Assembly (NCBI GenBank): GCA_964541085.1
Contig: CAZIPA010000006.1
Location: forward strand, 4,528 to 68,527
Length of the DNA stretch: 64,000 nucleotides
Source: an uncultured Oscillospiraceae bacterium
GTDB lineage: Bacteria; Bacillota; Clostridia; Oscillospirales; Butyricicoccaceae
Direction of reading: 5' to 3'
In this document: positions 1-64,000 of the stretch, piece by piece
Layout: every line of letters starts with the position of its first letter
How positions within the stretch are numbered: position 1 is the first letter of the stretch
Notes under the pieces: model-generated
Told to the model about the DNA's origin: nothing
Seen by the model: only the letters and a program-made list of their open reading frames with translations
Database searches by the model: none
Translations under genes and position numbers: made by a program

Positions 1-114
1 ATTGGTCTTGCCATTTCCGTTGTCGCCGCAGAGGATATTCACCCCCGGCTGAAAGGAAAAGGCCGCTTGCTCATAGCTGCGAAAATTCTGAAGCTGAATG
101 GAATGCAGGATCAT
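1..114 (-). CDS. recF: RecF N-terminal fragment (gene runs off the left edge)
   Basis: Reverse translation of 114..1 gives [38 protein letters not shown], a RecF-type N-terminus with Walker A GxxGxGKT. The ATG overlaps the yaaA stop (ATGA). The in-window part is too short for the ORF track. Confidence 0.8.
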
Positions 115-329
115 TTCTGCTTGACAATGCGCAGGGTTGCATCGTTTAATGTCACGCTGTCACCCGGACGAATCTTTTTTCCCCGCATGGGGCAGGATTC
201 GCCGTTGACAAACACATAGCCCTCTTCAATAAGGCTCTTGGCCTCGCCGCCGGTGATGCAGAGCCCGGCATATTTCAAAAGGCTGTCCAGCTTGATATGT
301 TCGGATTTGATGGCAATTTCCCGTTCCAT
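111..329 (-). CDS. yaaA: S4-domain RNA-binding protein (YaaA-like)
   Basis: 72-aa ORF with an S4-like pattern ([37 protein letters not shown]). Canonical position between dnaN and recF. G-rich RBS upstream. Confidence 0.8.
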
Positions 330-330
330 C

Positions 331-1446
331 TTATTCCCCCGCTTTCAGCCGCACCGGCAGCACAAGATAGGTATAGCGGTCGCCCTCCGCCGGGGTCATG
401 GTGGCGGGAGAAAGGGCGCTCTTCAGGCCGAGAACAAACTCCTCATCCTGACAGGCCCGCAGGGCGTCCAGCAGATATTTGTTGTTGAAGCCGATCTCCA
501 GCGTGGTGCCGCAGTCGGGAATGTCGATCTCGTCATAGCTGCGGCCCAGAGCGGTGACACAGCACAGCTTGAGCTTGCTGCCTTCAAAGGTGCAGCGCAC
601 GGGATTTTTCAGCCGCTCGGAAATAATCAGACTGACCCGCTCCACGGCAGAGATCAGCTGGCTGCGGTTGAGCTTCAGCTGAATGGGCTGCTCTGCGGGC
701 ACCGCTGCCCGCCAGTTGAGAAACTCACCCTCCAGCAGACGGGTGGTGATCCGGGTGCGGTCAAAGGCAAACAGAGCGTGCTTACGCTGGGGATAAATGG
801 TGCATACGGAGTCATCGGAATCGGGCAGGATCCGGGCGATCTCCTTCAGCGCCTCGCCGGGCACCACAAAGCGGAAGCTCTCCTCCTGAGCGCATTCGAT
901 CTCCTCCTGCCGCACGGCCAGACGGTAGCCGTCCACGCCCACCATGCGGAAAACACGGTCGGTGACCTCCATCAGCGAGCCTGTGATAATGGGCTTGTTT
1001 TCGTTGTCGCCCACGGCAAACAGCACGCCGGAAATCATTTCCCGCAGCAGTCCGGAGGACAGGCGGAAGCATTCGGAAGAGTTCACCTCCGGCATTTCCG
1101 GAAATTCCTCCGGGTCAGAGGCAATCAGCTGAAACTCCGATGCGCCGCCGCGAATGGTGGCCATCAGCCGGTCATCCACATCAATTTCCACGGTTTCCGC
1201 AGGAAGACGGCGTACAATGTCAAACAGGATCCGGGCATTCAGCACTACCCGTCCGTGACGGCGAATATCCGCGTCAATTTCCCGTTGAATGGAGGTTTTG
1301 TAGTTGAAGCCGCTGATGAGCACATTGCCCGCGCCGCTTTCCAGCAGCAGGCCCTCCATCACGGCAGAGGCACTTTTGACACCCACCGCATGACTGCAAA
1401 TGGAGACCGCTTCTGCAAGGGCGGATTTTTCACAGGTGAAACGCAT
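331..1446 (-). CDS. dnaN: DNA polymerase III beta sliding clamp
   Basis: 371 aa, the typical clamp length, with full-length resemblance ([15 protein letters not shown]...). AAAGGAG RBS. Directly downstream of dnaA. Confidence 0.93.
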
Positions 1447-1744
1447 ATGCAGCGCTCCTTTCTATCAAATTTGAAGAAATTCTTTTCGTAGTAGTCGTAG
1501 GGGCTGTGGTAAATTCGGAAAACGCCGGAAACGCCTGAAATGACGGTGCTTTTCCCGTCCACAGCCGCCTGTTGAAAAGGAAATGTTTTTTTCGACGGTT
1601 TTCACAGGCAAATGTTTTTAACAGTTTTAACAGAGTTTTCCACAGAAAACTGTGAAGTGAAGGATGTCATCCCTGTTTTTACAGGGGTTTTCTCCGGCTG
1701 GAGCCCTGTGAAAAGGGGCGATTTTGGCCGAAGTTTTGAACAGG
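1447..1744. promoter_or_regulatory. dnaA-dnaN intergenic region, putative oriC component (DnaA-box cluster)
   Basis: 298-bp non-coding gap with AT-richer tracts. One 8/9 DnaA box TTTTCCACA at 1636-1644 and weaker boxes (TGTGGTAAA at 1505-1513). Gene-strand polarity flips around dnaA. Confidence 0.4.
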
Positions 1745-3037
1745 TTACTGCTCCGTGATGTTTTTTTGCAGATCGGCCACTTTATTTTTCAAAAGCTCAT
1801 CCTCCTGCATGGCCGCCGTGAGCTTTTCCACGCCGTAAATCACAGAGGTGTGATGCTGGTTGAAGACCTTGCCGATCTCCGGATAGCTCATGCCGCCGAT
1901 CTCCCGCATGAGATAGCAGGCCACCTGCCGGGGAACCACGATCTCCTTGCTCCGGGCTTTGGAGGTGAGCCGGGACTGTTCAATGACAAAATAGTCCGCC
2001 ACTTCCTGCAGAATCATCTCCGGCGTGGGATGCAGACCGGGCTTTTCCTTGAAAATGTCCCGAATGGCCGTCTGGGCCAGCTCCATGTCAATGGGTTTGT
2101 TCATCAGCGTGTGAATGGCGGCGATTTTTTTCACCGCGCCCTCCAGCTCACGCACATTGTTGGTGATGTTCTCGGCAATGTAGGTGACCACCCGGGTGGG
2201 AATGGTGATGCCCATACCGGCGGCCTTGGCCTGAATCATGGCCATGCGGGTCTCCAGATCGGGACTCTGAATGTCCGCCATCAGACCGCTTTCAAACCGG
2301 GTGCGCAGACGGTCGTTCAGCGTGGCGATTTCCTTGGGCGGCCGGTCGGAGGTGAGCACGATCTGCTTGCCTGCCTGATACAGCGCCTCAAAGGTGTGGA
2401 AAAATTCCTCCTGCATCCGCACCTTGTTGGCGAGAAACTGTACATCGTCCATGAGCAGCAGGTCTACCTGCCGGTATTTCTGATAAAAATCCGCAAAGCC
2501 GGAGTTCAGCGCGGTCAGCAGATCGTTCATGAAATCCTCACTCTTGATGTAGAGAATGCGGAAGGTGGGATGGGTCTTGCGGATGTAGCCCGCAATGGCG
2601 AACAGCAGATGGGTCTTGCCCAGTCCGGAGCCGCCGTAAAGAAACAGCGGGTTGTACAGGGTGGCCGGCTGCTTTGCCACCGCCAGTGCCGCCGCGTGGG
2701 CAAACTGGTTGCTGCTGCCCACAATAAAGCGCTCAAAGGTGTAACCGGCGTAAACGCTGGTGTCGCTTTGCAGCCGCCAGCTGTCTGCCTCCGGGCCGAA
2801 GACATACAGAGGCCTGGTGGGTGCTTTCAAAAGATGAGAAATAATTTCCGAAACATTGTCGGTAAACTGGGCTGTCAGCGTCTCCTGAAACAGCTCGCTG
2901 GCCGCCTCGATGACAAAGCAGCCGTTTTGAATGGCGATGGGCCGGGCATCCTTGAACCAGGGATCCACGGTGATGGCTCCCAGCTCGTCCCGCAGCTGCC
3001 GCAGGGTTGCGTCCAGCAGGGCTTCGGGCGTATACAT
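1745..3037 (-). CDS. dnaA: Chromosomal replication initiator DnaA
   Basis: 430 aa. AAA+ Walker A GGSGLGKTHLL, Walker B LLLMDDVQF, C-terminal DNA-binding signature HTSVIYGVEK. GGAGG RBS. Confidence 0.95.
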   Translation of the reverse strand: MYTPEALLDATLRQLRDELGAITVDPWFKDARPIAIQNGCFVIEAASELFQETLTAQFTDNVSEIISHLLKAPTRPLYVFGPEADSWRLQSDTSVYAGYTFERFIVGSSNQFAHAAALAVAKQPATLYNPLFLYGGSGLGKTHLLFAIAGYIRKTHPTFRILYIKSEDFMNDLLTALNSGFADFYQKYRQVDLLLMDDVQFLANKVRMQEEFFHTFEALYQAGKQIVLTSDRPPKEIATLNDRLRTRFESGLMADIQSPDLETRMAMIQAKAAGMGITIPTRVVTYIAENITNNVRELEGAVKKIAAIHTLMNKPIDMELAQTAIRDIFKEKPGLHPTPEMILQEVADYFVIEQSRLTSKARSKEIVVPRQVACYLMREIGGMSYPEIGKVFNQHHTSVIYGVEKLTAAMQEDELLKNKVADLQKNITEQ

Positions 3038-3335
3038 GGCTGTGATTTCCTCCTTTTTTCTGTCTCTTTCCTTCTGGCTTTTTCCTCCGAAAATGAAAAA
3101 GCACGGCTGTCCGCGTCAGAAAAAAGCGCCCCCGCCCTCCGGTGCGTACATACCCTTCTCAGTATACCACACATATGATAAAAAGGAAAGTAAAAATTGC
3201 TGTGTTTTGCCCACGGATTTTCGCTCTGCGGGCCAAACAAAGACAGGGGAAGCTTTTCGCCGCCGGAACACTCTGTTGTTCCATTATAGCGCGTTTCCGT
3301 GCACAGAAAAAATGAAGCAGTTCACTTGACAGGTT

Positions 3336-3476
3336 CCCCGCAAAATCGAAGATTTTGCGGGGGCCACTTCAGATTTGACCGCCTCGGTCGCCCCGCTTCC
3401 GGGGCTTCCTGCGGCATGACGCCGCCACTCGGCGGCGGGGGCTTGCGCCTTTTTGCAAAATCGAAGATTTTGCGGG
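3336..3476 (+). repeat. Intergenic hairpin-cassette repeat, 'module B' copy 1
   Basis: Hairpins GCAAAATC-GAA-GATTTTGC (3340-3358, repeated at 3454-3472), GCCCCG-CTTC-CGGGGC (3390-3405) and CGCCGCC-ACTC-GGCGGCG (3420-3437). Homologous copies at 26636-26750 (inverted) and 34839-34958. Confidence 0.8.
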
Positions 3477-3543
3477 AAAGCAGAGCCGATATCATTGCGC
3501 AGCCTCTCTGCCGCCTCTCTTAAAAAATCCGCTAAAACCGCTG

Positions 3544-3552
3544 TGGTATCAT
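3544..3552 (+). promoter_or_regulatory. Candidate extended -10 promoter for the Ubl operon
   Basis: TGgTATCAT (TG-n-TATAAT-like) about 60 nt upstream of the Ubl start. No good -35. Weak call. Confidence 0.25.
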
Positions 3553-3614
3553 TATTTCACAAGCTCCCGCCGGGCACAGCCAGACGGAGAAAAAAAGAAA
3601 AGGAGATCATAAAA

Positions 3615-3932
3615 ATGACGAACCATCCTATCGACGGAGCCCTTGCCGCCAACGAAAAATCCTTTGAGATCGACCTCGTGAACAAGCAGACCGGCGCGAC
3701 CTATGCCCGGGCGAATGTCCTCGAAGACAACACCATGACGCAGATCCTTGGTGAGTATGCCGACGATATCGGCGTGAATCCCAAGAGCAGCAAACTCATT
3801 TTCGAAAACAAGCGCACCGGCGTGTCCACTTCCAATGCTGCCGAAACGGTTCAGGCCATGGGTCTGAAGCAGGGGGATGTGCTGGCAATTACGGATGACG
3901 GCGGTGTTGCGGCGGATGCTGCCGTAGTGTAA
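3615..3932 (+). CDS. Ubiquitin-like (beta-grasp) protein precursor with internal Gly-Gly
   Basis: 105 aa from ATG 3615 (AAAAGGAG RBS); the longer TTG ORF from 3453 runs through a repeat. Size and pattern fit one beta-grasp domain (KLIFENKRTG..QAMGLKQGDVLAITDDGG). G96-G97 (nt 3900-3905) is followed by the tail VAADAAVV. First gene of an E1/E2/JAB operon. Confidence 0.75.
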   Translation: MTNHPIDGALAANEKSFEIDLVNKQTGATYARANVLEDNTMTQILGEYADDIGVNPKSSKLIFENKRTGVSTSNAAETVQAMGLKQGDVLAITDDGGVAADAAVV

Positions 3933-3951
3933 GCGAAGGGGGTATGACCGG

Positions 3952-4377
3952 ATGGTGACGATCTGGATTCTGGTAGCCCTGTGTCTGGCCGCCTGCGGCG
4001 TCATCCTGATCTGTGCAACGGAAAAAGCGCCCCGGCGCCGCACTGTCAGACGGCCGCCTCCGCTCCCTCCCCGGGATCATCGGAACACAGCGCCGCCTCC
4101 GGTCGCTCGCCCCCAGACAGGCACATGCGGTGCCGCCCCCACAAGACCCCTGCCGCCCCGGCGTGTTTCAGCATCGGCAACCGTCAATGCAGCAGCAGGC
4201 ACCGTCCGGGCCGGCAGCGGCCCCCGTGGACTTCAGCCCCATCAGTTTCCCTGCTGTCCCATGGATAAATCGCGGAATGTTCCGGGAATGCAGCAGCTGA
4301 TCTTCTGGGACAGTGGGAAAAACTGCTATCGCTGTTCCCGTGGCCACCGGTTCCGGAGCAACGGAAGGCCGCTCTGA
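3952..4377 (+). CDS. Membrane-anchored Pro/Arg-rich protein with C-terminal Cys cluster
   Basis: 141 aa with a GAAGGGGG RBS. N-terminal TM helix (VTIWILVALCLAACGVILICA), a Pro/Arg-rich linker, and a C-terminal CC..CxxC..H cluster. Two other frames are also open here in this high-GC stretch, so the frame is uncertain. Confidence 0.5.
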   Translation: MVTIWILVALCLAACGVILICATEKAPRRRTVRRPPPLPPRDHRNTAPPPVARPQTGTCGAAPTRPLPPRRVSASATVNAAAGTVRAGSGPRGLQPHQFPCCPMDKSRNVPGMQQLIFWDSGKNCYRCSRGHRFRSNGRPL

Positions 4378-4403
4378 CAACACAAACGAAAGGATCGTGT
4401 CCT

Positions 4404-5675
4404 ATGTCCAAGGTTATTTACAACACATTAAAGCTGTCTGAATACCGGTCGCTGTTTCATGGAATGCGGGTGCTGGTAATCGGCGCAGGTGCGGTGGGCA
4501 CCCATCTTATGGAAAAGTTTGCGAAAATGGGTCTTTCCCCGGATGCGCTGGACTTTGACTTTTTCACGCTGGAAAACGCAGCAAAGCACAGCTGTCTGAT
4601 CCGCACGCCGGAGGATGCCAACCGGAACAAGGCGGAATGCGCCGCCGCCCGGGTACAGCCTCTTCTGGATGACGGCTGCTCCTCCAACGGGATCGACGGT
4701 GATCTTTGCAAAATCGGCCCCGAGGCGCTGGCAGATTATCGCTTTGTGGTGGTGGCTGTGGATAATTTCGATGCCAAGGTGCTGCTGGGCGAGCTGGTCC
4801 GGCAGCTTCCGGAGGAACGGCGGCCCATCGTCATCATGGACGGAACCTATGATGAGCTTGCCCAGAGCGTGATTCTCGATAACAACGACTTCTGTCTGCG
4901 CTGTCTGATCAGCGAAGACTGGATGCCCGACAGCAGCATCCGTACCTCCTGCTCCGGGCCGCAGGTGCGGCAGCGGAACGGTGCGGAGGAGATCGTCCGC
5001 ACCTCCAACCTTGCCAGCTCCATGGCCGCACAGCTCAGCGCAGAACAGCTCCGGGCCTGTGTGATCGGAAACGGCGATGTCATGAACCGCCGGCTGATCT
5101 ATACGGCCTATCCCCATCTGGAGCTGAGCTCCTCCCGGCCCCTGCGGAAGCGTGACTGCTCCGGCTGCGCGATCCATCCGCCCGCAGAGATCCAGTGGCT
5201 CCACGGCAGCGTTCTGGATATCACCCTGAAGGATGCCATGCAGCAGATTTCCGCCATTCTGGGCACGGAGGATTTCGAGCTCTCCGTCCATCAGCTGAAC
5301 TACCGGCGGGTATCCCACGCCCGCTTTATTGTGGATGATGTCTGTCATTCCTGCGGGAAACCCATCCCGGTGATGCGCCATGAGGGCCGCCTGTTTCTGA
5401 ACGATCTGCTGTGTACGGCCTGTGCCGCACAGGGAAAGCAGGCCCGTCAGGATGCCTCCTTTTCCCACGGAGAGGCGCTGGACGCCTTTGTGCCCGGCAG
5501 CCCGGAGGCGCTTCAGGAAATGACGCTCTACGATCTGGGCTATCCTCTCGGCGCACACCTTGCGGTGCTCCAGCGCAATCAGGCCCTGGACCTGCTGGAG
5601 CTGGGAAAAATCACGAAAACCGTGTTTGCATTGGACGGGGATGCCCGGAAGATGCATGAAATCCATAAGCTTTGA
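4404..5675 (+). CDS. E1-like Ubl-activating enzyme (ThiF/MoeB family)
   Basis: 423 aa. Rossmann VLVIGAGAVG (nt 4482-4499), DFDFFTLENAAKH, NKAECAA and VVAVDNFDAK match the E1 adenylation fold. Paired CxxC (CLRC, CSGC). Extra C-terminal CHSC...CTAC domain. Confidence 0.88.
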   Translation: MSKVIYNTLKLSEYRSLFHGMRVLVIGAGAVGTHLMEKFAKMGLSPDALDFDFFTLENAAKHSCLIRTPEDANRNKAECAAARVQPLLDDGCSSNGIDGDLCKIGPEALADYRFVVVAVDNFDAKVLLGELVRQLPEERRPIVIMDGTYDELAQSVILDNNDFCLRCLISEDWMPDSSIRTSCSGPQVRQRNGAEEIVRTSNLASSMAAQLSAEQLRACVIGNGDVMNRRLIYTAYPHLELSSSRPLRKRDCSGCAIHPPAEIQWLHGSVLDITLKDAMQQISAILGTEDFELSVHQLNYRRVSHARFIVDDVCHSCGKPIPVMRHEGRLFLNDLLCTACAAQGKQARQDASFSHGEALDAFVPGSPEALQEMTLYDLGYPLGAHLAVLQRNQALDLLELGKITKTVFALDGDARKMHEIHKL

Positions 5676-5690
5676 TAAGGAGGCTTTTCC

Positions 5691-6326
5691 ATGAGCGATT
5701 ATACTGCCAGCTATACCGATGAAAAGGGCCGTACCAAACAGGCCTCCCTGACCCCGGAGGACTCCATGCTGGCGCTGAAAAACGACTATGAAGAGGTTCT
5801 TCGGCGCTACAATCCCAAATATGTGACCATCCGCCGGATGCAGGCAAAGGCCGGTGAGGCGGCACACCTGCGGGTGACGGTCAACGCCCCTTCCCACTAT
5901 CTCACCGCCATCTCCGACACCGAGCCCAAGGCCTGTGACTCCATGGATGTGGATATCATCTGTTACATGGGCTATCCCCTCAAGCCGGTAAAAGCCTTCT
6001 ATGCCCCGGAGCATTATCTCGCATCCCCCAATGTGTTCCGCTCCGGGCTGGCCTGCATTGATACCTGGGTGCCCTTTACCAGCTCTCTGGTCTCGGTGGT
6101 GGACAAGCTGGTTCACGATATCATCCACGATCCCTGTGTCAGCCGGTATGACAGCGTGGCAAATCACGAAATGGTCCGGTGGCATAAGGACGGCGTTGCC
6201 GCGGGACGCTTTCCCACGCTTGCCCCCAGGCTGCTCAATGTCCCCCAGCAGACGGCGCTCCCGCCCCGCAGAGCACCCGGCAAGCCCGCTGCCGCACCTC
6301 CGTCCCTGCCCGCAAGACGCCGCTGA
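5691..6326 (+). CDS. E2-like Ubl-conjugating enzyme (UBC fold)
   Basis: 211 aa. UBC signature YMGYPLKPVKAFY..LASPNVFRSGLACIDTWVP: an HPN-like SPN motif with catalytic Cys122 at nt 6054-6056. AAGGAGG RBS. Pro/Ala-rich C-terminal tail. Confidence 0.85.
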   Translation: MSDYTASYTDEKGRTKQASLTPEDSMLALKNDYEEVLRRYNPKYVTIRRMQAKAGEAAHLRVTVNAPSHYLTAISDTEPKACDSMDVDIICYMGYPLKPVKAFYAPEHYLASPNVFRSGLACIDTWVPFTSSLVSVVDKLVHDIIHDPCVSRYDSVANHEMVRWHKDGVAAGRFPTLAPRLLNVPQQTALPPRRAPGKPAAAPPSLPARRR

Positions 6327-6347
6327 ACCGAAAGGAGCTGATCTTTT

Positions 6348-7238
6348 ATGACCAATCATGCGGTTCCCCTGCCCACCAGACGCCCGCCCCAGCCGAAAAC
6401 CTATCCCGTTTGCAGCCTGAAGAAGGTGATGGACATGATCCAGACCTCCTGCGGCAATGTTTCCATCAAAGAACGGCATGGCAGCGGCCGGGACAAGGTG
6501 ATCCTGCTTCCCGAGGCGGAGCAGGAGCTGACCACCATCGTCTCCTATGGCCGCCGCTCTCCCATGAATCGCTGCGAACAGAAGCTTGTTGGCATGGGAC
6601 ATTTCCTGCTGAACGACGACGGCGCCGTGATCGTCATCGTCAGCCATTTCATGGAGCTTCAGACCATGAACCGCAGCCCGGTCAGCGCCTCCGGTCTGGG
6701 CCCCAACGGCGAAAACAATCCCGGGCTGGATTTTCTGGAATATCATCGCACGGAGTTTCTCCGGGATGAGGCCAGATTCAACACCGATGCCTATGGCTGT
6801 CTGGTAGACCCATTTCTCAAGCTCTGCGGCCCCAGTGAGTTTGTGATGGATGCCCATACCCATCCGGATCTGGGGGTCTTTTACAGCCATGCTGACCGGG
6901 TGAACGGCGCGGCCCGTGCCGGTTCGTCTCCGGTGTGCATCCTTGTGTGCGATCCCATCCGGAAAAAGCTGCTGGGCAGCATCGGACGGGAGCTGGTGGA
7001 GGCAGAAATTCTGGTGTATTCCCGCAGTGCAGCTCCCCGGAAGGAGCGCAGCGGGGAGCCCTGCGAAGTGCCCTGCGGGGACAGCCGCCTGCTGCCGCCC
7101 ACGGACGAGCTTGTACAGCTGGCCGGTCAGTGTCTCCGCACCCGTGGCTTTTCCGGCAATGTCCGGCTCCGTTCCCGTCTGGACGGCAAATGCTGCCTGA
7201 ACATCCAGATGGTGATCCCCAAAAACAGAAAGGAGTAA
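6348..7238 (+). CDS. JAB/JAMM (MPN+) metallopeptidase, predicted Ubl-processing/deconjugating enzyme
   Basis: 296 aa. Complete JAMM motif: E77 (CEQKLVGMG) ... H170-T-H172-x7-S180-x2-D183 (HTHPDLGVFYSHAD, nt 6855-6896). AAAGGAG RBS. Confidence 0.88.
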   Translation: MTNHAVPLPTRRPPQPKTYPVCSLKKVMDMIQTSCGNVSIKERHGSGRDKVILLPEAEQELTTIVSYGRRSPMNRCEQKLVGMGHFLLNDDGAVIVIVSHFMELQTMNRSPVSASGLGPNGENNPGLDFLEYHRTEFLRDEARFNTDAYGCLVDPFLKLCGPSEFVMDAHTHPDLGVFYSHADRVNGAARAGSSPVCILVCDPIRKKLLGSIGRELVEAEILVYSRSAAPRKERSGEPCEVPCGDSRLLPPTDELVQLAGQCLRTRGFSGNVRLRSRLDGKCCLNIQMVIPKNRKE

Positions 7239-7243
7239 CGCGC

Positions 7244-8224
7244 ATGGCAAACCCTCCGGAAAAACTGGGCTCCGTGTACTACAGGAGCTTTCTCTCCCAC
7301 CAGGGGCAGATTTTTTATGACCGCCTTCAGGCCCAGCTTCTCCGGGGGGATTTTTCGGGCAAAACCGACTTTTCCCTGTGCGATCCCGAAACGGCGGCCT
7401 CCGACGGCTTTGCCGCCTACAAAGCCCTCCGGGACGATCATCCGGAGCACTTTTTTCTGGGAACCCAGAGCGAGTTTACCCGCCGGGGCCTGAGCGGCAC
7501 GCTGACCTATACGATGCTGTATACCCCGGAGATCATCGCACGGGTCCGGCAGCAGCTGCGAAAGACCATCTGCCAGCTTGTGCGCGGCACCGCGGAGCTG
7601 TCCATGCTTCAGCGGGAGGCGCTGGTTTATGAGCGCATCGCAAAGCGCATGACCTACACCAACCATGCGGATGTGCGTGACCACAACATCGTGGGGCCTG
7701 TGCTGAACGCCGAGGGTGTGTGCGAGGGGCAGAACGCGCTGCTGCTGCTGTGCTTCCGGCGGATCGGCATTCCCTGCGTCAAGGTGTACGGCAAAGCCAA
7801 CCCGGACGGCTGGCACTGCTGGACGGTGGCGTGGCCCGACGGAGACCCCGTTCACTGTGATGTGACCTGGGACGGCGCAAAGGGCGGCGTTGTAGGCTTT
7901 CATTATTTCAATCTCCCGGACCGGCAGATCGGGGAAAATCACTTCGCCTTTCAGGGAGAGCGTGTTCCCGTCTGCACTGCGGAAAATCTCACCTATTATC
8001 AGCTGCACGGCCTTTGCGTCCGTTCCCACGCAGAGCTCCGGGCACGGCTGAAGCGGGATTTTCAGCGGGGCGTAATGCCCATCCGGATTCAGTTTCTGTA
8101 CAGTCCCGCCTCCGGCAGCTATCGGGAGGAGGTCAAAAGTGCCCTTTCCGCAGAAAACCTCTATAGCAGCCGCAGACTGTACTGTTATCCCCGCTTAAAA
8201 AACATGGTAATCACCACCGTGTAA
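7244..8224 (+). CDS. Transglutaminase-like cysteine protease-fold protein
   Basis: 326 aa from ATG 7244, 5 nt after the JAB stop, with an AGGAG RBS. Transglutaminase-core Cys-His-Asp: GVCEGQN (C160), GWHCW (H191), HCDVTWD (D206). Confidence 0.82.
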   Translation: MANPPEKLGSVYYRSFLSHQGQIFYDRLQAQLLRGDFSGKTDFSLCDPETAASDGFAAYKALRDDHPEHFFLGTQSEFTRRGLSGTLTYTMLYTPEIIARVRQQLRKTICQLVRGTAELSMLQREALVYERIAKRMTYTNHADVRDHNIVGPVLNAEGVCEGQNALLLLCFRRIGIPCVKVYGKANPDGWHCWTVAWPDGDPVHCDVTWDGAKGGVVGFHYFNLPDRQIGENHFAFQGERVPVCTAENLTYYQLHGLCVRSHAELRARLKRDFQRGVMPIRIQFLYSPASGSYREEVKSALSAENLYSSRRLYCYPRLKNMVITTV

Positions 8225-8248
8225 AATCAAGACAAAGGAGTTGATGCT

Positions 8249-9337
8249 ATGTATCAATCGGTGATCAGAGACCCCGGCGGCGACGGACTGATCCGTGTTC
8301 TGCCGGATGCCTGGGGACAAAACCCCATTGTAAACGGGAGTCTGCTGCTGGTGCCCCCCGGCACGGTGGCGCTGGTGAACATCAACGGCCTGCTGTCCCG
8401 GCCCTATGGCCCCGGCAGATATGAGCTTTTCACCGGCGTGGATCCCTTCTTTGTGCGGCTCCGGAATCTTCTTACCCGTGGAGACCCCGGAACGACCGTA
8501 TCCGTCTTTTTCATTTCCACCGAAAAGACGGTGTTTCTCCGTCTCGGCACGGGTGAGTTCCCCTTCCGGGAGCATCGTTTTCAGCTGACCATGAAGGCCC
8601 TTGCCGCCTGCTGCCTTTCCTTCTCCGTGTCGGATCCCCGGACGCTGCTGGAAAAGCTGGTGGGAAGCTACCGCTCGTCCTTTTCTCAGGAGGATCTGGA
8701 GCCCTGCATCGAGCAGCTGATGCTGGCACCCGTCCGGGAAGCCGTTTCCGAAGCCATTGGCAGGCTGGATATCACGGCCTTCAACAGCCATCTTTCTCAC
8801 ATCGCAAGGCTGTCCACGGCAGCGATCCGCACCCGCCTGTCGGATTACGGCATCCGGCTGGAGCGGTTTGATCTTACAGCGATCAACATTCCCGACGGGG
8901 AAATGCAGCGGCTCTATCGTCTGGAGCAGTCGTTTGCCGAAGGGAAGACCCGCACCGATCTGGAGCTGGATCATCTGCAACGGGTCTGGCAGGGAAGCAC
9001 CGACCGCCGCACCATGAGCGAAATGATGACCGGGCTTCCTTCCCGTGGACAGGCTCCCGCCGGCGGAAACGCAGGGGGCATGGCGCCCATGATGATGCAG
9101 ATGATGATGCTTTCCCAGCTGCTTCCGGCTCTGCGGGAACCCCTTTCCGAAATGACCCGGCACACGGATCTGTTTGGCGGCAGCCCTTCCGGCCCGCAGG
9201 AAAGCACCTCCTCTGCCAACGCCCCTCCGCCCATGCCCGCCAGACACCGGCGCTGCCCCTCCTGCAACGGAGCTGTGGCACGCAGTGCCGTTCTCTGCCC
9301 CATCTGCGGCTATCCTCTGAATGAAAGGAATGACTGA
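8249..9337 (+). CDS. SPFH/band-7-like protein with C-terminal zinc ribbon (COG4260-like)
   Basis: 362 aa. The N-terminal ~250 aa resemble the stomatin/prohibitin-like 'virion core protein' family. Met/Gly-rich linker. C-terminal CPSC-x13-CPIC zinc ribbon. Confidence 0.7.
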   Translation: MYQSVIRDPGGDGLIRVLPDAWGQNPIVNGSLLLVPPGTVALVNINGLLSRPYGPGRYELFTGVDPFFVRLRNLLTRGDPGTTVSVFFISTEKTVFLRLGTGEFPFREHRFQLTMKALAACCLSFSVSDPRTLLEKLVGSYRSSFSQEDLEPCIEQLMLAPVREAVSEAIGRLDITAFNSHLSHIARLSTAAIRTRLSDYGIRLERFDLTAINIPDGEMQRLYRLEQSFAEGKTRTDLELDHLQRVWQGSTDRRTMSEMMTGLPSRGQAPAGGNAGGMAPMMMQMMMLSQLLPALREPLSEMTRHTDLFGGSPSGPQESTSSANAPPPMPARHRRCPSCNGAVARSAVLCPICGYPLNERND

Positions 9338-9338
9338 A

Positions 9339-9872
9339 ATGCAGTACAGAAATACTTCCTGGATCCCCATCCTTGCGGCCATCGTGATGATCCCCCAGCT
9401 GCTGTTCTGGTGGCTTGCGCCCGGCGCTGCCGCCGCCCGTCTCGCAGTGTACATCGGGGGAAGCCTTCTGACGCTGGCCATCCCCCTTTGCTGGCTTCTG
9501 ACCTGCTGGAACAGCAATCTCCGCAAAACGGCGGGGCTTTCTCTGGTGGCCGGGGTGCTGGAGCTGGCAGTGGTCGTGCTCTCCGCCGTTCTGCTGGCCA
9601 TCAATGTCACCGTCCGTTCTGCCGTATTTGCCCTTCTGATTATGGCGCTGGTGTGTCTGATTCTGCTGCTTCCGCTGATCTGCGCCGCCCTGAAGCAGCC
9701 TCGGCAGGGTGTCTATTCTGCCACCATCGCCGGAGAGCCAGGCCGTCCGCAGCCGCGCATCCGTGAGGCTGCTCCAGCGCCCGCACCGGTCTGCCGGCAG
9801 CAGACTGCCGTGACGGAGCCTGCGCCCCGCACGCCCACCGTCAGCAAGCCTCTGCCGCCCCGAAACCGATAA
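9339..9872 (+). CDS. Polytopic membrane protein (about 4 TM) with Pro-rich tail
   Basis: 177 aa from ATG 9339 (GAAAGGA RBS, 1 nt after the SPFH stop; an alternative ATG at 9321 overlaps it). Four hydrophobic helices, then a Pro/Ala-rich C-terminus. Confidence 0.7.
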   Translation: MQYRNTSWIPILAAIVMIPQLLFWWLAPGAAAARLAVYIGGSLLTLAIPLCWLLTCWNSNLRKTAGLSLVAGVLELAVVVLSAVLLAINVTVRSAVFALLIMALVCLILLLPLICAALKQPRQGVYSATIAGEPGRPQPRIREAAPAPAPVCRQQTAVTEPAPRTPTVSKPLPPRNR

Positions 9873-9901
9873 TCCGGCTCTGACAGAAAGGCGGTGATGC
9901 T

Positions 9902-10531
9902 ATGGATCGCGTTTGCAGCCGCTGCGGCGGCTCCAGCTTTCATTACAATCGCAGCCGCATGAGAATGGAATGCGATATCTGCGGCACGCCGGTTTCCGAT
10001 CCCCAGCGGGAACAGCAGCTGATGCAGTTTGACCGGGCCTGTTCTCAGGCGATGGAGCATCTGACTGCCGGAAACTGGGAGATGGCCCTTCAGCTTTTAC
10101 AGCCGCTGCTGCATCAGCATCCCACGGAAAAACGGCTGTATCTTGCGGTGCTGCGGGCGGCCACGAAGGATTTTACCGACATTGCCATGGCAAACGCGGC
10201 AAACCGGCACATTGCCTCGGAAGCCTGGGACAGGCTGGTACGGCTGAACGGTGTCACCGGGGCCATGATCCGGTATGGCAGACAGCGCTATGCTCTGCAC
10301 CGGGGAGAGCTTCTGCGCCAGCGCAGGAAGCTTCTGGCATGGATCTTTGCGGCGGCGCTCTGCTCGCTTCTGGCCGGTATTTTTCTGGAGACAGAGCACG
10401 GCTTTCTGGCGGTGCTGTGTGTGGGCGGTCTTTTTGGCTGCCTGTACCAATTCTCCCGCAGCCAGCCCATCCCTGTGATTCGGCATCTGCTGTGTGCCGT
10501 GCCCGGCGATCAGCACAATCCTTTTCTTTAA
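9902..10531 (+). CDS. Zinc-ribbon protein with helical repeat region and C-terminal TM hairpin
   Basis: 209 aa. N-terminal CSRC-x14-CDIC zinc ribbon, a TPR-like helical segment (AMEHLTAGNWEMALQLLQPLL), and two C-terminal TM helices. Confidence 0.7.
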   Translation: MDRVCSRCGGSSFHYNRSRMRMECDICGTPVSDPQREQQLMQFDRACSQAMEHLTAGNWEMALQLLQPLLHQHPTEKRLYLAVLRAATKDFTDIAMANAANRHIASEAWDRLVRLNGVTGAMIRYGRQRYALHRGELLRQRRKLLAWIFAAALCSLLAGIFLETEHGFLAVLCVGGLFGCLYQFSRSQPIPVIRHLLCAVPGDQHNPFL

Positions 10532-10543
10532 GGGGGTCTTTTC

Positions 10544-13087
10544 ATGAAGAAGTTTTATGATGGCGGAGAATGCTTTGTGCTGACGGCCTGCTCCATTGAG
10601 GCCGCACCCCTTGCAAGCAGCCAGCAGGTGGGCATCAACCTTGCGAAAACCCTCTGTGAGGATGCCTGCTATCTCTCCGCAGAGGGAAACGGGCAGACGG
10701 CACTGGAGCTTTTCCGCATTGCCGGAAAAACCCCCGGCAGTCCCATCCGGCATATTCTGACGATCCGTACCCATGACCGCTCGGAGCGGGATTGTGTGAT
10801 CCGGCAGGAGGCGCTGGAAAGGGGCATTCTGTCCCTGCTGCACCAGTCGGGCTACCGTATCCGTGAACTGCCCTTTGATGACTACCGGAGACAGCTTGCA
10901 CAGCTGGACACTGCCGCTGTCTGGGCGCTGAAAAAGCAGGAGGTGCAGGAATATGGCGTGCAGAACACCTATCGCTCTCCCGCAAGAGTGGAGGAGGTTC
11001 ACTGGGAAGGCATCTATTCCGCGCTGGCCGGCTCCGGCTGCGCCCTGTGCGTGCAGATCATTCCCGCTCTGCTGTCGGAGAACGAACGGCAGCGCATCGC
11101 AAAAAACACCGCCCATTGCTCTCAGGCAGTGGACGGTGTGGTGACAAATCTGCGGGACGGACTGGCTGCCGCCGCTGCGGAACGGTGGAAATACTATGCC
11201 CAGAATGCCTCCCGCCCCTTTGCAGAGGTGAATCTTCTGGTGATCGGCTCCGTTCCCGCCAGCGCCCTGACGGCGGCCCGGCTGAAGCAGTCGGTGCGGG
11301 AAGCCGCCCTGCAAACACTTCCCGTCCCGGATTTTGGCAGCTACACCGTCTACAATCAGCCCTGGCGGCTTGCCCGTGCTTTGCGCTCCGCCGACACCGG
11401 CAGTCTGGATCGGTGGACCTCTGAGGAGGCCGCCCAGATCTTTCAGCTGCCGGTGCAGGGCCATTTTTTCACCGGGCTGGAGGGAAACCCCTTCTCTCTG
11501 ATTCCCGAGCTGGAGCTTTTGCCGGAACAGCTGACCTGCGGCGGCGTGCCGGGGATCGTTCTGGGACGCTCTGTTTTTTCCGCCCGGCAGGTGGGGCTTC
11601 CGCCGGAACAGCTGCTGCTCCATACCGCAGTGATGGGAAAATCCGGCACCGGAAAGACGACGCTCCTGAAGCAGCTGATCGCACAGCTGCGGCGGCAGGG
11701 CATTCCGGTGCTGATTCTGGAGCCGGTGAAGCGGGAATACCGGGATCTGATTGCCGGACTGCCGGGCAGCAAAATCTTTACCGTGGAGCGCCCGGTGACG
11801 CCGCTGCTGATCAACCCCTTTTATGTCCCGAAGGGTGTGCCGCTGGGAGAATACAGAAGCTGTCTGCTGTCTGCCTTCAAGGCTGCCTTTTCCCTGCCCG
11901 ATCCGCTGCCGGCCCTGTTTGAAAAGGCCATCTCCGAGGCTTATACCCTGCACGGCTGGACGGACAGCAGCAGCAGCACCGATCCCGATGTCACCCTTTT
12001 TGACATGGCGGATTTTGTGCGTGTCTTCAAACGCATCATCGCCCGTTCTGGCTACAGCAATGAGGTCAAGGGCAACATGATGTCCGGCGGTGCCTTCCGG
12101 CTGCAAAGCCTGCTCGACCGCTGTCCCCGCACCTTTGATACCATCCATTCCACCGCTGTGGAGGAGCTGCTCTCCGGCTGCGCCGTTCTGGAAATGGGAA
12201 ACCTGGAGCCGGAACAGAAGGCGCTGGTTTCCGCCCTGACCCTCATCAGCATCCTGGCCTGGCTGAAGGCGACCAGAAAAAGTGAGCACCGTCTGAAAAA
12301 CATTCTTCTCATCGACGAGGCCCATGCCCTGCTGGATCAGGGAGAAGGGGCAACCATGGAGGAAAAGGCACTGAACAGCACCATGACCCAGCTGATGATC
12401 AATGTGATCACGGAGATTCGGGCCTATGGAGTGGGGGTCATTTTTTCCGTTCAGTCTCCCTCCCGGGTGGGCGGACGGCTGCTGGACAATGTGGACAACC
12501 TGCTCTCCTTCCGGCTCAGCGGCGAAGAGGCGGAAATGCTCCGGGCGCACATCGGCGCGGACGACAGTCTCTGCACGGTGCTTCCGCTGCTGTCTGCCGG
12601 TGAGCTGCTGGTGAAAAACCGCTTTCTCCGGTCTCCGCTGCCGGTCAGAATGAATGATCCCGCCGGGCTCTCCCGGACAGACCCCGTTTCCGATGAGGCC
12701 ATTGTCCGGGCGCAGACGGGCTATCTGGCGGCCCACGCCGGGGATTATTGTCCCTTTGCCCTCTGCAGGGCTGCCGGGTGCCGCTGCTGCTCCGTTTCCG
12801 TCCGGGAAGAGGCAAAGCTGTTTGCGGAGCAGCTGTTTGCCCAGCGGCAGCACAAGCTGCGCACGCCGGAGGAAGTTGCCGCACACCTGCTGCGTCTCCC
12901 GGCGGCGCTGGCCTCCCGTATTTCCCAGAGTGACAAAGGCGTTTTTCAGAAGCTTTGCGGCTGCACGGCGGTCCATCTCCTGCGGAAATGTGCCCTGGAG
13001 GGGGGCGTTTCCCTTGGCCAACAGGCCGCCGCAGCGCTGCTGACCGAAATGTATCAACAGAAAAAGGAGGAATCTGGCAATGAATGA
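10544..13087 (+). CDS. HerA/FtsK-type (DUF87-like) P-loop ATPase with large unknown N-terminal domain
   Basis: 847 aa. Walker A VMGKSGTGKTTLL followed by PVLILEPVKREY (HerA-like), Walker B NILLIDEAHALL, VIFSVQSP sensor region. Cys-rich C-terminus. AAGGGGG RBS. Confidence 0.82.
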   Translation: MKKFYDGGECFVLTACSIEAAPLASSQQVGINLAKTLCEDACYLSAEGNGQTALELFRIAGKTPGSPIRHILTIRTHDRSERDCVIRQEALERGILSLLHQSGYRIRELPFDDYRRQLAQLDTAAVWALKKQEVQEYGVQNTYRSPARVEEVHWEGIYSALAGSGCALCVQIIPALLSENERQRIAKNTAHCSQAVDGVVTNLRDGLAAAAAERWKYYAQNASRPFAEVNLLVIGSVPASALTAARLKQSVREAALQTLPVPDFGSYTVYNQPWRLARALRSADTGSLDRWTSEEAAQIFQLPVQGHFFTGLEGNPFSLIPELELLPEQLTCGGVPGIVLGRSVFSARQVGLPPEQLLLHTAVMGKSGTGKTTLLKQLIAQLRRQGIPVLILEPVKREYRDLIAGLPGSKIFTVERPVTPLLINPFYVPKGVPLGEYRSCLLSAFKAAFSLPDPLPALFEKAISEAYTLHGWTDSSSSTDPDVTLFDMADFVRVFKRIIARSGYSNEVKGNMMSGGAFRLQSLLDRCPRTFDTIHSTAVEELLSGCAVLEMGNLEPEQKALVSALTLISILAWLKATRKSEHRLKNILLIDEAHALLDQGEGATMEEKALNSTMTQLMINVITEIRAYGVGVIFSVQSPSRVGGRLLDNVDNLLSFRLSGEEAEMLRAHIGADDSLCTVLPLLSAGELLVKNRFLRSPLPVRMNDPAGLSRTDPVSDEAIVRAQTGYLAAHAGDYCPFALCRAAGCRCCSVSVREEAKLFAEQLFAQRQHKLRTPEEVAAHLLRLPAALASRISQSDKGVFQKLCGCTAVHLLRKCALEGGVSLGQQAAAALLTEMYQQKKEESGNE

Positions 13088-13733
13088 ACTGGAAACCATG
13101 GATCTGGACACCGCTGCGGAGGAGGACTTTGACCTTCCCGATGCCGACAGCTGGGCAGAGCTGGACACACCGGAGCCGGAGGACTGCGCCGGGGATATCC
13201 CGGACACACCGGAGCTGCTGTCTGATGGGGAAAAAGCTGCCGATTATGCCCGCTCCTTCGGCTTTGACCGGGCTGCGGACTATATCCAGCGGCATTATGA
13301 CGGGGACGAATACACCCCCGGCGATCCCATCCGCATTTCCACCCGCAACATGGGGCTGGAGGGTCTTGCTGCGGAAAACGGCGTTCCCTTTGAGCGGCGG
13401 ACGGCCCAGCTTGCCGAAGGTCTGTCGGTGGAGGGGGTCTTTCCCGCCTTTGACAGCCGCCATCATGTGGAGCTGGGCGATGCCGCGAAGGATATGAGCC
13501 TTCACCAGCAGTTCAGCGCCTGCAGGGAAGATTTTCAGGATCATATGTATGATTCCCCCGAAAAGCTGGCGGACATCACCTTCGGCGCGATGGAGCGGAT
13601 GGACGCACCCCAGGGCTATACGCCGGAGGGCTTCACCTGGCAGCACAATCCCGAAACCGGCAGCTTTGATCTGGTATCCAAAGACGCTCATTCCGTCGGG
13701 CACACCGGCGGGAACGCTTTGTGGGGGAAATAG
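13080..13733 (+). CDS. Acidic-N-terminus protein with HNH/EndoVII (WHH-like) nuclease motif
   Basis: 217 aa. The start overlaps the ATPase stop by 8 nt. The first ~50 aa are strongly acidic. The C-terminal GFTWQHNPETGSFDLVSKDAHSVGHTGG (nt 13638-13712) resembles the WHH/AHH-type toxin nuclease pattern W-x-H..LV...H...H-T-G-G. Confidence 0.6.
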   Translation: MNELETMDLDTAAEEDFDLPDADSWAELDTPEPEDCAGDIPDTPELLSDGEKAADYARSFGFDRAADYIQRHYDGDEYTPGDPIRISTRNMGLEGLAAENGVPFERRTAQLAEGLSVEGVFPAFDSRHHVELGDAAKDMSLHQQFSACREDFQDHMYDSPEKLADITFGAMERMDAPQGYTPEGFTWQHNPETGSFDLVSKDAHSVGHTGGNALWGK

Positions 13734-13999
13734 TGCGCCGCAGGCGCTGTATGCCTTCTCAGGCGGCCCCCCCACAAACGCAAAGCACCCCTGGGAGACC
13801 CCAGAGGTGCTTTGTCCAATACAGTGAACGGACAACCGGATGTGTTTAAGGAGTTCTTTATGAAAAAAGCGTTTTGCTTTTCCCTGTGTGTCTATAATAT
13901 ATCAAACCCGCAGGCATCTGTCAAGATGAAATCTGAAAATCGTGATGTTGCACAAAATACACAGGTTCCGATTGTGCAGTATGCTCAATGGGCACACGG

Positions 14000-14049
14000 G
14001 CTTTTTCCAAAAGAGCACTCCGGCAGGGCTAGAAGCCGCCGCCGGAGTG
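14000..14049 (-). terminator. Rho-independent terminator of htrA
   Basis: Stem CACTCCGGC (14016-14024) / GCCGGAGTG (14041-14049) with inner pairing. On the minus strand a U-rich CTCTTTTGG follows it. Confidence 0.5.
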
Positions 14050-14077
14050 TAATTGCATTCTGCTGCTTGTCTGCCGG

Positions 14078-15583
14078 TCAGTTGGCGTTGGGGTTTGCCA
14101 CCAGTGTGACGCTGACGGAAACCAGCTTGCCGCTGCGCTCCACATTCAGCTCCACCACATCGCCGGGGGCCTTGTCCGCCAGATAATCCGTCACATCGGT
14201 GCTCTGGGAGACCATCACCGCGTCCACGCTGATGATCCGGTCGCCCACGGCCAGACCAGCTTCCTCGGTGCTCTTTTCCGTAATGCTGGAAACATACACG
14301 CCGGGAGCCATGTTATACTGCGCCGCCGTCTGAGAGGTGAGGGTCTGAACGGTGATGCCCAGAATGGCCCGGTTGGAGGTCTGGGTCACGCCGTTTTCAT
14401 CGGTGTTTGTGCTGCCGTCGCCGTCGGGAGACACATAAACGCCGTTGGCGATGAGCTGAGAAGCGATCTCCATGGCCGTGTTGCTGGGGATGGCGAAGCC
14501 CAGTCCCTCAGAATCGGTGTCCGAGCTCTTGGCGGAAACAATGCCGATGAGCTGGCCGTGATCGTTGAACAGCGCGCCGCCGGAGTTGCCGGGAGAAACC
14601 GCCGCCGTCATCTGGATCACATGGAGGGTCACATTGGTATAATAGCTGGCAGAGCCGCCGTAGAACATATCATAGAGGCTGTTGCCCCGGTTTTTGGCGC
14701 TGGTATCCTCCACCTGCACGGTGATGGTGCGGTCGAGGGCGGACACAATGCCGTCGGAAATGGAGCCGGAAAAGCGGCCCTCCGGGTTGCCCACGGCGTA
14801 GCAGGCGGCACCCTGGCGCACCTGATCGCTGTCGGCGATTTCCGCAGCCTTCAGACCCTGAGCGTCGATCTTCACCACGGCGATATCACCGTTTACATAG
14901 CTGCCGGTGATCTGTGCCGCATGGGTGGTGCCGTCCCGCAGCTCCACGGTGACCTTGGAAGCGCCGTTGATCACATGGGCGGCGGTGAGGATGTAGCCAT
15001 CCTCCGAAATAATCACGCCGGAGCCTGCGCCGGAGGTGACATAATTGCCGAACCAGTAGTTGCTGGTGGTCATGATCTCGGTGGTAATGGCCACCACGGA
15101 ATCCTCCACCTTGGCCGCCACCTGTTCGCTGGTGAGCACACCTTCCGCCACGGCGGCGGGGGTATCGTTGCCGGTGGTGGTCACCTGCTGGAGCACCACA
15201 CGGTTGGTGTTCTGATAGACGATCTGCGCACCCGCATAGCCCGCGCCAAAGCAGATAGCCGCAGCCACCAGCACCGCCAGCACGCTCAGCAGCACCTTTT
15301 TGCCGTTGATCCTTTTCCGGGGCCGGCGCGGGGGCTCGGTCACCGTGGGCTGGGGCGGCGTAAAGGTGGAATCCTGCCATTCTGCCGTGCCAAAGCTGGC
15401 CTGCCGGGGCTCCTCCTCCTGCTGATAGGGGAGACTCTGACTGGTATAATGATATTCACTGCTTTCCGAGGGAGAAGGGGCAGCGAACGGCTCCTGAGGG
15501 ATTTCCTGCTCCGGCTGCCGGGGCTGCTCCTGAGGCTGCTCGGGCTGTTCGGGCTGATATCCGTTGTTTTCAAACTCGTTCAT
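14078..15583 (-). CDS. htrA: HtrA/DegP-family serine protease with PDZ domain
   Basis: 501 aa. Trypsin-like triad context (LTAAHVINGA, GNSGGALFN). C-terminal PDZ-like region. N-terminal Q/P/E-rich segment and a TM anchor. Confidence 0.9.
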   Translation of the reverse strand: MNEFENNGYQPEQPEQPQEQPRQPEQEIPQEPFAAPSPSESSEYHYTSQSLPYQQEEEPRQASFGTAEWQDSTFTPPQPTVTEPPRRPRKRINGKKVLLSVLAVLVAAAICFGAGYAGAQIVYQNTNRVVLQQVTTTGNDTPAAVAEGVLTSEQVAAKVEDSVVAITTEIMTTSNYWFGNYVTSGAGSGVIISEDGYILTAAHVINGASKVTVELRDGTTHAAQITGSYVNGDIAVVKIDAQGLKAAEIADSDQVRQGAACYAVGNPEGRFSGSISDGIVSALDRTITVQVEDTSAKNRGNSLYDMFYGGSASYYTNVTLHVIQMTAAVSPGNSGGALFNDHGQLIGIVSAKSSDTDSEGLGFAIPSNTAMEIASQLIANGVYVSPDGDGSTNTDENGVTQTSNRAILGITVQTLTSQTAAQYNMAPGVYVSSITEKSTEEAGLAVGDRIISVDAVMVSQSTDVTDYLADKAPGDVVELNVERSGKLVSVSVTLVANPNAN

Positions 15584-15681
15584 AAAAAATACTCCTTTCG
15601 GGGGAAACCTTTCTGTTTACAGTCTGATCTTACAACAGAAATATAAACCCTGTTTTTACAAAAGATAAACCCCAGTTAAAA

Positions 15682-16035
15682 TCATTTCGGCACGGTGAGA
15701 ATCAGCGCCAGCATCCGTGCGGGCCGATCCGAACGGTTTTCAATGCTGTGGGAAACGCCGGAGTGGGCATAGGAGGCATCACCGGGACGCAGCACGGTAT
15801 CCTGTCCGTTTTCCGTCAGCGTCAGCTCACCCTCCAGCAGATAATAGACCTCCGCGTCGCTGTCGTGGACATGGGGGCCGATGCTGTCGCCGGGATCGAA
15901 GAAAAACTCTGTCAGCAGGGTAGCGCTGCCAAACATGGCCTCTGCCTCCAGAATGTGCCGGTTTTCCAGACGGCCGCTGCCGCCCCGCACCCCGTCCCGC
16001 ACCTGAAGCCGCTGCTGCTCTTTGCGAATTACCAT
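15682..16035 (-). CDS. Cupin-domain protein
   Basis: 117 aa from ATG 16035 (GAAAGGA RBS). Cupin motifs GPHVHDSDAEVYYLLEGE and VSHSIEN. The upstream part of the longer ORF lies inside a repeat. Confidence 0.75.
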   Translation of the reverse strand: MVIRKEQQRLQVRDGVRGGSGRLENRHILEAEAMFGSATLLTEFFFDPGDSIGPHVHDSDAEVYYLLEGELTLTENGQDTVLRPGDASYAHSGVSHSIENRSDRPARMLALILTVPK

Positions 16036-16074
16036 AAAATCAGTCCTTTCTTTGTCTTTCATGCCTAATTTTCC

Positions 16075-16207
16075 GCCGCCCCGTGTCGGCGTTGTGCCGT
16101 CTGAGGGATTGTTCTCTCGTCCCCCGTCCCTCACGCCCGCAGGCGCATCACGCACGAAGTGCGCATCACGCTGCGAAGCATCGCATCACGCCGCAAGGCG
16201 CATCACT
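16075..16207. repeat. Intergenic hairpin-cassette repeat ('module A', GCGCATCACG units)
   Basis: CCCGCAGGCGCATCACGCACGAAGTGCGCATCACGCTGCGAAGCATCGCATCACGCCGCAAGGCG. Near-identical to 18640-18715 and reverse-complementary to 22830-22905, 27045-27095 and 34505-34560. Confidence 0.8.
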
Positions 16208-16209
16208 TA

Positions 16210-16617
16210 TCAAAGCGCTCCTTTTGCGTCGCGGTAATACTCCAGACTTTTCCGCAGGAATTCCTCCGGCACGGAAAAATAGTCCGCCAGCTCGTCGGGT
16301 CGGGTGAGGCCACGGCGCAGCGCACTTTTCAGCTCCCGCAGCGGCACCAGCCGCCGGATGGCCCAGCGGTCGGCCTTTTGTTCACAGCGGGCCCGCTGGA
16401 TCCGGCTGCTGTCCATGGTATAAAAGCTGCCGGTGGCACAATGCCCCATTTCATGTGCCAGACAGACCAGCTCCTCCGCACCGGTTTTCAGCTTGGAGAC
16501 ATCCATCCCGATATACCCGTCCGGGGTGGAAATGGCGGTGCTGCTCCGCAGCGGAAAGCAGAAAACCTGAAGTCCCAGACGGTCCGCCGTCTGATACAGG
16601 TCCTGCAGGCGGGTCAT
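16210..16617 (-). CDS. ImmA/IrrE-family zinc metallopeptidase
   Basis: 135 aa with an HEMGH zinc motif (CLAHEMGHC). The start overlaps the stop of the upstream XRE gene (ATGA). Confidence 0.85.
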   Translation of the reverse strand: MTRLQDLYQTADRLGLQVFCFPLRSSTAISTPDGYIGMDVSKLKTGAEELVCLAHEMGHCATGSFYTMDSSRIQRARCEQKADRWAIRRLVPLRELKSALRRGLTRPDELADYFSVPEEFLRKSLEYYRDAKGAL

Positions 16618-16940
16618 TCGTTCTGCCTCTTTTCCCGCAGCGCCCGCTTGAAGCGGACAAAATCCAGCACATCCTGCTTGTCCTCCTCCGTGAGCTGCCG
16701 CACCTCGCCAAAGAGGGCAAACTCCAGGGGAGAGGTCTCCTGCTGCCGATCCTCAAAAAAGTAATTGGCCTCCACATTCAGGACGGTGCAGAGCCGCTGG
16801 ATGGTCTTTGCGTCCGGTTGATTCTGTCCCTTCTCCCAGTTGCTGACGGAATTGTGCTTTGCACCTACCGCCTCGGCCAGCTCCTTCTGTGTCAGCTGAC
16901 AGCTTTTCCGGGCATGACGCAGCTTTTCTCCAAATTCCAT
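16614..16940 (-). CDS. XRE-family helix-turn-helix transcriptional regulator
   Basis: 108 aa. Classic Cro/C1 HTH (LTQKELAEAVGAKHNSVSNWEKGQNQP). AAAGGAG RBS. Confidence 0.9.
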   Translation of the reverse strand: MEFGEKLRHARKSCQLTQKELAEAVGAKHNSVSNWEKGQNQPDAKTIQRLCTVLNVEANYFFEDRQQETSPLEFALFGEVRQLTEEDKQDVLDFVRFKRALREKRQNE

Positions 16941-17011
16941 AGCCCATTGCTCCTTTCCGGTTTCCTGTTACCAACACCATATCACATCTTTTTGAAAATG
17001 TAAAGAAATAA

Positions 17012-17133
17012 TTTCGAAAATACTGAAATGTTTTTCTTGACATTTCACTTTTTTAAGATTATGCTGGTGTCAGTTTCGAAATGTTCGAAATTGTCTTCTG
17101 CTTCCCTACAGCTTAAGAACAGAATATCGAAAA
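17012..17133. promoter_or_regulatory. Four TTCGAAA-core operator-like sites in the XRE/Mor divergent region
   Basis: TTTCGAAA at 17012-17019 and 17074-17081, GTTCGAAAT at 17083-17091, TATCGAAAA at 17125-17133. They bracket the predicted promoter. Confidence 0.45.
17037..17065 (+). promoter_or_regulatory. Sigma-70-type promoter for the Mor-like gene
   Basis: TTGACA (17037-17042), 17-nt spacer, TATGCT (17060-17065). Confidence 0.5.
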
Positions 17134-17169
17134 TTGTGTCCGATAAACAGGACAGAAAGGACGGTAGCT

Positions 17170-17475
17170 ATGCAAAATCAACTGACACAGGACCTGGTCC
17201 CACAGGAAATGCACTGGCTGGTGGAGCTGGTGGGCATGGAGCAGTTTTTGCGCATCCTGGATATGGTGGGCGGCGAGAACATTTATTTCCCCAAACGGGA
17301 GACCATCGAGCGGCCGCTGCGCCACCGGGCCATCTGCCGGGAGTTCAACGGTGACAATCTGCGCCAGCTTTCCCGGAAATACGGCCTGACTGAGCGCTGC
17401 ATCCGGAATATTCTCCGGGCAGGCTGCAAACGCTCGGCGGAAACATCTTTTCTTTTTCCAAAGGATGGAGTATAA
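17170..17475 (+). CDS. Mor-family transcriptional activator-like protein
   Basis: 101 aa from ATG 17170 (AAAGGA RBS). Mor signature VGGENIYFPKRE...RHRAICREFNGDNLRQLSRKYGLTERCIRNIL. Confidence 0.8.
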   Translation: MQNQLTQDLVPQEMHWLVELVGMEQFLRILDMVGGENIYFPKRETIERPLRHRAICREFNGDNLRQLSRKYGLTERCIRNILRAGCKRSAETSFLFPKDGV

Positions 17476-17507
17476 TGGGGATATAAAGTCTGAAGGAGGT
17501 TTTCCCC

Positions 17508-18536
17508 ATGCTGTTAGGACATGAAAAAGTATCGTTTCTCCATCTTCCCACGCCGCTGGAATATCTGCCCGGTGTTTCCGCCGATCTGGGCGTGGAATTC
17601 TATATCAAGCGGGATGATCTGACCAATGTGGGTGTGGGCGGCAACAAGCTGCGCAAGCTGGAATATCTGCTGAAGGATGCTCAGGACAAGGGCGCGACCA
17701 TGCTGCTGACGCTGGGCGGCGCACAGACCAACCATGGACGGCTCACCGCTGCCGTGGCGGCCAAGTACGGCATGAAATGTGCCATCGTCTGCGTGGACGA
17801 TTATCCCGGCGAGCTCAGCGCAAACCTGCTGCTGGACCGTCTTTTCGGTGCGGAGGTCATTCTGAAGCACGATGACGGCCGTCCGGAAAACGAGCAGTTT
17901 GCCGAGGTGGCGGCGCAGGTAAAGGCCCGCTATGAGGCGCAGGGGGAGACGGTGTATGAGATCCCCGTGGGCGGCTCCAATGTGGGCGGCATTCTGGGCT
18001 ATTATGAGTGCGCCATGGAGCTGACGGCCCAGGCCCGGGAAATGGGTCTGGAGGATGCCACCGTGTATGATGCCGTGGGCAGCATCGGCACCTATATGGG
18101 TCTGTACTGCGGCCTGAAGAATGAGGGTTCGCCGCTGGGACTGGTGGGCATTGCCATTTCTCCCTTCCTGGAGGCCAAGGACGCCCGCATTGTGGAATAT
18201 TTCCAGCAGGTAAAGGCGGCCTACGGCCTGCATATTGACGCCAAGCGGGAAGATTTCCACATTGAGAAGGATTACACCCGGGGCGCTTACAACAATCCCT
18301 GCAGGGAGGTTCGGGACGCCATCCGCTACATGGCCGGCCGGGAGGGCATCATTCTGGATCCCTGCTACACCGGCAAGGCCTTCGCAGGCATTCTGGATAT
18401 GCTGAAGGAGGGCAAGATCGAAAAGGGCAGCAAGGTGATCTTCCTGCATACCGGCGGTCTGCCCGGCATCTATACGAAACATCATCGGATGGAGCTGGAA
18501 AAGGAGCTGCTGGACGGCGTGACCATTCTGGATTGA
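17508..18536 (+). CDS. PLP-dependent D-cysteine desulfhydrase / ACC-deaminase family enzyme
   Basis: 342 aa. Family signature GGNKLRKLEYLL and TLGGAQTNH. GAAGGAGG RBS. Confidence 0.85.
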   Translation: MLLGHEKVSFLHLPTPLEYLPGVSADLGVEFYIKRDDLTNVGVGGNKLRKLEYLLKDAQDKGATMLLTLGGAQTNHGRLTAAVAAKYGMKCAIVCVDDYPGELSANLLLDRLFGAEVILKHDDGRPENEQFAEVAAQVKARYEAQGETVYEIPVGGSNVGGILGYYECAMELTAQAREMGLEDATVYDAVGSIGTYMGLYCGLKNEGSPLGLVGIAISPFLEAKDARIVEYFQQVKAAYGLHIDAKREDFHIEKDYTRGAYNNPCREVRDAIRYMAGREGIILDPCYTGKAFAGILDMLKEGKIEKGSKVIFLHTGGLPGIYTKHHRMELEKELLDGVTILD

Positions 18537-18565
18537 GACTCCACAACATCGCATTTCAAAAACAG

Positions 18566-18595
18566 ACCCGGCGGAGCTTTTCCGCCGGGTTTTTG
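18566..18595 (+). terminator. Rho-independent terminator
   Basis: ACCCGGCGGA-loop-TCCGCCGGGT followed by TTTTT. Confidence 0.75.
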
Positions 18596-18600
18596 TTGTG

Positions 18601-18745
18601 GCTGGATGCTCGCCTGAGGGATTGTACTTCCGTCCCCCGTCTCCTCACGCCCGCAGGCGCATCACGCACGAAGTGCGCATCACGATGCGAAGCATCGCAT
18701 CACGCCGCAAGGCGGCGATATCACTGCGCCGTAAGGCGCCTCCCT
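18601..18745. repeat. Intergenic hairpin-cassette repeat (module A copy)
   Basis: Same GCGCATCACG-unit array as 16075-16207. Ends with GGCGATATCACTGCGCC. Confidence 0.8.
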
Positions 18746-18885
18746 CCAATTCTTGAGAAAAAAGTTCATGTTCTGGACAAGGGTTGTAACCGTGGTGTAA
18801 TTGATATTTTCCGACGGCTTCGATATAATAAGGGCAGAAACATCCCCTTTATGGGTTCGATTTTCATGGAATGGGAGGCTCCTGC

Positions 18886-20700
18886 ATGGAAGAAAGGAAA
18901 CCTCGGGGCGGCGCACACGCTGCGGGCAAACACGAATCCCCCCGCCGGGCCCGGCCCGCAAAAACGCCCAAGCCCCGGAAGAGCAAGGCAAAAAAAGAAA
19001 AAAAGCGGGGTCTGGGAGCCCTGCTGGCTGCCGGAATCATTCTGGCGCTGGTGATCGGCTTCTGCGGCTACACCGCGTGGCAGCTGTATTTTAACGATAC
19101 CATCCGTCAGGGTGTGTGGATGGGCGACACGGAGCTTTCCGGCATGACACCCCAGGAGGCCCGGGCCGCGCTGCAAAAATCCTACGGCGATTCGCTCAAC
19201 CAGCAGCTGGAAATCACCGCCGCCGGACAGAGCTTTACCCTGTCTGTGGCCGATGCCGGACTGTCCTACGATATCAACGGCAGCACCCAGACCGCCTATG
19301 ATTATGGCCGTCAGGGAAGTCTGCTGCAGCGGGCAAAGGATTTCTGGCAGGCAAAGGGCGGCCGGGTACAGCTGGAGCTGGCCACTACGCTGGACGAAGC
19401 GGCGCTGGAAGCCCAGGTGGATACCATTGCCCAGCAGGTGCAGCAGCCCCTGTCCCCCTCCTCCTATCATTATGTGGACGGAACCCTATCCATCGACAAG
19501 GGTCAGGCGGGCTACACCCTCAACCGGGAAGACCTGTTGAACCAGCTGGTGACGGTGCTGCATACCGCTCAGTTTGACCAGACCGTCGAGGGTCAGCTGG
19601 ACATCACCCAGCCGGAGGCGCTGGATGCGGAAGCCATTGCGGCGGAGATCAACCGGGAGCCGGTGGAAACCTCGCTGGATCTGGCCTCTGACCCCACCGG
19701 CAATACCATTCTGGCAGGACAGGCCGGTGTGACGGTGGATCTGGCCGAGCTGAAGCAGGTGCTGTCCTCGGAAAGCCGCATGGCATCCCTTTCCTGCGCA
19801 GTGCAGGAGCCTCAGTATACCGCCTCGGAGCTGAAGGCGCTGCTCTTCCGGGATGTGCTGGGAGAATGCACCTCCACCTTCAATTCCAAGCTCACCGGCC
19901 GTACCACCAATGTGCTGCTGGCGGCGGATTTCTGCAACGGCGTGATTCTGCTGCCCGGCGACATTTTCTCCTATAATGATACCGTAGGCCCCCGAACCTA
20001 TGAACGGGGATTTATGGATGCCATTGTGTACATCGGAACCTCTGCGGAGGACGGTGTGGGCGGCGGCATCTGTCAGGTGAGCTCCACCATTTATTCCGCC
20101 ATGCTCCGGGCCGATCTGGAAACGGTGGAACGCTATCCCCACAGCCGTGAGGTCACTTATGTGGGCAAGGGCGAGGATGCCACGGTGGCCTGGGGCAGCA
20201 AGGATTTCCGCTTTGCCAACAATACGGAGTTTCCGGTGAAGATGGAGGTCACCCACAAGGAAAACAGTCTGACTGTGCGCCTTTACGGCACCAAAACCCA
20301 GAATAAAACGGTGAAGATCGAGACAAATATTCTGGAAAAGACCCCCTTTGAGACGCTGCGGGTGCTGGATGAGACGCTGGCCCCCGGCACGGAAAAGACG
20401 GAATCCAACGGCTATACCGGCTACAAATCCGAGACTTATCGTGTGGTGTATATCGACGGTGTGCAGATTTCCCGGACGCTGGAGAATACCAGCACCTATA
20501 AGAAATATGACAAGGTGATTCATTACAATCCCGCAAGCACCACGCCCACTCCAACGCCTACACCGACGCCGACACCGACGCCCACGCCTGAGCCCGAGCC
20601 CACACCTGTGCCGGATCCCGTGCCCGAGCCTGCGCCCGATCCCGAGCCCGCACCCGGCGACGACGGCGGCGACGACGATACCTTCCCCCGGTTTTTCTGA
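18886..20700 (+). CDS. VanW-family protein with G5-like domain and (Thr-Pro)n / Pro-Glu tail
   Basis: 604 aa from ATG 18886 (GGGAGG RBS). Lys-rich N-terminus plus a TM helix. VanW core (GGGICQVSSTIYSAMLRADLE..RYPHS). G5-like segment. C-terminal TPTPTPTPTPTPTPEPEP low complexity. Confidence 0.85.
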   Translation: MEERKPRGGAHAAGKHESPRRARPAKTPKPRKSKAKKEKKRGLGALLAAGIILALVIGFCGYTAWQLYFNDTIRQGVWMGDTELSGMTPQEARAALQKSYGDSLNQQLEITAAGQSFTLSVADAGLSYDINGSTQTAYDYGRQGSLLQRAKDFWQAKGGRVQLELATTLDEAALEAQVDTIAQQVQQPLSPSSYHYVDGTLSIDKGQAGYTLNREDLLNQLVTVLHTAQFDQTVEGQLDITQPEALDAEAIAAEINREPVETSLDLASDPTGNTILAGQAGVTVDLAELKQVLSSESRMASLSCAVQEPQYTASELKALLFRDVLGECTSTFNSKLTGRTTNVLLAADFCNGVILLPGDIFSYNDTVGPRTYERGFMDAIVYIGTSAEDGVGGGICQVSSTIYSAMLRADLETVERYPHSREVTYVGKGEDATVAWGSKDFRFANNTEFPVKMEVTHKENSLTVRLYGTKTQNKTVKIETNILEKTPFETLRVLDETLAPGTEKTESNGYTGYKSETYRVVYIDGVQISRTLENTSTYKKYDKVIHYNPASTTPTPTPTPTPTPTPTPEPEPTPVPDPVPEPAPDPEPAPGDDGGDDDTFPRFF

Positions 20701-20708
20701 TAACACAA

Positions 20709-20743
20709 CTCCCCGGAAGCCAAGGCTTTCCGGGGAGGTTTTT
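20709..20743 (+). terminator. Rho-independent terminator
   Basis: CTCCCCGGAA-loop-TTCCGGGGAG followed by GTTTTTG. Confidence 0.7.
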
Positions 20744-20836
20744 GTTGTGGAGCTGCCCCCCTCCTTCGCAGACTTCCTCTTGCGCTGTGGGGCAAAAGCG
20801 GGTATAATCAAAGCAAAGACAGAAGGAGGACAACCT

Positions 20837-22030
20837 ATGTTGAATGCACAGCAGCTGTTACAGCAGGCACAGGCGCTTTTTCCCTATATGCAGTCCGTCC
20901 GGCGGGAGATTCATCAGCACCCCGAGCTGGGCGGCGCGGAGACGCAAACCCAGGCACTGATCCTGCGGGAGCTGGCCGCCATGGGCATTGAAGCCCGAAA
21001 ATGCGCCGACACCGGCGTGGTGGGCATCATCCGAGGCAGCCGGCCCGGAAAAACCATCGGACTGCGGGCGGACATTGATGCGCTGCCCCTGCAGGAGGAA
21101 ACCGGTCTGCCCTTTGCCTCACAGAATCCCGGCGTGATGCACGCCTGCGGACACGATACTCATGCGGCCTCGCTGCTGGGTGCGGCCCGGCTTTTGCAGA
21201 ACAATCGGGACAGCATCCGGGGCAATGTCAAGCTGTTTTTCCAGCCGGATGAGGAACACCGTGGCGGAGCCCAGCGGATGGTGAATGAGGGCTGTCTTCA
21301 GGATCCGCCGGTGAGCGCGGTCTTCTGCGGCCACAGCGCCACCGACTGTGATGCCGGGGAATATGCCCTGAAATATGATCGCTGTTATGCGGCCTCCAAC
21401 CCCTTCAAGGTTACCGTTTATGGAAAAGGCTGCCACGGCGCGTTCCCCGGTGACGGCATTGACGCAGTGCTCATCGGCAGCGAAGTTGTCTGCGCTCTGC
21501 AAACACTGGTCTCCCGGCGCATCTTTGCCACAGACTCTGCCGTGGTAACGGTGGGCTCCTTCCACAGCGGAACCAAGGGCAATATTATTGCGGAAACCGC
21601 TGTGTTGGAGGGCATTATCCGCACCCTCGGCCCGGAAATGCGAAAGAAAATGTGCACCCTGTTCCGGGAGACGGTGGAAGGCATTGCGTCCGCGCTGGGC
21701 GGACGGGCAGAGGTGGAGATCGAGGACGGCTACCCCGGTGTCATCAACACGGATTCCATGACGGCGCTGGTGCAGCGTTCCATGACCGCGCTGGTGGGAG
21801 AGGAGCACATCCATCTGCACACCATTCCGGAAATGGGCTCGGAGGACTTCGGTGCGTTTATGGACGGCATCCCCGGCTGCTACGGCTTTTTCGGCTTTGG
21901 CGACGGCAGACAGAAGTGCGTCCATGCGGCCCACAGCTCCCGGTTTATGCTCAATGAGGACGGGCTTGTGTATGCGGCGGCGCTGCACACCCGGGTGGCG
22001 CTGGATTATCTGAATCAGGATGAATTTTAA
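20837..22030 (+). CDS. M20D-family amidohydrolase (N-acyl-amino-acid amidohydrolase-like)
   Basis: 397 aa from ATG 20837 (GAAGGAGG RBS). REIHQHPELG and MHACGHDTH metal-site signatures. Confidence 0.88.
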   Translation: MLNAQQLLQQAQALFPYMQSVRREIHQHPELGGAETQTQALILRELAAMGIEARKCADTGVVGIIRGSRPGKTIGLRADIDALPLQEETGLPFASQNPGVMHACGHDTHAASLLGAARLLQNNRDSIRGNVKLFFQPDEEHRGGAQRMVNEGCLQDPPVSAVFCGHSATDCDAGEYALKYDRCYAASNPFKVTVYGKGCHGAFPGDGIDAVLIGSEVVCALQTLVSRRIFATDSAVVTVGSFHSGTKGNIIAETAVLEGIIRTLGPEMRKKMCTLFRETVEGIASALGGRAEVEIEDGYPGVINTDSMTALVQRSMTALVGEEHIHLHTIPEMGSEDFGAFMDGIPGCYGFFGFGDGRQKCVHAAHSSRFMLNEDGLVYAAALHTRVALDYLNQDEF

Positions 22031-22045
22031 GAGAAGGAGAAGGCT

Positions 22046-22708
22046 ATGATTGCGATTATTTGTGCCATGAATGTGGAGCTGGAGGAGATTCTCCGGCGGA
22101 TGGAAAATGTCCGGCAGGAGCAGTGCGCCGGTGTGCAGGTGCATCTGGGAACGCTGGAGGGACAGCAGGTGGCGGCCGTGGTTTGCGGCGTGGGAAAGGT
22201 GTCTGCCGCCCTGTGTACCCAGATGCTCATCAGCCGCTATCAGCTCTCGGCCCTGTTCCATTCCGGCATTGCGGGCGGCGTGTCTCCCAATTTGAAGCCC
22301 ATGGATGTGGTGGTGGCACGGGAGCTCACCTATCGGGATATGTCGGAGGACATCAAGCGCTCCTGGCTGCCCTGCGGCGGCGTATTTCTGGCGGATGCAA
22401 AGCTGTCTGCGCTGCTGCGGCAGGCGGCACCGGAGGCGTTGGTGGGATGCATGGCCACCGGCGATCTGTTTTTGGAGAGCAGGGAGGAAAAGCTGCGGCT
22501 CCAGCAGGATTTCAACGCCCTCTGTGCGGATATGGAAAGTGCAGCCGTGGCGCAGGTTTGCGTGGTGAATCAGGTGCCCTTCGCCGTGCTGCGGTGCATT
22601 TCCGATCTGGGCGATGATGAAGCCCGGGGCGATTATGAATGCTTCGAGCAGCGGGCCGCACACCTCTCGGCGGACATCCTGTGCCAGGCCATCGGAAAGA
22701 TGGAATAA
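22046..22708 (+). CDS. mtnN: 5'-methylthioadenosine/S-adenosylhomocysteine nucleosidase
   Basis: 220 aa. Typical MIAIICAM.EL N-terminus, GVGKVSAA, and DMESAAVAQVC. Confidence 0.88.
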   Translation: MIAIICAMNVELEEILRRMENVRQEQCAGVQVHLGTLEGQQVAAVVCGVGKVSAALCTQMLISRYQLSALFHSGIAGGVSPNLKPMDVVVARELTYRDMSEDIKRSWLPCGGVFLADAKLSALLRQAAPEALVGCMATGDLFLESREEKLRLQQDFNALCADMESAAVAQVCVVNQVPFAVLRCISDLGDDEARGDYECFEQRAAHLSADILCQAIGKME

Positions 22709-22726
22709 AAGAACAGCTATAAAACG

Positions 22727-22753
22727 AAAGCTCCCCGCGAGGGGAGCTTTTTT
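22727..22753 (+). terminator. Rho-independent terminator (AAAGCTCCCC family)
   Basis: AAAGCTCCCC-GCGA-GGGGAGCTTTTT. The same stem recurs at 30318-30344 and 40591-40617. Confidence 0.8.
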
Positions 22754-22997
22754 AATGATATCGGCTTCGCCGGTGAAATCTTCTTCGAAGATGAAATCGC
22801 CTTGCGCCGGTGAAATCCCTGCGGGGATGGGAAGAAGTGATGCGCCTGCGGCGTGATGCGATGCCTTGCATCGTGATGCGCACTTCGTGCGTGATGCGCC
22901 TGCGGGCGTTGGGGACGGGGGCGAAAGGACAACCCTCTCAGTCACCTGCGGTGACAGCTCTCCCAGAAGGAGAGCCAAGCCGGGAGAGAGAGCCGCA
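22754..22997. repeat. Composite intergenic repeat (AATGATATC end, module A, GCTCTCCC hairpin module)
   Basis: Starts AATGATATCGGC. Contains ATCTTC-TTC-GAAGAT, the GTGATGCG unit array, GTCAC-CTGCG-GTGAC and GCTCTCC-CAGAA-GGAGAGC hairpins. Matches parts of 27290-27470. Confidence 0.8.
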
Positions 22998-23054
22998 ATA
23001 AATGCGAACCACGCCTGACGCCCCGGCATAGACTGCCTTACAGGAGGGGATCGG

Positions 23055-23477
23055 ATGGCTGTCACGCTGCCGCCCATCGGACTGGGCTTTCACGGGGACC
23101 CGGAGACACAGGCACTGATGACCGGTGCGGTGACGGCGGGCAACCTGTTTACCATCGCCGTGCTGCGGGGCAAGGCCCGACTGCTGAAGCATCCGGAGCT
23201 GGAGGGAAACACGCCGCCGATTCTGGATGTGCTGCCCCGGCTGGGGGCGGTGATTTTTACCGTGACCTCCTTTTATTTTCTGGTGCTGGCCTGGAACGAT
23301 GCCGCCCGGGACGCCAACCGGCAGGACGGAGGCAATCCCCAGCAGGGAACCTCTGCCCAGCTGCGGCTGCTGCTGATGGCAAACCTGCTGGCCACGGCGG
23401 CGGTACTCATGCGTACAAAGGTGGTGTTTTCCTCCCCGCCCCTGTCTGCCCTGTCGGTAGAGGCGCTGGAGACCTGA
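23055..23477 (+). CDS. Hypothetical membrane protein
   Basis: 140 aa with an AGGAGG RBS and several hydrophobic helices. No recognisable family. Confidence 0.6.
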   Translation: MAVTLPPIGLGFHGDPETQALMTGAVTAGNLFTIAVLRGKARLLKHPELEGNTPPILDVLPRLGAVIFTVTSFYFLVLAWNDAARDANRQDGGNPQQGTSAQLRLLLMANLLATAAVLMRTKVVFSSPPLSALSVEALET

Positions 23478-23479
23478 GC

Positions 23480-23755
23480 CTAAGCATCCCCCTTCAGCTG
23501 CTCCAGCTGCTGCTGCAAACGCTTCACCTGCTGCTCCAGTGCGTCCAGACGCCCGCTGTCCGGACCGTCCCCCGCCGAAAGCAGCTGGCTCTGGGCCGAG
23601 CTGGTTTCCAGAATCTGTCCGATGAGCATCAGCCAGTTGCCCAGGGCATTCTGCTGATTATAATCCAGCCGACCCAGCAGGGCAAAGCCCAGCACCGTTC
23701 CCACGGCGGTGAGCAGCGGTGCCGGCAAATCAAAAAAGCCCTCCTTGGACGGCAT
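23480..23755 (-). CDS. Small TM + coiled-coil protein
   Basis: 91 aa from ATG 23755 (AAAGGAG RBS). TM helix (LLTAVGTVLGFALLG) and a C-terminal coiled coil (LDALEQQVKRLQQQLEQLK). The rest of the 490-aa ORF is an antisense shadow of the next gene. Confidence 0.65.
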   Translation of the reverse strand: MPSKEGFFDLPAPLLTAVGTVLGFALLGRLDYNQQNALGNWLMLIGQILETSSAQSQLLSAGDGPDSGRLDALEQQVKRLQQQLEQLKGDA

Positions 23756-23848
23756 GGGACGGCTCCTTTCTTTTCCCCTTGCCAGTGGGGAGAATCTGAT
23801 ATATAATAAGAAAAAGCATTGCGGAAACGGGAAAAGGAGGTCTGTCCG

Positions 23849-24970
23849 GTGAGATCGTGGAAAAATGTGCTTGCGCTGCTGCTGGCGATGTGTCTGCTGC
23901 TGCCCCTGCTGCGGGGAAGCTGTCAGGCGGCGGAAAGCTATATCATCACCGTGACGGAGGACACCGTGCAGGAGGACACTGCCGACCCGGGCATGGCCCT
24001 GTATCTGGACGGCCTGATTTATGTGCCCTATACCACCCTTTCCCAGCTGAACCGCACCTGGGTGGCCTATAACGAGAGCAAAGCGCTGGTGACAGTCTAT
24101 CGGGTGGGCTATATCATTTATTTTGAGCTGGATACCGGCCTGACCTACAATCAGGACAACCGCTATGTACAGGTGTCGGCAAAAATGCGTTCCGGCGTGC
24201 CCTATCTGCCGGTGCAGGTGATCTGCAACTGGATGGGACTGTATTTTTCCTACACCTCCGCGTCGGCCTCCGGGCTGGGCTATCCCATTGTGCGGCTGGC
24301 CCGGGAAACCCCGGCCGTGTCGGATGAGACGCTGTACCGTCAGCAGGCGGCAACGCTGGCCGAGGTGGCAAAAAGCCGGGATATCCGTTCCGGACTGCAA
24401 TCTCCCGAGGTGGACATCCCTGCCCCCGAGCCGGAGGAACGGGACATTACCCTGCTGTTTGCCGGTGTGCCCGAGGGCGATGCGGCCCTGCTGCTGGATA
24501 CGCTGGAGGCAGGACAGACCCCGGCGGCCTTTTTCCTGTCGCCTGAGGATGTCAATGCCCAGGGGGCGCTGCTGCGGGAGGTCTATTGCCGGGGCTTTTC
24601 GCTGGGCATTCTGCTGGCGGGAGAAGACCCGCTGGAGGAGGCAAGGGCCGGATCGGAGGCTTATGCGGACACGCTGCACTGCCGGGTGCGTCTGGTGCTG
24701 TGCGCCCGGGCGCTGACGGAGGAAGAGGTGCGGACGCTGACGGAAAACGGCTTTGTGCCGGTGGCGGCAGAGCAGGATTATTCCCGCACGGAGCTGACCT
24801 CCCAAAAGCTGCTGTCTGCCCTGAAAAGGCTGCTGCGCACCGGAGACGGCGGCGAACGGCTGCTGCTGCGGCCCGACAGCATGGTGCAGGAGCTTTTGCC
24901 GGTGGTTTGCAGCTATCTTGTGGCGCAGAATTACACTGCACTGCCCCTGCACGAATGGACACAGCCTTAA
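23849..24970 (+). CDS. Secreted protein, degenerate polysaccharide-deacetylase (NodB)-like C-terminal domain
   Basis: About 373 aa from GTG 23849 (GGAGG RBS). Signal peptide. A copper-amine-oxidase-N-like 'stalk' segment. A NodB-like region lacking the canonical TFDDG. Function is low confidence. Confidence 0.6.
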   Translation: MRSWKNVLALLLAMCLLLPLLRGSCQAAESYIITVTEDTVQEDTADPGMALYLDGLIYVPYTTLSQLNRTWVAYNESKALVTVYRVGYIIYFELDTGLTYNQDNRYVQVSAKMRSGVPYLPVQVICNWMGLYFSYTSASASGLGYPIVRLARETPAVSDETLYRQQAATLAEVAKSRDIRSGLQSPEVDIPAPEPEERDITLLFAGVPEGDAALLLDTLEAGQTPAAFFLSPEDVNAQGALLREVYCRGFSLGILLAGEDPLEEARAGSEAYADTLHCRVRLVLCARALTEEEVRTLTENGFVPVAAEQDYSRTELTSQKLLSALKRLLRTGDGGERLLLRPDSMVQELLPVVCSYLVAQNYTALPLHEWTQP

Positions 24971-24998
24971 AGTGCGCTGTCAAGAGACGGTGTGACCC

Positions 24999-26633
24999 TT
25001 GACCCTTCCACTCCTTTGCCCTATGCTCATGGGAAAAAGGAGTGGTTTTCTATTGTATGAGCAACTGTTGACGGATATCCCGGCAGAGCAGAGCAGCGTC
25101 TCCCGCCGGGAGCTTTGCGCCGGAGACCCGGCACTGTTTGGGCGCACCTATCTTTCCCATTATCTCACCCTGCCCACACCGACCTTTCACAAAAAGCTGT
25201 GCCGCCTGTGGCAAAAGCAGGTGATGAAGGGCCGCTGTCCCTCGCCGGAAGCCCTGCCGGAGATGCTGGAGGCCAAAGGCTGCCGTCTGGCCATCGCTGC
25301 GCCCCGGGGCCATGCCAAATCCACGGTGATGAGCTTGCAGAATGTGCTCCATGCGGCGCTGTACGGCTACAAAAAATACATTCTGCTGGTGTCGGACACC
25401 GAGGCCCAGGCCTCCTCCTTTCTGGAGGCGGTGAAGGCCGAGCTGGAGGACAATGAAGGGATTTTGCGGGATTTCGGCGATCTGCGGGGAAAGGTGTGGA
25501 AAAGCACGGTGATCCTGCTGCGCACGGGGGTGCGCATTGATGCGGTAGGCTCCGGGCAAAAGCTGCGGGGACGGCGGCACGGGGCACGCAGACCCGATCT
25601 GATTCTGCTGGACGATATCGAAAACGATCAGGAGGTGCTGTCTCCCGACGGACGGCGCAAGCTGGAGCGGTGGTTTTTCGGCGCAGTGAGCAAGGCGGGC
25701 GACCGCTATACGGACATTGTGTGCATCGGAACGGTGCTCCATCATGACAGTCTGCTGGTGCAGCTGCTGCACAATCCGGCCTATCAGAGCCTGTGTCTGC
25801 GGGCGGTGGAGCGGTTTTCCGACCATCCTCTGTGGAAGCGCTGGCGGAGCTATTATACCGACCTGTCCGATCCCCGGCGGGAAAAGACAGCGGAACGGTT
25901 TTTCCAGCGCCACCGGAAGGAGCTTCTGGAGGGAACCAAGGTGCTCTGGCCCAAAAAGCTGTCCTATTATGACCTGATGTGTATGCTGGTCAGCGAGGGC
26001 GAGGGCTCCTTTTACCGGGAGATGCAGAACACGCCCATGGATCCGGCCTCCTGTCTCTTCCCCCGGGAGTGGCTGAAATATTACAATCCGGCAGAGGTGG
26101 ATTTTTCCCGGGGCTTCCGGTTTTTCGGCTATTGCGATCCCAGTCTGGGCAAAACGGCGGAGTCGGATTTTTCGGCCATTCTCACGCTGGCGCAGAATGT
26201 GCGGACCGGCGTGATGTATGTGCTGGACGCGGACATTCTCCGGCGGCATCCCGATGGCATTATTCGGGATATTCTGGAAAAGGCCCGCTGGCTGCTGCGG
26301 GAATATGGCGGGCAATATACGGCCTTTGGCGCGGAGACCAACCAGTTTCAGTGGTTTCTCAAGGAGCGTCTGGCGGCGGAGAGTGCGGCGGCGGGGGTGT
26401 ATCTGCCCATTACCGAGGTGCGTTCGGCAGCGGACAAGACCCTGCGCATTCAGACCCTTCAGCCGGATGTGCGCAACGGCTATCTGCTGTTCCGGCCGGA
26501 GCAGGAGGAGCTTCTGCGCCAGCTGACCCAGTTTCCGCTGGCCCGCCACGACGACGGCCCGGACGCATTAGAGGGCGCGGTTCGGCTCTGTAAGCAGGGG
26601 ATGCGGTTGGGAACATTGAAGCTGCGGGTGTGA
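24999..26633 (+). CDS. Phage terminase large subunit-like protein (orphan)
   Basis: About 530-544 aa; the start is uncertain. ATPase Walker A-like APRGHAKST and Walker B LILLDDIEND. C-terminal RNaseH-like nuclease region (ARHDDGPDALEGA). No portal, capsid or small-terminase neighbours. Confidence 0.8.
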   Translation: MTLPLLCPMLMGKRSGFLLYEQLLTDIPAEQSSVSRRELCAGDPALFGRTYLSHYLTLPTPTFHKKLCRLWQKQVMKGRCPSPEALPEMLEAKGCRLAIAAPRGHAKSTVMSLQNVLHAALYGYKKYILLVSDTEAQASSFLEAVKAELEDNEGILRDFGDLRGKVWKSTVILLRTGVRIDAVGSGQKLRGRRHGARRPDLILLDDIENDQEVLSPDGRRKLERWFFGAVSKAGDRYTDIVCIGTVLHHDSLLVQLLHNPAYQSLCLRAVERFSDHPLWKRWRSYYTDLSDPRREKTAERFFQRHRKELLEGTKVLWPKKLSYYDLMCMLVSEGEGSFYREMQNTPMDPASCLFPREWLKYYNPAEVDFSRGFRFFGYCDPSLGKTAESDFSAILTLAQNVRTGVMYVLDADILRRHPDGIIRDILEKARWLLREYGGQYTAFGAETNQFQWFLKERLAAESAAAGVYLPITEVRSAADKTLRIQTLQPDVRNGYLLFRPEQEELLRQLTQFPLARHDDGPDALEGAVRLCKQGMRLGTLKLRV

Positions 26634-27470
26634 GGGCCGTCGTCCTTCGCCGCCCAGTGGCGGCGTCACGCCGCAGGAAGCCGCAGAAGTGCGGCGACCG
26701 AGGCGGTGAAATAAAAAGGGGCCCCCGCAAAACCTGTTTTGCGGGGAAACCGGCCCGGATGCACTGGAAGGTGCCGTGCGATTGTGCAAGCAGGGGATGC
26801 GGTTGGGGACATTGAAGCTGCGGGTATGAGGCAGCTGCGCCTTGCGGCTTGGCTCTCCCTCTGGGAGAGCTGGCGGCGCAGCCGTCTGAGAGGGTTTTCG
26901 CTGCAAACCATCCCACAGATTTTATCGCTCAATAATTTATAGCATAATCATCCCCTGCCGGGCAGCTTGCGCAGGGATCCTTCGCCGATGAGTGTCGGCG
27001 AGAGGCTACATCTGATGATATCCCTGCGGGGATGGGGGTGATGCACCTGTCGGCGTGATGCGCACTTCGTGCGTGATGCGCCTGCGGGCGTTGGAAGACG
27101 AGAGACGAAGGTACAATCCCTCAGTCGGCACTTCGTGCCGCCAGCTCCCTTTACACAAGGGCGCCTTGGATATTTGCGGAAGCAAACCGCCCTCGCCGGA
27201 GCCGCCCCTGTGTAAGGGGAGGTGGCAAAACCGCCGGTTTTGACGGAAGGGTTGTCACTGCGTCCGGCTGATTCAGCGGCAAATGTCCCCGCCTCCCTCG
27301 TCGGATGGAGCCAAGAACGGGGGGCGAAAGGACAACCCTCTCAGTCACCTGCGGTGACAGCTCTCCCAAAGGGAGAGCCAAGCCCGAAAACCTCACGGCG
27401 CAAGCCGATTTCATCTTCGCAGAAGATTTCACCGGCGCAAGGCGATATCATTGCGCCGTCAGGCGACAAC
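26634..27470. repeat. Largest composite repeat block (modules B-inverted, ghost gene end, D, C, A)
   Basis: About 840 bp non-coding. 26636-26750 is module B inverted. 26840-26990 is the reverse complement of 34945-35100. 27005-27100 is module A. 27290-27470 matches 22900-22990 and the inverted start of 22754-22810. Confidence 0.8.
26752..26829 (+). pseudogene. Ghost copy of the terminase 3' end (last 25 codons + stop)
   Basis: Encodes GPDALEGAVRLCKQGMRLGTLKLRV*, identical to the terminase C-terminus at 26556-26633. 11 of 26 codons differ and every difference is synonymous. No upstream ORF is attached. Confidence 0.8.
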
Positions 27471-27658
27471 TCCCATCCTGCCGAAAAATTTTCGGATTCC
27501 TGCGTTTATTGGTAACAATGCGGTCAAACCGGGGAAAAGGCGGGGGTTTCCACGAAAAAATTTTTGAAATTTGGGGATGAAATTTCACCGGCTTTCTGGT
27601 ATAATAACGGAGATTGGAAAAATCCGCGAAAAACAATTTAATATAAGGAGTGTTACCA

Positions 27659-30286
<2,628 letters not shown>

Positions 30287-30317
30287 GCATCCCTCCGGCC
30301 GCATAAGCAAAATAACG

Positions 30318-30344
30318 AAAGCTCCCCGAAAGGGGAGCTTTTCT
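30318..30344 (+). terminator. Rho-independent terminator (AAAGCTCCCC family)
   Basis: AAAGCTCCCC-GAAA-GGGGAGCTTTT directly after ppdK, followed by AATGATATCC. Confidence 0.8.
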
Positions 30345-30395
30345 TAATGATATCCCTGCGGGATGAGAAGAAGTGATGCGCCTGCATCGCATCAC
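30345..30395. repeat. Short module A fragment
   Basis: AATGATATCCCTGCGGGATGAGAAGAAGTGATGCGCCTGCATCGCATCAC, matching the starts of other module A copies. Confidence 0.65.
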
Positions 30396-30688
30396 CACAC
30401 AGCGCCCGCCATCAGCACACCCACGGCGCACAGCGCCCCGGCGAGAAAGGACAGCACCGGCAGCAGCCAGGCGGGGGCTGACCGGCCCTTCCTGCCCTTC
30501 AGTCCCTTCAGCCGCGGGGGCGAAAGGCTGTATTGTGCCGCCAGCTGCTCTGCCAGCGCCAGCAGCTCCTCCGGCGAAGACAGCGCCCCCGGGCCGCGCT
30601 CCTCCGCCAGCAGAAAAATCGCCTGCTCAAAGGGCCCGTTTTCCGGCGGACGCACCAGAATTGCCTGCCGGGAGATTCCTTTTACCAT
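30392..30688 (-). CDS. Small C-terminally membrane-anchored hypothetical protein
   Basis: 98 aa with a GGAAGGA RBS and a C-terminal TM helix (WLLPVLSFLAGALCAVGVLMAGAVW). Lies downstream of spoIIE. Confidence 0.55.
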   Translation of the reverse strand: MVKGISRQAILVRPPENGPFEQAIFLLAEERGPGALSSPEELLALAEQLAAQYSLSPPRLKGLKGRKGRSAPAWLLPVLSFLAGALCAVGVLMAGAVW

Positions 30689-30736
30689 ATCCTTCCGCCT
30701 CCTTTTCAGAAACAGTATGTCCCGGCATTCATCGGC

Positions 30737-32965
30737 TTATACCGCCTCCGCCTGCTGAAAATCCGCCACCAGCACGGTCATATCATCCCCGGAGCCCGCC
30801 CTGGCCGCCTCCTCCAGCAGCAGACCGGCCAGCGCCGAGCCCTCCAGCGTCCCCTGTTCCCGCAGCAGCGCCGCCGTGCGATCCTCCAGAAAAGCGCCGT
30901 CGCTGAGCAGAATCACCCGATCGCCGGGGGAAAGCCGCAGACGGATGGGCGCAGCCTCTTCCTCCTCCGCCAGACCCGCCGGAAGAGCGCAGCCGTCAAA
31001 GCGGGTGAGCCGTCCTTCCCGCAGAAGAAAGCTGGGCGCAGCCCCATATTTCAGCAGATTGCACCGTCCGGAGAACAGATTGACCTCCAGCAGATCCAGC
31101 GTCACAAAGCCCCACTGGGGAAACCGGGCCGCCAGCACCGGCAGCACCGCCGCCACACTCTCCCCCAGAGCGCAGCCCGAGCGCACAAAGGAGCACAGCA
31201 GCTCCAGCGCCTGACGGGAGCACACACCGGCAGCCTCGCCCGTGCCCATGCCGTCAGACAGCAGCACCGCCGCCCGGCCGTCATCGGTATGCAGCGCCCG
31301 ATATTCGTCCCCGCAGAGAACCTCCCCCGCCTTTTTTCGCCGGGCCGGACTGAGCAGCAGCACACATCGCTCCTGCTGCCGCAGACGAATCACCGTGCCG
31401 GAGGCACTTTCCACCCGCTCCGGCGGCAAAAGGGTCATTTGCAGCGCCCCCTGCAACGATCGCCGCAGGGCATCACAGTCCTCCAGCGCCTGAGAGGAGG
31501 GCTGCTTCAGACGGATATCCGCCTGCAACCGTCCGCCGGTGAGACAGACCGCCGCCTTCGCCCCGGGAAGATAGGCCCGCACAATCCGCCGCACCTGCCC
31601 CTCCAGCCGGGCATCATAGAGGGTTCCCGTGCCGGTCTGCACCGCGGCCGATTCCAGCAGCGCTCCCAGCCGGGCATATTGCCGTCCCAGCAGAGCCTGC
31701 CCTTCCCGCTCCTGCCGCAGACGGGCTTCCCGCCGGAGGGCATCCCGAAAGGCATCGTTGATGCTGCCGCAAAAGCGTTCCGGCGTGAGACAGCTGCCCG
31801 CGAACCACGGAGGAAGATCGGAAAGCCGCAAGGCATGACGGCTGCGCAGAGGCTGGGCCAGATGACACAGCACATCCCGCATGGCCTCATAATCCCGCTG
31901 CCAGCATTGGGAAAACCGGGGACAGCTTCGGCAGGCCAGCTCACAGCCGCTGCGGAACACCGGCCCCAGCAGCTCCGGCGGCCCGGCGGGCGTATCCGGC
32001 ACCATGGCCTGTCCCAGACCGGCCAGCGCCTGAGAAAGTCCCCGGAGGGCCTGTCCACCGCCGCACATCACAGGCAGCACCGGCTCGGAGGAAAGTGCGG
32101 CACAGCCGGTTTCCACCCGCAGCCAGAGCTTTCCCGGCAGCAAAATGAGGATTCCTCCGGCCAGCAGACTTTCATAAAAGGCCGCTCCGGCCCCTTCCCG
32201 CTGATAGAGCCAGAGGCACAGCAGCCCGGTGAGGATGGAAAAGCGCAGCGCCGCCGTCAGCCGTTCCCGCCGTCCAAAGGCACCTGCTGCCAGAGCGGAA
32301 GCACACCACAGCAGGGCAAAAAAGGGACTCTGCCCCAGTGCCAGATCCATCGCCGCACCAAAGGCCGCACCCACCAGCGCGCCTGCCGTTCCGCCGCCGC
32401 AGCAGGAAATGGCCTCCACTACTCCCACCGCCAGCAGCCGGGCCGGACGCAGCCCACAGACGGTCAGGGGAAGCCACGCCAGCAGTCCTGCCAGCAGCGC
32501 TCCCAGCCGTCCCCAGGGCATAAGGGGCGATTTTCCCTCCCGGGCTTCCCGCAGCAGCAGGGCAAAGCCGCCGCACAGCAGAGCCTGTCCCCCCAGCGTC
32601 AGCAGATCCTCTCCCCGCTCCACCTGCACCAGTCCCGTGGAAATCAGGGCGATCATGGCACACAGTGGGAAAAAGCCCCGCCGCCGGCCCACCGCCGTTC
32701 CCTCCAGCACCAGCCGGCAGGTGAGCACCACTGCACAGGCCGCGCCATAAAGAAGTCCGTTTTCTCCCCCGCCCAGCACATACCGGCAAAAGGCCCCCAG
32801 CGCCGCCAGTGCCGGATGGGCCGAGGCCGCACAGTAGGCCACCCCAAAGGGCCGCAGCTCTCCGGCGGCAGCCGCTGCCGCAAACAGCACCCCCATTCCC
32901 AGCGCCCCCAGAGGCCCGGCCAGACGCCTGATTGCTTTTGTATGCTGCTTTGTTTCCAGCTCCAT
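30737..32965 (-). CDS. spoIIE: Stage II sporulation protein E (PP2C phosphatase, polytopic membrane)
   Basis: About 742 aa from ATG 32965 (GAAGGGAG RBS). About 10 N-terminal TM helices. C-terminal PP2C motifs (GEVLCGDEY, VLLSDGMGTGEAA, LLSDGA..., GSGDDMTVLV). Confidence 0.88.
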   Translation of the reverse strand: MELETKQHTKAIRRLAGPLGALGMGVLFAAAAAAGELRPFGVAYCAASAHPALAALGAFCRYVLGGGENGLLYGAACAVVLTCRLVLEGTAVGRRRGFFPLCAMIALISTGLVQVERGEDLLTLGGQALLCGGFALLLREAREGKSPLMPWGRLGALLAGLLAWLPLTVCGLRPARLLAVGVVEAISCCGGGTAGALVGAAFGAAMDLALGQSPFFALLWCASALAAGAFGRRERLTAALRFSILTGLLCLWLYQREGAGAAFYESLLAGGILILLPGKLWLRVETGCAALSSEPVLPVMCGGGQALRGLSQALAGLGQAMVPDTPAGPPELLGPVFRSGCELACRSCPRFSQCWQRDYEAMRDVLCHLAQPLRSRHALRLSDLPPWFAGSCLTPERFCGSINDAFRDALRREARLRQEREGQALLGRQYARLGALLESAAVQTGTGTLYDARLEGQVRRIVRAYLPGAKAAVCLTGGRLQADIRLKQPSSQALEDCDALRRSLQGALQMTLLPPERVESASGTVIRLRQQERCVLLLSPARRKKAGEVLCGDEYRALHTDDGRAAVLLSDGMGTGEAAGVCSRQALELLCSFVRSGCALGESVAAVLPVLAARFPQWGFVTLDLLEVNLFSGRCNLLKYGAAPSFLLREGRLTRFDGCALPAGLAEEEEAAPIRLRLSPGDRVILLSDGAFLEDRTAALLREQGTLEGSALAGLLLEEAARAGSGDDMTVLVADFQQAEAV

Positions 32966-33073
32966 CGCTGCCCACTCCCTTCGTTTTTCCCCATTGTAGC
33001 GGCTTTTTTCCACGGAAAAGGTCAGGAAATCGCCGGGGAAATGCAGGATTCAGAAACTTTTCAGAACTATGGC

Positions 33074-33103
33074 TTGAAAGGGCGGGGAGAAGCATAGTAT
33101 AAT
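33074..33103 (+). promoter_or_regulatory. Sigma-70-type promoter for the MFS transporter gene
   Basis: TTGAAA (33074-33079), 18-nt spacer, TATAAT (33098-33103). Confidence 0.45.
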
Positions 33104-33158
33104 AGAATGGACAAAGTATCAATCCCGGCGGCGCAGCTGCCCCAAAGGAGGAGCCAAA

Positions 33159-34478
33159 ATGAAGCTGAATACCAAACGCACCGTGCTCATCGGACTGGCG
33201 TTTATGTCGATTCTGGCATTCTGGCAGTTTTACGATCAGGTGATACCCCATCTGCTGGAAAATGTCTTTGGTCTGCGCACACTGACCACCAACGCCATCA
33301 TGGCGGCGGACAATGTGCTGGCCCTGTTTATGCTGCCCCTGTTCGGAGCCCTCTCCGACAAAACCCACACCCCTCTGGGGCGGCGCACCCCCTATATTCT
33401 CTTTGGCACGGTGGGGGCCGTGACTCTGCTGCTGCTGCTGGCAAAGGCCCAGGCAAGCCGCAGTCTGCCCCTGTTTCTGGGCTGTCTCTTTGCCCTGCTG
33501 GTGGTGATGAGCATCTACCGCTCTCCCGCCGTGGCCTATATGCCCGATGTGACGCCCAAGCCTCTGCGTTCCCGGGCCAACGCCATCATCAATCTGGTGG
33601 GCTATGTGGGCGGCATCTTTTCCACGCTGATGATGATGCTGCTGCTCAAGAGCGAAACCGCCGCCGACGGCTCCAGCTATTATCCGCCGGATCAGTCCTT
33701 CACCCCCATTTTTCTGGTGGTGGCGGCGTTTATGGCGGTGAGCGTTGCGGTGATGGTGCTGACGGTAAAGGAAAATAAGGTGGCTGCGGAGACCTGGGCA
33801 CAGGTGGCCGGATCGGAACAGGCCGAGGCGGGACGGGCACCCCGGAAGGGTGAAAAAATGCCCCGGGAGGTTCGCCGGAGCCTGATCTTCATTCTGCTGT
33901 CGGTATTTCTGTGGTTTACCGCCTACAATGCCGTGACCACGGCCTTTTCCCGCTATTGCGTGGCTGTGTGGGGCGCGGACCTCAGCGCCTCCTCCGGCTA
34001 TCTGATGACGGCGACGCTGGTGGCCATCGCCAGCTTTATCCCGCTGGGCAGCCTTTCGGGCCGGGTGGGACGGAAAAATACCGTGCTGCTGGGCATCGTG
34101 CTCATGTCCTTCTGCTATCTCTGCGCCATTTTCATCCAGCGCCAGACCCCGCTGATGTATCTGCTCTTCGGACTGGTGGGCATCGGCTGGGCCGCCATCA
34201 ATGTCAATTCCTTCCCCATGGTGGTGGAGATGAGCCCGGCGGGAGATTCCGGACGGTATACCGGCTATTATTACGCCTTTTCCATGGCGGCGCAGATCAT
34301 CACGCCGCTGCTGTCCGGTCTGCTCATAGACCGGTTCCGGCTGGGCTATCAGGTGCTGTTCCCCTATGCCCTGCTGTTCTCTCTGCTGTCCCTGTTGACC
34401 ATGCTGCAGGTTCGCCACGGCGACAGCCGTCCCCAACCCAAAAAGGATCGGCTGGAGGCGTTTGATACGCCGGATTAA
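33159..34478 (+). CDS. MFS transporter (GPH/SLC45-like sugar:cation symporter family)
   Basis: 439 aa, about 12 TM helices. Signature LPLFGALSDKTHTPLGRRTPYILFG. AAAGGAGG RBS. Confidence 0.85.
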   Translation: MKLNTKRTVLIGLAFMSILAFWQFYDQVIPHLLENVFGLRTLTTNAIMAADNVLALFMLPLFGALSDKTHTPLGRRTPYILFGTVGAVTLLLLLAKAQASRSLPLFLGCLFALLVVMSIYRSPAVAYMPDVTPKPLRSRANAIINLVGYVGGIFSTLMMMLLLKSETAADGSSYYPPDQSFTPIFLVVAAFMAVSVAVMVLTVKENKVAAETWAQVAGSEQAEAGRAPRKGEKMPREVRRSLIFILLSVFLWFTAYNAVTTAFSRYCVAVWGADLSASSGYLMTATLVAIASFIPLGSLSGRVGRKNTVLLGIVLMSFCYLCAIFIQRQTPLMYLLFGLVGIGWAAINVNSFPMVVEMSPAGDSGRYTGYYYAFSMAAQIITPLLSGLLIDRFRLGYQVLFPYALLFSLLSLLTMLQVRHGDSRPQPKKDRLEAFDTPD

Positions 34479-34485
34479 GGCCTGC

Positions 34486-35110
34486 GGCCAATGATATCGC
34501 CGCTTTGCGGCGTGATGCGATGCTTCGCATCGTGATGCGCACTTCGTGCGTGATGCGCCTGCGGGCGTGGGAAGACGGGGGACGAAGGGGTTTTTACTGC
34601 GTCCCGCTTCCTCAGAGGGCAGCCCCGCGGCGACTGAGCGGGCGTTAGGGGTGGAACTCTTCGTCCCCGCCGGGAGGCCGGAAGAGGTTTACGGGGAAAC
34701 TGGTTTCCCCGTCAGACCGCACGCAGCCCGCTATGCGGTGCTGCTACGGTGTTTCCGCAGAAACGCCTGCGGTCGAGGGGGGTATCGCAACACCCCTCCG
34801 CTGGCCTTTGGGTACTTTCGGCCACACGAAAGCACCATCCCCACAAAATCTTCGATTTTGCAGGGCCCCCGGTGGATTTAACCGCCTCGGTCGGCGCACT
34901 GCTGCGCCTCCCTGCGGCATGACGCCGCCACTGGGCTGCGAAGGCTTGCTGCGCAAGCTGCCCGGCAGGGGATGATAATGCTACAAAAATATTGAGCGAT
35001 AAAATCTGTGGGATTGTTTGCAGGTCTATTAAAAACCCTCTCAGTCGGCACACCGTGCCGCCAGCTCTCCCAGAGGGAGAGCCAAGCAGCGAAGAGCGGG
35101 CATCTCCGTT
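34486..35110. repeat. Composite repeat block (modules A, unique hairpin array, B, C, D)
   Basis: 34489-34570 is module A. 34570-34838 is a string of perfect hairpins (e.g. ACGGGGAAAC-TG-GTTTCCCCGT). 34839-34958 is module B. 34945-35100 is the inverted copy of 26840-26990. Confidence 0.8.
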
Positions 35111-35165
35111 TTCCGCTTTCACATTTCACTGAAACTACCTCCAATAAGCAAAGGAGTTATCCATC

Positions 35166-36821
35166 ATGCATCTGTTTTCTACAACCAAAGAGCAGACGCT
35201 GCCGCCCATGCTGAAAAAGGCGGGACTGTATCTGCTGCTGTTTCTCTGCGTGTTCATTCCCTTCCGCACACCCCTTGCCGACCTCACCGTTTCCGGCATC
35301 AAGGCCCTGCCCGATGTGCTGATTCTGGCGCTGGCCGGATGGTATGTGCTGGCGGTGCGCTTCCGTCTGCGCTTTACCCTGCCCGATGTGCTGTTTCTGG
35401 CCTTTGAGGGGCTGGCGCTGGTGAGCACCCTGAAAAACGGCATCCCCGTCACCCTGTGGATCTATGAGACCCGCAGCATCGGCATTTATTATATCCTCTA
35501 TTTTGTGGTGCGCAATTTCGGCTTTGGCAAAAAGGAGCTGACCCTGCTCACCCGCACCCTGCAAGGGGTGTCCCTGCCTCTGTTTGCGCTGGCGCTGGTG
35601 GAAAAGATCAGCAGCAAGACCCTGCTGTTCAGCCCTGCGGCACTGGCCAACATCAACATCAGCACCAATTTCAGCCGGGTGTACAGTATGTTCTACAATC
35701 CCAACACCTACGGCCTGTTCCTCACCTTTGTGATCCTGCTGTCCCTGTGGCTGGCCCTGCGGCTGGAGGAAAAAACCCCCGTGTGGATGTATGTGCTGCT
35801 GGGGGCGGCCCTGTATTTCACCATGTCCCGCAGCTCCATGCTGATTCTTGCGGCGGGGCTGGCGGTGCTTTTCGTGTGCGCTCTGCGGGAAAAGAAGCTG
35901 CGCTGGAAGCGGCTGGCCCTGCAGCTGCTGGCCGTGGTGGCCGGTGTGGTGGTGCTGTTTCAGGGCGCGGGCTGGGCCGCCGGAAAATATTACACCGCAA
36001 AGGCCCAGTACAAGCTCACCGACAAGGTGATGGAGGGCTACAGCGAGGCCCAGTATATCGTGGAGGTTCCCTATGTGACCCCCGACGGGGTGGAGCATAC
36101 GGGCTATGTCTATCATGACATCACCTATATTGACAGGGAATGCACCACCACCCTGAACGAATACGGCAGCATCGTCTACAGCACCGGCAACGGCAAGACC
36201 ACGGCCTATATTCTCACGAAAAACGGCGGCATGAAGCTGACGGAGTTTCAGCAGCTTCCGGCGGAAACGCAGGCTGATCTGATTACCGGCGAAGGCCAGC
36301 GGCGGGATGAAAACCGCACCAGCCAGATTCTGGACGCCGCCAGGGATTCCATGAACATCAGCGCCGGAGACCGCTTTACCGAGCTGGGCGATTCCAATAT
36401 GTACACCGCCGATTTCAACGGCCGGTTTTACTCTCTCATGATGGCCTGGAAGGTGATCGAGGATTATCCCCTGCTGGGCACGGGCTTCGGCACCTTCGGT
36501 TCCTCTGCGTCCCTCACCTGGACGCCGCCCACCTATGGCACCTATGTGCTGCGGGAAAACTTCTATGCGGACAATCAGTATGCCTGCGTCATGGCCGAGA
36601 CGGGTCTGCTGGGGCTGGCGGTATTTCTGGCCTTCCTGTTTACCACCCTGTTCGGCTGGCGCAGGAGCCTGCTGAAGGTGATGGCCTGTGTCATCATCGG
36701 CTGGTTCGGCCTGTTCTATAACATTCTGGAGGTGCAGATCGGCGCATTTCTCCTGTGGGCCATTCTTTCCATGGAGGTTTCCGGAGAGGAGACGGCTGCC
36801 GGGGAAGGAAGCGACCTATGA
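35166..36821 (+). CDS. O-antigen ligase/polymerase (Wzy_C)-family membrane protein, paralog 1
   Basis: 551 aa. Polytopic, with YNPNTYGLFL, YFTMSRSSML and PLLGTGFGTFGSSASLTW motifs and a ~200-aa extracytoplasmic insert. Confidence 0.8.
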   Translation: MHLFSTTKEQTLPPMLKKAGLYLLLFLCVFIPFRTPLADLTVSGIKALPDVLILALAGWYVLAVRFRLRFTLPDVLFLAFEGLALVSTLKNGIPVTLWIYETRSIGIYYILYFVVRNFGFGKKELTLLTRTLQGVSLPLFALALVEKISSKTLLFSPAALANINISTNFSRVYSMFYNPNTYGLFLTFVILLSLWLALRLEEKTPVWMYVLLGAALYFTMSRSSMLILAAGLAVLFVCALREKKLRWKRLALQLLAVVAGVVVLFQGAGWAAGKYYTAKAQYKLTDKVMEGYSEAQYIVEVPYVTPDGVEHTGYVYHDITYIDRECTTTLNEYGSIVYSTGNGKTTAYILTKNGGMKLTEFQQLPAETQADLITGEGQRRDENRTSQILDAARDSMNISAGDRFTELGDSNMYTADFNGRFYSLMMAWKVIEDYPLLGTGFGTFGSSASLTWTPPTYGTYVLRENFYADNQYACVMAETGLLGLAVFLAFLFTTLFGWRRSLLKVMACVIIGWFGLFYNILEVQIGAFLLWAILSMEVSGEETAAGEGSDL

Positions 36822-38371
36822 GCGCCGCTGTGCGTCCCTTCCGGCTGAAGACTGCGGCGGAGGGTGTGCTGCTGTTTTTCTGCGTGTTTCTGCCCTTCCG
36901 CACCCCGCTGGCCGGGCTGCTGGGAGACTGGGTGCGTGTGGTGCCCGACGGACTGATTCTGATTCTGCTGCTGTGGCAGGGGGTGGAATGCAGACTGCGC
37001 TTCCGCCTGAAAGCCTCGGAGGGAATCCTGCTGGGCTTTCTGCTGCTGGCGCTGGTGAGCACCTGCTGGGTGAACGGACAGCGGCTGTTTCTCTTTCTGC
37101 ACCAGAGCCGGAGCCTGTGTCTTTATGTGCTGTTTGCGTTGGTGTTGCGGCAGCAGCACTATGGGAAGGAAACCCTGCTGCGTGTGACCCGGGCTTTGCA
37201 GCTGGCATCCTGGCCGCTGTGTGTGCTGGGACTGGTAGAGCGGGTGTGCTCCAAGACGGTGCTGTTTGATACGGCCTTCGCCCGGAGCATTTACTCCTTC
37301 GACAACATGGGAAGAGTATACGGAATGTTTTATAATCCGAATATCTACGGATTGTTTTTGCTGGCGGTGCTGCTGCTCAGCCTGTGTACCCGTGTGCTCC
37401 ACGGACAGAAAACCGGGCTGGCCCTGTATGTCCAGCTTTCCGTGATGCTCTGGCTCACCATGTCCCGCAGCGGTCTGCTGGCGCTGGCCGGTGTGGCGGT
37501 GCTGGCGCTTGCGGTGCTGCGCAGACCCCTGCTCCGGCTGTGGAAGCGGCTCTGGTGGCGGGCGGCGATCTGTGTGGGAGTGACGGCACTGGCGGCGCTG
37601 ACGCTGCCCCGCATGGCCGAGGCTTATTATTTCGCCCGGGTGCAGCCCATGCTGGAGGGCGATGCCCTGCGCACCCTCTCCATGGAGACAGAGGAGGTCA
37701 CCTTTACGCTGGAGGGAGAGACCTATCCCGGCTGGCGCTTTAACGGCGTGACCTATGTGGATGCCCGCTGTGCTGTGCCTCTGCGGGAGGCGGGCGCGGT
37801 GATCCATCTGCCCGACGGAGATATCACCCTGCCGGTGGAGGACAACGACCTGCGGGAGACCTATATCTATTCCAATGCCATTCTGAAATCCTTCCATGTG
37901 AGCTCTGCCACCCGGATGAATGCCCTCACCCAGTCCCGCACCTATCAGGTTTCGGTCAACGGGCGGCTGTTCTCCGTGCAAAAGGCCCTGGCCGTGGCAA
38001 AGGATCATCCCCTGCTGGGCACGGGCTTTGGCACCTTCGGCTCGGCGGCGTCCCTCACCTGGACCCCGGACACCTATGGGGACTATGGCCTGTACAGCGG
38101 CTTTTATTCCGACTGTCAGTATTCCAGCATTCTGGGCGAGACAGGCTTTCTGGGGCTGGCGGTATTTCTGGCGTGGCTGTGCGCCTTTCTGCTGGAGCGG
38201 AGAAAGCATTGCCTGCTGGTGCTGCTGTGTGTGCTCATGGGCTGGTACGGCCTGTTTTTCAATATGCTGGAGGTGCATATGGCGGCGCTTCTGCTGTGGT
38301 GTCTGCCCACGCTGGCAGAGGGAAAAGCCCTGTCGGTAAAGGAGCTGGAGGCGGCCTGTCTCCGGCTGTGA
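36818..38371 (+). CDS. O-antigen ligase/polymerase (Wzy_C)-family membrane protein, paralog 2
   Basis: 517 aa from ATG 36818, overlapping the paralog-1 stop (ATGA). Same motif set (YNPNIYGLFL, WLTMSRSGLL, PLLGTGFGTFGSAASLTW). Confidence 0.8.
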   Translation: MSAAVRPFRLKTAAEGVLLFFCVFLPFRTPLAGLLGDWVRVVPDGLILILLLWQGVECRLRFRLKASEGILLGFLLLALVSTCWVNGQRLFLFLHQSRSLCLYVLFALVLRQQHYGKETLLRVTRALQLASWPLCVLGLVERVCSKTVLFDTAFARSIYSFDNMGRVYGMFYNPNIYGLFLLAVLLLSLCTRVLHGQKTGLALYVQLSVMLWLTMSRSGLLALAGVAVLALAVLRRPLLRLWKRLWWRAAICVGVTALAALTLPRMAEAYYFARVQPMLEGDALRTLSMETEEVTFTLEGETYPGWRFNGVTYVDARCAVPLREAGAVIHLPDGDITLPVEDNDLRETYIYSNAILKSFHVSSATRMNALTQSRTYQVSVNGRLFSVQKALAVAKDHPLLGTGFGTFGSAASLTWTPDTYGDYGLYSGFYSDCQYSSILGETGFLGLAVFLAWLCAFLLERRKHCLLVLLCVLMGWYGLFFNMLEVHMAALLLWCLPTLAEGKALSVKELEAACLRL

Positions 38372-38387
38372 GCCTGCGAAAATATCC

Positions 38388-38416
38388 TTGCATTCTGACA
38401 GAAACAGGATTATCAT
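38388..38416 (+). promoter_or_regulatory. Sigma-70-type promoter
   Basis: TTGCAT (38388-38393), 17-nt spacer, TATCAT (38411-38416), upstream of the DUF362 gene. Confidence 0.45.
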
Positions 38417-38450
38417 AAAAACAATCAAACTGAAAAGGGAGGCTTTGCCT

Positions 38451-39572
38451 ATGTCATCGTCCAAGGTCTATATGACTGATTTTACCGCCCGGGGAGAAAC
38501 GCTGCCCCAAAAGCTGCGTCGGCTGCTGCTGGCGGCGGGTATCCGGGACATTGATTTTGAAAACAAGTTCACCTGCATCAAAATGCATCTGGGCGAGCCG
38601 GGCAATCTGGGCTATCTGCGGCCCAATTATGCCAAGGCCGTGGCCGATCTGGTGCGGGAGCTGGGAGGCAAGCCCTTCCTCAGCGATGCCAACACCCTCT
38701 ATGTGGGACGGCGGAAAAACGCGCTGGAGCATCTGGAGGCGGCCTATGAAAACGGCTTTTCCCCCTTCTCCACCGGCTGTCATGTGATCATCGCCGACGG
38801 CCTGAAGGGCACGGATGAGGCGCTGGTTCCCGTGGAGGGCGGCGAATATGTCCGGGAAGCCAAAATCGGCCGGGCCTTTATGGATGCGGATGTGTTCCTT
38901 TCCCTGACCCATTTCAAGGGCCACGCCATGGCGGGCTTCGGCGGTACGCTGAAAAATATCGGCATGGGCTGCGGCTCCCGGGCAGGCAAGATGGAAATGC
39001 ACTCTCAGGGTCTGCCGGCCATTGTGGAGGAAAACTGCGTGGGCTGCGGTCTGTGCGGCAAAAACTGCGCCCAGAATGCCCTTTCCGTAAAGGACGGCAA
39101 GGCCGTGATCGATGATGAAAAATGCGCCGGCTGCGGCCGCTGTATCACCGTCTGTCCCCGGGATGCCATCGTGTGCCGGTGGGACGAGGCGACTGCCGTG
39201 ATGAACTGCAAGATCGCCGAATATACCAAGGCCGTGGTGCAGAACCGCCCCGCCTTCCACATCAGTCTGGTGTGCGATGTGTCCCCCTCCTGCGACTGCG
39301 ACCGCTGCAACGATGTGCCCATCATTCCCGATGTGGGAATGTTTGCCTCCTTTGACCCGGTGGCGCTGGATCAGGCCTGTGTGGATGCGGTGAACGCCCA
39401 GACGGTAACGGCCGGAAGTCTGCTGGAGCAGGCCGTGCGGGAGCAGGGCCTGGAAAAGCCCCAGGGAGAATATTTCGGCACCATCCATCCCGATGCCTGC
39501 TGGGAAGCGGGCCTCGTCCACGGAGAAAAGCTGGGTCTGGGAACCCGGGAGTATGAGCTGATCCGGGTGTAA
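38451..39572 (+). CDS. DUF362-domain protein with two 4Fe-4S ferredoxin motifs
   Basis: 373 aa from ATG 38451 (GGGAGG RBS). DUF362-like N-terminus (IKMHLGEPGN..THFKGH). CVGCGLCGKNCAQ and CAGCGRCITVCP clusters. Confidence 0.85.
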   Translation: MSSSKVYMTDFTARGETLPQKLRRLLLAAGIRDIDFENKFTCIKMHLGEPGNLGYLRPNYAKAVADLVRELGGKPFLSDANTLYVGRRKNALEHLEAAYENGFSPFSTGCHVIIADGLKGTDEALVPVEGGEYVREAKIGRAFMDADVFLSLTHFKGHAMAGFGGTLKNIGMGCGSRAGKMEMHSQGLPAIVEENCVGCGLCGKNCAQNALSVKDGKAVIDDEKCAGCGRCITVCPRDAIVCRWDEATAVMNCKIAEYTKAVVQNRPAFHISLVCDVSPSCDCDRCNDVPIIPDVGMFASFDPVALDQACVDAVNAQTVTAGSLLEQAVREQGLEKPQGEYFGTIHPDACWEAGLVHGEKLGLGTREYELIRV

Positions 39573-39623
39573 CCTGCGAAAGATTCCAGAAATCGGAAAT
39601 TATAAAAAATCCGAAAAAACGCC

Positions 39624-39652
39624 TTGACATTTGTCGTCCTTCGCCGTATACT
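39624..39652 (+). promoter_or_regulatory. Consensus-like promoter of tRNA-Val
   Basis: TTGACA (39624-39629), 17-nt spacer, TATACT (39647-39652), about 20 nt upstream of the tRNA. Confidence 0.6.
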
Positions 39653-39671
39653 ATAAAGGCACTGATGCGAT

Positions 39672-39748
39672 GGACGATTAGCTCACTTGGCTAGAGCGCC
39701 TGTTTGACGTACAGGAGGTAACAGGTTCGATTCCTGTATCGTCCACCA
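39672..39748 (+). tRNA. tRNA-Val (anticodon GAC), CCA encoded
   Basis: Full cloverleaf read by hand. Acceptor GGACGAT/ATCGTCC, D stem GCTC/GAGC, anticodon stem CCTGT/ACAGG with loop TTGACGT, T stem ACAGG/CCTGT with TTCGATT loop, discriminator A plus CCA. Confidence 0.92.
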
Positions 39749-39755
39749 GAAAAAA

Positions 39756-39787
39756 GCCCCTTTTGTCTCCGGACAGAAGGGGTTTTT
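39756..39787 (+). terminator. Rho-independent terminator after tRNA-Val
   Basis: GCCCCTTTTGTC-TCCG-GACAGAAGGGG followed by TTTTT. Confidence 0.75.
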
Positions 39788-39811
39788 CCGTATGGATTGG
39801 AGGATGGGTTT

Positions 39812-40498
39812 ATGGAATATTCCACGGTGCTGCCGGCGGTGTTTCTGTCCCGGCCCAACCGGTTTGTGGCCCGGGTGCTGCTGGAGGGCAGAGAGCACAC
39901 CGTTCATGTGAAAAATACCGGCCGCTGCCGGGAGCTGCTGCTGCCCGGGGCCCGGGTCTGGCTGACACCGGGGGAAAATCCCGCCAGAAAAACGGCCTAT
40001 GACCTCATCGCCGTGGAAAAGGGACAGACCCTCATCAATCTGGATTCCGCCGCCCCCAACCGGGTGTTTGGAGAATATGCCCGGCAGGGCCTGTTTTTGC
40101 CGGAGACGGCGTGGGTGCGTCCCGAGGTGCGCTATGGAGAGTCCCGGTTTGATTTTCAGCTGGAGGCCGGGGGCCGGCTGCATTTTGTGGAGGTCAAGGG
40201 GGTCACGCTGGAGGAGGCGGGACACACCCGCTTTCCCGACGCCCCTACCCTCCGGGGGACAAAGCATCTGTATGAGCTGATCCGTGCCCGGCAGGAGGGC
40301 TATGGCGCTCACGCGGTGTTTGTGATTCAGCTGGAGCAGGCCCTTTCCTTCGCCCCCAACCGGGAAACCGACCCGGCCTTTGCCCGTGCGCTGGAGCAGG
40401 CGGAGGCCGCCGGTGTGTGTATCCACGCCTTCCGCTGCCATGTCACCCCCGGCAGGATGAGCATCGCAGCGCCGGTAAAGCGGCAGGAGCCGCAATGA
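39812..40498 (+). CDS. sfsA: Sugar fermentation stimulation protein A
   Basis: 228 aa from ATG 39812 (GGAGG RBS). SfsA signature FLSRPNRFVA.V...G....VHV.NTGRC.ELL. Confidence 0.88.
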   Translation: MEYSTVLPAVFLSRPNRFVARVLLEGREHTVHVKNTGRCRELLLPGARVWLTPGENPARKTAYDLIAVEKGQTLINLDSAAPNRVFGEYARQGLFLPETAWVRPEVRYGESRFDFQLEAGGRLHFVEVKGVTLEEAGHTRFPDAPTLRGTKHLYELIRARQEGYGAHAVFVIQLEQALSFAPNRETDPAFARALEQAEAAGVCIHAFRCHVTPGRMSIAAPVKRQEPQ

Positions 40499-40587
40499 TA
40501 TCGGCTTCGCTATATTTTTCGGGCTTGGCTCTCCCAGAGGGAGAGCCAAGCTTGAAATACAAAGCGCCGCTCTGCGCCGATATCATT
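40494..40587. repeat. 94-bp MITE-like element with perfect 12-bp terminal inverted repeats
   Basis: Left end AATGATATCGGC (40494-40505), right end GCCGATATCATT (40576-40587). Central perfect palindrome GGCTTGGCTCTCCC-AGA-GGGAGAGCCAAGC (40522-40551). The left TIR contains the sfsA stop codon. Confidence 0.7.
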
Positions 40588-40590
40588 CAA

Positions 40591-40617
40591 AAAAAGCTCC
40601 CCTTGTGGGGAGCTTTT
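40591..40617. terminator. Bidirectional terminator (AAAGCTCCCC family)
   Basis: AAAAAGCTCCCC-TTGT-GGGGAGCTTTT, with A/T runs on both sides, between the convergent sfsA and EIIC-like genes. Confidence 0.75.
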
Positions 40618-40633
40618 GCATTTACACTTCTGT

Positions 40634-41719
40634 TTACAGCTTCAGGTCGCCTTCTTTGATCCAGCCCAGCTTGCGGCAGACAAGGCCAAAGGCCCAGGTG
40701 AGCACGGCGGGCAGGACAAAGCAGATGAGCACCAGTCCCACCCAGTCAAAAGCGGTGATGGCACTCTTTGCGCCGGTGGTCACATCATTCACCCAGCCGG
40801 CATACACACCGATGGGGCCCACCATGCCGCAGGTTCCCATACCGGAAGCCACGCCGGAGGCGGGATCGTTCATCTCCAGATGGAACACACAGGTGGCCAG
40901 CGGGCCGGTGACGGCAGAGGCGGCGATGGCGGGGATCCAGATTTTCGGATTCTTCACAATGTTGCCCATCTGGAGCATGGAGGTGCCCAGACCCTGACTC
41001 ACCAGACCGCCCCAGCGGTTTTCCCGGAAGGACAGCACGGCAAAGCCCACCATATTGGCGCAGCAGCCGGCTACCGCGGCACCTCCGGCCAGACCGGTGA
41101 GACCGATGGCGGCGCAGATGGCGGCGGAGGAAATGGGCAGCGTCAGGGCAATGCCGATCACGACGCTCACCAGAATGCCCATCCAGAAGGGCTGGAGCAC
41201 CGTGGCCCAGCGAACAAAATCACCCACGGCGGAGGCTGCGGTTCCAATGGCGGGGGCAATGGCATAGGACAGGGCTACGCCGGAGAGGATGGTCACCAGC
41301 GGCGTCACCAGAATATCCACCCGGGTTTCCTTGGAGACGGCCTTGCCCAGCTCGGCTGCCACAATGGCGATGAGGAGCACGGCCAGCGGGCCGCCCGCAC
41401 CCTTGCTGCCGTCCAGCGTCGTGCTGCCCAGCAGGTTGGCCGCATAGCCCACGGTTGCCAGAGAAAACAGCACCAGCGGCGGAGCCTTCAGCGCCCAGCC
41501 GATGGCCACAGCCATAGCAGCACCGCTCATGGCAGAGGCAAAGGAGCCTACGCTCACCAGAAATTCCAAATGCAGCTGACTGCCCAGCGTATCCAGAATG
41601 GTGCCGATGAGCAGCGAACAGAACAGGCCCTGAGCCATGGCGCTCATTGCGTCGATGCCATAGCGCTTGCCGGAAAAAACAATATCCTTGCGCTTGAGAA
41701 ATGCCTTGAAGCCTTCCAT
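40634..41719 (-). CDS. Polytopic permease, PTS EIIC-2-like family
   Basis: 361 aa from ATG 41719 (GGGAGG RBS). N-terminus FKAFLKRKDIVFSGKRYGIDAMSAMAQGLF resembles PTS_EIIC_2-type proteins. No EIIA or EIIB nearby. Confidence 0.7.
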   Translation of the reverse strand: MEGFKAFLKRKDIVFSGKRYGIDAMSAMAQGLFCSLLIGTILDTLGSQLHLEFLVSVGSFASAMSGAAMAVAIGWALKAPPLVLFSLATVGYAANLLGSTTLDGSKGAGGPLAVLLIAIVAAELGKAVSKETRVDILVTPLVTILSGVALSYAIAPAIGTAASAVGDFVRWATVLQPFWMGILVSVVIGIALTLPISSAAICAAIGLTGLAGGAAVAGCCANMVGFAVLSFRENRWGGLVSQGLGTSMLQMGNIVKNPKIWIPAIAASAVTGPLATCVFHLEMNDPASGVASGMGTCGMVGPIGVYAGWVNDVTTGAKSAITAFDWVGLVLICFVLPAVLTWAFGLVCRKLGWIKEGDLKL

Positions 41720-41835
41720 AGAAGTACCTCCCAAAAGACCGTATTTTTTTCATCATAGCACAAGCGGATGGAGAAAGCAATCGTTGCTGACACACAAACA
41801 ACAGAAATATTTCTTCCTTTTGTTAAGATTGCCCA

Positions 41836-41863
41836 TTGAAAGGTTCTGCGTTTTGTGTATAAT
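41836..41863 (+). promoter_or_regulatory. Sigma-70-type promoter with extended -10
   Basis: TTGAAA (41836-41841), 16-nt spacer ending in TG, TATAAT (41858-41863), upstream of the antiporter gene. Confidence 0.45.
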
Positions 41864-41927
41864 GAGAACGGCCCTGAAAACGGGGCCGTTTTTGACTTTT
41901 TCGCAAATCAAAGGAGAAAAGAGATTT

Positions 41928-43226
41928 ATGGACTTTCTGATTCCTGTGGCCATCGCGCTGGTTGCCGGTCTGCTGATGACCCGTGTTTTCAAGCTGATGC
42001 ATCTGAACTTCCCCGATGTCACCGCCTTCCTGCTGGCAGGCGTGGCTGTGGGCCCCTATTGTCTGGGCCGTCTGGGCATTCCCGGGCTGGGCTTTACCTC
42101 CATGGAGGCGCTGGAGCAGGTGAGCGCCATTTCCAGCGTGGCGCTGGGCTTTATCGCCTTCGCCATCGGCAACGAGTTCCGCCTGTCCCAGCTGAAGCAT
42201 ACCGGAAAGCAGGCTGCTGTCATCGGCGTGTTGCAGGCGCTGGTTGCCACGCTGACGGTGGATGTGGCCCTGCTGGTGCTGCATTTCATTCTGGGCGGCG
42301 ACATTCTGCCGGTGCCTGTGGTGCTGACGCTGGGTGCCATTGCCGCCGCTACCGCACCCGCCGCCACCCTGATGGTGGTGCGGCAGTATAAGGCCAAGGG
42401 TAAGCTCACCGATCTGCTGCTGCCCATTGTGGCCTTGGATGATGCGGTGGGTCTGGTGATCTTTGCCGTGTCCTTCGGTGTGGCTGAGGCTATGGTGGGC
42501 GGCCATATGAGTCTGGCCTCCGTAGTGGTGGAGCCGTTGCTGGAGATCGTGGGTTCGCTGGTGCTGGGCTCGCTGCTGGGCGTGATCCTCACCCTGCTGG
42601 AAAAGCTGTTCTTCTCCAACACCAACCGTCTGTCCCTGACCATCGCCTTTGTGCTGGCTACCATCGCCCTGTCTGCCACGGAGATTCCCATGGGCAGCGC
42701 CACCATGCGGTTTTCCAACCTGCTGGTGTGCATGATGCTGGGCACGGTGTTCTGCAATCTGTGCCCCCGTTCCGCCGATATTATGGATCGTGCCGACAAG
42801 TGGACGGCCCCCATTTACTGCCTGTTCTTCGTGCTCAGCGGTGCGGAGCTGGAGCTCAGCGTCTTTACCGATCTGGCCGTGGTGGGCATCGGCGTGGCCT
42901 ATATCGTGTTCCGCTCTCTGGGCAAATATTTCGGCGCACAGAGCTCTGCCACGCTGGTACACTGTGACCACAAGGTGCGGAAGTATCTGGGCATCACCCT
43001 GCTGCCCCAGGCCGGTGTGGCGCTGGGCATGAGTGCTACCGCAGCCTCGCTGGGCACCACCGAGGGCCGTCTGATCCGCAACATCACCCTGTTCGGCGTG
43101 ATGATCTATGAGCTGGCCGGTCCCGCCCTCACCCGCTGGGCCCTGCAAAAGGCCGGCGAGATTCAGCCTGCCTCTGCGGAGAAAAAGTCGGTGGAGCGCT
43201 TCAACCGCCCTGCCGCCCATCGCTGA
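41928..43226 (+). CDS. Cation:proton antiporter (Na+/H+ exchanger family)
   Basis: 432 aa from ATG 41928 (AAAGGAG RBS). About 12 TM helices. The N-terminus MDFLIPVAIALVAGLLMTRVFK..PDVTAFLLAGVAVGP is typical of CPA-type antiporters. Confidence 0.85.
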   Translation: MDFLIPVAIALVAGLLMTRVFKLMHLNFPDVTAFLLAGVAVGPYCLGRLGIPGLGFTSMEALEQVSAISSVALGFIAFAIGNEFRLSQLKHTGKQAAVIGVLQALVATLTVDVALLVLHFILGGDILPVPVVLTLGAIAAATAPAATLMVVRQYKAKGKLTDLLLPIVALDDAVGLVIFAVSFGVAEAMVGGHMSLASVVVEPLLEIVGSLVLGSLLGVILTLLEKLFFSNTNRLSLTIAFVLATIALSATEIPMGSATMRFSNLLVCMMLGTVFCNLCPRSADIMDRADKWTAPIYCLFFVLSGAELELSVFTDLAVVGIGVAYIVFRSLGKYFGAQSSATLVHCDHKVRKYLGITLLPQAGVALGMSATAASLGTTEGRLIRNITLFGVMIYELAGPALTRWALQKAGEIQPASAEKKSVERFNRPAAHR

Positions 43227-43266
43227 GAGACGGCAAAGAACCGCAAAGCTTTCGCAAGCTTTTCTT

Positions 43267-43305
43267 CCCGCTTCCGGATATTTCCGGCGGCGGGAATTTT
43301 TTTTT
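43267..43305 (+). terminator. Rho-independent terminator
   Basis: CCCGCTTCCGG-loop-CCGGCGGCGGG followed by a 9-T run. Confidence 0.6.
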
Positions 43306-43380
43306 GCCCGGGAAAGGCCTGATTTTTCAGGTTTTTTCGAGAAAAACATTGCAAAAATTAAACTTTTTTCAAAATTGCTA

Positions 43381-43409
43381 TTGCGCAAACGGAGAAACTT
43401 TGGTATACT
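43381..43409 (+). promoter_or_regulatory. Promoter of the AraC-family gene
   Basis: TTGCGC (43381-43386), 17-nt spacer ending TGg, TATACT (43404-43409). Confidence 0.4.
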
Positions 43410-43462
43410 TACCCCAATCAATACCGGAACCCCAAAAAAACAAACAGGAAAGGAGACAGCTT

Positions 43463-44335
43463 ATGAACAGCTGGTACCGGCGCTTTCTCTTCGAAGGAAA
43501 GCACAACTATCACATCTATCTCGGCGAAGGCTTTGTTGGTCCCGTGGGTCAGCACAAGCATGAATTCTACCATGTCACCTATGTAATCGAAGGTGAAATT
43601 CTGGAAAGCCAGTATGGCACCGAAACCCTGCAAAAGGCGGGCGAATGCTTTTTCACGCCCCCGGGTGTGGAGCACAGCCTGCACATCTATGAGCACACCC
43701 GTTACTTCTGCCTGTCCTTCTCCCAGAATATCGCGGACATCCTCTATTCTCACATCTCCGGTCTGCGGCGGGATCTGAAGAATCTTCCCAGCCCCATCGA
43801 GGTGCCCGGGGATGTGCGCTCCCGGCTGGAGCATCTGATGTACGGCCTGATGGACGAGCAGAACTTTGACGGCCCGGCTTCCTATGAGACAGCCCATTTT
43901 CTGGTGGTCTCTGTCCTGCTGATGATGCTGCGGGGCGCTTTCCCGGCAGAAAAAATCCCCAGTATGCGGGAATCTGACCGGATCAAGTCCGAGGTGCTGG
44001 CCTGCGTGCGGCACATTCAGGCCAATTACGATCAGGAGCTGACGGCGGAAACGCTGTCCCAAATCACCACCCTGTCCCGCAGCGCCTTTATGAAGGCGTT
44101 CCAGCTGCAAACCGGCAAGACCGTCAAGCAGTATGTCACCCAGATCCGCATCAAGGAGGCCCGCCACCGCATCGTCATGGGCAAGGGCAACCTCCAGCAG
44201 ATCGCAAAGCAGGTGGGCTATAAGGATTTCTCCACCTTCTTCCGCAACTTTGTACAGATCGTGGGCGTTTCTCCCACAGAATACCGCAAGCGGGTTGCCG
44301 CCGGTCTGGACAGCAGCGACGGCCGCGACGCGTAA
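43463..44335 (+). CDS. AraC-family transcriptional regulator (cupin + HTH)
   Basis: 290 aa from ATG 43463 (AAAGGAG RBS). N-terminal cupin (HKHEFYHVTYVIEGE). C-terminal AraC HTH pair (LSRSAFMKAFQ..., IAKQVGYKDFSTFFRNF). Confidence 0.88.
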   Translation: MNSWYRRFLFEGKHNYHIYLGEGFVGPVGQHKHEFYHVTYVIEGEILESQYGTETLQKAGECFFTPPGVEHSLHIYEHTRYFCLSFSQNIADILYSHISGLRRDLKNLPSPIEVPGDVRSRLEHLMYGLMDEQNFDGPASYETAHFLVVSVLLMMLRGAFPAEKIPSMRESDRIKSEVLACVRHIQANYDQELTAETLSQITTLSRSAFMKAFQLQTGKTVKQYVTQIRIKEARHRIVMGKGNLQQIAKQVGYKDFSTFFRNFVQIVGVSPTEYRKRVAAGLDSSDGRDA

Positions 44336-44451
44336 GCGGCAGTTATTTTTCAAAGGTCAACCTGTCCCCGGTTTCCGGGGACAGACTATAAAATGAAGTT
44401 TATCATCAGGCTTTTCTGAAAAGCCGGTCAAGTGAAAAAGGAGGGTATTTT

Positions 44452-45366
44452 ATGAGTCTTGAAAAAGTAAGGCAGATCGCGGAGCGGTATCAGACCAACA
44501 GCAAAGCGCCGCTGGGATTTGTGTTCCGCGATCTGAAAACGGGGGAGTGCATCGCGTTTCACGGTGACGAGCCCTTTCCCACCGCAAGCGCCTACAAGGT
44601 GTATATCCTTGCAGAGCTCTTCCGGAAGGTTTATGCCGGAGAGTGCTCGTTGACAGATCGGTATCCTCTTCCGGAGGAGGTCAAGGCCAACGGCAGCGGT
44701 GTGCTGGCGTTGATGGATGCGGGACTGAATCTGACGCTGAAAGACTATGCCACGCTGATGATGATCCTTTCGGACAACACGGCAACGGATTTCCTCTTTC
44801 AGTTCCTTGGCCGGGACAACATTAAAAAGAATGTAATTGACGCGCTGGGTCTGGAAAAGACCAAATGCGACTGGGGCTGCGGCAAGCTCATTGAAATTTA
44901 TTATGAGATGCACGGCAGAACCTTTGCCCAGCTGCGAGCAGACAACGGCGGCGTCAATCCCAGCTATCACAATTCCAAATGGTATCAGTGTATCACCGAG
45001 GAGAACAACCAGACCACGCCGCTGGAGGCGGCAAAGATGCTGACGCTGCTGTATCAGGGTCAGTGGGTCTGTCCCGAGGCCAGCGCGGCCATGCTGGATA
45101 TCATGAAGGAATGTCAGACCAACTCCCGGATCCCGCTGCGGCTGCCGCCCTCTGTGGAGGTAGCCCACAAAACGGGCACCATGGACAAGCTGAATGTGGA
45201 TATCGGTATCGTCTATGCGCCCAGGGGGGATTATATCCTCTGTATGTTCTATAACGGCAACCTGGCCAGTGCGGAGGATTATGCCGCCAATGACCGGGGC
45301 CGTGTGGGTGACGCCTATCTGGCAGAGCTCTCCGGTGCCATTTATCAGGCATACATGGAAGACTGA
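44452..45366 (+). CDS. Class A beta-lactamase-related serine hydrolase
   Basis: 304 aa with no signal peptide. S-x-x-K (SAYK), S-D-N (LSDNTATD) and K-T-G (HKTG) motifs. AAGGAGGG RBS. Confidence 0.8.
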   Translation: MSLEKVRQIAERYQTNSKAPLGFVFRDLKTGECIAFHGDEPFPTASAYKVYILAELFRKVYAGECSLTDRYPLPEEVKANGSGVLALMDAGLNLTLKDYATLMMILSDNTATDFLFQFLGRDNIKKNVIDALGLEKTKCDWGCGKLIEIYYEMHGRTFAQLRADNGGVNPSYHNSKWYQCITEENNQTTPLEAAKMLTLLYQGQWVCPEASAAMLDIMKECQTNSRIPLRLPPSVEVAHKTGTMDKLNVDIGIVYAPRGDYILCMFYNGNLASAEDYAANDRGRVGDAYLAELSGAIYQAYMED

Positions 45367-45428
45367 CCCGCTGCCCGTCCCGGGGCAGGATTCCCGGGAG
45401 GGCGCATCCATCGAAGGGAGATGTAATT

Positions 45429-46367
45429 TTGCAGTACATTATCAAACGATTGCTCGTAGGCGTGGCCCTGATCCTGTGTGTTTCCTTTCTGGTGTTCAGT
45501 ATGCTGTATCTGATGCCCGGAAGCCCGGTCACGCTGATGGCGGGCGAAGGCGCAAGTCAGGAGCGGCTGGCGGAAATCGAAAGGGAATACGGTCTGGACA
45601 AACCGCTGCTGGTGCAGTATTTCAACTGGATCCGCAACATCGTGTTCCATCAGGATTTCGGCATTTCCTTTAAGTATAAGCTGCCGGTGTGGGATCTGGT
45701 GTCCGAGCGGATTCCCGTCAGTCTGAAGCTGTCGGTGATTACCGCCGTGATCCAGTATGCGCTGGCCATCCCGCTGGGCCTGCTGTGTGCCTATAAAAAA
45801 GACTCCATTCTGGACAAGCTGACAGTGTATACCTCGCTGATCCTGACCTCCATCCCGTCGTTCTGGATCTCCGTGCTGCTGATGCTGCTGTTTGCCGTGA
45901 AGCTGCAATGGCTTCCCATGACCGAGCTGCAAAGCTGGAAGAGCTATATCCTTCCCATTTCCGCCGGCGTGCTCAGCGGCCTTGCCAGCACCATCCGTCT
46001 GACCAAAAGCGAGGCGCTGGATGCTCTTCAGGAAAAATATGTGACCACCGCCTATGCCAAGGGTCTGCATGAGCGGGCCGTGCGCATCGGCCATGTGCTC
46101 CGCAATTCTCTGATTATCATCTGTGTGCAGGTGTTCCAGTCGCTGCCCTGGCTGATTTCCGGCTATATCATCATCGAAAAGATTTTCGTCATCAACGGCA
46201 TGGGCAGCCTGCTGATTACCTCGATTATTTATCAGGATTTCAACATCGTCCAGTGTCTGGTGTTCATCATTTCCATCCTGACGGTCATCTGCAATATTAT
46301 GGCCGACATCGTTCTGGGGCTTCTGGATCCCCGGATCCGCATCTCTACCGGCGGAGGTGACAAATAA
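45429..46367 (+). CDS. Peptide/nickel ABC transporter permease (DppB/OppB-like)
   Basis: 312 aa with a TTG start after GGGAG. The typical N-terminus QYIIKRLL and the EAA-loop region (YVTTAYAKGL.E). Confidence 0.88.
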   Translation: MQYIIKRLLVGVALILCVSFLVFSMLYLMPGSPVTLMAGEGASQERLAEIEREYGLDKPLLVQYFNWIRNIVFHQDFGISFKYKLPVWDLVSERIPVSLKLSVITAVIQYALAIPLGLLCAYKKDSILDKLTVYTSLILTSIPSFWISVLLMLLFAVKLQWLPMTELQSWKSYILPISAGVLSGLASTIRLTKSEALDALQEKYVTTAYAKGLHERAVRIGHVLRNSLIIICVQVFQSLPWLISGYIIIEKIFVINGMGSLLITSIIYQDFNIVQCLVFIISILTVICNIMADIVLGLLDPRIRISTGGGDK

Positions 46368-47218
46368 TGCAGGATAGCCCGTGGAAGAGCTTTTTCAAAA
46401 GCTGTTGGAAAAACCTCAACTTCATGGTGGGCATCATCATGCTGCTGAGCGTCATATTTGTGGCGGTATTTGCCGATCAGGTGGCTCCCTATGCCTATGA
46501 TGAAGGCAATCCGCTGGTGAAGTTTTCGCCTCCCAGTGCGGAGCATCTGCTGGGTACCGACTATATGGGCCGTGACCAGCTGAGCCGTATCATCCACGGC
46601 GCCCGCATCACCCTGAAGGTGGCGCTGCTGGGCGGCAGCATCCAGCTGGCGCTGGGCGTGATCGTGGGTCTGTTCTGCGGCTTCTATGGCGGCATTGTGG
46701 ATCGGATCATGCTGTTCTTCGCAGACCTGACCTGGTGCGTTCCCGGCACCGTGATGGCTCTGGCTGTGGTTACGGTGGTGGGTACCAACCTGACCAACGC
46801 CATCATCGCCATTGCCATGGTCAACTGGGCCTCCATGGCCCGAACTGTCCGGGCAAAAACCATGTCCCTGAAGAATATGGCCTTTATCGAGACGGGCGTT
46901 GCCTTCGGTGAAAGCAATCTGGCCCTGATGTTCCGCTATATTCTTCCCAATATCGTTCCCGCGCTGATCGTCATGGTGTCCATGGCACTGCCCGGAACCA
47001 TCATGTCCACCACCACCCTGTCCTTCCTGGGCGTGGGCTCTCAGCCCCCCTCTCCCGACTGGGGCCTGATGGTGTCGGACGGCATCAAGTACATTACCAA
47101 GGCACCCTGGCTGGCCATTTACCCCGGCCTGGCTCTGGTGTATACCGTGTTGAGCTTTACCATTCTGGGCGAGGGCCTGCGGGACCTGCTGGATCCCAGA
47201 ATGAAGTCTCAGGGCTAA
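46367..47218 (+). CDS. Peptide/nickel ABC transporter permease (DppC/OppC-like)
   Basis: 283 aa. The start overlaps the previous stop (TAATG). Typical LGTDYMGRD motif. Confidence 0.88.
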   Translation: MQDSPWKSFFKSCWKNLNFMVGIIMLLSVIFVAVFADQVAPYAYDEGNPLVKFSPPSAEHLLGTDYMGRDQLSRIIHGARITLKVALLGGSIQLALGVIVGLFCGFYGGIVDRIMLFFADLTWCVPGTVMALAVVTVVGTNLTNAIIAIAMVNWASMARTVRAKTMSLKNMAFIETGVAFGESNLALMFRYILPNIVPALIVMVSMALPGTIMSTTTLSFLGVGSQPPSPDWGLMVSDGIKYITKAPWLAIYPGLALVYTVLSFTILGEGLRDLLDPRMKSQG

Positions 47219-47231
47219 GGAGGTGCGGAGC

Positions 47232-48206
47232 ATGAGTAACGAAAAGCTGCTTCAACTGGAAAACCTGTCCATCGACTACAAGGTGCGGGACGGTTATCTC
47301 AGCGCCGTCAAGGATGTCTCCTTTGATATCAACCGGGGCGAAATCTTCGCCGTGGTGGGAGAATCCGGCTGCGGCAAATCCACCATCGCCCATTCTATCA
47401 TGCGGCTGCTGGACAAAAATGCCCGCGTCACCGGCAGCATCGTCTATAACGGCACCGATCTGCAATCGCTGACTGACAAACAGATCACCGAGGTGCGCGG
47501 CCGGGATATCGGCATGATCTTCCAGAATCCGCTGGATTCCCTGAACCCGGTGTATACCACCGGCCATCAGGTGAACGAGGCCATTATGCTGGACGGCGTC
47601 AACAAGCTGGAGGGCTGGCAGAAGGTCATCGAGCTGTACCGGAGCATCAAAATGCCCGACCCGGAAAAGCGGGCCAAGGCCTTCCCCCACGAGATGAGCG
47701 GCGGTATGCGCCAGCGTGTCATGATCGCCATGATGCTCAGCCGCAACCCCTCCCTGCTCATCGCCGACGAACCAACCACTGCGCTGGATGTGACCATCGA
47801 GGCACAGATTCTGGAGATCATCAGCCAGCTGAAAAATGAGTTCCACAGCTCTGTCATGATGATTACCCACAACTTTGGTCTGGTGGCGGAGATCGCCGAC
47901 CGTGTGGCCATCATGTACGCCGGTGAGCTGGTGGAGCAGGGCGATGTGTATGAGGTCTTTGCCAACCCCATCCATCCCTATACCCGTCTGTTGATGAAGG
48001 CGCTGCCCCGGGGCTCCAAGCGGGACGGCCGTCTGCAAACCATTGACGGCTCCGTGCCCCGCCTGACAGAGAAAAAGCCCGGCTGCCGCTTTGCCAACCG
48101 CTGTCCCATGGCCAAAGAGATCTGCTCTCAGCAGGATCCCCAGGTTCGCAGTGTCAGCGCCACCCATACATTCCGGTGCCACTTTGCAGAGGAGGGTGTG
48201 TTATGA
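47232..48206 (+). CDS. Peptide ABC transporter ATP-binding protein (DppD/OppD-like)
   Basis: 324 aa from ATG 47232 (AAGGAGG RBS). Walker A GESGCGKST, signature MSGGMRQR, Walker B LLIADEPTTALD. Confidence 0.9.
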   Translation: MSNEKLLQLENLSIDYKVRDGYLSAVKDVSFDINRGEIFAVVGESGCGKSTIAHSIMRLLDKNARVTGSIVYNGTDLQSLTDKQITEVRGRDIGMIFQNPLDSLNPVYTTGHQVNEAIMLDGVNKLEGWQKVIELYRSIKMPDPEKRAKAFPHEMSGGMRQRVMIAMMLSRNPSLLIADEPTTALDVTIEAQILEIISQLKNEFHSSVMMITHNFGLVAEIADRVAIMYAGELVEQGDVYEVFANPIHPYTRLLMKALPRGSKRDGRLQTIDGSVPRLTEKKPGCRFANRCPMAKEICSQQDPQVRSVSATHTFRCHFAEEGVL

Positions 48207-49189
48207 AGCAAGAACAGCAAGCGATTTGCATCGAGCATCTGTACAAGCAGTTTTCTGTGGACAACGGCTTTTTCAGCAAGGGCAAAAACAGCGTCAAGGC
48301 CGTGAACGATGTGAGCCTGACCCTGAACAAGGGTGAGATTCTGGGTCTGGTGGGTGAATCCGGCTCCGGCAAAACCACGCTGGCCCGGCTGATCCTCAAC
48401 CTGACCAAGGCAACCAGCGGCTCTGTCACCATCGACGGCATCAATCTTTCCAGGGCATCCGCCGCCGAGGTAAAGCTGCTGCGGCAGAAAATCGCCGTGG
48501 TATTTCAGGACCCGGCCTCCAATCTGAACCCCCGGGAAACGGTCATGAGCAGCATCATGCGTCCGCTGGTGCTCCATGGAATGTCCAAGGCCGAGGCTCG
48601 GGAAAAGGCCCGGGAGACCCTGCGCAGCGTGAAGATGGACGAGCATTATCTGAACAGCTATCCCCACCAGCTTTCCGGCGGCCAGCTGCAAAGAATCGCC
48701 ATCGCCCGCGCGCTGGCGGTGAATCCGGAGATCATGATTCTGGACGAGCCCACCTCCGCGCTGGATGTTTCCGTGCAGGCACAGATTCTGAACCTGCTGC
48801 TGGATCTGCAGGAGCAGCATCAGCTGACCTATCTGGTCATTACCCACGACCTGAATGTGATCCGCTATATCAGCGATCGGGTGGCGGTGATGTATCTGGG
48901 CAAGCTGGTGGAATACGGCCCCACGGACATCATCTGCGCCAACCCCAGCCACCCCTATACCAAGGCGCTGATGGCAGCCTCTCCCATTCTGGATCCCACC
49001 CTGCGCGGCCGGGAGAAGCACATCATGAAGGGCGACCCCGGCAGTCTCATCCATCTGCCCGAGGGCTGTCACTTCCATCCCCGTTGTCCCTATGCACAGG
49101 AACAGTGCCTGAAGCAGGAGCCGGAAATGCTCCAGCTGGCGGAAAATCACTGGGCCTGCTGCCACCTCTGCGGCAGGACAGAGGAATAA
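48203..49189 (+). CDS. Peptide ABC transporter ATP-binding protein (DppF/OppF-like)
   Basis: 328 aa; the ATG overlaps the previous stop (ATGA). Walker [10 protein letters not shown], signature LSGGQLQR, Walker [12 protein letters not shown]. Confidence 0.9.
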
Positions 49190-49254
49190 CATCCGTCTGA
49201 TGCCCCGTCTGCGGGGAATTGGAAATAACACAAAAATTGAATGGAGGAAGCAAA

Positions 49255-50895
49255 ATGAAGAAGTATGTAGCTCTGCTGCTGGCAGCAATGATGGTACTTG
49301 CCATGCTTGCCGGTTGCGGCAACAACGACAACAGCAACAACAGCAACCCCGGCGAAAACAGCAACCCCGGAAATCAGGCAGCAACCAATGAGGGCGGAAA
49401 GAAAATTCCCGAGCAGCTCACCATCGTGGGCAACACCTGGGACGGCATTGATATGTACCAGGTTACTTCCTGGAACGATGGCGCACAGGGCCTGGCCGCG
49501 GACAGCATTCTGACCATGGGCGACGATGGCCGCGCGATTCCCCAGATTGCTTCCAACTCCGTCTGGAGCGAAGATGGTCTGACCTGGACGCTGACTTTCC
49601 CCGAGGGAATGTACTACAGCACCGGCGAGCAGCTGGAGCCCGAGGATGTGGTGGCCAGCATTGAGCATGGTCTGGAATACAGCAGCTGGGCAGACGGCTA
49701 TGCCGCCATCGAATCCATGGAGATCAATGGCCGGGATGTCATCTTCCACCTCACCGAGTATCAGGCCGATATGGAGTTCAACTTCATGAGCAGCTTTGTG
49801 GGCGTCATCGACAAGGATGAGCTGGACACCATGAGCAACGAAGAGCTGCTGTGGGGCTGCCATCCCTATGGCGCTTACTACATCGACGAGTTCCAGGCCG
49901 GCGCCTATGTGATCCTGAAGGCCAACCCCGGCTATGTCACTCACAATCCCCTGGTGGAGAACAAGGGCAAGGTGCCCGTGGAGACCGTCAAGGTGGTCAT
50001 GGGCGGCGAAGATTTCACCTATTATACCGGCCTGATCAACGGCGAGTATGATCTGCTGAACTCTGCTCCCGCCGATTACCTCACCGATCTGCAGGCTGCG
50101 GAAAATGTCACGCTGGTGGAAAGCAGCTGCGCCATCACCGGCTACTGCGAGCTCAACACCAAGAACGAGTTCCTGGCGGAAGAAAATGTCCGTCTGGCCA
50201 TCATCCGCGGCTTTGACCGTGACAAGTGGGAAGCCTACAGCGACGATTACAACGATCTGACCTATGCGCTGATTCAGGACAACAGCCTGAACTACAGCCA
50301 GGAAGTCTGGGACTACTACAAGGAAAACTATGGCTATGATGTGGAAGCTGCCAAGCAGCTGCTGGCGGATGCCGGCTGGGCCGACACCGATGGCGACGGC
50401 TTTGTGGACAAGGGCGGCAAAAAGCTGGCCTTCACCTTCAGCTCCCGTGACTCTGACAACTCTGTGACCGTGGCTCAGTCCCTGCAGGAGGACATGAAGG
50501 CCATCGGCATTGATATGAACATCACCACGCAGGACTGGTCCTATGTCAACCAGGATGTGCGCGAAGGCAACTTCGACATGGCCTACATGAGCCTGGGCTG
50601 GTCCGAACCCCTGCTGCTTCTGAACAACTTCTGCAACCGCAGCGAAATCGACGCGGAATGCACCAACCTGGATCTGGAAGGCTATCTGGAGCTGGTTGCC
50701 AAGGTTCGCAGCACTGTGGACTATGACGAGCGCACCCAGGCTGTGGCCGATGTGCAGATGAAGCTGTTCAGCTACGCCACCATCATGCCTCTGCTGAGAG
50801 GTACCGCCTTCCGTTGCTGGAACAGCAGCCTGCAGGGTGTGGTGAGCACCGCCACCGGCAACCTGTTCCTGAACGATGTGTATGTGGTGGAATAA
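49255..50895 (+). CDS. ABC transporter substrate-binding lipoprotein (family 5, peptide-type)
   Basis: 546 aa from ATG 49255 (GGAGG RBS). Lipobox LAGC after the signal peptide. An Asn/Ser-rich linker, then an SBP_bac_5-like body. Confidence 0.88.
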   Translation: MKKYVALLLAAMMVLAMLAGCGNNDNSNNSNPGENSNPGNQAATNEGGKKIPEQLTIVGNTWDGIDMYQVTSWNDGAQGLAADSILTMGDDGRAIPQIASNSVWSEDGLTWTLTFPEGMYYSTGEQLEPEDVVASIEHGLEYSSWADGYAAIESMEINGRDVIFHLTEYQADMEFNFMSSFVGVIDKDELDTMSNEELLWGCHPYGAYYIDEFQAGAYVILKANPGYVTHNPLVENKGKVPVETVKVVMGGEDFTYYTGLINGEYDLLNSAPADYLTDLQAAENVTLVESSCAITGYCELNTKNEFLAEENVRLAIIRGFDRDKWEAYSDDYNDLTYALIQDNSLNYSQEVWDYYKENYGYDVEAAKQLLADAGWADTDGDGFVDKGGKKLAFTFSSRDSDNSVTVAQSLQEDMKAIGIDMNITTQDWSYVNQDVREGNFDMAYMSLGWSEPLLLLNNFCNRSEIDAECTNLDLEGYLELVAKVRSTVDYDERTQAVADVQMKLFSYATIMPLLRGTAFRCWNSSLQGVVSTATGNLFLNDVYVVE

Positions 50896-50942
50896 GCAGC
50901 CCCTGAATATTGCCCTTTCCTATTAACCGAGTATTGATGCAG

Positions 50943-50975
50943 AAGGTCCCTCCGTGGAAACACGGAGGGCCTTTT
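50943..50975 (+). terminator. Rho-independent terminator of the ABC operon
   Basis: AAGGTCCCTCCGTG-GAAA-CACGGAGGGCCTT followed by TTT. Confidence 0.75.
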
Positions 50976-50981
50976 GCGTAC

Positions 50982-51006
50982 AAAAAGCTCCGTCTTTCGA
51001 CGGAGC
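50982..51006 (-). terminator. Rho-independent terminator of the ATPase gene
   Basis: On the minus strand: GCTCCGTC-GAAA-GACGGAGC followed by TTTTT. Confidence 0.7.
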
Positions 51007-51017
51007 CGCAGGCCGCA

Positions 51018-52337
51018 TTATGCTTCGGCTGTCTCTGCCTGTATTTGCGGGAGCTGGTCGATGGCATACAGCGGCAGATTGATAAGTCCTTCTTCTTTTT
51101 TATAGTCCGCCATGGATGTGCGAACGGAAATTTCAGGAGAAAACCGTTCCCGATAGGCTTTCAGACTTTTGGCTTTGAGATTGACCTCCGCTTTCACTTC
51201 GACAGGAATGATCCCTTCTCCGGTGTCAACCACAAAGTCCACTTCGCAGGAGCCTCTGTCGTTGGTATAATAGTAAATATCCAGATCCCGGAGGGTTTTT
51301 AACTGCTGACAGACATACTGCTCTGTCAGAGCACCCTTGAATTCCACAAAAAGGTCGTTGCCATCCAGCAGAGTGCGGGGGCGCAGCCCGGACATACAAC
51401 CCAGAAGCCCCACATCTACCAGAAACAGCTTAAATGCTTTCAAGTCCTCATAAGCCCGCAGGGGGATGCCTGCTGCATTGACACGGCTGACCTTGTGAAC
51501 AAGGCCGCAATCGCTCAGCCACATAATTGCAGTTTCATAGTCCTTGGCACGGGCGCCTTCACGAACAAGACCGTAAATGAACTTTCTGTTTTCTTTTGCC
51601 AACTGAGAAGGTATGCTGTTCCATAGCATACGGAGTCTCGGCACAATTTCGTTCGGAGCGTGTTTGGAAAAATCCTGTTCGTAAGCTGCAAGGATTCGCT
51701 TTTGAATTTCACGAACTTCGTTAAAGTCCCTGTTCTCCGCAAAGCTTTGCACGGCTTCCGGCATACCGCCGACGAAGTAATAGTGCTTCAGGGCATCCAT
51801 ATAAGTCTGCTTAAAGCTGGTAATCATCGGAAAGTCTCGCTTATCAAGCAATTCGGCAAATCGCTCTTTATCGGTTGCCATCAAAAATTCCTTGAAGGAA
51901 AGGGGATACAGTTTTAAGAAATCCACTTTGCCCACAGGGAAAGATGTGCCTTGATGCAAGGCAATACCAAGTAACGAACCGGCGCATACAATGTGATACT
52001 GCGGCGCATTTTCATAAAAATATTTCAGAGAAGCCAACGCTCTCGGAACTTCCTGCACTTCGTCAAAAATCAGCAAAGCCTTTTCGGGATCAATTTTATG
52101 TCCCGCATACAACTCCAGCCCCAGAAGCAGGCGATCCGTATCCAGATCAGAGGCAAACAGCTCTGCCATTCTGGGATTGGAGTCAAAATTGATATAGATG
52201 GTATCCGCATACGCCTGCCGGCCAAACTCTTTCATCAGCCAGGTCTTGCCCACCTGACGGGCGCCTTCGATAATTAAAGGCTTGCGGCGTTTGCTTTCCT
52301 TCCATTGTAACAGCGCTTCCATGGCAATCCGGTACAT
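51018..52337 (-). CDS. AAA+ ATPase (AAA_14 + DUF4143-type)
   Basis: 439 aa from ATG 52337 (GGAGG RBS). Walker A GARQVGKTWL, Walker B LLIFDEVQ. The C-terminal part (DRGSCEVDFVV, VEVK) resembles a DUF4143 nuclease-like fold. Visibly lower G+C than its neighbours. Confidence 0.82.
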   Translation of the reverse strand: MYRIAMEALLQWKESKRRKPLIIEGARQVGKTWLMKEFGRQAYADTIYINFDSNPRMAELFASDLDTDRLLLGLELYAGHKIDPEKALLIFDEVQEVPRALASLKYFYENAPQYHIVCAGSLLGIALHQGTSFPVGKVDFLKLYPLSFKEFLMATDKERFAELLDKRDFPMITSFKQTYMDALKHYYFVGGMPEAVQSFAENRDFNEVREIQKRILAAYEQDFSKHAPNEIVPRLRMLWNSIPSQLAKENRKFIYGLVREGARAKDYETAIMWLSDCGLVHKVSRVNAAGIPLRAYEDLKAFKLFLVDVGLLGCMSGLRPRTLLDGNDLFVEFKGALTEQYVCQQLKTLRDLDIYYYTNDRGSCEVDFVVDTGEGIIPVEVKAEVNLKAKSLKAYRERFSPEISVRTSMADYKKEEGLINLPLYAIDQLPQIQAETAEA

Positions 52338-52561
52338 ATGCACACCTCCATTCGCAGAATGCAAGTATAGTATACCACCAATTACAAAAAATGCAACGAA
52401 TTTTAGCACAATGACAACATTTTTTACGATGAATAAAGTGTTGCTCCTGTCTTTCCCCGGCTGCGAACGAGAAAAAGCGATACCCGGCTGCGAAAACCGG
52501 ATATCGCCAGTTTTTTATGGTATCTTTGAAAGGCGGAGCCTGCGGTCTCTCCGAGGGAAAC

Positions 52562-53407
52562 TCAGCGGTAAAGATCCGCGTCGTCCCGGAAGGCGGCGGC
52601 CAGAGAGGTGCCGATCATAAAGGCATTGTAAGCCGTGAGATAATCCGGGCCAAAATAGCGCACCCGGTTTTCATCCAGCCGGAGGGTGTTCTGGGCGGTG
52701 GCAGCCCGGGCGGCCTGCACCTCGGCAGAATAGCGCACATCAATGTGAACCTCTCCCTCCAGACGCATGGGACGAATGCCGTCCTTCTGCCAGTTCAGCA
52801 GCGCCTGCCGGACAGCTTCTGTAATGGCCTGGGCGGTTCGCTGGGGATGATGGCACAGGGCCGCGTTGTTGCTGATGGCGGTTTTGGTTTCCACGGTATA
52901 CACACCGGGAATGCTCTCCCGGGCATCGGCACACACCAGATCATCGCCGGACAGGAACACCACGGGAATGTTGTACGCACCCAGACAATAGCCCACAAGG
53001 TCATGCTCAGAGGCCAGCTTGCCGTTGATGACCAGCTCTACCATGGAGCCATAGGAATAGCTGTGGCTGGCAACACCCTTGGCACCCTTTCTCCGGTGAT
53101 AGCCAATGAGCAGCGCCGCGTCAAAGCCCAGCTGTGCGCCCTCGGCCATGCCCAGCGGACGCAGAGAGCCGGAGATCAGGTCGATGCGGGGATCCAGCTG
53201 TTCGATCAGGAGATTGTTGCCGTTGTTGTGGGCATCGTTGACCACCACCAGCTCTGCCCCGGCCTGATAGGCACCCTCGGCGGCGGCGTTGATATCGCTG
53301 GCCATCATGCGGCGGGCAAAGGCATATTCCACATTGCTGCTCATGACCTGTCCCAGATTGAAGATGCCGGAAACGCCCTCTGCATCCATGGAAATATATA
53401 CGCGCAT
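52562..53407 (-). CDS. dppA: M55-family D-aminopeptidase (DppA-like)
   Basis: 281 aa. N-terminus MRVYISMDAEGVSGI and NDAHNNGNN are typical of Peptidase_M55. Confidence 0.82.
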   Translation of the reverse strand: MRVYISMDAEGVSGIFNLGQVMSSNVEYAFARRMMASDINAAAEGAYQAGAELVVVNDAHNNGNNLLIEQLDPRIDLISGSLRPLGMAEGAQLGFDAALLIGYHRRKGAKGVASHSYSYGSMVELVINGKLASEHDLVGYCLGAYNIPVVFLSGDDLVCADARESIPGVYTVETKTAISNNAALCHHPQRTAQAITEAVRQALLNWQKDGIRPMRLEGEVHIDVRYSAEVQAARAATAQNTLRLDENRVRYFGPDYLTAYNAFMIGTSLAAAFRDDADLYR

Positions 53408-53565
53408 TTTTGCTTCATCCCTTCTTTTTCGCGGTGAACACGGTATTTTTCCCGGCGGAGCTGCCGGAAGCTCTTTGACTTTATTATAACAGATTTTGAA
53501 GAAAATGGCTATACTATTTCCGGTTTTTCTATGAATCCTGCGGCATTGCGGATTTTCCGAAGGAG

Positions 53566-53672
53566 GAGCGCACTGCGCCTTTGGCGCAATGATATCTTCT
53601 TCGAAGGTGAAATCGCCTTCGGCAATGATATCCCTGCGGGGATGGGAGAGAAGTGAAGCACCTGCGGGCGTT
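53566..53672. repeat. Intergenic repeat (two AATGATATC motifs + module A start)
   Basis: AATGATATC at 53588-53596 and 53623-53631, ATCTTC-TTC-GAAG hairpin, CCCTGCGGGGATGGG...CCTGCGGGCG as in the other copies. Confidence 0.7.
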
Positions 53673-53694
53673 AGGGAGGCAAGCGGCAGCCCGC

Positions 53695-56310
<2,616 letters not shown>

Positions 56311-56346
56311 ACTGCAAACCTCCCTGTTATGTCACGCTTCCCGCAG

Positions 56347-56982
56347 TCAGATGGCGGGATAGCGGCTGTAATAGCCTTCACAGGCATTCCGCACCGCTGC
56401 CGGTGCGCCGGTGCCGTCCTCCGGATTGCTGAAAAAGTCCTTCATGCCTGTCTGCATGGCCCGGATATAGGCCGCCAGCACCGCCCCCTGCTCCCGTTCG
56501 CTGAGACTCTGGGGCAGGAAAAAGCGGCGGGAAAAGCGGCTTTCCTCCAGAATACAGTCGGGCATTCCGCAAATGGCCTTTTCCACACCGGCCCACAGAC
56601 GGAAAAACCGGTTAAAATACAGAATCAAAGCATCGCTCCGGCTGCGCAGCGACACCCGCAGCTCTCCCGCACCCGGCCTGCCGGGGAACAGCTCCACACT
56701 GTACCGCACGGTGGGATTGTATTTGTACCGCAGAGCCGAACGAAAGCTCATCATGCTCTCCGAGGATTGCAGCAGCGTCTGAAACACGCCGCCGTCGGTG
56801 AGCAGACTTTCCGCCTGACCAAAGATTTCCCGCATCCGCATTTCCGGCGTGACGCAGGACACCGCCTCTGCCAGCAGGCGGTTCATCATGGCAGAACGGC
56901 TGAGCCCGTGGGCATAGGCCGCCTGATCCACCGCCTGCACCACCTCATCGGACAGAACGATGGAATAGACACTTTTGCTCAT
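56347..56982 (-). CDS. Ribbon-helix-helix (CopG-like) N-terminal domain protein
   Basis: 211 aa. RHH pattern SVYSIVLSDEVVQAVDQAAYAHGLSRSAMMNRLLAE. 36 nt upstream of clpB on the same strand. GGGAGG RBS. Confidence 0.7.
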   Translation of the reverse strand: MSKSVYSIVLSDEVVQAVDQAAYAHGLSRSAMMNRLLAEAVSCVTPEMRMREIFGQAESLLTDGGVFQTLLQSSESMMSFRSALRYKYNPTVRYSVELFPGRPGAGELRVSLRSRSDALILYFNRFFRLWAGVEKAICGMPDCILEESRFSRRFFLPQSLSEREQGAVLAAYIRAMQTGMKDFFSNPEDGTGAPAAVRNACEGYYSRYPAI

Positions 56983-57012
56983 GCTGTGGCCTCCCTTCCT
57001 GTTTTCGCCTTC

Positions 57013-57040
57013 AGTATACCACGGTTTGAAACTTTGTCAA
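57013..57040 (-). promoter_or_regulatory. Strong promoter for the RHH-clpB unit
   Basis: Minus strand: TTGACA (57040-57035), 16-nt spacer ending TGg, TATACT (57018-57013). Confidence 0.55.
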
Positions 57041-57054
57041 CGGTTTTATATAAT
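57026..57054 (+). promoter_or_regulatory. Divergent promoter for the DUF11 gene
   Basis: TTGAAA (57026-57031), 17-nt spacer, TATAAT (57049-57054). It overlaps the minus-strand -35. Confidence 0.5.
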
Positions 57055-57194
57055 TTTGAATGCAAATTATTCGTGAACGGTGAAAAATCTTCTGTCACCC
57101 TCCGGCCATCTCCCGCATAGAGATGGAGTGCGGGCACAAAGTCCGCCGCCCGGAAACGCACTCTCCGGGCTCTCTGAAAGGAGCAGATCACCCA

Positions 57195-58049
57195 ATGGCA
57201 CAGTTTACCAATCAGGCCACCCTTTCCTATAACGGGCTCACCGCCAGCTCCAATATTGTCACCGGAAATATCACCCAGGTGCTGGAGCTGCGCAAAGCCG
57301 TCACCCCCGCCACCTATCGGACGGGGGATATTCTCACCTATGTTGTCACCCTGCGGAATGCCGGCGCTACGGACTTTACCGGGCTGACCGTCACCGATGA
57401 TCTGGGAGCGTATGCCTTCGGCGCGGGGACGGTGACGCCGCTGCGCTTTACCGGCGATCCCGTGCTCTATGACAGCAGCGGCCTGCCCCAGCCCACGCCC
57501 ACCGTCAACGCCGGGCCGCCCCTGACCGTCACCGGTCTGACCGTTCCCGCCGGCGGGAATATTACGCTGGTGTATCGGGCGCAGGTGAATGCCTATGGGC
57601 CCCAGGGACCCGCAGCCGCCATCACCAACACCGCCACCCTCACCGGCACGGGGGTCTCCGGCGCTGTCACCGATTCGGCCACCGTCACGGCAGAGCAGAG
57701 TGCCGCCCTCACCATTACCAAGGCGCTGAATCCGGCCTCCGTGGTGGAAAACGGCGTGCTCACCTACACCTTCACGCTGGAAAATTACGGCGGGGAGGCG
57801 GCAGACGCCGCTGCGGGAACGGTATTGCGGGATGTATTTTCTCCGCCGCTGCGGGATATTTCCGTGACGCTCAACGGAGACAGCTGGCCTGCCGCCGGAA
57901 ATTACAGCTATGACCCGGCCACCGGCATCTTTGCCACCGTGGCGGGCCGACTGACCGTTCCCGCCGCCGCCTTTACCCAGAGCGCAGCCACCGGCCTGTG
58001 GACTGCAACCCCCGGCACGACTGTGGTCACCGTCACCGGAAGAATCTGA
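57195..58049 (+). CDS. DUF11 (conserved repeat domain) protein, two repeats
   Basis: 284 aa from ATG 57195 (AAAGGAG RBS). Two DUF11-like units (GDILTYVVTLRNAGATDFTGLTVTDDLG, and LTYTFTLENYGGEAA..VLRDVF). No signal peptide. Confidence 0.75.
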   Translation: MAQFTNQATLSYNGLTASSNIVTGNITQVLELRKAVTPATYRTGDILTYVVTLRNAGATDFTGLTVTDDLGAYAFGAGTVTPLRFTGDPVLYDSSGLPQPTPTVNAGPPLTVTGLTVPAGGNITLVYRAQVNAYGPQGPAAAITNTATLTGTGVSGAVTDSATVTAEQSAALTITKALNPASVVENGVLTYTFTLENYGGEAADAAAGTVLRDVFSPPLRDISVTLNGDSWPAAGNYSYDPATGIFATVAGRLTVPAAAFTQSAATGLWTATPGTTVVTVTGRI

Positions 58050-58061
58050 AAATACCGCCGC

Positions 58062-58102
58062 AAAACAAAACAGCCCTGACCGAGGTCAGGGCTGCTTTTC
58101 TG
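58062..58102. terminator. Bidirectional rho-independent terminator
   Basis: CAGCCCTGACC-GAG-GGTCAGGGCTG flanked by an A-run and CTTTTCT, between the convergent DUF11 and restriction genes. Confidence 0.75.
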
Positions 58103-58127
58103 TGGTTACCTGTCATTGTAAATGCGT

Positions 58128-59399
58128 TTATTCTTCAATAATGCCCAAGATCCAATTTACCCAGCTAATAACTGTGGAAGAGCGCCGCAGATAGGTACTG
58201 TCAGCCTCGACCCGGCACAGGTTGGAACGCTTCATGATCTGAATTATGGTTTGCTTGTCCGGCATCTCACCGCATTGCAAATGAAGCTTTAAGGTTTCGT
58301 TAAATACTTCATGAGTCAATATCTGGGCGGCAAGTGCAAGCTGGCGTTCTTTATACTCCAAGCCCATTATACGATGTCCGCAAGCAGAAAGGCGGAACAG
58401 AATATTTCCATCTTCATCGTGTTCTTTCTCAATGAGTCCCAGATACCGGCCTGCATCTGTGTAATAATTGGTCTGGCGTTCATCAAAGGCATATTCCGAA
58501 GTGATATCCTGTTTCGTCATTGGCCGTTCGTTTAATAATTCAATAAGATTGACTATCCGGGACATCCGATCTGCTTGTGGGAACGGCATATCGGGTTCCT
58601 GTGTCAAGGGAACAGCTCTCAAAAGATTTTCAATATCAGCCAAACAAATCTCCGTTGCAATTACATAGTTTTTCTGCTTTACCAAGCGCAGGGAATTATA
58701 GTTGCGCAGATTTTCAAACTGGTATTGATACAAGTTGAACATACCATTTGAAAAAATCAGGAAAACAGGTTTTACTGTTTTCGTCACACGGCTGCTCCAA
58801 ACGCGGAATGGGTAATAAAGCTGGCGCACGAGGAAATCGTCAGACAAGTCCCGCTTGGCTTCAAATAAGGACAGGTAATGGATCCCTTCGTATGCCGCAT
58901 CAATTTCAATTTGAGAATTGCTAACGGCAATGCTTTTTGCACCGACGGCAGTGTTTATGTCAAAATCAAAACTACCGGAACTCATACGACCGCTAACCGT
59001 AGGAATAAGCATATCGTCTTCTAAAAAGTCTGCAAGGATTCCGCAAGCGTTTGCACAATTCAGTGCGATTGCTTCGCTCACCAGAAACTGCGGCATGAGA
59101 CTTTGAATGTGCGCAGGAATGGAAATCCTCTGAACATCTTGAGAAGGCTCTTCAAATTCCTTATATGCAGAAAAGGAAGAAATCACATAATCGCCGCGTG
59201 TTATCGGCAAAAGGGATAAGTTGTTGACCGCAAAAATGTTTGGAAGATTTACTTTGTGGTCAAACTTGGTCATGAGCCGAGGCTCTCTGAATTCCCGTAT
59301 CTGATTTGCGGAAATGATGAAATGTCCGTTTTGTTCAACTTCAGCAAGAATTTGATATCTATCAAACAATTGCTCCCAAGCAGTGTCATTCAGTCCCAT
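58128..59399 (-). CDS. Putative type II restriction endonuclease (PD-(D/E)XK)
   Basis: 423 aa. The start overlaps the methylase stop by 14 nt. Candidate catalytic IEID(167)...FE(180)AK(182) at nt 58854-58901. C-terminal winged-helix-like region. Low G+C. Confidence 0.65.
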   Translation of the reverse strand: MGLNDTAWEQLFDRYQILAEVEQNGHFIISANQIREFREPRLMTKFDHKVNLPNIFAVNNLSLLPITRGDYVISSFSAYKEFEEPSQDVQRISIPAHIQSLMPQFLVSEAIALNCANACGILADFLEDDMLIPTVSGRMSSGSFDFDINTAVGAKSIAVSNSQIEIDAAYEGIHYLSLFEAKRDLSDDFLVRQLYYPFRVWSSRVTKTVKPVFLIFSNGMFNLYQYQFENLRNYNSLRLVKQKNYVIATEICLADIENLLRAVPLTQEPDMPFPQADRMSRIVNLIELLNERPMTKQDITSEYAFDERQTNYYTDAGRYLGLIEKEHDEDGNILFRLSACGHRIMGLEYKERQLALAAQILTHEVFNETLKLHLQCGEMPDKQTIIQIMKRSNLCRVEADSTYLRRSSTVISWVNWILGIIEE

Positions 59400-60228
59400 A
59401 GTTTCTAATCAGCACCTCCTCTACAGCTCCGCGCCGAGTTGCGTCTGAGTTAATGGCTCGCTTTGCCTGCACAATAGAGATATCGTAACCTTTGTACAGT
59501 TCTTTGATGAAATCTGTGGCAGAATTGGACAGCATAAATTTTATGCCTCGCTGTGTCAGAACATCACAGCACTGTTTTAGTCTGAGCTGTTCGCTTTTGT
59601 CAAAACCGCCTTTATGATAGCCTGTAAAACTTGCAGTATCAGAAACTGGATCGTATGGGGGATCAAGATAGACAAAACAGCCTTTACCAACTCTATCGAG
59701 AGTCGTTGCAAAATCCTCGTTGAAAAAGGTAATATTGGCAGATGAAAAATACTTGCTTACTGCCCGCAGGACGGGTTCGTTTATGATGTTGGGATTTCTG
59801 TAATGACCAAAAGGAGAGTTAAATTCTCCAGAGGAATTGACGCGGAACAGACCATTAAAACAAGTTTTATTTAAGTAAATCAATCTCGATGCGCGCGCAA
59901 CCTTTGACATGGCTTGGTAGGCGGCTTTATCTCTATCCAAATCTCGAATGGTATAGAAATATTCAGGCGTATTTTCGTGTTTTTTGAGATCGGCGATAAG
60001 AGATTCAACATCATCACGGATGGTTTCGTAAACGGCAATTAAATCCCCATTCAAGTCATTTACAATGGCGGTGGAAGGCTGAATAGATAACAAAACAGCG
60101 CCGCCGCCTAAAAAAGGCTCGCAATAAGAAGAGATTTGCCTGGGAAGCAACGGAGCAATTTCGCCTAACAGCTGACGCTTTCCGCCAACCCATTTGACAA
60201 CGGGGGCAACAAGCTTATTCTTTGACAC
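59386..60228 (-). CDS. Dam-family (MethyltransfD12) N6-adenine DNA methyltransferase
   Basis: 280 aa with a GTG start after AAGGAGG. KWVGGKRQLL, SAM motif EPFLGGGAV, catalytic DPPY (YLDPPYDP). Low G+C. Confidence 0.88.
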   Translation of the reverse strand: MSKNKLVAPVVKWVGGKRQLLGEIAPLLPRQISSYCEPFLGGGAVLLSIQPSTAIVNDLNGDLIAVYETIRDDVESLIADLKKHENTPEYFYTIRDLDRDKAAYQAMSKVARASRLIYLNKTCFNGLFRVNSSGEFNSPFGHYRNPNIINEPVLRAVSKYFSSANITFFNEDFATTLDRVGKGCFVYLDPPYDPVSDTASFTGYHKGGFDKSEQLRLKQCCDVLTQRGIKFMLSNSATDFIKELYKGYDISIVQAKRAINSDATRRGAVEEVLIRNYGTE

Positions 60229-60317
60229 ATCCGCACCTCCTTGCTTCAGGTTGATTGATCTGCGTTAATTATAACAATGTGTTGTTCATTTTACAAGGGG
60301 TGCTTTTCTGCAAATTT

Positions 60318-61301
60318 TTATTTGATATACTCCGTCAGATTGCTCAGGTTGATCTTTTCCGCCACCGGCTGCACCGTGACGGTATATTCGCCCTTCCATT
60401 CCTCCAGCAGCTGGGAAAACCGCCAGCTCAGGGCCTCCTGATAGATGTCCGCCTGATTTTCGTCATAATAGGAAACGGTCAGCGGGCAGCGCTTGAGGAT
60501 GTAAAAGCCATCCTCCTTTTCGATGGCGGTGCTCACCTGATTTTCCGCCAGATCAAACAGGGTGTCCAGATAATAGGTGCTGGCCGCTTCCTGCCGTCCG
60601 ATGGGAACCTCCATGGGCACAGAGGGGTCTTCGTTGTATTCGTCCCACAGCAGATCAAAATCCGCCCCTTCGGTCTGAGCCTGCGCCGCCACCGATGCCG
60701 CCAGCAGCGCCTTGCTGCGGATATCCTGGGCCGGGAGGGGATCGCCGTTGTCGTCCAGCGTACTGATACAGATGCATTTCACCGTGGCATAATTTTCGGA
60801 AAAATACTGCCGCAGAGTCTCGTCGGTGAAATAGGCGGCGCTTTCCTCCAGCGTGTAATCGTACAGCAGGTCATAGTACAGGGCATTTTCCTGAAATTTG
60901 TCATAGGCCCGGTCGGTGAGATAGGACTGATGGAGATATTCCAGATAGGCTGCCTTGCCGCCCAGCGATTCGATCAGTGCGGCCTTGTCGGCTTTCAGCG
61001 TCTCCTGCTGCTCCTCCGAGAGGGTCAGCTCCAGCTCCGCGCATTTCAGACGCACGGTTTCGTTGGCCACAATCTGATCCAGCGCCGCCTGATGCACCAG
61101 CTCCATGGCCGCGTCGTCATAGACCACCGTGCCCGAGGCCGCCGCGTCGGGACGGTTGTAATAAAGATAAAAGGCATATTCCGAGGCATCCACCTTCCGG
61201 CTGCCCACCGTCACCGCTGTGGGACTGGGGCTGCATCCGGAAAGCAGGGCCGCGCACAGCACGGCTGCCAGGAACATACAAATCTGCTTGCTGTGTTTCA
61301 T
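60318..61301 (-). CDS. Lipoprotein, SurA-N/PrsA-like chaperone domain (no obvious PPIase domain)
   Basis: 327 aa. Signal peptide with lipobox LSGC. Helical SurA_N-like body. Sits downstream of mfd, as is common in Clostridia. Function is low confidence. Confidence 0.6.
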   Translation of the reverse strand: MKHSKQICMFLAAVLCAALLSGCSPSPTAVTVGSRKVDASEYAFYLYYNRPDAAASGTVVYDDAAMELVHQAALDQIVANETVRLKCAELELTLSEEQQETLKADKAALIESLGGKAAYLEYLHQSYLTDRAYDKFQENALYYDLLYDYTLEESAAYFTDETLRQYFSENYATVKCICISTLDDNGDPLPAQDIRSKALLAASVAAQAQTEGADFDLLWDEYNEDPSVPMEVPIGRQEAASTYYLDTLFDLAENQVSTAIEKEDGFYILKRCPLTVSYYDENQADIYQEALSWRFSQLLEEWKGEYTVTVQPVAEKINLSNLTEYIK

Positions 61302-61347
61302 GGGTCCTCCTTGTTGAAAAACGGGGCTTGATTCATAACTATCTATT

Positions 61348-64000
61348 TTAGCACGGTTTTTCGCCGCTGTAAAGAGAAACCAGCGTCTTTGCCTGCTCCA
61401 GCGGGTCGTCGGTGGGACGAAGCTTCAGGGTGATGTAGGGCTTTTCTCCGGCGGAAAGGAAGATTCTCCCCCGCAGAGAGGGCTGGGCACACACCCCCGC
61501 CGCACCCTCCAGCGCCTCCGGCCGGAAGAACAGCAGCAGTGCCCCGTTTTTCTGGGCGATTTCATAAATGCCCGCCCGGGATGCGTTGGCCCGCAAAAGG
61601 GCGATATCCAGCAGCGCCTGTGCCGCCCGGGGCGGATCGCCGAACCGGTCGATGAGCTCATCCTGCATATCCCGCAGATCCTCCTCCGTGGAGATCATGG
61701 CAATGCGGCGGTACAAATCTACCCGGGTAGCCGCGTCGGCCACATAGGTCTGGGGCAGTCCGGCCGACACCAGAATATCCGCCGTGCATTCCGTCCGGCG
61801 CACCGGGGCCTCACCCCTGAGCTCTGCCGTGGCCTCCTGCAGCAGCTGCAAATAGAGGTCATAGCCCACATCCATCATATGTCCGCTCTGCTCCGCACCC
61901 AGCACATTGCCCGCGCCCCGAATCTCCAGATCCCGCATGGCGATTTTGAAGCCCGAGCCAAACTCCGCAAACTCCCGGATGGCCGACAGCCGCTTTTGGG
62001 AAATCTCCGTAAGCACCTTTCCCCGGCGATAGGTGAGATAGGCATAGGCATGACGGCTGGAGCGTCCCACCCGTCCCCGCAGCTGGTGCAGCTGGGCCAG
62101 ACCCATATGGTCGGCATCCTCGATAATCAGCGTGTTCACATTGGGGATATCCACGCCGGTTTCGATGATGGTGGTGCATACCAGCAGGTCGATTTCTCCC
62201 TGATACATCCGGCCCATGACGCTGCTCATCTGCTCCTCCGTCATGCGGCCGTGGGCCACGGCGATGGAAGCCTCGGGAAAGGCCGTTTGCAGTCTTGCCG
62301 CCACCCGGTCGATATCGTCAATGCGGTTGTGAAGATAATACACCTGTCCGCCCCGGCTGAGCTCCCGGCGGATGGCATCCCGGAGAACGGCGTCATTCTG
62401 TTCCAGCACATAGGTCTGCACCGGCTGACGGCCCTGGGGCGCTTCTTCCAGCACGGACATATCCCGAATGCCGGAAAGAGCCATGTTCAGCGTCCGGGGA
62501 ATGGGCGTTGCCGTGAGGGTGAGCACATCCACACCGGTGGCCATCTGCTTGATGCGCTCCTTGTGCTGCACGCCAAAGCGCTGTTCCTCGTCAATCACCA
62601 GAAGGCCCAGATCCTTAAAGCGCACATCCTTTTGCAGCATCCGGTGGGTGCCCACCAGCAAGTCTACGCTGCCTGCCTTCACCTTCCGCAGAATCTCCTC
62701 CTGCTGTTTGGGGGTGCGGAAGCGGCTGAGCAGCTCCACCTTCAGGGGATAGCCGGAAAAGCGCTCGACGGCGCTGAAATAATGCTGTCTTGCCAGCACC
62801 GTGGTGGGTGCCAGCAGAGCCGCCTGCTTTCCCGCCAGCAGACATTTCATAATGGCACGGAAGGCAACCTCCGTCTTGCCAAAGCCCACATCGCCGCACA
62901 GCAGACGATCCATGGGCGCACCCCGCTGCATATCCTCCTTGATCTCCTGGGCGCACAGCAGCTGATCCTCCGTTTCCTCATAGGGAAAGGCTTCTTCAAA
63001 GGCCCGCTGCCAGTCATCGTCCCCGGGAAAGGCAAAGCCCTCGGCCTTCTGTCGGGCGGCATAGAGCTGCAGCAGCTGCTGAGCCAGATCGGCGGCGCTC
63101 TTTTTCGCCCGCTGCTTGGTTTTCTGCCAGGCTGCGCCGCCCAGCCTGGACAGCCGCACCGTTTCCGTCTCCGCCGTGCCGATATACTTGCTCACCAGAT
63201 CCAGACCGGTGGCCGGGACAAATACCACATCCGTTCCGGCAAAGGCGATTTTCATATAATCCCGCCACACCTTGTCCACCTGAATGCGCTCCACGCCCAC
63301 AAACCGGCCGACACCGTGATGCTCATGCACCACCAGATCGCCGGGATGAAGATCGGAAAAGCTCTGGATGGCATCCTTTTTCCGGGCCTTTCGCCGGCGG
63401 GGTGCCGGCTGCCGGGCGGGCTGACCGTCACACAGCAGCACAGTTTTCAGAGAGGGATATTCCATACCGGCGCTGAGACTCAGGGGCAGTACACACACCC
63501 GCTTTAGCGCGGCCTGTGCCAGAAACCGGGTGCAGGGAATGTCCTGATCCTCCAGCAGCTGACACAGGCTCTGGGCCCGTGCCTCGCCACCGGCCAGCAG
63601 CAGCACGGTATCCTCCGCCCGGAGATGATCGTCAATATCCCGCAGCAGATTGTCAAAGCCGCCGCTGACGGCAGACAGCTGACGCAGGGGCAGGGAGATC
63701 AGTGCGGTAGGCGCAAAGCCCGTGGCTGCAAGAAAGCTGTCCAGCAGAGCCACGCTGCCGTGAATGGCGGAGCGGAACTGCTTTTCGTCCAGAGAAAAGC
63801 CCGTTTTGGAAGGGGGGATCAGACCGTTTTCCAGCAGCTGCTCCACCGTTTCCTGCTGGCGCAGCTGGGTTCCCTGGGCATTTTCCACCACGGCAGGGGT
63901 GTCGCACAGGAGGAAAATGGTATCCTCCGGCAGATAGGAAAAGCCGCAGGCAAAATCGGGATAGATTTCCGGCAGATAGCGGTCGGCGGCGGGCAGTGTG
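61348..64000 (-). CDS. mfd: Transcription-repair coupling factor Mfd (N-terminus off the right edge)
   Basis: The frame stays open to position 64000 (..LPAADRYLPEIYPDFACGFSYLPEDTIFLLCDTPAVVENAQ..). CarD/TRCF domain, helicase motifs (GDVGFGKTEVA, LVIDEEQRFG) and a TRG/D7 region. Confidence 0.93.
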   Translation of the reverse strand, partial: TLPAADRYLPEIYPDFACGFSYLPEDTIFLLCDTPAVVENAQGTQLRQQETVEQLLENGLIPPSKTGFSLDEKQFRSAIHGSVALLDSFLAATGFAPTALISLPLRQLSAVSGGFDNLLRDIDDHLRAEDTVLLLAGGEARAQSLCQLLEDQDIPCTRFLAQAALKRVCVLPLSLSAGMEYPSLKTVLLCDGQPARQPAPRRRKARKKDAIQSFSDLHPGDLVVHEHHGVGRFVGVERIQVDKVWRDYMKIAFAGTDVVFVPATGLDLVSKYIGTAETETVRLSRLGGAAWQKTKQRAKKSAADLAQQLLQLYAARQKAEGFAFPGDDDWQRAFEEAFPYEETEDQLLCAQEIKEDMQRGAPMDRLLCGDVGFGKTEVAFRAIMKCLLAGKQAALLAPTTVLARQHYFSAVERFSGYPLKVELLSRFRTPKQQEEILRKVKAGSVDLLVGTHRMLQKDVRFKDLGLLVIDEEQRFGVQHKERIKQMATGVDVLTLTATPIPRTLNMALSGIRDMSVLEEAPQGRQPVQTYVLEQNDAVLRDAIRRELSRGGQVYYLHNRIDDIDRVAARLQTAFPEASIAVAHGRMTEEQMSSVMGRMYQGEIDLLVCTTIIETGVDIPNVNTLIIEDADHMGLAQLHQLRGRVGRSSRHAYAYLTYRRGKVLTEISQKRLSAIREFAEFGSGFKIAMRDLEIRGAGNVLGAEQSGHMMDVGYDLYLQLLQEATAELRGEAPVRRTECTADILVSAGLPQTYVADAATRVDLYRRIAMISTEEDLRDMQDELIDRFGDPPRAAQALLDIALLRANASRAGIYEIAQKNGALLLFFRPEALEGAAGVCAQPSLRGRIFLSAGEKPYITLKLRPTDDPLEQAKTLVSLYSGEKPC

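Follow-up and report, generated by a model that had tools for sequence, protein, structure and literature searches.

Module B, a hairpin cassette of Clostridia with stems under selection and, in its simple form, a duplicated gene end

Whether a small intergenic repeat is kept for the structure that it forms, or is a dead sequence in decay, is the question raised by an element that we call module B. The original prediction, made on a 64,000-nucleotide stretch of DNA (hereafter the window), placed three copies at 3336-3450 (+), 26636-26750 (-) and 34839-34958 (+), which are their correct coordinates, and read the differences between their stems as compensatory changes made under selection on structure. 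The window corresponds to C6:4528-68527 of a 1.94-Mb genome (G000) that is assembled in 68 contigs, has 57.7% G+C and is 98.5% complete. Pairwise identity among the three copies is 78-86%, and the 17-mer CCTGCGGCATGACGCCG occurs three times in the window when up to two mismatches are allowed, against 0.04 occurrences expected by chance.

The module B unit is 105-125 bases long and has four hairpins. Its consensus starts with (T)CCCCRCAAAAYC-loop-GRTTTTGYGGGG-GCCCC, passes through a T-rich linker and continues as ACCGCCTCGGTCGSCGCA-CTKC-TGCGSCTYCCTGCGGCATGACGCCGMC-ACTS-GKCGGCG-GGG(-GCTTGC-TGC-GCAAGC). H1 is a 12-bp stem (CCCCRCAAAAYC...GRTTTTGYGGGG) closed by a CCCC/GGGG clamp. H2 is a long hairpin, for which the inner variants first quoted (GCCCCG/CGGGGC, GCCGCA/TGCGGC and GGCGCA/TGCGCC) are accurate, but the flanking segments that had been taken for conserved single-stranded linkers in fact pair with each other (GCC-T-CGG with CTG-C-GGC) and form its base; this paired base is recovered by single-sequence folds of copies 1 and 2, and the outer helix covaries in other genera. 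H3 was quoted correctly as CGCCGCC-ACTS-GGCGGCG, with a loop conserved as ACTC or ACTG, although its stem is not intact in all copies as had been supposed, given a disrupting G>T in copy 3 (GGGCTGCG). The fourth hairpin, H4 (GCTTGC-TGC-GCAAGC), is found in 16 of the 30 copies in the genome, copy 3 among them. Outside the stems, the conserved motifs are the H3 loop ACTC and GGGGNCCCC after H1.

In the window, the core of copy 1 occupies 3334-3437 (+), with H1 at 3336-3347/3351-3362 around a GAA loop, H2 at 3381-3415 (outer helix GCC.CGG/CTG.GGC, inner GCCCCG-CTTC-CGGGGC) and H3 at 3420-3426/3431-3437 around an ACTC loop. It sits in the divergent spacer and promoter region between dnaA (1745-3037, -) and the Ubl operon (3615 onward, +), and a solo H1-type hairpin, GCAAAATC-GAA-GATTTTGC, follows directly at 3455-3476 (+). 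The GAA loop of copy 1 (3348-3350) is the exact reverse complement of the usual TTC (34851-34853 in copy 3) on the same stem, a signature of intra-hairpin template switching. The Ubl operon, encoding an identical Ubl protein, occurs in two contexts, beside dnaA as here and beside an M20-peptidase region, and in both the homology starts just downstream of an H1-type hairpin (L046-L048, about 2920-2960); solo H1 hairpins may thus mark the edge of a mobile Ubl island.

Copy 2 lies on the opposite strand, antisense to its upstream gene, with a core at 26648-26748 (-) made up of H1 (26746-26737/26732-26723, loop CAGG), H2 (26704-26670) and H3 (26665-26659/26654-26648, loop ACTG). Copy 3 (34837-34958, +) is embedded in a mosaic of other repeat modules and has H1 at 34839-34850/34854-34865, H2 at 34884-34918, H3 at 34923-34929/34934-34940 with one G>T mismatch, and H4 (GCTTGC-TGC-GCAAGC) at 34944-34949/34953-34958. 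The modules that form mosaics with module B include GCGTGATGCG-type hairpin arrays, GCTCTCCCAGAGGGAGAGCCAAG and AAAATATTGAGCGATAAAATCTGTGGGAT; other repeat modules were located at 16094-16207, 18601-18745, 22754-22997, 26837-27470, 34486-34584, 34986-35110 and 40494-40617, several pairs of them sharing 85-100% identity in both orientations.

In G000 as a whole, an iterated nhmmer search gave 30 full-length and about 8 partial copies of module B. None of the 30 lies within a gene, and at 10 loci a stop codon is 11-49 nt away, as judged outside the window from a simple gene caller trained on codon-position GC, which reproduces the window's known genes and is consistent with existing gene calls. 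Copies occur singly, in mosaics with other modules, or in head-to-tail arrays with a period of about 118 nt. Five such arrays of two to three units, with periods of 117-123 nt, were found in G000: three-unit arrays at C23:13390-13734 and C31:5704-6046, and further arrays at C25:6987-7210, C10:33134-33359 and C15:26610-27040. In internal array units the CCCC of the H1 clamp becomes AAAC, because the H4 of the preceding unit abuts H1.

The G000 copies served to build a covariance model, which was then run on other genomes. Within the same family, 27 of the 61 genomes sampled, from 14 of 27 genera, proved to carry multi-copy relatives, the richest genome having 36 copies; outside the family matches appeared in 5 of 77 genomes of the order, each of them single and weak. 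When 185,579 species genomes were scanned for exact 20-mers, single chance matches turned up in unrelated G+C-rich genomes, and four matches in Oscillospiraceae/Ruminococcus do not fit the covariance model; the sequence of module B varies too much from species to species to be traced by exact words. In other strains, contigs end inside the element at one and the same base each time, which is what a dispersed repeat should produce. In the Rfam search that the original prediction had proposed as a check, no known family matches module B: a scan of the whole window with Rfam 15 at the gathering threshold gave tRNA only, and at E≤10 copy 1 and nine foreign copies gave chance matches of 12-21 bits, compared with gathering scores of 39-216. 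The sole gathering-level match in the window is a tRNA gene at 39672-39745 (64.7 bits). These small non-coding hairpin cassettes are real and form a lineage-wide family that is apparently undescribed.

Is the structure of this family under selection? Pairing holds in 94.4% of cells across the 30 G000 copies, a share that drops to 41-52% once the partner column is slid, and nine pairs carry changes on both sides, compared with 4.2 in shuffled alignments, none of 500 shuffles reaching nine. Among 92 copies from other genera 96% of cells are paired (about 48% with the partner slid) and 27 of 31 pairs have both-side changes; in the outer H2 helix of these copies one pair is found as AU 25 times, CG 21 times and GC 13 times, and another as CG 32 times and UA 17 times. 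As the 92-copy alignment had been fitted to the model, the test was repeated with MAFFT and RNAalifold. From a MAFFT-only alignment of 37 sequences, de novo RNAalifold recovered H1, H3 and the core of H2, and 12 of the 20 pairs were compensatory.

Five pairs of orthologous copies from sister species show how the stems change. Here 142 of 155 base pairs are unchanged; 5 pairs changed on both sides, 7 changed on one side and still pair, and 1 is broken. Pairing thus survives at 12 of the 13 changed base pairs and at 154 of 155 overall, while 89 of 298 unpaired aligned columns (30%) changed, so that stem change is about five times slower than change in unpaired columns. Covariation, the general mark of a structured RNA, was therefore seen in the own-genome, foreign, MAFFT-only and orthologous sets alike. 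The compensatory changes proposed from three copies are real, they exceed chance by far, and the structure is kept in these larger and more divergent samples. The orthologous, cross-genus and own-genome pairing tests show that module B is not a decaying dead repeat, which bears out the earlier proposal on this point: its stems are conserved by purifying selection and are not merely inherited.

The flanks of copy 2 raise the further question of how the cassette comes to lie where it does. Copy 2 is bounded by an 81-nt direct repeat, of which one copy, at 26555-26635 (+), is the real 3′ end of a terminase-like gene (25053-26633), comprising its last 25 codons, the TGA and 2 nt, and the other, at 26751-26831 (+), is a duplicate of this gene end (a 'ghost') that begins 3 nt from the H1 side of the element. 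The original prediction had missed this duplicated gene end, which is the main feature of the anatomy. In its simple form module B directly follows a stop codon and runs antisense to the gene that ends there. Five G000 copies have this position, after the terminase-like gene, a dppA-like gene, alr, pth and prfB, and at each of them a direct duplicate of the last 27-107 nt of the gene lies on the far side of the element. Duplicated ends were also found at 7 of 7 tested copies in the congener G011, about 3 of 6 in G008, 4 of 6 in G002 and about 3 of 6 in G086, which belongs to another genus; in G070 and G064, from two other genera, the tested copies had no duplicated flank.

Altogether 20 duplicated-end loci in five genomes share one fixed geometry, in which the element is antisense to the gene throughout. 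Read in the orientation of the gene, the order is gene...x|y z STOP, a tail with an inverted copy of x y, H4′ H3′ H2′ H1′, a gap of 0-4 nt, the ghost (y z STOP) and then the original downstream DNA, which is a terminator, a promoter or the ribosome-binding site of the next gene. At its outer edge the duplication comes to within 0-3 nt of the stop codon at 10 or more loci. Usually 8-17 nt of gene sequence from across the inner edge x|y recur in inverted form in the tail, and this inverted copy scores above the 95th percentile of mismatched controls at 12 of 20 loci, although at copy 2 the footprint is weak (GGGCCG/CGGCCC). The genes with affected ends number dozens and are housekeeping genes (alr, pth, prfB, secA-like, nusA-like).

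Some further properties of these loci may be recorded here. On the element strand, roughly half of the loci have TC at the start of the gene sequence that lies just beyond the inner edge of the duplication (T at 10 of 20 loci, C at 14 of 20), and the duplicated segment ends in G or C; this may be a weak target preference or microhomology with the TTCCCC end of the element. The distance from real end to ghost is a multiple of three in 11 of the 20 loci (G000 C6, C13, C14, C19, C36; L178-L205), and at 8 of these 11 one can read on in frame past the real stop, across the element and into the ghost. A translated open reading frame running through the element is nonetheless probably not conserved, since two different frames are used for the conserved H1 region (GAPAK... 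or GPPQN...).

Comparison of ghosts with real ends shows that the ghosts evolve like coding DNA. At 13 loci in five genomes the two differ by 62 synonymous, 3 non-synonymous and 1 non-coding changes, a tally that includes a hand-corrected reading frame at one locus (L205). In the case of copy 2, ghost and real end are 84% identical and all 13 differences are synonymous. The synonymous share expected for random changes is 22%, rising to 36% if only the ghost is neutral and the real end is constrained; under this latter model the probability is about 4e-17 for the 55:8 tally obtained before the frame correction at L205 and below 1e-17 for the corrected 62:3. Gene conversion alone can be ruled out as the origin of the ghosts by reasoning from these counts, because it predicts more non-synonymous than synonymous differences.

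When compared with orthologues, real end and ghost are equidistant. Within the repeats, a block identical between both copies is found on the gene-interior side at alr and on the stop-proximal side at copy 2. At orthologous filled sites in sister species (G011/G002 at four genes, G000/G008 at the dppA-like gene), the repeats are 97-100% identical within each genome and different between species, which implies either turnover or selection that is continuing. Two readings fit the 62:3 bias: the capture of an allele from elsewhere, or selection on the ghost for complementarity to the mRNA.

The site at alr is empty in 13 other species of the genus, and homologues of the copy-2 gene with 88% identity have no element and are followed by an ordinary terminator. 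Within species no empty/filled polymorphism was found, every strain with an identical protein being filled. The arrangement of gene end, element and ghost is no product of assembly, since at the copy-2 and alr loci 521 of 521 bases are identical in independent assemblies.

In our preferred reading, which we hold to be probable without being assured of it, module B is a hairpin cassette of gene 3′ ends, similar in kind to REP/BIME and BOX elements, with stems under selection and no transposase of its own, that originates by a copy-choice or target-primed event and spreads by recombination. At the 3′ ends of genes its hairpins would act at the level of DNA or of read-through RNA from either strand, and might serve as a barrier or stabiliser for transcripts or as a protein-binding site; on this account the cassette would not be a strand-specific RNA gene. 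Each new site would be made by a rare event of copy choice or target priming in which the last 27-107 nt of the target are duplicated, a mechanism of first insertion that we put forward as conjecture. Once made, a filled site would spread, and be renewed, among related strains and species by homologous recombination (allele capture), leaving the recipient's own and until then functional gene end behind as the ghost. Which of the two repeats pairs with the recipient would set the side of the identical block, as in alr versus copy 2. Allele capture would explain why ghost and real end differ almost exclusively at synonymous positions, as well as the alternation of identical and diverged blocks within the repeats. 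Recombinational spread would have to involve repeated turnover, because filled orthologous sites match within a genome and differ between species.

The main rival, which we regard as unlikely though worth serious attention, is that module B is a strand-specific regulatory RNA made up of guide and scaffold. The ghost would be a 27-107-nt antisense 'guide' to the 3′ end of the neighbouring mRNA, H1-H4 would form the body, and the inverted copy in the tail would close the domain. A ghost that is kept complementary to the mRNA would accumulate only the synonymous changes of the gene and so would also yield the 62:3 ratio. The covarying stems and conserved loop motifs are consistent with such an RNA, as is the fact that the element is antisense in 20 of 20 duplicated-end loci with the ghost directly abutting H1; this single orientation counts against the cassette reading.

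The strand signals are mixed. At one stem position the element strand forms a G-U pair in 26 of the 30 G000 copies and in 38 foreign copies, a consistency that favours the element strand, supports an antisense RNA and counts against a strand-neutral cassette. Both strands fold about equally well (z-scores of -2.0 to -4.2), and the counts of G-T and A-C mismatches (70 versus 48) give no strand signal, being dominated by two positions that point in opposite ways. On the element strand H1 with CCCCTTTTT is weakly terminator-like; in a loose terminator scan, H1 with the (G)CCCC and T-rich run that follow it was accepted in copy 2 alone and failed in copy 1, and on the opposite strand a T-tract is absent after every hairpin. 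At co-directional G000 loci the element is sense to transcription at 8 and antisense at 8, an 8:8 orientation that speaks against an antisense RNA. So do the 17 of 22 G000 loci without a ghost, the lack of a conserved promoter upstream of the ghost, the head-to-tail arrays and mosaics that are unlike an sRNA gene, the identity of just 76-87% between some ghosts and their targets, and the absence of an Rfam relative. A broader version, that cassette and ghost together are an undescribed element that targets stop codons and copies the gene end by way of a guide-like inverted copy, either as an antisense regulator or as a reversible insertion made without a transposase, seems to us doubtful as well.

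How, then, does the cassette relate to known systems? Module B is of the general kind of the REP/BIME, BOX and NIME repeats, but is a member of none of them. The BOX elements of Streptococcus pneumoniae are modular, with the organisation boxA-boxB(n)-boxC. We know of no report of duplicated gene 3′ ends or of an inverted target footprint for BOX or NIME elements. Both resemble module B as modular, Firmicute-style intergenic cassettes of several stem-loops whose internal units can repeat in tandem, that have no transposase of their own and for which movement or exchange by recombination has been proposed; they differ from it in that module B has no match to them in sequence or architecture. NIME/dRS3 are the Neisseria intergenic mosaic elements (PMC3733652).

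In the REP/BIME repeats of Enterobacteria and Pseudomonas, REPINs are mobilised by RAYT transposases (PMC3116915, PMC3333891). Module B shares the broad features of this class, being high-copy, extragenic, hairpin-forming, found in both orientations and clustered with other motifs: both are palindromic repeats at gene 3′ ends, both form mosaics, and in both the hairpin is kept more than the sequence. Module B differs in having four different hairpins, as opposed to one 20-40-nt palindrome or an inverted pair, in having neither a GTAG tag nor a RAYT in copy-rich genomes, in its long duplications of target gene ends and in its occurrence in Clostridia; the string 'Clostridi' is absent from the text of a survey of REP families (PMC3733652). 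We rejected an identity with REP/REPIN on the ground that the unit is 105-125 nt with four distinct hairpins and not a single tagged palindrome of 20-40 nt, and that its arrays are head-to-tail and not inverted, with only the GACG beside H3 resembling a tag.

REPs with a CGTC tag are single hairpins with 8-9-bp stems that start A-T and a CCA tail, mostly from alpha-Proteobacteria (PMC3733652). Like module B they have no dedicated transposase, and by eye H3 (GACG-CCGRC-ACTC-GYCGG-CG) carries the complement of their tag at one end, whereas the single-hairpin form, the A-T stem start and the CCA tail are not seen in module B. The diversity-generating retroelements (DGRs) are a more distant comparison. 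There too the last ~30-130 nt of a gene recur almost unchanged just downstream of it, beside a hairpin-forming element, but module B has no adjacent reverse transcriptase or Avd, the reverse transcriptase is wholly absent from most element-carrying genomes, and dozens of housekeeping genes are involved. A DGR origin of the ghosts was also rejected on the differences themselves, which are of all base types and not at adenines, with 62 of 65 coding ones synonymous.

Elements that integrate at the 3′ end of a gene and bring a replacement copy with them are exemplified by islands in tRNA genes and by the mobile ORFs in atp6 and similar genes of fungal mitochondria, and 'minimal mobile elements' are exchanged by way of flanking homology. 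As in our reading of module B, the displaced original gene end persists as a silent copy beyond the insert, the two ends differ like alleles of two lineages and spread is through homology with the conserved gene. By contrast, the insert of module B is about 110-190 nt, non-coding and without integrase or endonuclease, and the same small cassette affects many different genes.

The enzymes found in the genus bear on the readings that would have module B moved by a mobile-element protein. The Y1 transposase (PF01797) is present only in G001, G002, G010, G014 and G016, which have few or no copies, and a RAYT/IS200 transposase was set aside as partner given that it does not co-occur with the element. 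A reverse transcriptase is found in 4 of 17 genomes of the genus, not adjacent to the element, and was likewise set aside for want of co-occurrence. The single reverse-transcriptase (RVT_1) gene of G000, at C22:5376-5963 with a 416-aa open frame, is near no examined copy.

We consider it very unlikely that module B is a miniature element driven by a transposase, whether a REP/REPIN moved by RAYT, an IS200/IS605-derived PATE or a MITE. The element is high-copy, intergenic, palindromic and clustered, as such an element would be, and the GACG before H3 complements the CGTC tag found in one REP superfamily (PMC3733652). However, no Y1 transposase (PF01797) is encoded in G000, G006, G008, G009 or G011, the unit is 3-5 times the length of a REP, and no terminal inverted repeats extend beyond a 6-nt GC clamp, nor is there a short target duplication of fixed length. 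A MITE was rejected for these last reasons, the ends sharing only the CCCCGC/GCGGGG clamp and the flanking duplications varying from 27 to 107 nt.

A SINE-like retro-element, whose target-primed reverse transcription would leave long variable duplications and inverted segments, is a reading to which we give very little weight. The duplications do vary in length, an inverted copy of the target does lie at one end, and G000 does have one reverse-transcriptase gene, but reverse transcriptase (PF00078) is missing from G011, G002, G009 and G006, which bear many copies of the element with near-perfect duplications, and an A-rich or other 3′ tail is absent.

Least probable of all, and already largely refuted, is a dead or neutral palindrome whose compensatory changes come from template switching or gene conversion and whose ghosts are assembly artefacts: the free reassortment of stem variants among copies within one genome, the exact loop inversion of copy 1 (GAA versus TTC) and the contigs of other strains that break inside the element speak in its favour, but sister-species orthologues keep 154 of 155 pairs while 30% of unpaired columns changed, the architecture is kept across 14 genera despite different stem sequences, the duplicated structures are identical base for base in independent assemblies, and one fixed geometry recurs at 20 loci in five genomes.

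Small structured intergenic repeats are well studied in Proteobacteria and streptococci. For the gut Clostridia, which are abundant and mostly uncultured, we found no description of such a repeat in Rfam, a REP-family review and full-text literature searches, and the same sources gave no description of module B itself or of long duplications linked to stop codons. The module B family provides a clean case of structure conserved across genera, and it breaks metagenome assemblies at predictable points. The insertion footprint is unexplained and probably novel: a duplicated, 'coding-like' gene end that stands outside the gene, together with an inverted copy of the target, is unusual and points to a route of insertion or recombination beyond the usual transposase models. 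If the ghost and its scaffold are functional, they would be a new way in which regulation is tied to the 3′ ends of housekeeping genes, alr, pth, prfB and secA among them.

Follow-up and report, generated by a model that had tools for sequence, protein, structure and literature searches.

In the CBASS system of B. cereus, the conjugated C-terminus of the cyclase reads ..GGFA (PMC11153139). YdjI is an SPFH protein that has no TM segment, carries a Zn finger and is brought to the membrane by two membrane proteins, and SPFH proteins are regulators of membrane proteases and of PspA (PMC8581546). ESAT-6 loci encode ubiquitin-like proteins (Ubls) of the YukD type together with FtsK-like ATPases (PMC1779556). 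The locus studied here is a plus-strand operon of eleven genes (positions 3615–13733) in a 64,000-nt stretch of DNA from gut Clostridia, referred to below as the window. In line with the original prediction, its architecture corresponds to no named system in PADLOC, NCBIfam or the searched literature, and the operon contains no CD-NTase. Judged from its sequence, it is apparently an undescribed, conserved bacterial Ubl-conjugation conflict system. The genes are as follows.

3615–3932, plus strand: gene 1, ubiquitin-like beta-grasp protein, 105 aa; family profile matches Ubl domains
3952–4377, plus strand: gene 2, TM and Zn-ribbon-like protein, 141 aa; conserved in 22 or more loci
4404–5675, plus strand: gene 3, E1-like adenylating enzyme, 423 aa; Pfam ThiF, 9.4e-15
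5691–6326, plus strand: gene 4, E2 (UBC-fold) conjugating enzyme, 211 aa; AlphaFold (pLDDT 89.8) and Foldseek
6348–7238, plus strand: gene 5, JAB/JAMM (MPN+) metalloisopeptidase, 296 aa; MPN fold and JAMM motif
7244–8224, plus strand: gene 6, transglutaminase-fold Cys-His-Asp enzyme, 326 aa; Pfam Transglut_core, 3.2e-6, above cut-off
8249–9337, plus strand: gene 7, SPFH (Band_7_1) scaffold protein, 362 aa; Band_7_1, 4.2e-15, and Zn_ribbon_3, 1.8e-4
9339–9872, plus strand: gene 8, polytopic membrane protein, 177 aa, ~4 TM segments; hydropathy scan
9902–10531, plus strand: gene 9, Zn-ribbon membrane protein, 209 aa; invariant C5, C8, C24 and C27
10544–13087, plus strand: gene 10, HerA-family P-loop ATPase, 847 aa; PDB HerA 4d2i, 1.5e-8
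13080–13733, plus strand: gene 11, WHH-type HNH/EndoVII DNase, 217 aa; Colicin-DNase, 9.6e-12, and WHH, 5.4e-8

From gene 1 to gene 11, consecutive genes are separated by 19, 26, 15, 21, 5, 24, 1, 29, 12 and −8 nt, which confirms the predicted tight packing (gaps of 1–29 nt and one 8-nt overlap). All eleven genes start with ATG, and an AGGAG/GGAG-like Shine-Dalgarno site precedes every start, where such sites had been claimed for nearly all. An internal terminator had been reported as missing, and no strong plus-strand terminator was found inside the operon; weak consensus matches on both strands are in modest excess over shuffled sequences (17 vs 10.3 ± 3.0). Chance ORFs can be rejected, because other genomes encode conserved homologues of all 11 products in an unchanged gene order.

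Going by the conserved catalytic residues, a Ubl, a single-domain E1 (Cys183), a UBC-fold E2 (Cys122) and a JAMM isopeptidase together constitute a complete, thioester-competent conjugation cassette. The family profile of gene 1 matches the UBL domain of Ddi1 (5e-4), SUMO-1 (0.02) and the UBL domain of NPL4, in agreement with its assignment as a Ubl. The GG that was taken as a conserved signature is present in the window copy (..DDGGVAADAAVV) but is incidental; the family instead conserves a Val-Ala end (..x-x-V-A-stop), with Gly in one distant clade. In the window protein, ..DDGGVA is extended by six residues (ADAAVV), a tail that presumably needs to be removed, and the ..G-V-A end resembles the conjugated ..GGFA end of the CBASS cyclase (PMC11153139). 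Some relatives are head-to-tail di-Ubl fusions, and tandem Ubl copies also occur.

The E1 combines one ThiF domain with a C-terminal domain that holds a second Zn site. Cap2 of CBASS is the best PDB match to its profile (9e-8), UBA3 and Uba1 are also matched, and the invariant residues are GxGxxG, D120, C164/C167/C252/C255, C183 and C314/C317/C337/C340. The E2 has no sequence-level match in Pfam, PADLOC, NCBIfam or PDB. The best 50 Foldseek matches to its AlphaFold model are all canonical E2s (probability 1.0), and the catalytic Cys122 lies in an invariant SPN...C motif (LASPNVF..G.ACID.W). For gene 5, the Pfam Prok-JAB match is weak (0.003); the top Foldseek matches to its model are BRCC36, Rpn8/11, CSN5/6, the Npl4 MPN domain and BubCD, and E56/E77, H170, H172, S180 and D183 are invariant. 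The predicted E1, E2 and JAB assignments are upheld by these data, through the ThiF match and conserved Zn cysteines, the canonical UBC fold and SPN..C motif, and the MPN fold and JAMM residues, respectively.

In the gene 2 product, a TM helix at the N-terminus is joined by a Pro-rich linker, which contains two PLPPR motifs, to a conserved C-terminal Zn-ribbon-like Cys/His domain (FPCCP..CYRCSRGH) in which C102, C128 and H132 are invariant. The protein may anchor the conjugation core to the membrane or serve as its adaptor, perhaps E3-like. Gene 2 is left uncalled in the public annotation of this species. Gene 6 has the expected transglutaminase features, with an invariant triad (C160, H191 and D206) in addition to the Transglut_core match; it matches PDB 9crn over its full length (1.9e-12) and could be a peptidase/isopeptidase or an acyl-transferase. 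Gene 7 has a low-complexity Pro/Met-rich region, a C-terminal Zn ribbon and, in a TM scan, no TM segment, the same architecture as YdjI/SamI (PMC8581546). Gene 9 starts with a Zn ribbon, continues into a helical, TPR-like region and ends in a TM hairpin. Along with the TM segments of gene 8, these features match the predicted SPFH protein, Zn ribbon and two membrane proteins.

A short motif, LPxRR, is common to core proteins (E2, JAB and gene 2) and module proteins (SPFH and gene 8). LPxR[RHKNQ] has a density of ~8 per 1000 aa in E2 vs a background of 0.3, and it is found at the termini of E2 (33/35), gene 2 (17/25), JAB (19/35), gene 8 (12/15) and SPFH (8/22). In the window, the C-terminal tail of the E2 contains ALPPRR and PPSLPARRR, the N-terminus of the JAB contains PLPTRR, and the C-terminal tail of gene 8 finishes with KPLPPRNR; 15 ORFs at the equivalent position are homologues of gene 8, and 12 of them carry the motif.

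Gene 10 has a family-specific N-terminal region of ~340 aa, a conserved Walker A motif (GKSGTGKT) and a Cys-rich C-terminal domain. It is matched by mad8 (2.7e-17) and HerA (6e-14) in PADLOC, and its PDB matches include HerA proteins of defence systems or pairs. The family comprises about 110 clusters, all of about 847 aa, and identity falls sharply below 46%. The most divergent homologue, at 46% identity, sits within a full system, and the only weaker relatives (32% and below 27% identity) occur in other contexts; the family appears restricted to the Ubl system. Some strains of the same species carry a broken HerA gene. The 8-nt overlap translationally couples the ATPase to the DNase, whose N-terminal region is acidic and variable and whose W187, H189, H204 and H208 are invariant. 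No conserved immunity gene lies 3' of gene 11 in the window or in relatives. The HerA, Colicin-DNase and WHH profile matches agree with the ATPase and nuclease originally proposed.

We compared synteny across about 40 loci and took genome counts over 32 species-level loci. Genes 1–5 are present at all 32 wherever the contig permits. The core order in the ~40 loci is Ubl, gene 2, E1, E2, JAB and transglutaminase, usually followed by the SPFH protein and the Zn-ribbon membrane protein. Gene 6 was found in 26 of 31 informative genome loci and also in the most distant relatives, and genes 7 and 9 co-occur in about 20 loci. Even where the E2 is very distantly related (E about 1e-5 to 1e-19), the order from Ubl to transglutaminase is unchanged; both contigs examined carry the transglutaminase, one reaches the SPFH and Zn-ribbon proteins, and the other ends first. 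The conserved core is genes 1–6, mostly also 7 and 9, and the downstream modules are swappable: the conjugation cassette is invariably found with gene 2, almost always with the transglutaminase and usually with the YdjI-like SPFH protein and its membrane partners.

Genes 10 and 11 are found together in 11 of the 32 genome loci. About two thirds of related loci lack the HerA-HNH pair, whose coupling to the Ubl core is therefore optional and not obligatory. Alternative modules are ClpP with a TraG/VirD4-like ATPase and a protein matching PADLOC candidate PDC-S68, Endonuclease_NS_2 with a TrwB-like ATPase, PP2C with a kinase, and a STAND-like NTPase. Modules of ClpP and a ring-ATPase occur in about half of related loci; the window copy has neither ClpP nor TraG-like genes. 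Interchangeable downstream modules are typical of conflict systems. Genes 6–11 and 1–5 do co-occur in many genomes, in favour of the original prediction.

The distribution is rare and patchy (32 of 185,579 species genomes), spanning several families and differing genomic contexts. A tblastn search with the E1 gave no match in 72,556 plasmids or 50,697 phages, and only one IMG/VR contig carries the system. Flanks of related loci contain Cas1e/Cas2e, MzaA and PDC candidates, a modest signal without baseline. Same-species contigs with the neighbouring htrA all carry the island as well, so neither an empty site nor mobility was seen, and no repeats were found flanking it.

With moderate confidence, we view the locus as a member of a multi-module conflict system of gut Bacillota (Clostridia), for which defence against phages or mobile elements would be the most probable role. 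The JAB (or the transglutaminase-fold enzyme) would trim the Ubl precursor, a tailed monomer in the window and a head-to-tail di-Ubl elsewhere, to expose the C-terminal Val-Ala. The E1 would then adenylate this C-terminus, and the Ubl would move via Cys183 to Cys122 of the E2. LPxRR tails on E2, JAB, gene 2, SPFH and gene 8 would assemble the enzymes on a membrane platform built from SPFH and genes 2, 8 and 9. The Ubl would be reversibly conjugated to the platform or to an invader protein, much as Cap2 of Bacillus type II CBASS parks the cyclase, via its C-terminal Ala, on PspA at a YdjI-containing membrane complex. An infection-induced membrane change would tip the balance of conjugation and deconjugation, licensing the HerA-HNH motor-nuclease to degrade DNA.

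It is unlikely that the operon serves membrane stress or proteostasis as a housekeeping-type pathway instead of immunity. Here Ubl tags at the SPFH (YdjI/HflK-like) platform would lead to extraction or degradation of membrane or cytosolic proteins by ring ATPases (HerA, TraG-like) and ClpP, with the JAB acting like Rpn11. The JAB model does resemble Rpn8/Rpn11, CSN and Npl4 MPN proteins, about half of the related loci have ClpP and ring-ATPase modules, and SPFH proteins control membrane proteases and PspA (PMC8581546). However, the window has a DNase in place of ClpP, the HerA gene is disrupted in some same-species strains, and neither the patchy spread nor the variable modules (nucleases, kinase, STAND) would be expected of housekeeping. 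Loose adjacency, in which an independent HerA-HNH pair and SPFH module lie beside the Ubl operon (e.g. in a defence island) with no functional coupling, we consider quite improbable. While HerA-effector pairs act alone elsewhere (PDB names), modules shuffle between loci and only 11/32 loci have HerA-HNH, the most divergent member of the HerA family is embedded in a full system above the sharp drop in identity. The 1–29 nt gaps without a strong internal terminator, the LPxRR motif shared by core and module proteins, and the persistence of the transglutaminase (2/2 lookups) and of SPFH with the Zn-ribbon protein (1/2) beside very distant E2s also argue for coupling.

The three or four membrane proteins of the operon would also suit an export or antagonism apparatus, in which they and a HerA/FtsK-like ATPase secrete the WHH/colicin-type DNase as an interbacterial toxin, with the Ubl as a YukD-like accessory as in type VII secretion (T7SS). 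FtsK-like ATPases paired with YukD-type Ubls are known from ESAT-6 loci (PMC1779556), and secreted polymorphic toxins typically carry WHH/Colicin-DNase domains. This reading is highly improbable: a conserved immunity gene is missing after the nuclease, no WXG100, LXG or signal sequences were seen, and the ATPase matches HerA of cytoplasmic defence complexes, not EssC. Furthermore, the nuclease module is optional, whereas the invariant part is formed by E1, E2 and JAB, catalytic proteins that T7SS can do without. There is only a very slight chance that the locus belongs to a conjugative or mobilisable element whose TraG/VirD4-like and HerA/FtsK-like ATPases serve DNA transfer. T4SS-DNA_transf, TrwB_AAD_bind and TraG-D_C domains in extra ATPases of related loci, and a PcfJ-like protein and transposase near some loci, are consistent with such an element. 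No relaxase, VirB4 or other T4SS genes were seen, however, the window copy is without TraG-like genes, and the plasmid, phage and IMG/VR searches yielded just the single contig.

Two further features lie outside the coding region.

3340–3361 and 3455–3476 (region 3336–3476), no strand: two copies of the 22-nt palindrome GCAAAATCGAAGATTTTGCGGG, 5' of gene 1
13780–13814, plus strand: stem-loop, candidate terminator; −26 kcal/mol, z = −5.76, an energy reached by 0/200 shuffles

The palindrome occurs three times in the window vs 0 expected, and is limited to same-species contigs, with no copy in related loci. It may be an operator or a hairpin, and its tie to the operon is uncertain. The stem-loop lacks a clear U-tract; it begins 47 nt 3' of the gene 11 stop codon and is probably the 3' end of the operon transcript.

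The operon is laid out as the original prediction described it, with eleven tightly packed plus-strand ORFs between 3615 and 13733. Using starts backed by sequence and homologues, successive genes are separated by 19, 26, 15, 21, 5, 24, 1, 29 and 12 nt, and genes 10 (HerA) and 11 (HNH) overlap by 8 nt. Shine-Dalgarno sites had been claimed for nearly all genes; each of the 11 has an ATG start preceded by a GGAG-type ribosome-binding site. A consensus scan found no convincing plus-strand terminator within the operon, again as predicted, and a stem-loop (-26 kcal/mol, z = -5.8) lies 47 nt past the last stop codon. Taken together, the ORF layout, the ribosome-binding sites, the terminator scan and the 3' stem-loop confirm the operon. 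The dnaA-dnaN genes directly adjoin it in divergent orientation, with the operon upstream, and an HtrA-like protease gene is convergent with it. Its G+C content (0.606) is near that of the window (0.585).

Features around the operon in the window
331-3037, minus strand: dnaA region, origin-proximal, divergent from the operon
3038-3614: spacer from dnaA to the operon, 577 nt
3340-3361 and 3455-3476: two copies of a 22-nt palindrome
about 16210-16940, minus strand: HTH_3 (XRE) and Peptidase_M78 (ImmA/IrrE-like) gene pair
17134-17475, plus strand: Mor-like gene
34843-34861: third palindrome copy, 1 mismatch

The palindrome (GCAAAATCGAAGATTTTGCGGG) occurs twice upstream of the operon, 115 nt apart, where 0 copies are expected by chance. 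It was rejected as a conserved operator, being confined to same-species contigs and absent from related loci. The HTH_3 and Peptidase_M78 pair and the Mor-like gene lie roughly 2.5 kb past the operon end. The pair, which has htrA and a cupin gene between it and the operon, is reminiscent of CapH/CapP-type regulators or of a prophage/ICE remnant.

Genes 1-5 had been read as including a complete Ubl, E1, E2 and JAB set, and all four assignments held up. Gene 3 (423 aa, one ThiF domain) matched ThiF above the Pfam cut-off (9.4e-15), and among solved structures its family profile matched Cap2 (best), UBA3, TcdA, Uba1 and SAE2. Across 26 homologues the GxGxxG motif (G27/G29/G32), D120, the zinc tetrad C164/C167/C252/C255 and the crossover-loop C183 are invariant, as is a second C4 site in the C-terminal domain. 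The Rossmann adenylation domain, CxxC...CxxC tetrad and crossover-loop cysteine place gene 3 with the E1/ThiF-MoeB proteins; PADLOC E1-E2 models matched it only weakly (2.4e-7). The gene 1 profile, built from 28 homologues, matched the UBL domain of Ddi1 (5e-4), SUMO-1 (0.02-0.1) and UN_NPL4, the NPL4 UBL domain (0.032), identifying the product as a beta-grasp Ubl.

For the E2 and JAB, structure prediction was needed because profile searches against PDB chains gave nothing meaningful. Gene 4 had no match in Pfam, PADLOC, NCBIfam or PDB sequences. Its AlphaFold model from 36 family members (pLDDT 89.8) was matched by Foldseek to canonical ubiquitin/SUMO E2s in all of the top 50 PDB entries (probability 1.0, target TM-score at most 0.65). 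The predicted SPN..C signature lies in an invariant motif, LASPNVF..G.AC(122)ID.W, with S112-P113-N114...C122 in 36 sequences and HPN, HIN or HVN, then Cys, in distant relatives; both the fold and the HPN-like tripeptide with its cysteine place gene 4 in the UBC/E2 superfamily. Gene 5 scored below the Pfam cut-off for Prok-JAB (0.003), and its profile matched no PDB chain. Its model (pLDDT 75) matched BRCC36, Rpn8/Rpn11, CSN subunits, the Npl4 MPN domain and the BubCD JAB domain in Foldseek, and E56/E77 and the JAMM residues H170, H172, S180 and D183 are invariant. The fold and metal site identify a JAMM/MPN+ protein for which sequence-profile evidence alone is weak. All residues predicted to catalyse adenylation, the two thioester transfers and cleavage by the metallo-isopeptidase are thus conserved.

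The Gly-Gly of the Ubl, to which the original prediction had drawn attention, is present in the window copy but incidental. About 30 gene 1 homologues stop directly after a conserved Val-Ala (for example ..DNAGVA, ..DNCGVA, ..DDGEVA and ..DDRNVA), preceded by variable residues (AG, CG, GG, GE, GR, RN), so that the family ends in V-A-stop and not in Gly-Gly or a terminal glycine; in a distant clade the C-terminus is ..GNG or ..VAAG. The window gene continues for six residues past Val-Ala (ADAAVV). Four related loci contain in-frame, head-to-tail di-Ubl genes resembling polyubiquitin (L008 2582-3157, L009 7659-8237, L012 7656-8237 and L021 3134-3724), with the junction ..GVA/AD.., and another, L014, has four tandem Ubl genes (5022-6521) that are diverging, two with altered C-termini. 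The conserved Val-Ala stop, the six-residue window tail and the di-Ubl junctions suggest that the activated residue is probably the terminal alanine (glycine in the distant clade), exposed by proteolysis. In Bacillus cereus type II CBASS, Cap2 conjugates the cyclase via its C-terminal Ala331, in ..KPGGFA (PMC11153139); this is an experimental precedent for conjugation through a terminal alanine.

The predicted classes of the remaining enzymes and of the SPFH protein were also recovered. Gene 6 matched Transglut_core (PF01841) at 27.8 bits against a Pfam cut-off of 23, and its C160-H191-D206 triad is invariant, as expected for the transglutaminase-like superfamily. It aligned over nearly its full length with PDB entry 9crn (1.9e-12), of which a literature search found no description. 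The enzyme could be a second peptidase/isopeptidase or a thioester-forming, E3-like transferase. Gene 7 combines a Band_7_1 SPFH domain with a C-terminal Zn ribbon (Pfam) and has no hydrophobic segment. About four TM helices are seen in gene 8. Gene 9 begins with a C4 Zn ribbon and ends in a TM hairpin, and in gene 2 a TM helix at the N-terminus is followed by a proline-rich linker and a Zn-ribbon-like domain with conserved Cys/His. In all, four products are bound or recruited to the membrane. Gene 2 is uncalled in the public annotation of the same species (window 3952-4377; contig L044 2529-3001). The gene is kept in more than 20 loci, where invariant Cys and His residues mark its product.

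Gene 10 scored above the Pfam cut-offs for DUF87 and HerA_C, and it matched HerA 4d2i (1.5e-8) and several HerA proteins of defence complexes in PDB profile searches and mad8 (2.7e-17) and HerA (6e-14) in PADLOC. With G365, K366, G368, K371, T373, D591 and E592 invariant, it belongs to the HerA clade. Gene 11 matched Colicin-DNase (9.6e-12) and WHH (5.4e-8) and keeps W187, H189, H204 and H208 invariant, which identifies a WHH nuclease. No conserved immunity ORF follows the nuclease in the window or its relatives. In some strains of the window's species (several contigs; for example L055 3057-5599) the HerA gene is split into ORFs of 763 and 71 aa, which suggests natural inactivation of the effector motor.

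Five products share a short proline-arginine motif at their termini, LPxR[RHKNQ], usually in the form PPLPPR or ALPPRR.

Homologues carrying the LPxR[RHKNQ] motif
E2, C-terminus, usually twice: 33/35
Gene 2, linker: 17/25
JAB, N-terminus: 19/35
Gene 8, C-terminus: 12/15
SPFH protein, before the Zn ribbon: 8/22

In the E2 its density is 7.9 per 1000 aa, compared to 0.3 in background ORFs of the same loci, and distant E2 relatives keep LPxxxR-type tails. The motif is rare in the E1 and the transglutaminase (one or two hits) and absent from the Ubl, gene 9, HerA, HNH and ClpP. That it is common to core enzymes and the SPFH/membrane module argues against mere adjacency of the two. Since it persists in loci without the transglutaminase or the SPFH protein, its receptor is likely a core protein; the E1 would be our guess.

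Members of the E2 family are few and closely related. A word-indexed search gave 143 clusters at 90% identity, and an exhaustive scan of 1.84 billion cluster representatives gave only 87 at E <= 1e-3. With one genome per species, 32 of 185,579 species carry it, all of them Bacillota (Lachnospiraceae, Oscillospiraceae, Butyricicoccaceae, Anaerovoracaceae and Erysipelotrichaceae). The eleven products were compared by tblastn with these 32 species-level loci.

Occurrence of the window genes in related loci
Genes 1-5: wherever the contig allows
Gene 6: 26/31 informative loci
Genes 7 and 9: about 20 loci
Genes 10 and 11: 11 loci and two more from other collections

Genes 6-11 are therefore syntenic with genes 1-5 elsewhere. 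The order Ubl, gene 2, E1, E2, JAB, transglutaminase is retained around very distant E2 relatives, one with a true HPN. Of two such contigs, the longer one (L048) reaches the SPFH and Zn-ribbon proteins, and the other (L051) ends before them. Given the gene order kept in the 32 loci and these distant relatives, the possibility that the two gene sets never travel together is clearly dismissed. The gene 10 HerA family (about 110 clusters, all about 847 aa) ends abruptly at 46% identity, with its most divergent member still inside a full system, and the next relatives, at 32% and below 27% identity, lie in other contexts.

Beyond the core, modules are exchanged. Relatives carry a downstream module in which ClpP is joined by an AAA-like protein, a TraG/VirD4-like ATPase and a protein of 260 aa with a domain matching the C-terminus of PADLOC candidate PDC-S68, and a second TraG-like module occurs upstream; the window has neither ClpP nor TraG modules. 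Other relatives have Endonuclease_NS_2 with a TrwB-like ATPase directly after the JAB, PP2C with a Ser/Thr kinase and a TPR protein, or a STAND-like 1168-aa protein. Keeping a core constant while swapping modules that pair a motor with a degradative enzyme is typical of prokaryotic conflict systems. The original prediction was essentially right overall, but the system is better described as a core of six to nine genes with interchangeable modules, often exceeding eleven genes.

In loci with the ClpP module, ClpP is preceded by a small ORF of 68-97 aa (..RDNKTERM..GN.DLKG..VTAKKK.YVPE..), which lies between the HNH and ClpP genes in L011-L014 and L036 (for example L013 18241-18498). A small conserved ORF after the nuclease was considered as an immunity gene and rejected, being part of the ClpP module and absent from the window and from related locus L039. 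In several related loci the Ubl gene is also immediately preceded by one or two genes for SprT-like (HExxH) metalloproteases, accompanied by a YbjN/T3SS-chaperone-like gene with an acidic tail (L043 5078-7561; equivalents in L011, L012, L014, L009 and L037). Both kinds of gene are absent from the window.

Cas1e/Cas2e, MzaA, mad3 and several PDC candidates flank related loci; no baseline was computed, so this is weak support for immunity. No direct repeats or att sites of at least 11 nt flank the island. The dnaA-proximal junction, searched for exactly in JGI metagenomes, gave no match to an empty site, and no island-free context was found, every contig with an identical HtrA also having the island. 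An E1 tblastn found no match in 72,556 plasmids or 50,697 phage genomes, and an IMG/VR scan found the system on one contig only; a phage or plasmid origin was rejected for these reasons. PHROGs revealed no phage structural signature beyond a generic likeness of ClpP to head-maturation proteases.

Known bacterial operon families of the Ubl type are type II CBASS, Bil (6C), Bub (6E) and 6A-MBL (PMC11601596, PMC10557695, PMC13276650). Bil, which conjugates its own Ubl to phage proteins (PMC11601596, PMC10557695), is similar in having separate Ubl, E2, JAB and E1 genes and no CD-NTase, and a thioester cascade via catalytic cysteines is predicted for both. However, Bil is defined by a multidomain E1 (IAD-AAD-CYS), a CEHH-type E2 and a four-gene operon (PMC11601596). 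The window E1 has a single ThiF domain with a crossover-loop Cys in 423 aa, unlike the multidomain BilD; its E2, with a canonical-like SPN...C, finds its best matches among eukaryotic E2s, whereas BilB is a diverged 'CEHH' E2; its Ubl family ends in Val-Ala instead of the Gly of Bil-type Ubls; and its eleven genes include two or more additional ones in the core, for the transglutaminase-fold enzyme and the TM Zn-ribbon protein, as well as SPFH/membrane and ATPase-effector modules. PADLOC models, whose coverage of Bil is unconfirmed, gave no match to the Ubl, E2 or JAB. Identity with Bil was rejected on the single-domain E1, the non-CEHH E2, the Val-Ala Ubl and the many extra genes.

Type II CBASS with Cap2/Cap3, above all that of B. 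cereus, also stands close to the window operon. Cap2 is the best solved relative of the E1 profile, a small residue follows a Gly-rich stretch and a hydrophobic residue in both the cyclase (..GGFA, Ala331) and the Ubl (..GGVA), a JAB enzyme reverses conjugation, and the CBASS partner PspA is found at the YdjI (SPFH) membrane complex (PMC11153139), an SPFH protein being encoded in the window operon. In contrast to CBASS, there is no cyclic-nucleotide effector, a dedicated Ubl would be conjugated in place of the cyclase, the SPFH module is encoded within the operon, and E1 and E2, fused in Cap2, are separate genes (3 and 4) that are fused only in the distant relative L047. Profile searches found no nucleotidyltransferase domain in any of the 11 products. 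The absence of a CD-NTase and the separate E1 and E2, both of which had been predicted, exclude identity with CBASS.

Bub operons likewise encode bacterial Ubl, E1, E2 and JAB proteins, with diverse Ubls that include multi-beta-grasp forms; in them, trimming of a precursor by the JAB frees the C-terminus of the Ubl (PMC11601596), and BubCD is among the fold matches of the window JAB. But the E1 and E2 of Bub have no catalytic cysteines and work through oxyesters, while both cysteines are invariant here. The DUF6527 serine protease of Bub has no match among the 11 products, which include a transglutaminase-fold cysteine enzyme instead, and neither the Ubl-E2 nor the JAB-E1 fusion of Bub occurs. 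Identity with Bub was rejected on the invariant cysteines and the missing DUF6527 protease.

The effector and membrane modules have relatives of their own. As in Sir2-HerA, DUF4297-HerA and HerA-NurA, a HerA ATPase lies beside, and is translationally coupled to, a degradative effector, and HerA proteins of such pairs are among the gene 10 PDB profile matches; here, however, the effector is a WHH/HNH DNase, about 340 aa at the N-terminus of gene 10 are unique and its C-terminus is rich in Cys, and the pair occurs only inside the Ubl system. The SPFH protein resembles that of Bacillus subtilis PspA-YdjGHI (SamGHI) in architecture, both being TM-less Band_7_1 proteins with a C-terminal Zn finger and both encoded beside two membrane-protein genes, which in Bacillus recruit YdjI (PMC8581546). 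Unlike that system, the operon contains no pspA, has a different gene order and embeds the module among Ubl genes.

As anticipated, no named system matched: searches of all products against PADLOC-DB v2 and NCBIfam (June 2026) gave no system-level match. An operon of Ubl, E1, E2 and JAB with transglutaminase, SPFH or HerA-HNH partners is undescribed in the full-text literature searched, the scope of which did not extend to the original 6A-6E classification. Being distinct from Bil, Bub and CBASS, the system is placed among bacterial Ubl-conjugation conflict systems, where several of its features are unprecedented.

From the gene content we infer, with somewhat better than even confidence, an immune or conflict role in which Ubl conjugation controls or cooperates with the effector modules. 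In this scheme the JAB (or the transglutaminase-fold enzyme) would trim a tailed or poly-Ubl precursor to ..Val-Ala, and E1 and then E2 would be charged with Ubl. The LPxRR tails would bring the enzymes onto a platform of the SPFH protein and the products of genes 2, 8 and 9, where Ubl would be reversibly conjugated to the platform, the effector or an invader protein. The conjugation state would set the HerA-HNH motor-nuclease, and DNA would be destroyed once it is triggered. For the membrane part there are precedents: YdjG and YdjH, two adjacent membrane proteins, bring YdjI to the membrane, where it organises PspA (PMC8581546), and the CBASS cyclase is conjugated to PspA in YdjI-containing membrane fractions and released by Cap3 (PMC11153139). 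These make that part of the mechanism plausible by analogy.

The strongest alternative is a non-immune pathway of membrane proteostasis, to which an Rpn11-like JAB, ring ATPases, the SPFH protein and the ClpP of relatives would all be suited; the rarity of the system, the turnover of its effectors and the presence of a nuclease weigh against it. A toxin export apparatus would account for a colicin-type DNase next to a pump-like ATPase and membrane proteins, with YukD as an analogy (PMC1779556). This reading is weakened by the optional nuclease and by the absence of features expected of polymorphic toxins or T7SS export: no conserved immunity gene follows the nuclease, and profile searches found no WXG100/LXG or other trafficking domain in the products. 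Chance adjacency of separate modules is contradicted by the gene spacing, the shared LPxRR motif and the confinement of the HerA family to the Ubl-system context. For a role in conjugative transfer, relaxase and T4SS genes are missing and there are no plasmid matches.

A bolder version of the conflict-system reading, a membrane-organised bacterial ubiquitination machine, joins four features, and we think it unlikely that all hold together. In it, the conjugated Ubl C-terminus would be alanine; the poly-Ubl genes would be precursors comparable to eukaryotic polyubiquitin; the transglutaminase-fold enzyme would be a HECT-like, thioester-forming E3 or transamidase and not a peptidase; and tagging at the SPFH platform would send substrates or invader complexes to ring-ATPase degradative modules, HerA-HNH for DNA and the TraG-like ATPase with ClpP for protein. 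If true, this would be a prokaryotic counterpart of ubiquitin-directed segregase/proteasome logic with non-AAA+ motors.

Bacterial Ubl-like conjugation systems bear on the origin of eukaryotic ubiquitin signalling, and an immune role for them (type II CBASS, Bil, Bub, 6A-MBL) has been shown only recently. The operon would add to these a recognisably canonical E2 (SPN/HPN...Cys) and compact E1 in Gram-positive gut anaerobes, polyubiquitin-like gene fusions with a non-glycine (Val-Ala) Ubl terminus, two core partners without precedent (a membrane protein with a Zn ribbon and a transglutaminase-fold enzyme), hard-wiring to an SPFH membrane scaffold, and interchangeable motor-plus-degradative-enzyme effectors. 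It would also turn a suggestive experimental observation, the conjugation of Cap2 cargo to PspA at a membrane complex that contains YdjI, into a genetic association open to testing. Cultured hosts such as strain DFI.6.37 and Ruminococcus sp. 5_1_39BFAA are available for experiments. Should the system serve defence, it would enlarge the immune repertoire known from the Clostridia that abound in human and animal guts.

Unusual forms of the conjugation proteins were also seen. In related locus L011 an extra ORF at the gene 8 position (14286-14963) encodes a diverged Ubl domain fused to an uncharacterised C-terminal domain of about 150 aa. The E1-E2 fusion of L047 (1348-3270, 640 aa) is flanked by Ubl, gene 2 and JAB genes. 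Two giant proteins, P0397 (3954 aa) and P0426 (6218 aa), contain 13 and 5 stretches, respectively, that match the E2 family profile.

Follow-up and report, generated by a model that had tools for sequence, protein, structure and literature searches.

A ubiquitin-like protein with a conserved Val-Ala end in an apparently undescribed E1/E2/peptidase cassette of gut Clostridia

The window, by which we mean the whole 64,000-nucleotide stretch analysed, encodes a ubiquitin-like (Ubl) protein whose functional end, judged from conservation and alignment, is most likely a Val-Ala pair terminating at Ala99, rather than the Gly-Gly that an earlier note on this DNA had taken for a ubiquitin-style cleavage site. 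On balance, we think the gene probably supplies the modifier of a ubiquitination-like cassette, with an end of the form D-(D/N)-(G/A)-x-Val98-Ala99 that is capped by ADAAVV, and with conjugation at the membrane coupled to a DNA-directed effector. The gene and its parts are as follows.

3615..3932, + strand: Ubl precursor gene, 105 amino acids plus stop (translation, ribosome-binding site, AF2, Foldseek, 120 family representatives)
3615..3662, + strand: N-terminal extension, residues 1-16 (MTNHPIDGALAANEKS), low pLDDT in AF2
3663..3893, + strand: beta-grasp core, residues 17-93, AF2 pLDDT >90
3900..3905, + strand: G96-G97, the cut site proposed earlier, equivalent to ubiquitin L73-R74 and not to G75-G76
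3906..3911, + strand: V98-A99, conserved C-terminus of the family and proposed mature end, which would be adenylated at Ala99
3912..3929, + strand: six-residue cap ADAAVV, residues 100-105, which the JAMM peptidase is proposed to cut off

The open reading frame at 3615-3932 is a real gene. Its ATG is preceded, 8 nt upstream, by an AAGGAG ribosome-binding site, the gene and its synteny are kept across 21 species-level genomes and many metagenome contigs, and 59 blocks of the assembly collection carry the exact protein. Translation gives 105 residues ending ...GDVLAITDDGGVAADAAVV directly before the stop, with G96-G97 encoded at 3900-3905, exactly as previously described. Relatives were gathered by an exhaustive profile search, which returned 120, compared with only 9 from a word-index homology search.

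By its predicted structure, the product is a ubiquitin-like beta-grasp protein, the fold for which the earlier note had suggested looking. The AF2 model (pLDDT 82.5 overall, >90 in the core) has a beta-beta-alpha-beta-beta order, with b1 at residues 17-23, b2 at 29-35, a1 at 41-52, b3 at 62-65 and b5 at 89-93. Its top Foldseek matches are SUMO1, the TBCB/TBCE Ubl, the Ddi1 UBL and ubiquitin, with E-values of about 1e-4 and TM scores of 0.65-0.76 against SUMO1, Ddi1 UBL and ubiquitin. In sequence searches, phmmer matched the Ddi1 UBL at 0.009, BLASTP against SUMO1 was uninformative, and Pfam, NCBIfam and PADLOC returned no family for the Ubl, the second gene (g2), the E2 or the JAB peptidase. 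The single beta-grasp domain proposed earlier occupies residues 17-93, and the N-terminal extension, previously put at about 20 residues, comprises 16; M1, N3, I6, D7, A9 and L10 of this extension do not vary among close homologues. The family also has di- and tri-Ubl members, and in di-Ubls the second repeat lacks the extension.

Conservation at the C-terminus was counted over the 92 family members that cover it. Val98 is present in 86 and Ala99 in 82, with Gly in a further three, which end Val-Gly as UFM1 does. Between 44 and 48 of the 92 proteins end exactly at ...VA, and about 22 of 27 open reading frames read from genomic DNA have their stop directly after VA; the remaining members carry tails of 1-9 residues, the first of which is mostly A or G. 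Position 96 is Gly in 53/92 and Ala in 22/92, and G, A, S and C together account for 86/92, while some members have N, T, E or Y. At position 97, Gly occurs in only 23/92 among 15 residue types, which include K, S, T, C, I, V, N, R, D and P, and the doublet at 96-97 is confined to a small minority of the family, a pattern on which the Gly-Gly is no more than chance. The earlier note had itself named a Gly-Gly position that homologues do not conserve as evidence against its proposal, and G97 is variable among them.

Alignment points the same way. A MAFFT alignment with the ubiquitin, NEDD8, SUMO1 and UFM1 precursors places A99, not G97, under the mature terminal Gly (ubiquitin G76, NEDD8 G76, SUMO1 G97 and UFM1 G83) and ADAAVV under the propeptides. 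In hhalign, L90 pairs with ubiquitin L67, so A99 corresponds to ubiquitin G76; the conserved end of this family is Val-Ala, and a tail ending in Gly-Gly is not among its features, the window's Gly-Gly lying in the L73-R74 register. Residues 98-105 are disordered in the AF2 model (pLDDT <50).

Since V98-A99 is conserved, is the natural end in about half of the family and aligns through A99 with the terminal Gly, the removable tail would be ADAAVV, six residues rather than the eight previously suggested. The idea of a precursor itself probably stands: because six residues follow the conserved end at Ala99, the window Ubl is probably in need of C-terminal trimming. The ADAAVV cap is confined to the lineage of the window, P0001 and P0003, and the Ubl genes of loci L018 and L020 end at ...DDGGVA without any tail. 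In the di-Ubls of L007, L008 and L012, ...SDNAGVA runs head-to-tail into A(D/N)EE(A/T)FEIDL at the junction, and the tail of the L011 Ubl, GDEEAFTSDLIKKIS, resembles a decayed second repeat. The ADAAVV cap, too, is probably what is left of a second repeat that once followed head-to-tail.

Two other positions have been considered for the reactive end. If Gly96-Gly97 were that end, the JAMM peptidase would cut after G97 and remove the eight residues VAADAAVV, and the E1 would adenylate Gly97. Gly-Gly is the canonical Ubl end, JAB trimming of the Ubl exposes a conserved Gly in both type II Bil and Bub, and the window's Gly-Gly lies four residues after strand b5 by DSSP, but such a cut would discard V98 and A99, the strongly conserved residues, in a family of which half ends at VA; together with the variability of position 97 and the register of A99, this makes the Gly-Gly end unlikely. 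Because position 96 is mostly small, a cut after this residue (G/A/S/C) also has to be weighed, with x-Val-Ala as a conserved pro-peptide removed in every member. There is a documented precedent for a one-residue Ala cap in need of removal, in that Ala98 of E. aridi BilA, a type II Bil Ubl, is an inhibitory C-terminal cap that blocks adenylation (PMC10557695), so an Ala end is not automatically reactive. Known Ubl pro-peptides, however, are conserved neither in sequence nor in length, whereas Val-Ala is the most conserved part of this tail and its commonest natural end; the residues N, T, E or Y at position 96 in some members, and a register with ubiquitin, SUMO1, NEDD8 and UFM1 that puts it at ubiquitin L73, add to the case against this cut, which we regard as very improbable. 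The Val-Ala end that we favour is not without its own peculiarity, as a penultimate beta-branched Val is unusual among E1 substrates, except in UFM1 (Val-Gly).

The Ubl gene opens a cassette of 11 genes, of which the other ten are listed after the whole unit.

3498..13739, + strand: whole cassette, 11 genes, 10.2 kb, a discrete transferable unit with the Ubl as its first gene
3952..4377, + strand: g2, with an N-terminal transmembrane helix, a Pro-rich linker with two PLPPR motifs and a C-terminal Zn-ribbon-like domain
4404..5675, + strand: E1, a single ThiF-type adenylation domain (Pfam ThiF 9e-15, residues 21-250) and a C-terminal Zn domain
5691..6326, + strand: E2, with a UBC fold, (S)PN motif, Cys122 and a Pro/Arg-rich C-terminal tail
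6348..7238, + strand: JAMM/JAB metallopeptidase, the fifth gene (weak Pfam Prok-JAB match, 0.003)
7244..8224, + strand: transglutaminase-like Cys enzyme (Pfam Transglut_core 3e-6)
8249..9337, + strand: SPFH/Band-7 protein with a C-terminal Zn ribbon (Pfam Band_7_1 4e-15, Zn_ribbon_3; conserved CxxC...CxxC)
9321..9872, + strand: polytopic membrane protein ending in PLPPR (open reading frame; C-terminal P177-L178-P179 conserved)
9902..10531, + strand: protein with an N-terminal Zn ribbon and a C-terminal transmembrane segment (conserved C5xxC8...C24xxC27; weak Pfam matches only)
10544..13087, + strand: HerA/FtsK/VirB4-type P-loop ATPase (Pfam HerA_C, DUF87; PADLOC HerA, mad8; NCBIfam CedD)
13080..13733, + strand: nuclease of the WHH/colicin-DNase family whose N-terminal region is acidic (Pfam Colicin-DNase 1e-11, WHH 5e-8)

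The cassette recurs as a discrete unit, mobile and patchy in its distribution, and occupies at least three genomic contexts. A 10.2-kb block that is 92-98% identical in nucleotides lies next to VanW and M20 genes in L029-L033, the window copy being adjacent to dnaA, and homology between these two unrelated contexts begins at 3498 and stops at 13739, which bears out the earlier placing of the Ubl as the first gene. Synteny is kept in L001-L027, and the cassettes of L018-L021 lack the ATPase and nuclease genes and retain the Ubl/E1/E2/JAB core.

Cognate E1 (ThiF, C183), E2 (UBC, C122) and JAMM peptidase are co-encoded with the Ubl, and their catalytic residues are intact and conserved. The E1 is 423 amino acids long with its GxGxxG motif at residues 27-32, and an alignment of orthologues shows two Cys4 sites and invariant cysteines at C164xxC167, C183, C252xxC255, C314xxC317 and C337xxC340. 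Its profile matched UBA3, Uba1 and Cap2 in the PDB at about 1e-4 and no BilD chain at E<=1; its PADLOC matches were to Cap2-type E1-E2 models only. By these matches, the E1 is distantly related to Cap2. The E2 model (AF2 pLDDT 89) retrieved UBC E2 enzymes in all of the top 50 Foldseek matches, the closest being canonical eukaryotic UBC enzymes; GYP, LAS-x-N, N114, C122 and W126 are invariant, and the His of the HPN motif is missing, as has been described for 6d E2s. A profile of the E2 alignment drew only spurious Fab light-chain matches from PDB sequences, and the assignment therefore rests on the AF2 model, Foldseek and the motif alignment. The JAMM peptidase, correctly located four genes downstream of the Ubl in the earlier note, has an intact motif (E56...H170-x-H172-x7-S180-x2-D183) whose residues E56, H170, H172, S180 and D183 are kept in 21 orthologues. 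Neither the single JAB sequence nor its profile matched a PDB sequence, and we assign the protein to the JAB family on this conserved motif and the weak Pfam match. Cassettes with tailed and with tailless Ubls alike carry the JAB gene, which must therefore do more than remove tails.

The C159/H190/D205 triad of the transglutaminase-like enzyme is conserved, and its ATG and ribosome-binding site were confirmed. The Walker A and B motifs of the HerA-like ATPase are conserved in a single P-loop domain; the start of the WHH nuclease gene overlaps the ATPase stop, and the nuclease motif is conserved.

On the features compared, the cassette does not show what defines type II Bil, type II CBASS or Bub, and its Ubl is not of the two-domain kind that marks type I Bil. 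One of these systems, type II Bil (BilABCD, formerly CEHH/6C), is similar in having separate Ubl, E2, JAB and E1 genes and a short C-terminal Ubl cap that is often removed by the JAB before adenylation (PMC10557695, PMC11601603). The earlier note had contrasted the window Ubl with two-domain BilA; this holds for type I Bil (ISG15-like, 6d), but the contrast is only partly apt, since the Ubls of type II Bil are also mostly single beta-grasp domains, with rarer multi-domain forms (PMC11601603), and the window family has di- and tri-Ubls of its own. What defines type II Bil Ubls is a Gly conserved throughout, with at most nine non-conserved residues after it (PMC10557695), whereas the window family has no such Gly and conserves Val-Ala, usually at its terminus. 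BilD is a multidomain IAD-AAD-CYS E1, in contrast to the single ThiF domain with a crossover-loop Cys encoded here, in which the position of GxGxxG at 27-32 leaves no room for an N-terminal IAD. The systems also differ in gene order (Ubl-E2-JAB-E1 in type II Bil, Ubl-g2-E1-E2-JAB here), in the E2 (CEHH-type as against one set apart by fold matches nearest to canonical eukaryotic UBC), in the seven extra conserved genes of the window cassette and in their hosts, which are mainly Rhizobiaceae for type II Bil and Clostridia for the cassette. No PADLOC model matched the window Ubl, E2 or JAB.

Type II CBASS resembles the cassette in that Cap2 applies E1/E2 chemistry to a Gly or Ala at the C-terminus and the JAB Cap3 reverses it (PMC10097602), and Cap2 is among the weak matches of the window E1. 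The CD-NTases of type II CBASS have Gly or Ala as their last residue, and conjugation is documented for the E. cloacae enzyme, which ends in Ala (PMC10097602). Cap2, however, acts on a CD-NTase rather than on a beta-grasp Ubl and is itself an E2-E1 fusion, whereas the window E1 and E2 are separate, and a Pfam scan found no nucleotidyltransferase or cyclic-nucleotide effector in the cassette. Bub (6E/DUF6527) is likewise a bacterial Ubl/E1/E2/peptidase operon with 1-3 beta-grasp repeats and release of the Ubl by a JAB. Bub, however, works through oxyester intermediates without catalytic cysteines, whereas E1 C183 and E2 C122 are invariant here; it has fused Ubl-E2 or E2-E1 genes where those of the window are separate, and it cuts after a conserved Gly that the window family lacks. 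The DUF6527 serine protease (BubE) gave no Pfam match in the ten cassette proteins scanned, which were all but the one encoded at 9321-9872. Eukaryotic Ubl precursors (SUMO1, GG before HSTV; NEDD8, GG before GGLRQ; UFM1, VG before SC; and polyubiquitin) resemble the window Ubl in fold, in the spacing from b5 to the mature end and in having a dedicated peptidase that removes short pro-peptides or separates head-to-tail repeats. They end in Gly, in contrast to Ala in about 90% of the window family, and their processing enzyme is a Cys protease where that of the window family would be a JAMM metalloprotease. The operon types in rows 6a-6e of the Iyer et al. 2006 classification include none that matches the cassette, and neither this gene combination nor an Ala-terminal beta-grasp Ubl is described in the literature we searched, subscription-only papers (for example, Burroughs et al. 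2011) aside. The 11-gene E1/E2/peptidase cassette of gut Clostridia is apparently undescribed.

The protein might also be a Ubl that is never conjugated. YukD of type VII secretion is a non-covalent Ubl adaptor, and a similar YukD/EsaB-like role here would make the WHH nuclease an interbacterial toxin exported by the FtsK/HerA-type ATPase of a membrane machine. The inventory of the cassette fits such a system, since besides the Ubl and membrane proteins it includes an FtsK/HerA/VirB4-like ATPase and a WHH nuclease belonging to the repertoire of polymorphic toxins, and T7SS pairs the YukD Ubl with a YueA-like FtsK/HerA ATPase (PMC3482391). Yet T7SS has an EssC with three FtsK domains and WXG100/LXG substrates and has no E1 or E2, whereas the cassette ATPase has one P-loop domain, no WXG100/LXG domain was matched, and the cassette does encode E1, E2 and JAB, whose catalytic residues are invariant. 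An exposed, conserved C-terminus and poly-Ubl junctions are characteristic of modifiers that become conjugated, the WHH nuclease is not followed by a conserved immunity gene in the compared loci, and the core persists in L018-L021 without the ATPase and nuclease. We therefore rejected this role as quite unlikely. A sulfur carrier of the ThiS/MoaD-ThiF/MoeB type, for which the E1 would form an acyl-adenylate and a thiocarboxylate on the way to a cofactor or metabolite, is suggested by the best curated matches of the E1 (the ThiF, UbaA and MoeB families), all of them far below cut-offs. The cassette has no thiazole or molybdopterin genes but does have a UBC-fold E2 with its catalytic Cys and a JAMM peptidase, its Ubl has no conserved Gly-Gly end and matches the folds of SUMO and ubiquitin rather than of ThiS or MoaD, and a mobile, patchy distribution also speaks against sulfur transfer, which we rejected as scarcely credible.

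The analysis itself shows the fold, the conservation pattern, the catalytic residues, the synteny and the boundaries of the cassette; for the conjugated modifier that we prefer, we infer a cleavage site, chemistry, target and biological role along the following lines. The JAMM peptidase would cut after Ala99; the same activity would split di-Ubl repeats and later reverse conjugates. The single-domain ThiF-type E1 would adenylate the Ala99 carboxylate and take the Ubl onto Cys183 in its crossover loop, from which it would be handed to Cys122 of the UBC-fold E2 and then joined to a target amine. The remaining cassette genes, which encode a Zn-ribbon membrane protein, the transglutaminase-like enzyme, an SPFH scaffold, two other membrane proteins, the HerA-like ATPase and the WHH nuclease, suggest a membrane location for conjugation and its coupling to an effector directed at DNA. 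No E3, sensor or target was identified. By analogy, and given the patchy distribution and effector types, the most plausible role of the cassette would be defence against phages or other mobile elements. Tentatively, and with rather more doubt than confidence, we propose that it represents a fourth bacterial ubiquitination-like family, not described before and confined to gut and rumen Clostridia, that would combine a SUMO-like Ubl with an obligatory Val-Ala end, JAMM release from capped or poly-Ubl precursors, a minimal ThiF-type E1, a eukaryote-like UBC E2 and an SPFH-scaffolded membrane complex, which shared PLPxR docking motifs would hold together and which would control a HerA-like ATPase/WHH nuclease defence effector.

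Bacterial ubiquitination-like systems (type II CBASS, Bil and Bub) are recent discoveries that are central to the question of how eukaryotic ubiquitin signalling arose, and to these the cassette would add a family that comes from Gram-positive gut anaerobes and has a eukaryote-like UBC E2 and a minimal single-domain E1. Until now, CBASS CD-NTases have been the only E1/E2 substrates seen with an Ala end, and a reactive end that is almost always Ala would extend this feature to a true Ubl. The uncapped, capped, cleavable di-Ubl and fused di-Ubl forms provide a natural series for testing processing specificity. The seven conserved accessory genes hint at a way of coupling Ubl conjugation to an effector of which the literature searched gave no description.

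When phage and plasmid collections were searched with the E1 by tblastn, no cassette turned up, and the only matches were two distant ThiF/MoeB ones on plasmids. Scans for regulatory elements yielded neither a convincing promoter on the + strand ahead of the Ubl nor a terminator behind the nuclease gene; Rfam gave nothing credible at 2900-4500, and DnaA boxes do not cluster between dnaA and the cassette. In an alignment of 23 orthologues, the C-terminal domain of g2 is Cys-rich (FPCCP...CYRC..GH), and this gene is often missed by gene callers.

Translation gave both the 105-aa reading frame of the ubiquitin-like protein (Ubl) and its G96-G97 codons as the earlier note had quoted them. The gene is preceded by an AAGGAG ribosome-binding site 8 nt 5′ of the ATG and followed 3′ by ten further plus-strand genes that overlap or are separated by short gaps. 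A longer open reading frame with a TTG start (3453–3932) was rejected because homologues all begin at the MTN... methionine.

Ubl gene, upstream genes and putative conjugation enzymes (window coordinates, strand, feature)
331–1446, minus: dnaN, upstream of the Ubl gene
1745–3037, minus: dnaA, upstream of the Ubl gene
3615–3932, plus: Ubl gene, translated as 105 aa, MTNHPIDGALAANEKSFEIDLVNKQTGATYARANVLEDNTMTQILGEYADDIGVNPKSSKLIFENKRTGVSTSNAAETVQAMGLKQGDVLAITDDGGVAADAAVV
3900–3905, plus: codons for G96-G97, from the Ubl translation
4404–5675, plus: E1, Pfam ThiF at residues 21–250 (9e-15)
5691–6326, plus: E2, from AlphaFold2 model, Foldseek and invariant residues
6348–7238, plus: JAB, JAMM motif and a weak Pfam Prok-JAB match (0.003)

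The beta-grasp fold predicted for the Ubl was confirmed. An AlphaFold2 model computed from a ten-sequence alignment (mean pLDDT 82.5, core >90) contains, in order, β1 (17–23), β2 (29–35), α1 (41–52), β3 (62–65) and β5 (89–93), with residues 1–10 and 98–105 disordered. Every Foldseek match in the PDB was ubiquitin-fold (E about 1e-4 to 1e-3, probability 1.0, target-normalised TM 0.65–0.76), including TBCB/TBCE Ubl domains, SUMO1 (many entries), Ddi1 UBL, ubiquitin variants and Caldiarchaeum ubiquitin; sequence search alone gave weak matches to Ddi1 UBL (E 0.009) and ubiquitins.

The ubiquitin-style GG proposed at 96–97 is not conserved among homologues. A word-index search found nine relatives only, and even among these the doublet is not retained; most are 98–100 aa long and terminate ...SDNAGVA, A99 is invariant, and six extra residues (A-D-A/V-A-V-V) occur only in the window Ubl and two relatives (P0001 and P0003). 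Running a family profile exhaustively through 1.84 billion cluster representatives gave 120 members at E ≤ 1e-3 (64 of them at E ≤ 1e-10), including two- and three-domain forms. Among the 92 aligned members reaching the profile end, position 99 is Ala in 82 and Gly in 3 more, and position 98 is Val in 86; position 97, the supposed P1 Gly, is Gly in only 23 (otherwise K, S, T, C, I, V, N, R, D, P, Q, A, H or M), and position 96 is Gly in 53 and Ala in 22. Termination exactly at ...VA was found in 44/92 proteins, with four more ending ...V-G or ...V-V; tails of 2 residues (mostly A-x or G-x) occurred in 21, of 3 residues in 7, of 4–9 residues in 13 and of 21, 65 and 135 residues in the remaining 3. 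In genomic DNA read to stop codons, about 22 of 27 Ubl reading frames end in ...VA, and at two loci (L018 and L020) the terminus is ...ISDDGGVA, the window's own GGVA with the tail absent.

Register was set against known Ubls. We aligned the window Ubl (MAFFT, local-pair) with the precursors of ubiquitin, NEDD8, SUMO1 and UFM1, whose ends are RLRGG, ALRGG↓GGLRQ, EQTGG↓HSTV and RDRVG↓SC. The last block is without gaps and the window row reads DGGVA↓ADAAVV, placing A99 against the Gly at which each of the four mature proteins ends and ADAAVV beneath the reference pro-peptides. An independent profile-profile alignment (hhalign) of the ten-sequence set with ubiquitin and NEDD8, statistically weak (probability 1%) and used for register only, stops at L90 (ubiquitin L67); its gapless extension equates A99 with G76 and G96-G97 with L73-R74 of ubiquitin. 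Family conservation and register, two independent lines, both indicate that the functional Ubl ends at Ala99; the cut proposed after G97 would then lie two residues short of it, and the tail to be removed would comprise six residues (ADAAVV) rather than eight.

Head-to-tail di-Ubl genes at three loci (L007, L008 and L012) have junctions reading ...SDNAGVA↓A(D/N)EE(A/T)FEIDL..., and therefore a repeat unit terminating at VA; in the fused di-Ubl of L004, GVA is missing from the junction. A decayed second repeat is recognisable in the 15-residue tail of the L011 Ubl, VA↓GDEEAFTSDLIKKIS (compare VA↓ADEETFEIDLLNK), and the window tail likewise begins A-D, so tails are plausibly remnants of poly-Ubl repeats. 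Some relatives carry additional Ubl copies: four genes in tandem, of which one stops short at ...AITAY (L014, 4944–6518), a second Ubl gene with terminus ...ENAHII (L019, 9133–9522) and, between the genes for a zinc-ribbon membrane protein (ZnTM) and the ATPase, a further protein that joins a Ubl domain to an unassigned C-terminal domain (L017, 15577–16251). Residues 1–10 (3615–3644; MTN-x-P-I-D-x-A-L) are nearly invariant in close homologues despite their predicted disorder and are absent from the di-Ubl second repeat; this peptide may be a docking or recognition element present once per protein.

E1, E2 and JAB all look catalytically competent. Pfam detected no second adenylation domain in E1. 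Invariant in 23 orthologues are C164xxC167 and C252xxC255 (the usual structural zinc site), C183, a candidate catalytic cysteine sixteen residues past the crossover CxxC, and C314xxC317 with C337xxC340 in the C-terminal domain. The E1 profile matched UBA3 (9e-5), Uba1 (1e-4), Cap2 (1.6e-4), UBA7, TcdA, SAE2, MoeB, MccB and ThiF, with no Bil or Bub E1 chain matched; PADLOC and NCBIfam gave weak matches only, to Cap2-type, ThiF, UbaA and 6A-MBL models. E2 matched nothing in Pfam, PADLOC or NCBIfam, and its 143 homologous clusters are all unnamed; the top 50 Foldseek matches to its model (pLDDT 89.2) were all UBC enzymes (5e-5 to 1e-3), including Cdc34, Ube2G1/2, Ubc9, Rad6 and UbcH5. Its invariant residues are GYP, L-A-S-(P)-N114, G119, C122 and W126, and YPLKP...SPN...C122 aligns with YPTKP...HPN...Cys of a UBC enzyme. 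The JAB signature LPE56A...H170-T-H172-PDLGVFY-S180-xx-D183 is kept in 21 orthologues.

The analysis itself establishes the fold, conservation, catalytic residues, synteny and cassette boundaries; we infer that JAB would cut after Ala99, E1 would adenylate Ala99 and the Ubl would be relayed from E1 C183 to E2 C122 and on to a target, as we also infer its biological role. Type II CBASS provides a documented case of E1/E2 chemistry on a C-terminal Ala (PMC10097602), but in E. aridi BilA an Ala cap prevents adenylation (PMC10557695). JAB is retained at every locus extending far enough, whether or not the Ubl is tailed, which argues that deconjugation is probably its main job and precursor trimming secondary.

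Comparison with contigs 92–98% identical in DNA but in other genomic context (L029–L033) set sharp cassette limits at 3498 and 13739, with no integrase or repeats noticed at these breakpoints. The cassette adjoins dnaA in the window, VanW/M20 peptidase genes in L029–L033, a TraG-type coupling protein gene in L001–L003, and NACHT, kinase and M50 genes in L004–L006. E1 relatives occurred at only 21 loci among 185,579 species (one genome each), all gut or rumen Clostridia (Oscillospiraceae, Lachnospiraceae, Anaerovoracaceae and Eubacteriales), with none found in phage and plasmid collections. The order Ubl-g2-E1-E2-JAB-TGase-SPFH-TM-ZnTM is retained in nearly all 21; ATPase and WHH nuclease genes are present in most and missing from L018–L021. 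Orthologues conserve the transglutaminase-like triad (C159/H190/D205), the ATPase Walker A and B motifs, the nuclease WHH motif and the zinc-ribbon cysteines of g2, SPFH and ZnTM proteins.

The core of Ubl, E1, E2 and JAB is of the same kind as in Bil types I and II, Bub and type II CBASS, but the cassette is set apart by failing their defining features. Unlike type II Bil, it has no conserved Ubl Gly, no IAD-AAD-CYS E1 and a different gene order; unlike Bub, it has no DUF6527 protein, and its E1 and E2 have the catalytic cysteines that Bub enzymes lack; the enzyme fusions of Bub and type II CBASS and the CD-NTase of the latter are absent. None of operon types 6a–6e of Iyer et al. 2006 fits, and we found no published description in the openly searchable literature. 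The earlier observation is genuine, and its reading as the precursor of a Ubl encoded alongside E1, E2 and JAB is of the right kind; the GG cut site, its key detail, is contradicted by conservation and register. The cassette appears to encode a new version of the ubiquitination-like machineries of bacteria, one whose modifier ends in Ala.

The g2 gene (3952–4377), encoding a Pro-rich membrane zinc-ribbon protein, is uncalled by gene finders on several public contigs of identical DNA, whose annotation leaves the space from the Ubl gene to E1 empty; being conserved in 23 loci, it is likely under-annotated in databases. In a few relatives other genes take the place of those downstream of JAB or of the transglutaminase-like gene: a different putative nuclease/toxin and a P-loop ATPase in L009 (12728–14776), and possible PP2C-like and Ser/Thr kinase-like proteins in L016 (7050–11087), all assigned by inspection of the sequences alone. 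This suggests exchangeable downstream modules. Five cassette proteins share a short (L/M)-P-x-R-(R) motif that is kept in orthologues; its usual form, PLPPR, is similar to a class II SH3 ligand (PxxPxR), and it suggests a common docking site that holds a complex together.

PLPPR-type motifs (gene coordinates, location, residue)
3952–4377: g2, aa 38 and 67
5691–6326: E2 tail, aa 190 and 206
6348–7238: JAB N-terminus, aa 8
8249–9337: SPFH protein, aa 263 and 329
9321–9872: membrane-protein C-terminus, aa 178

No copy has a conserved immunity gene 3′ of the WHH/colicin-DNase nuclease (13080–13733; 13734–14077 lies beyond). The nuclease has a strongly acidic stretch within its first ~110 residues, and its gene overlaps, at the start codon, with the stop of the HerA-like ATPase gene. 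ATPase and nuclease together resemble an effector pair more than they do a polymorphic toxin made for export.
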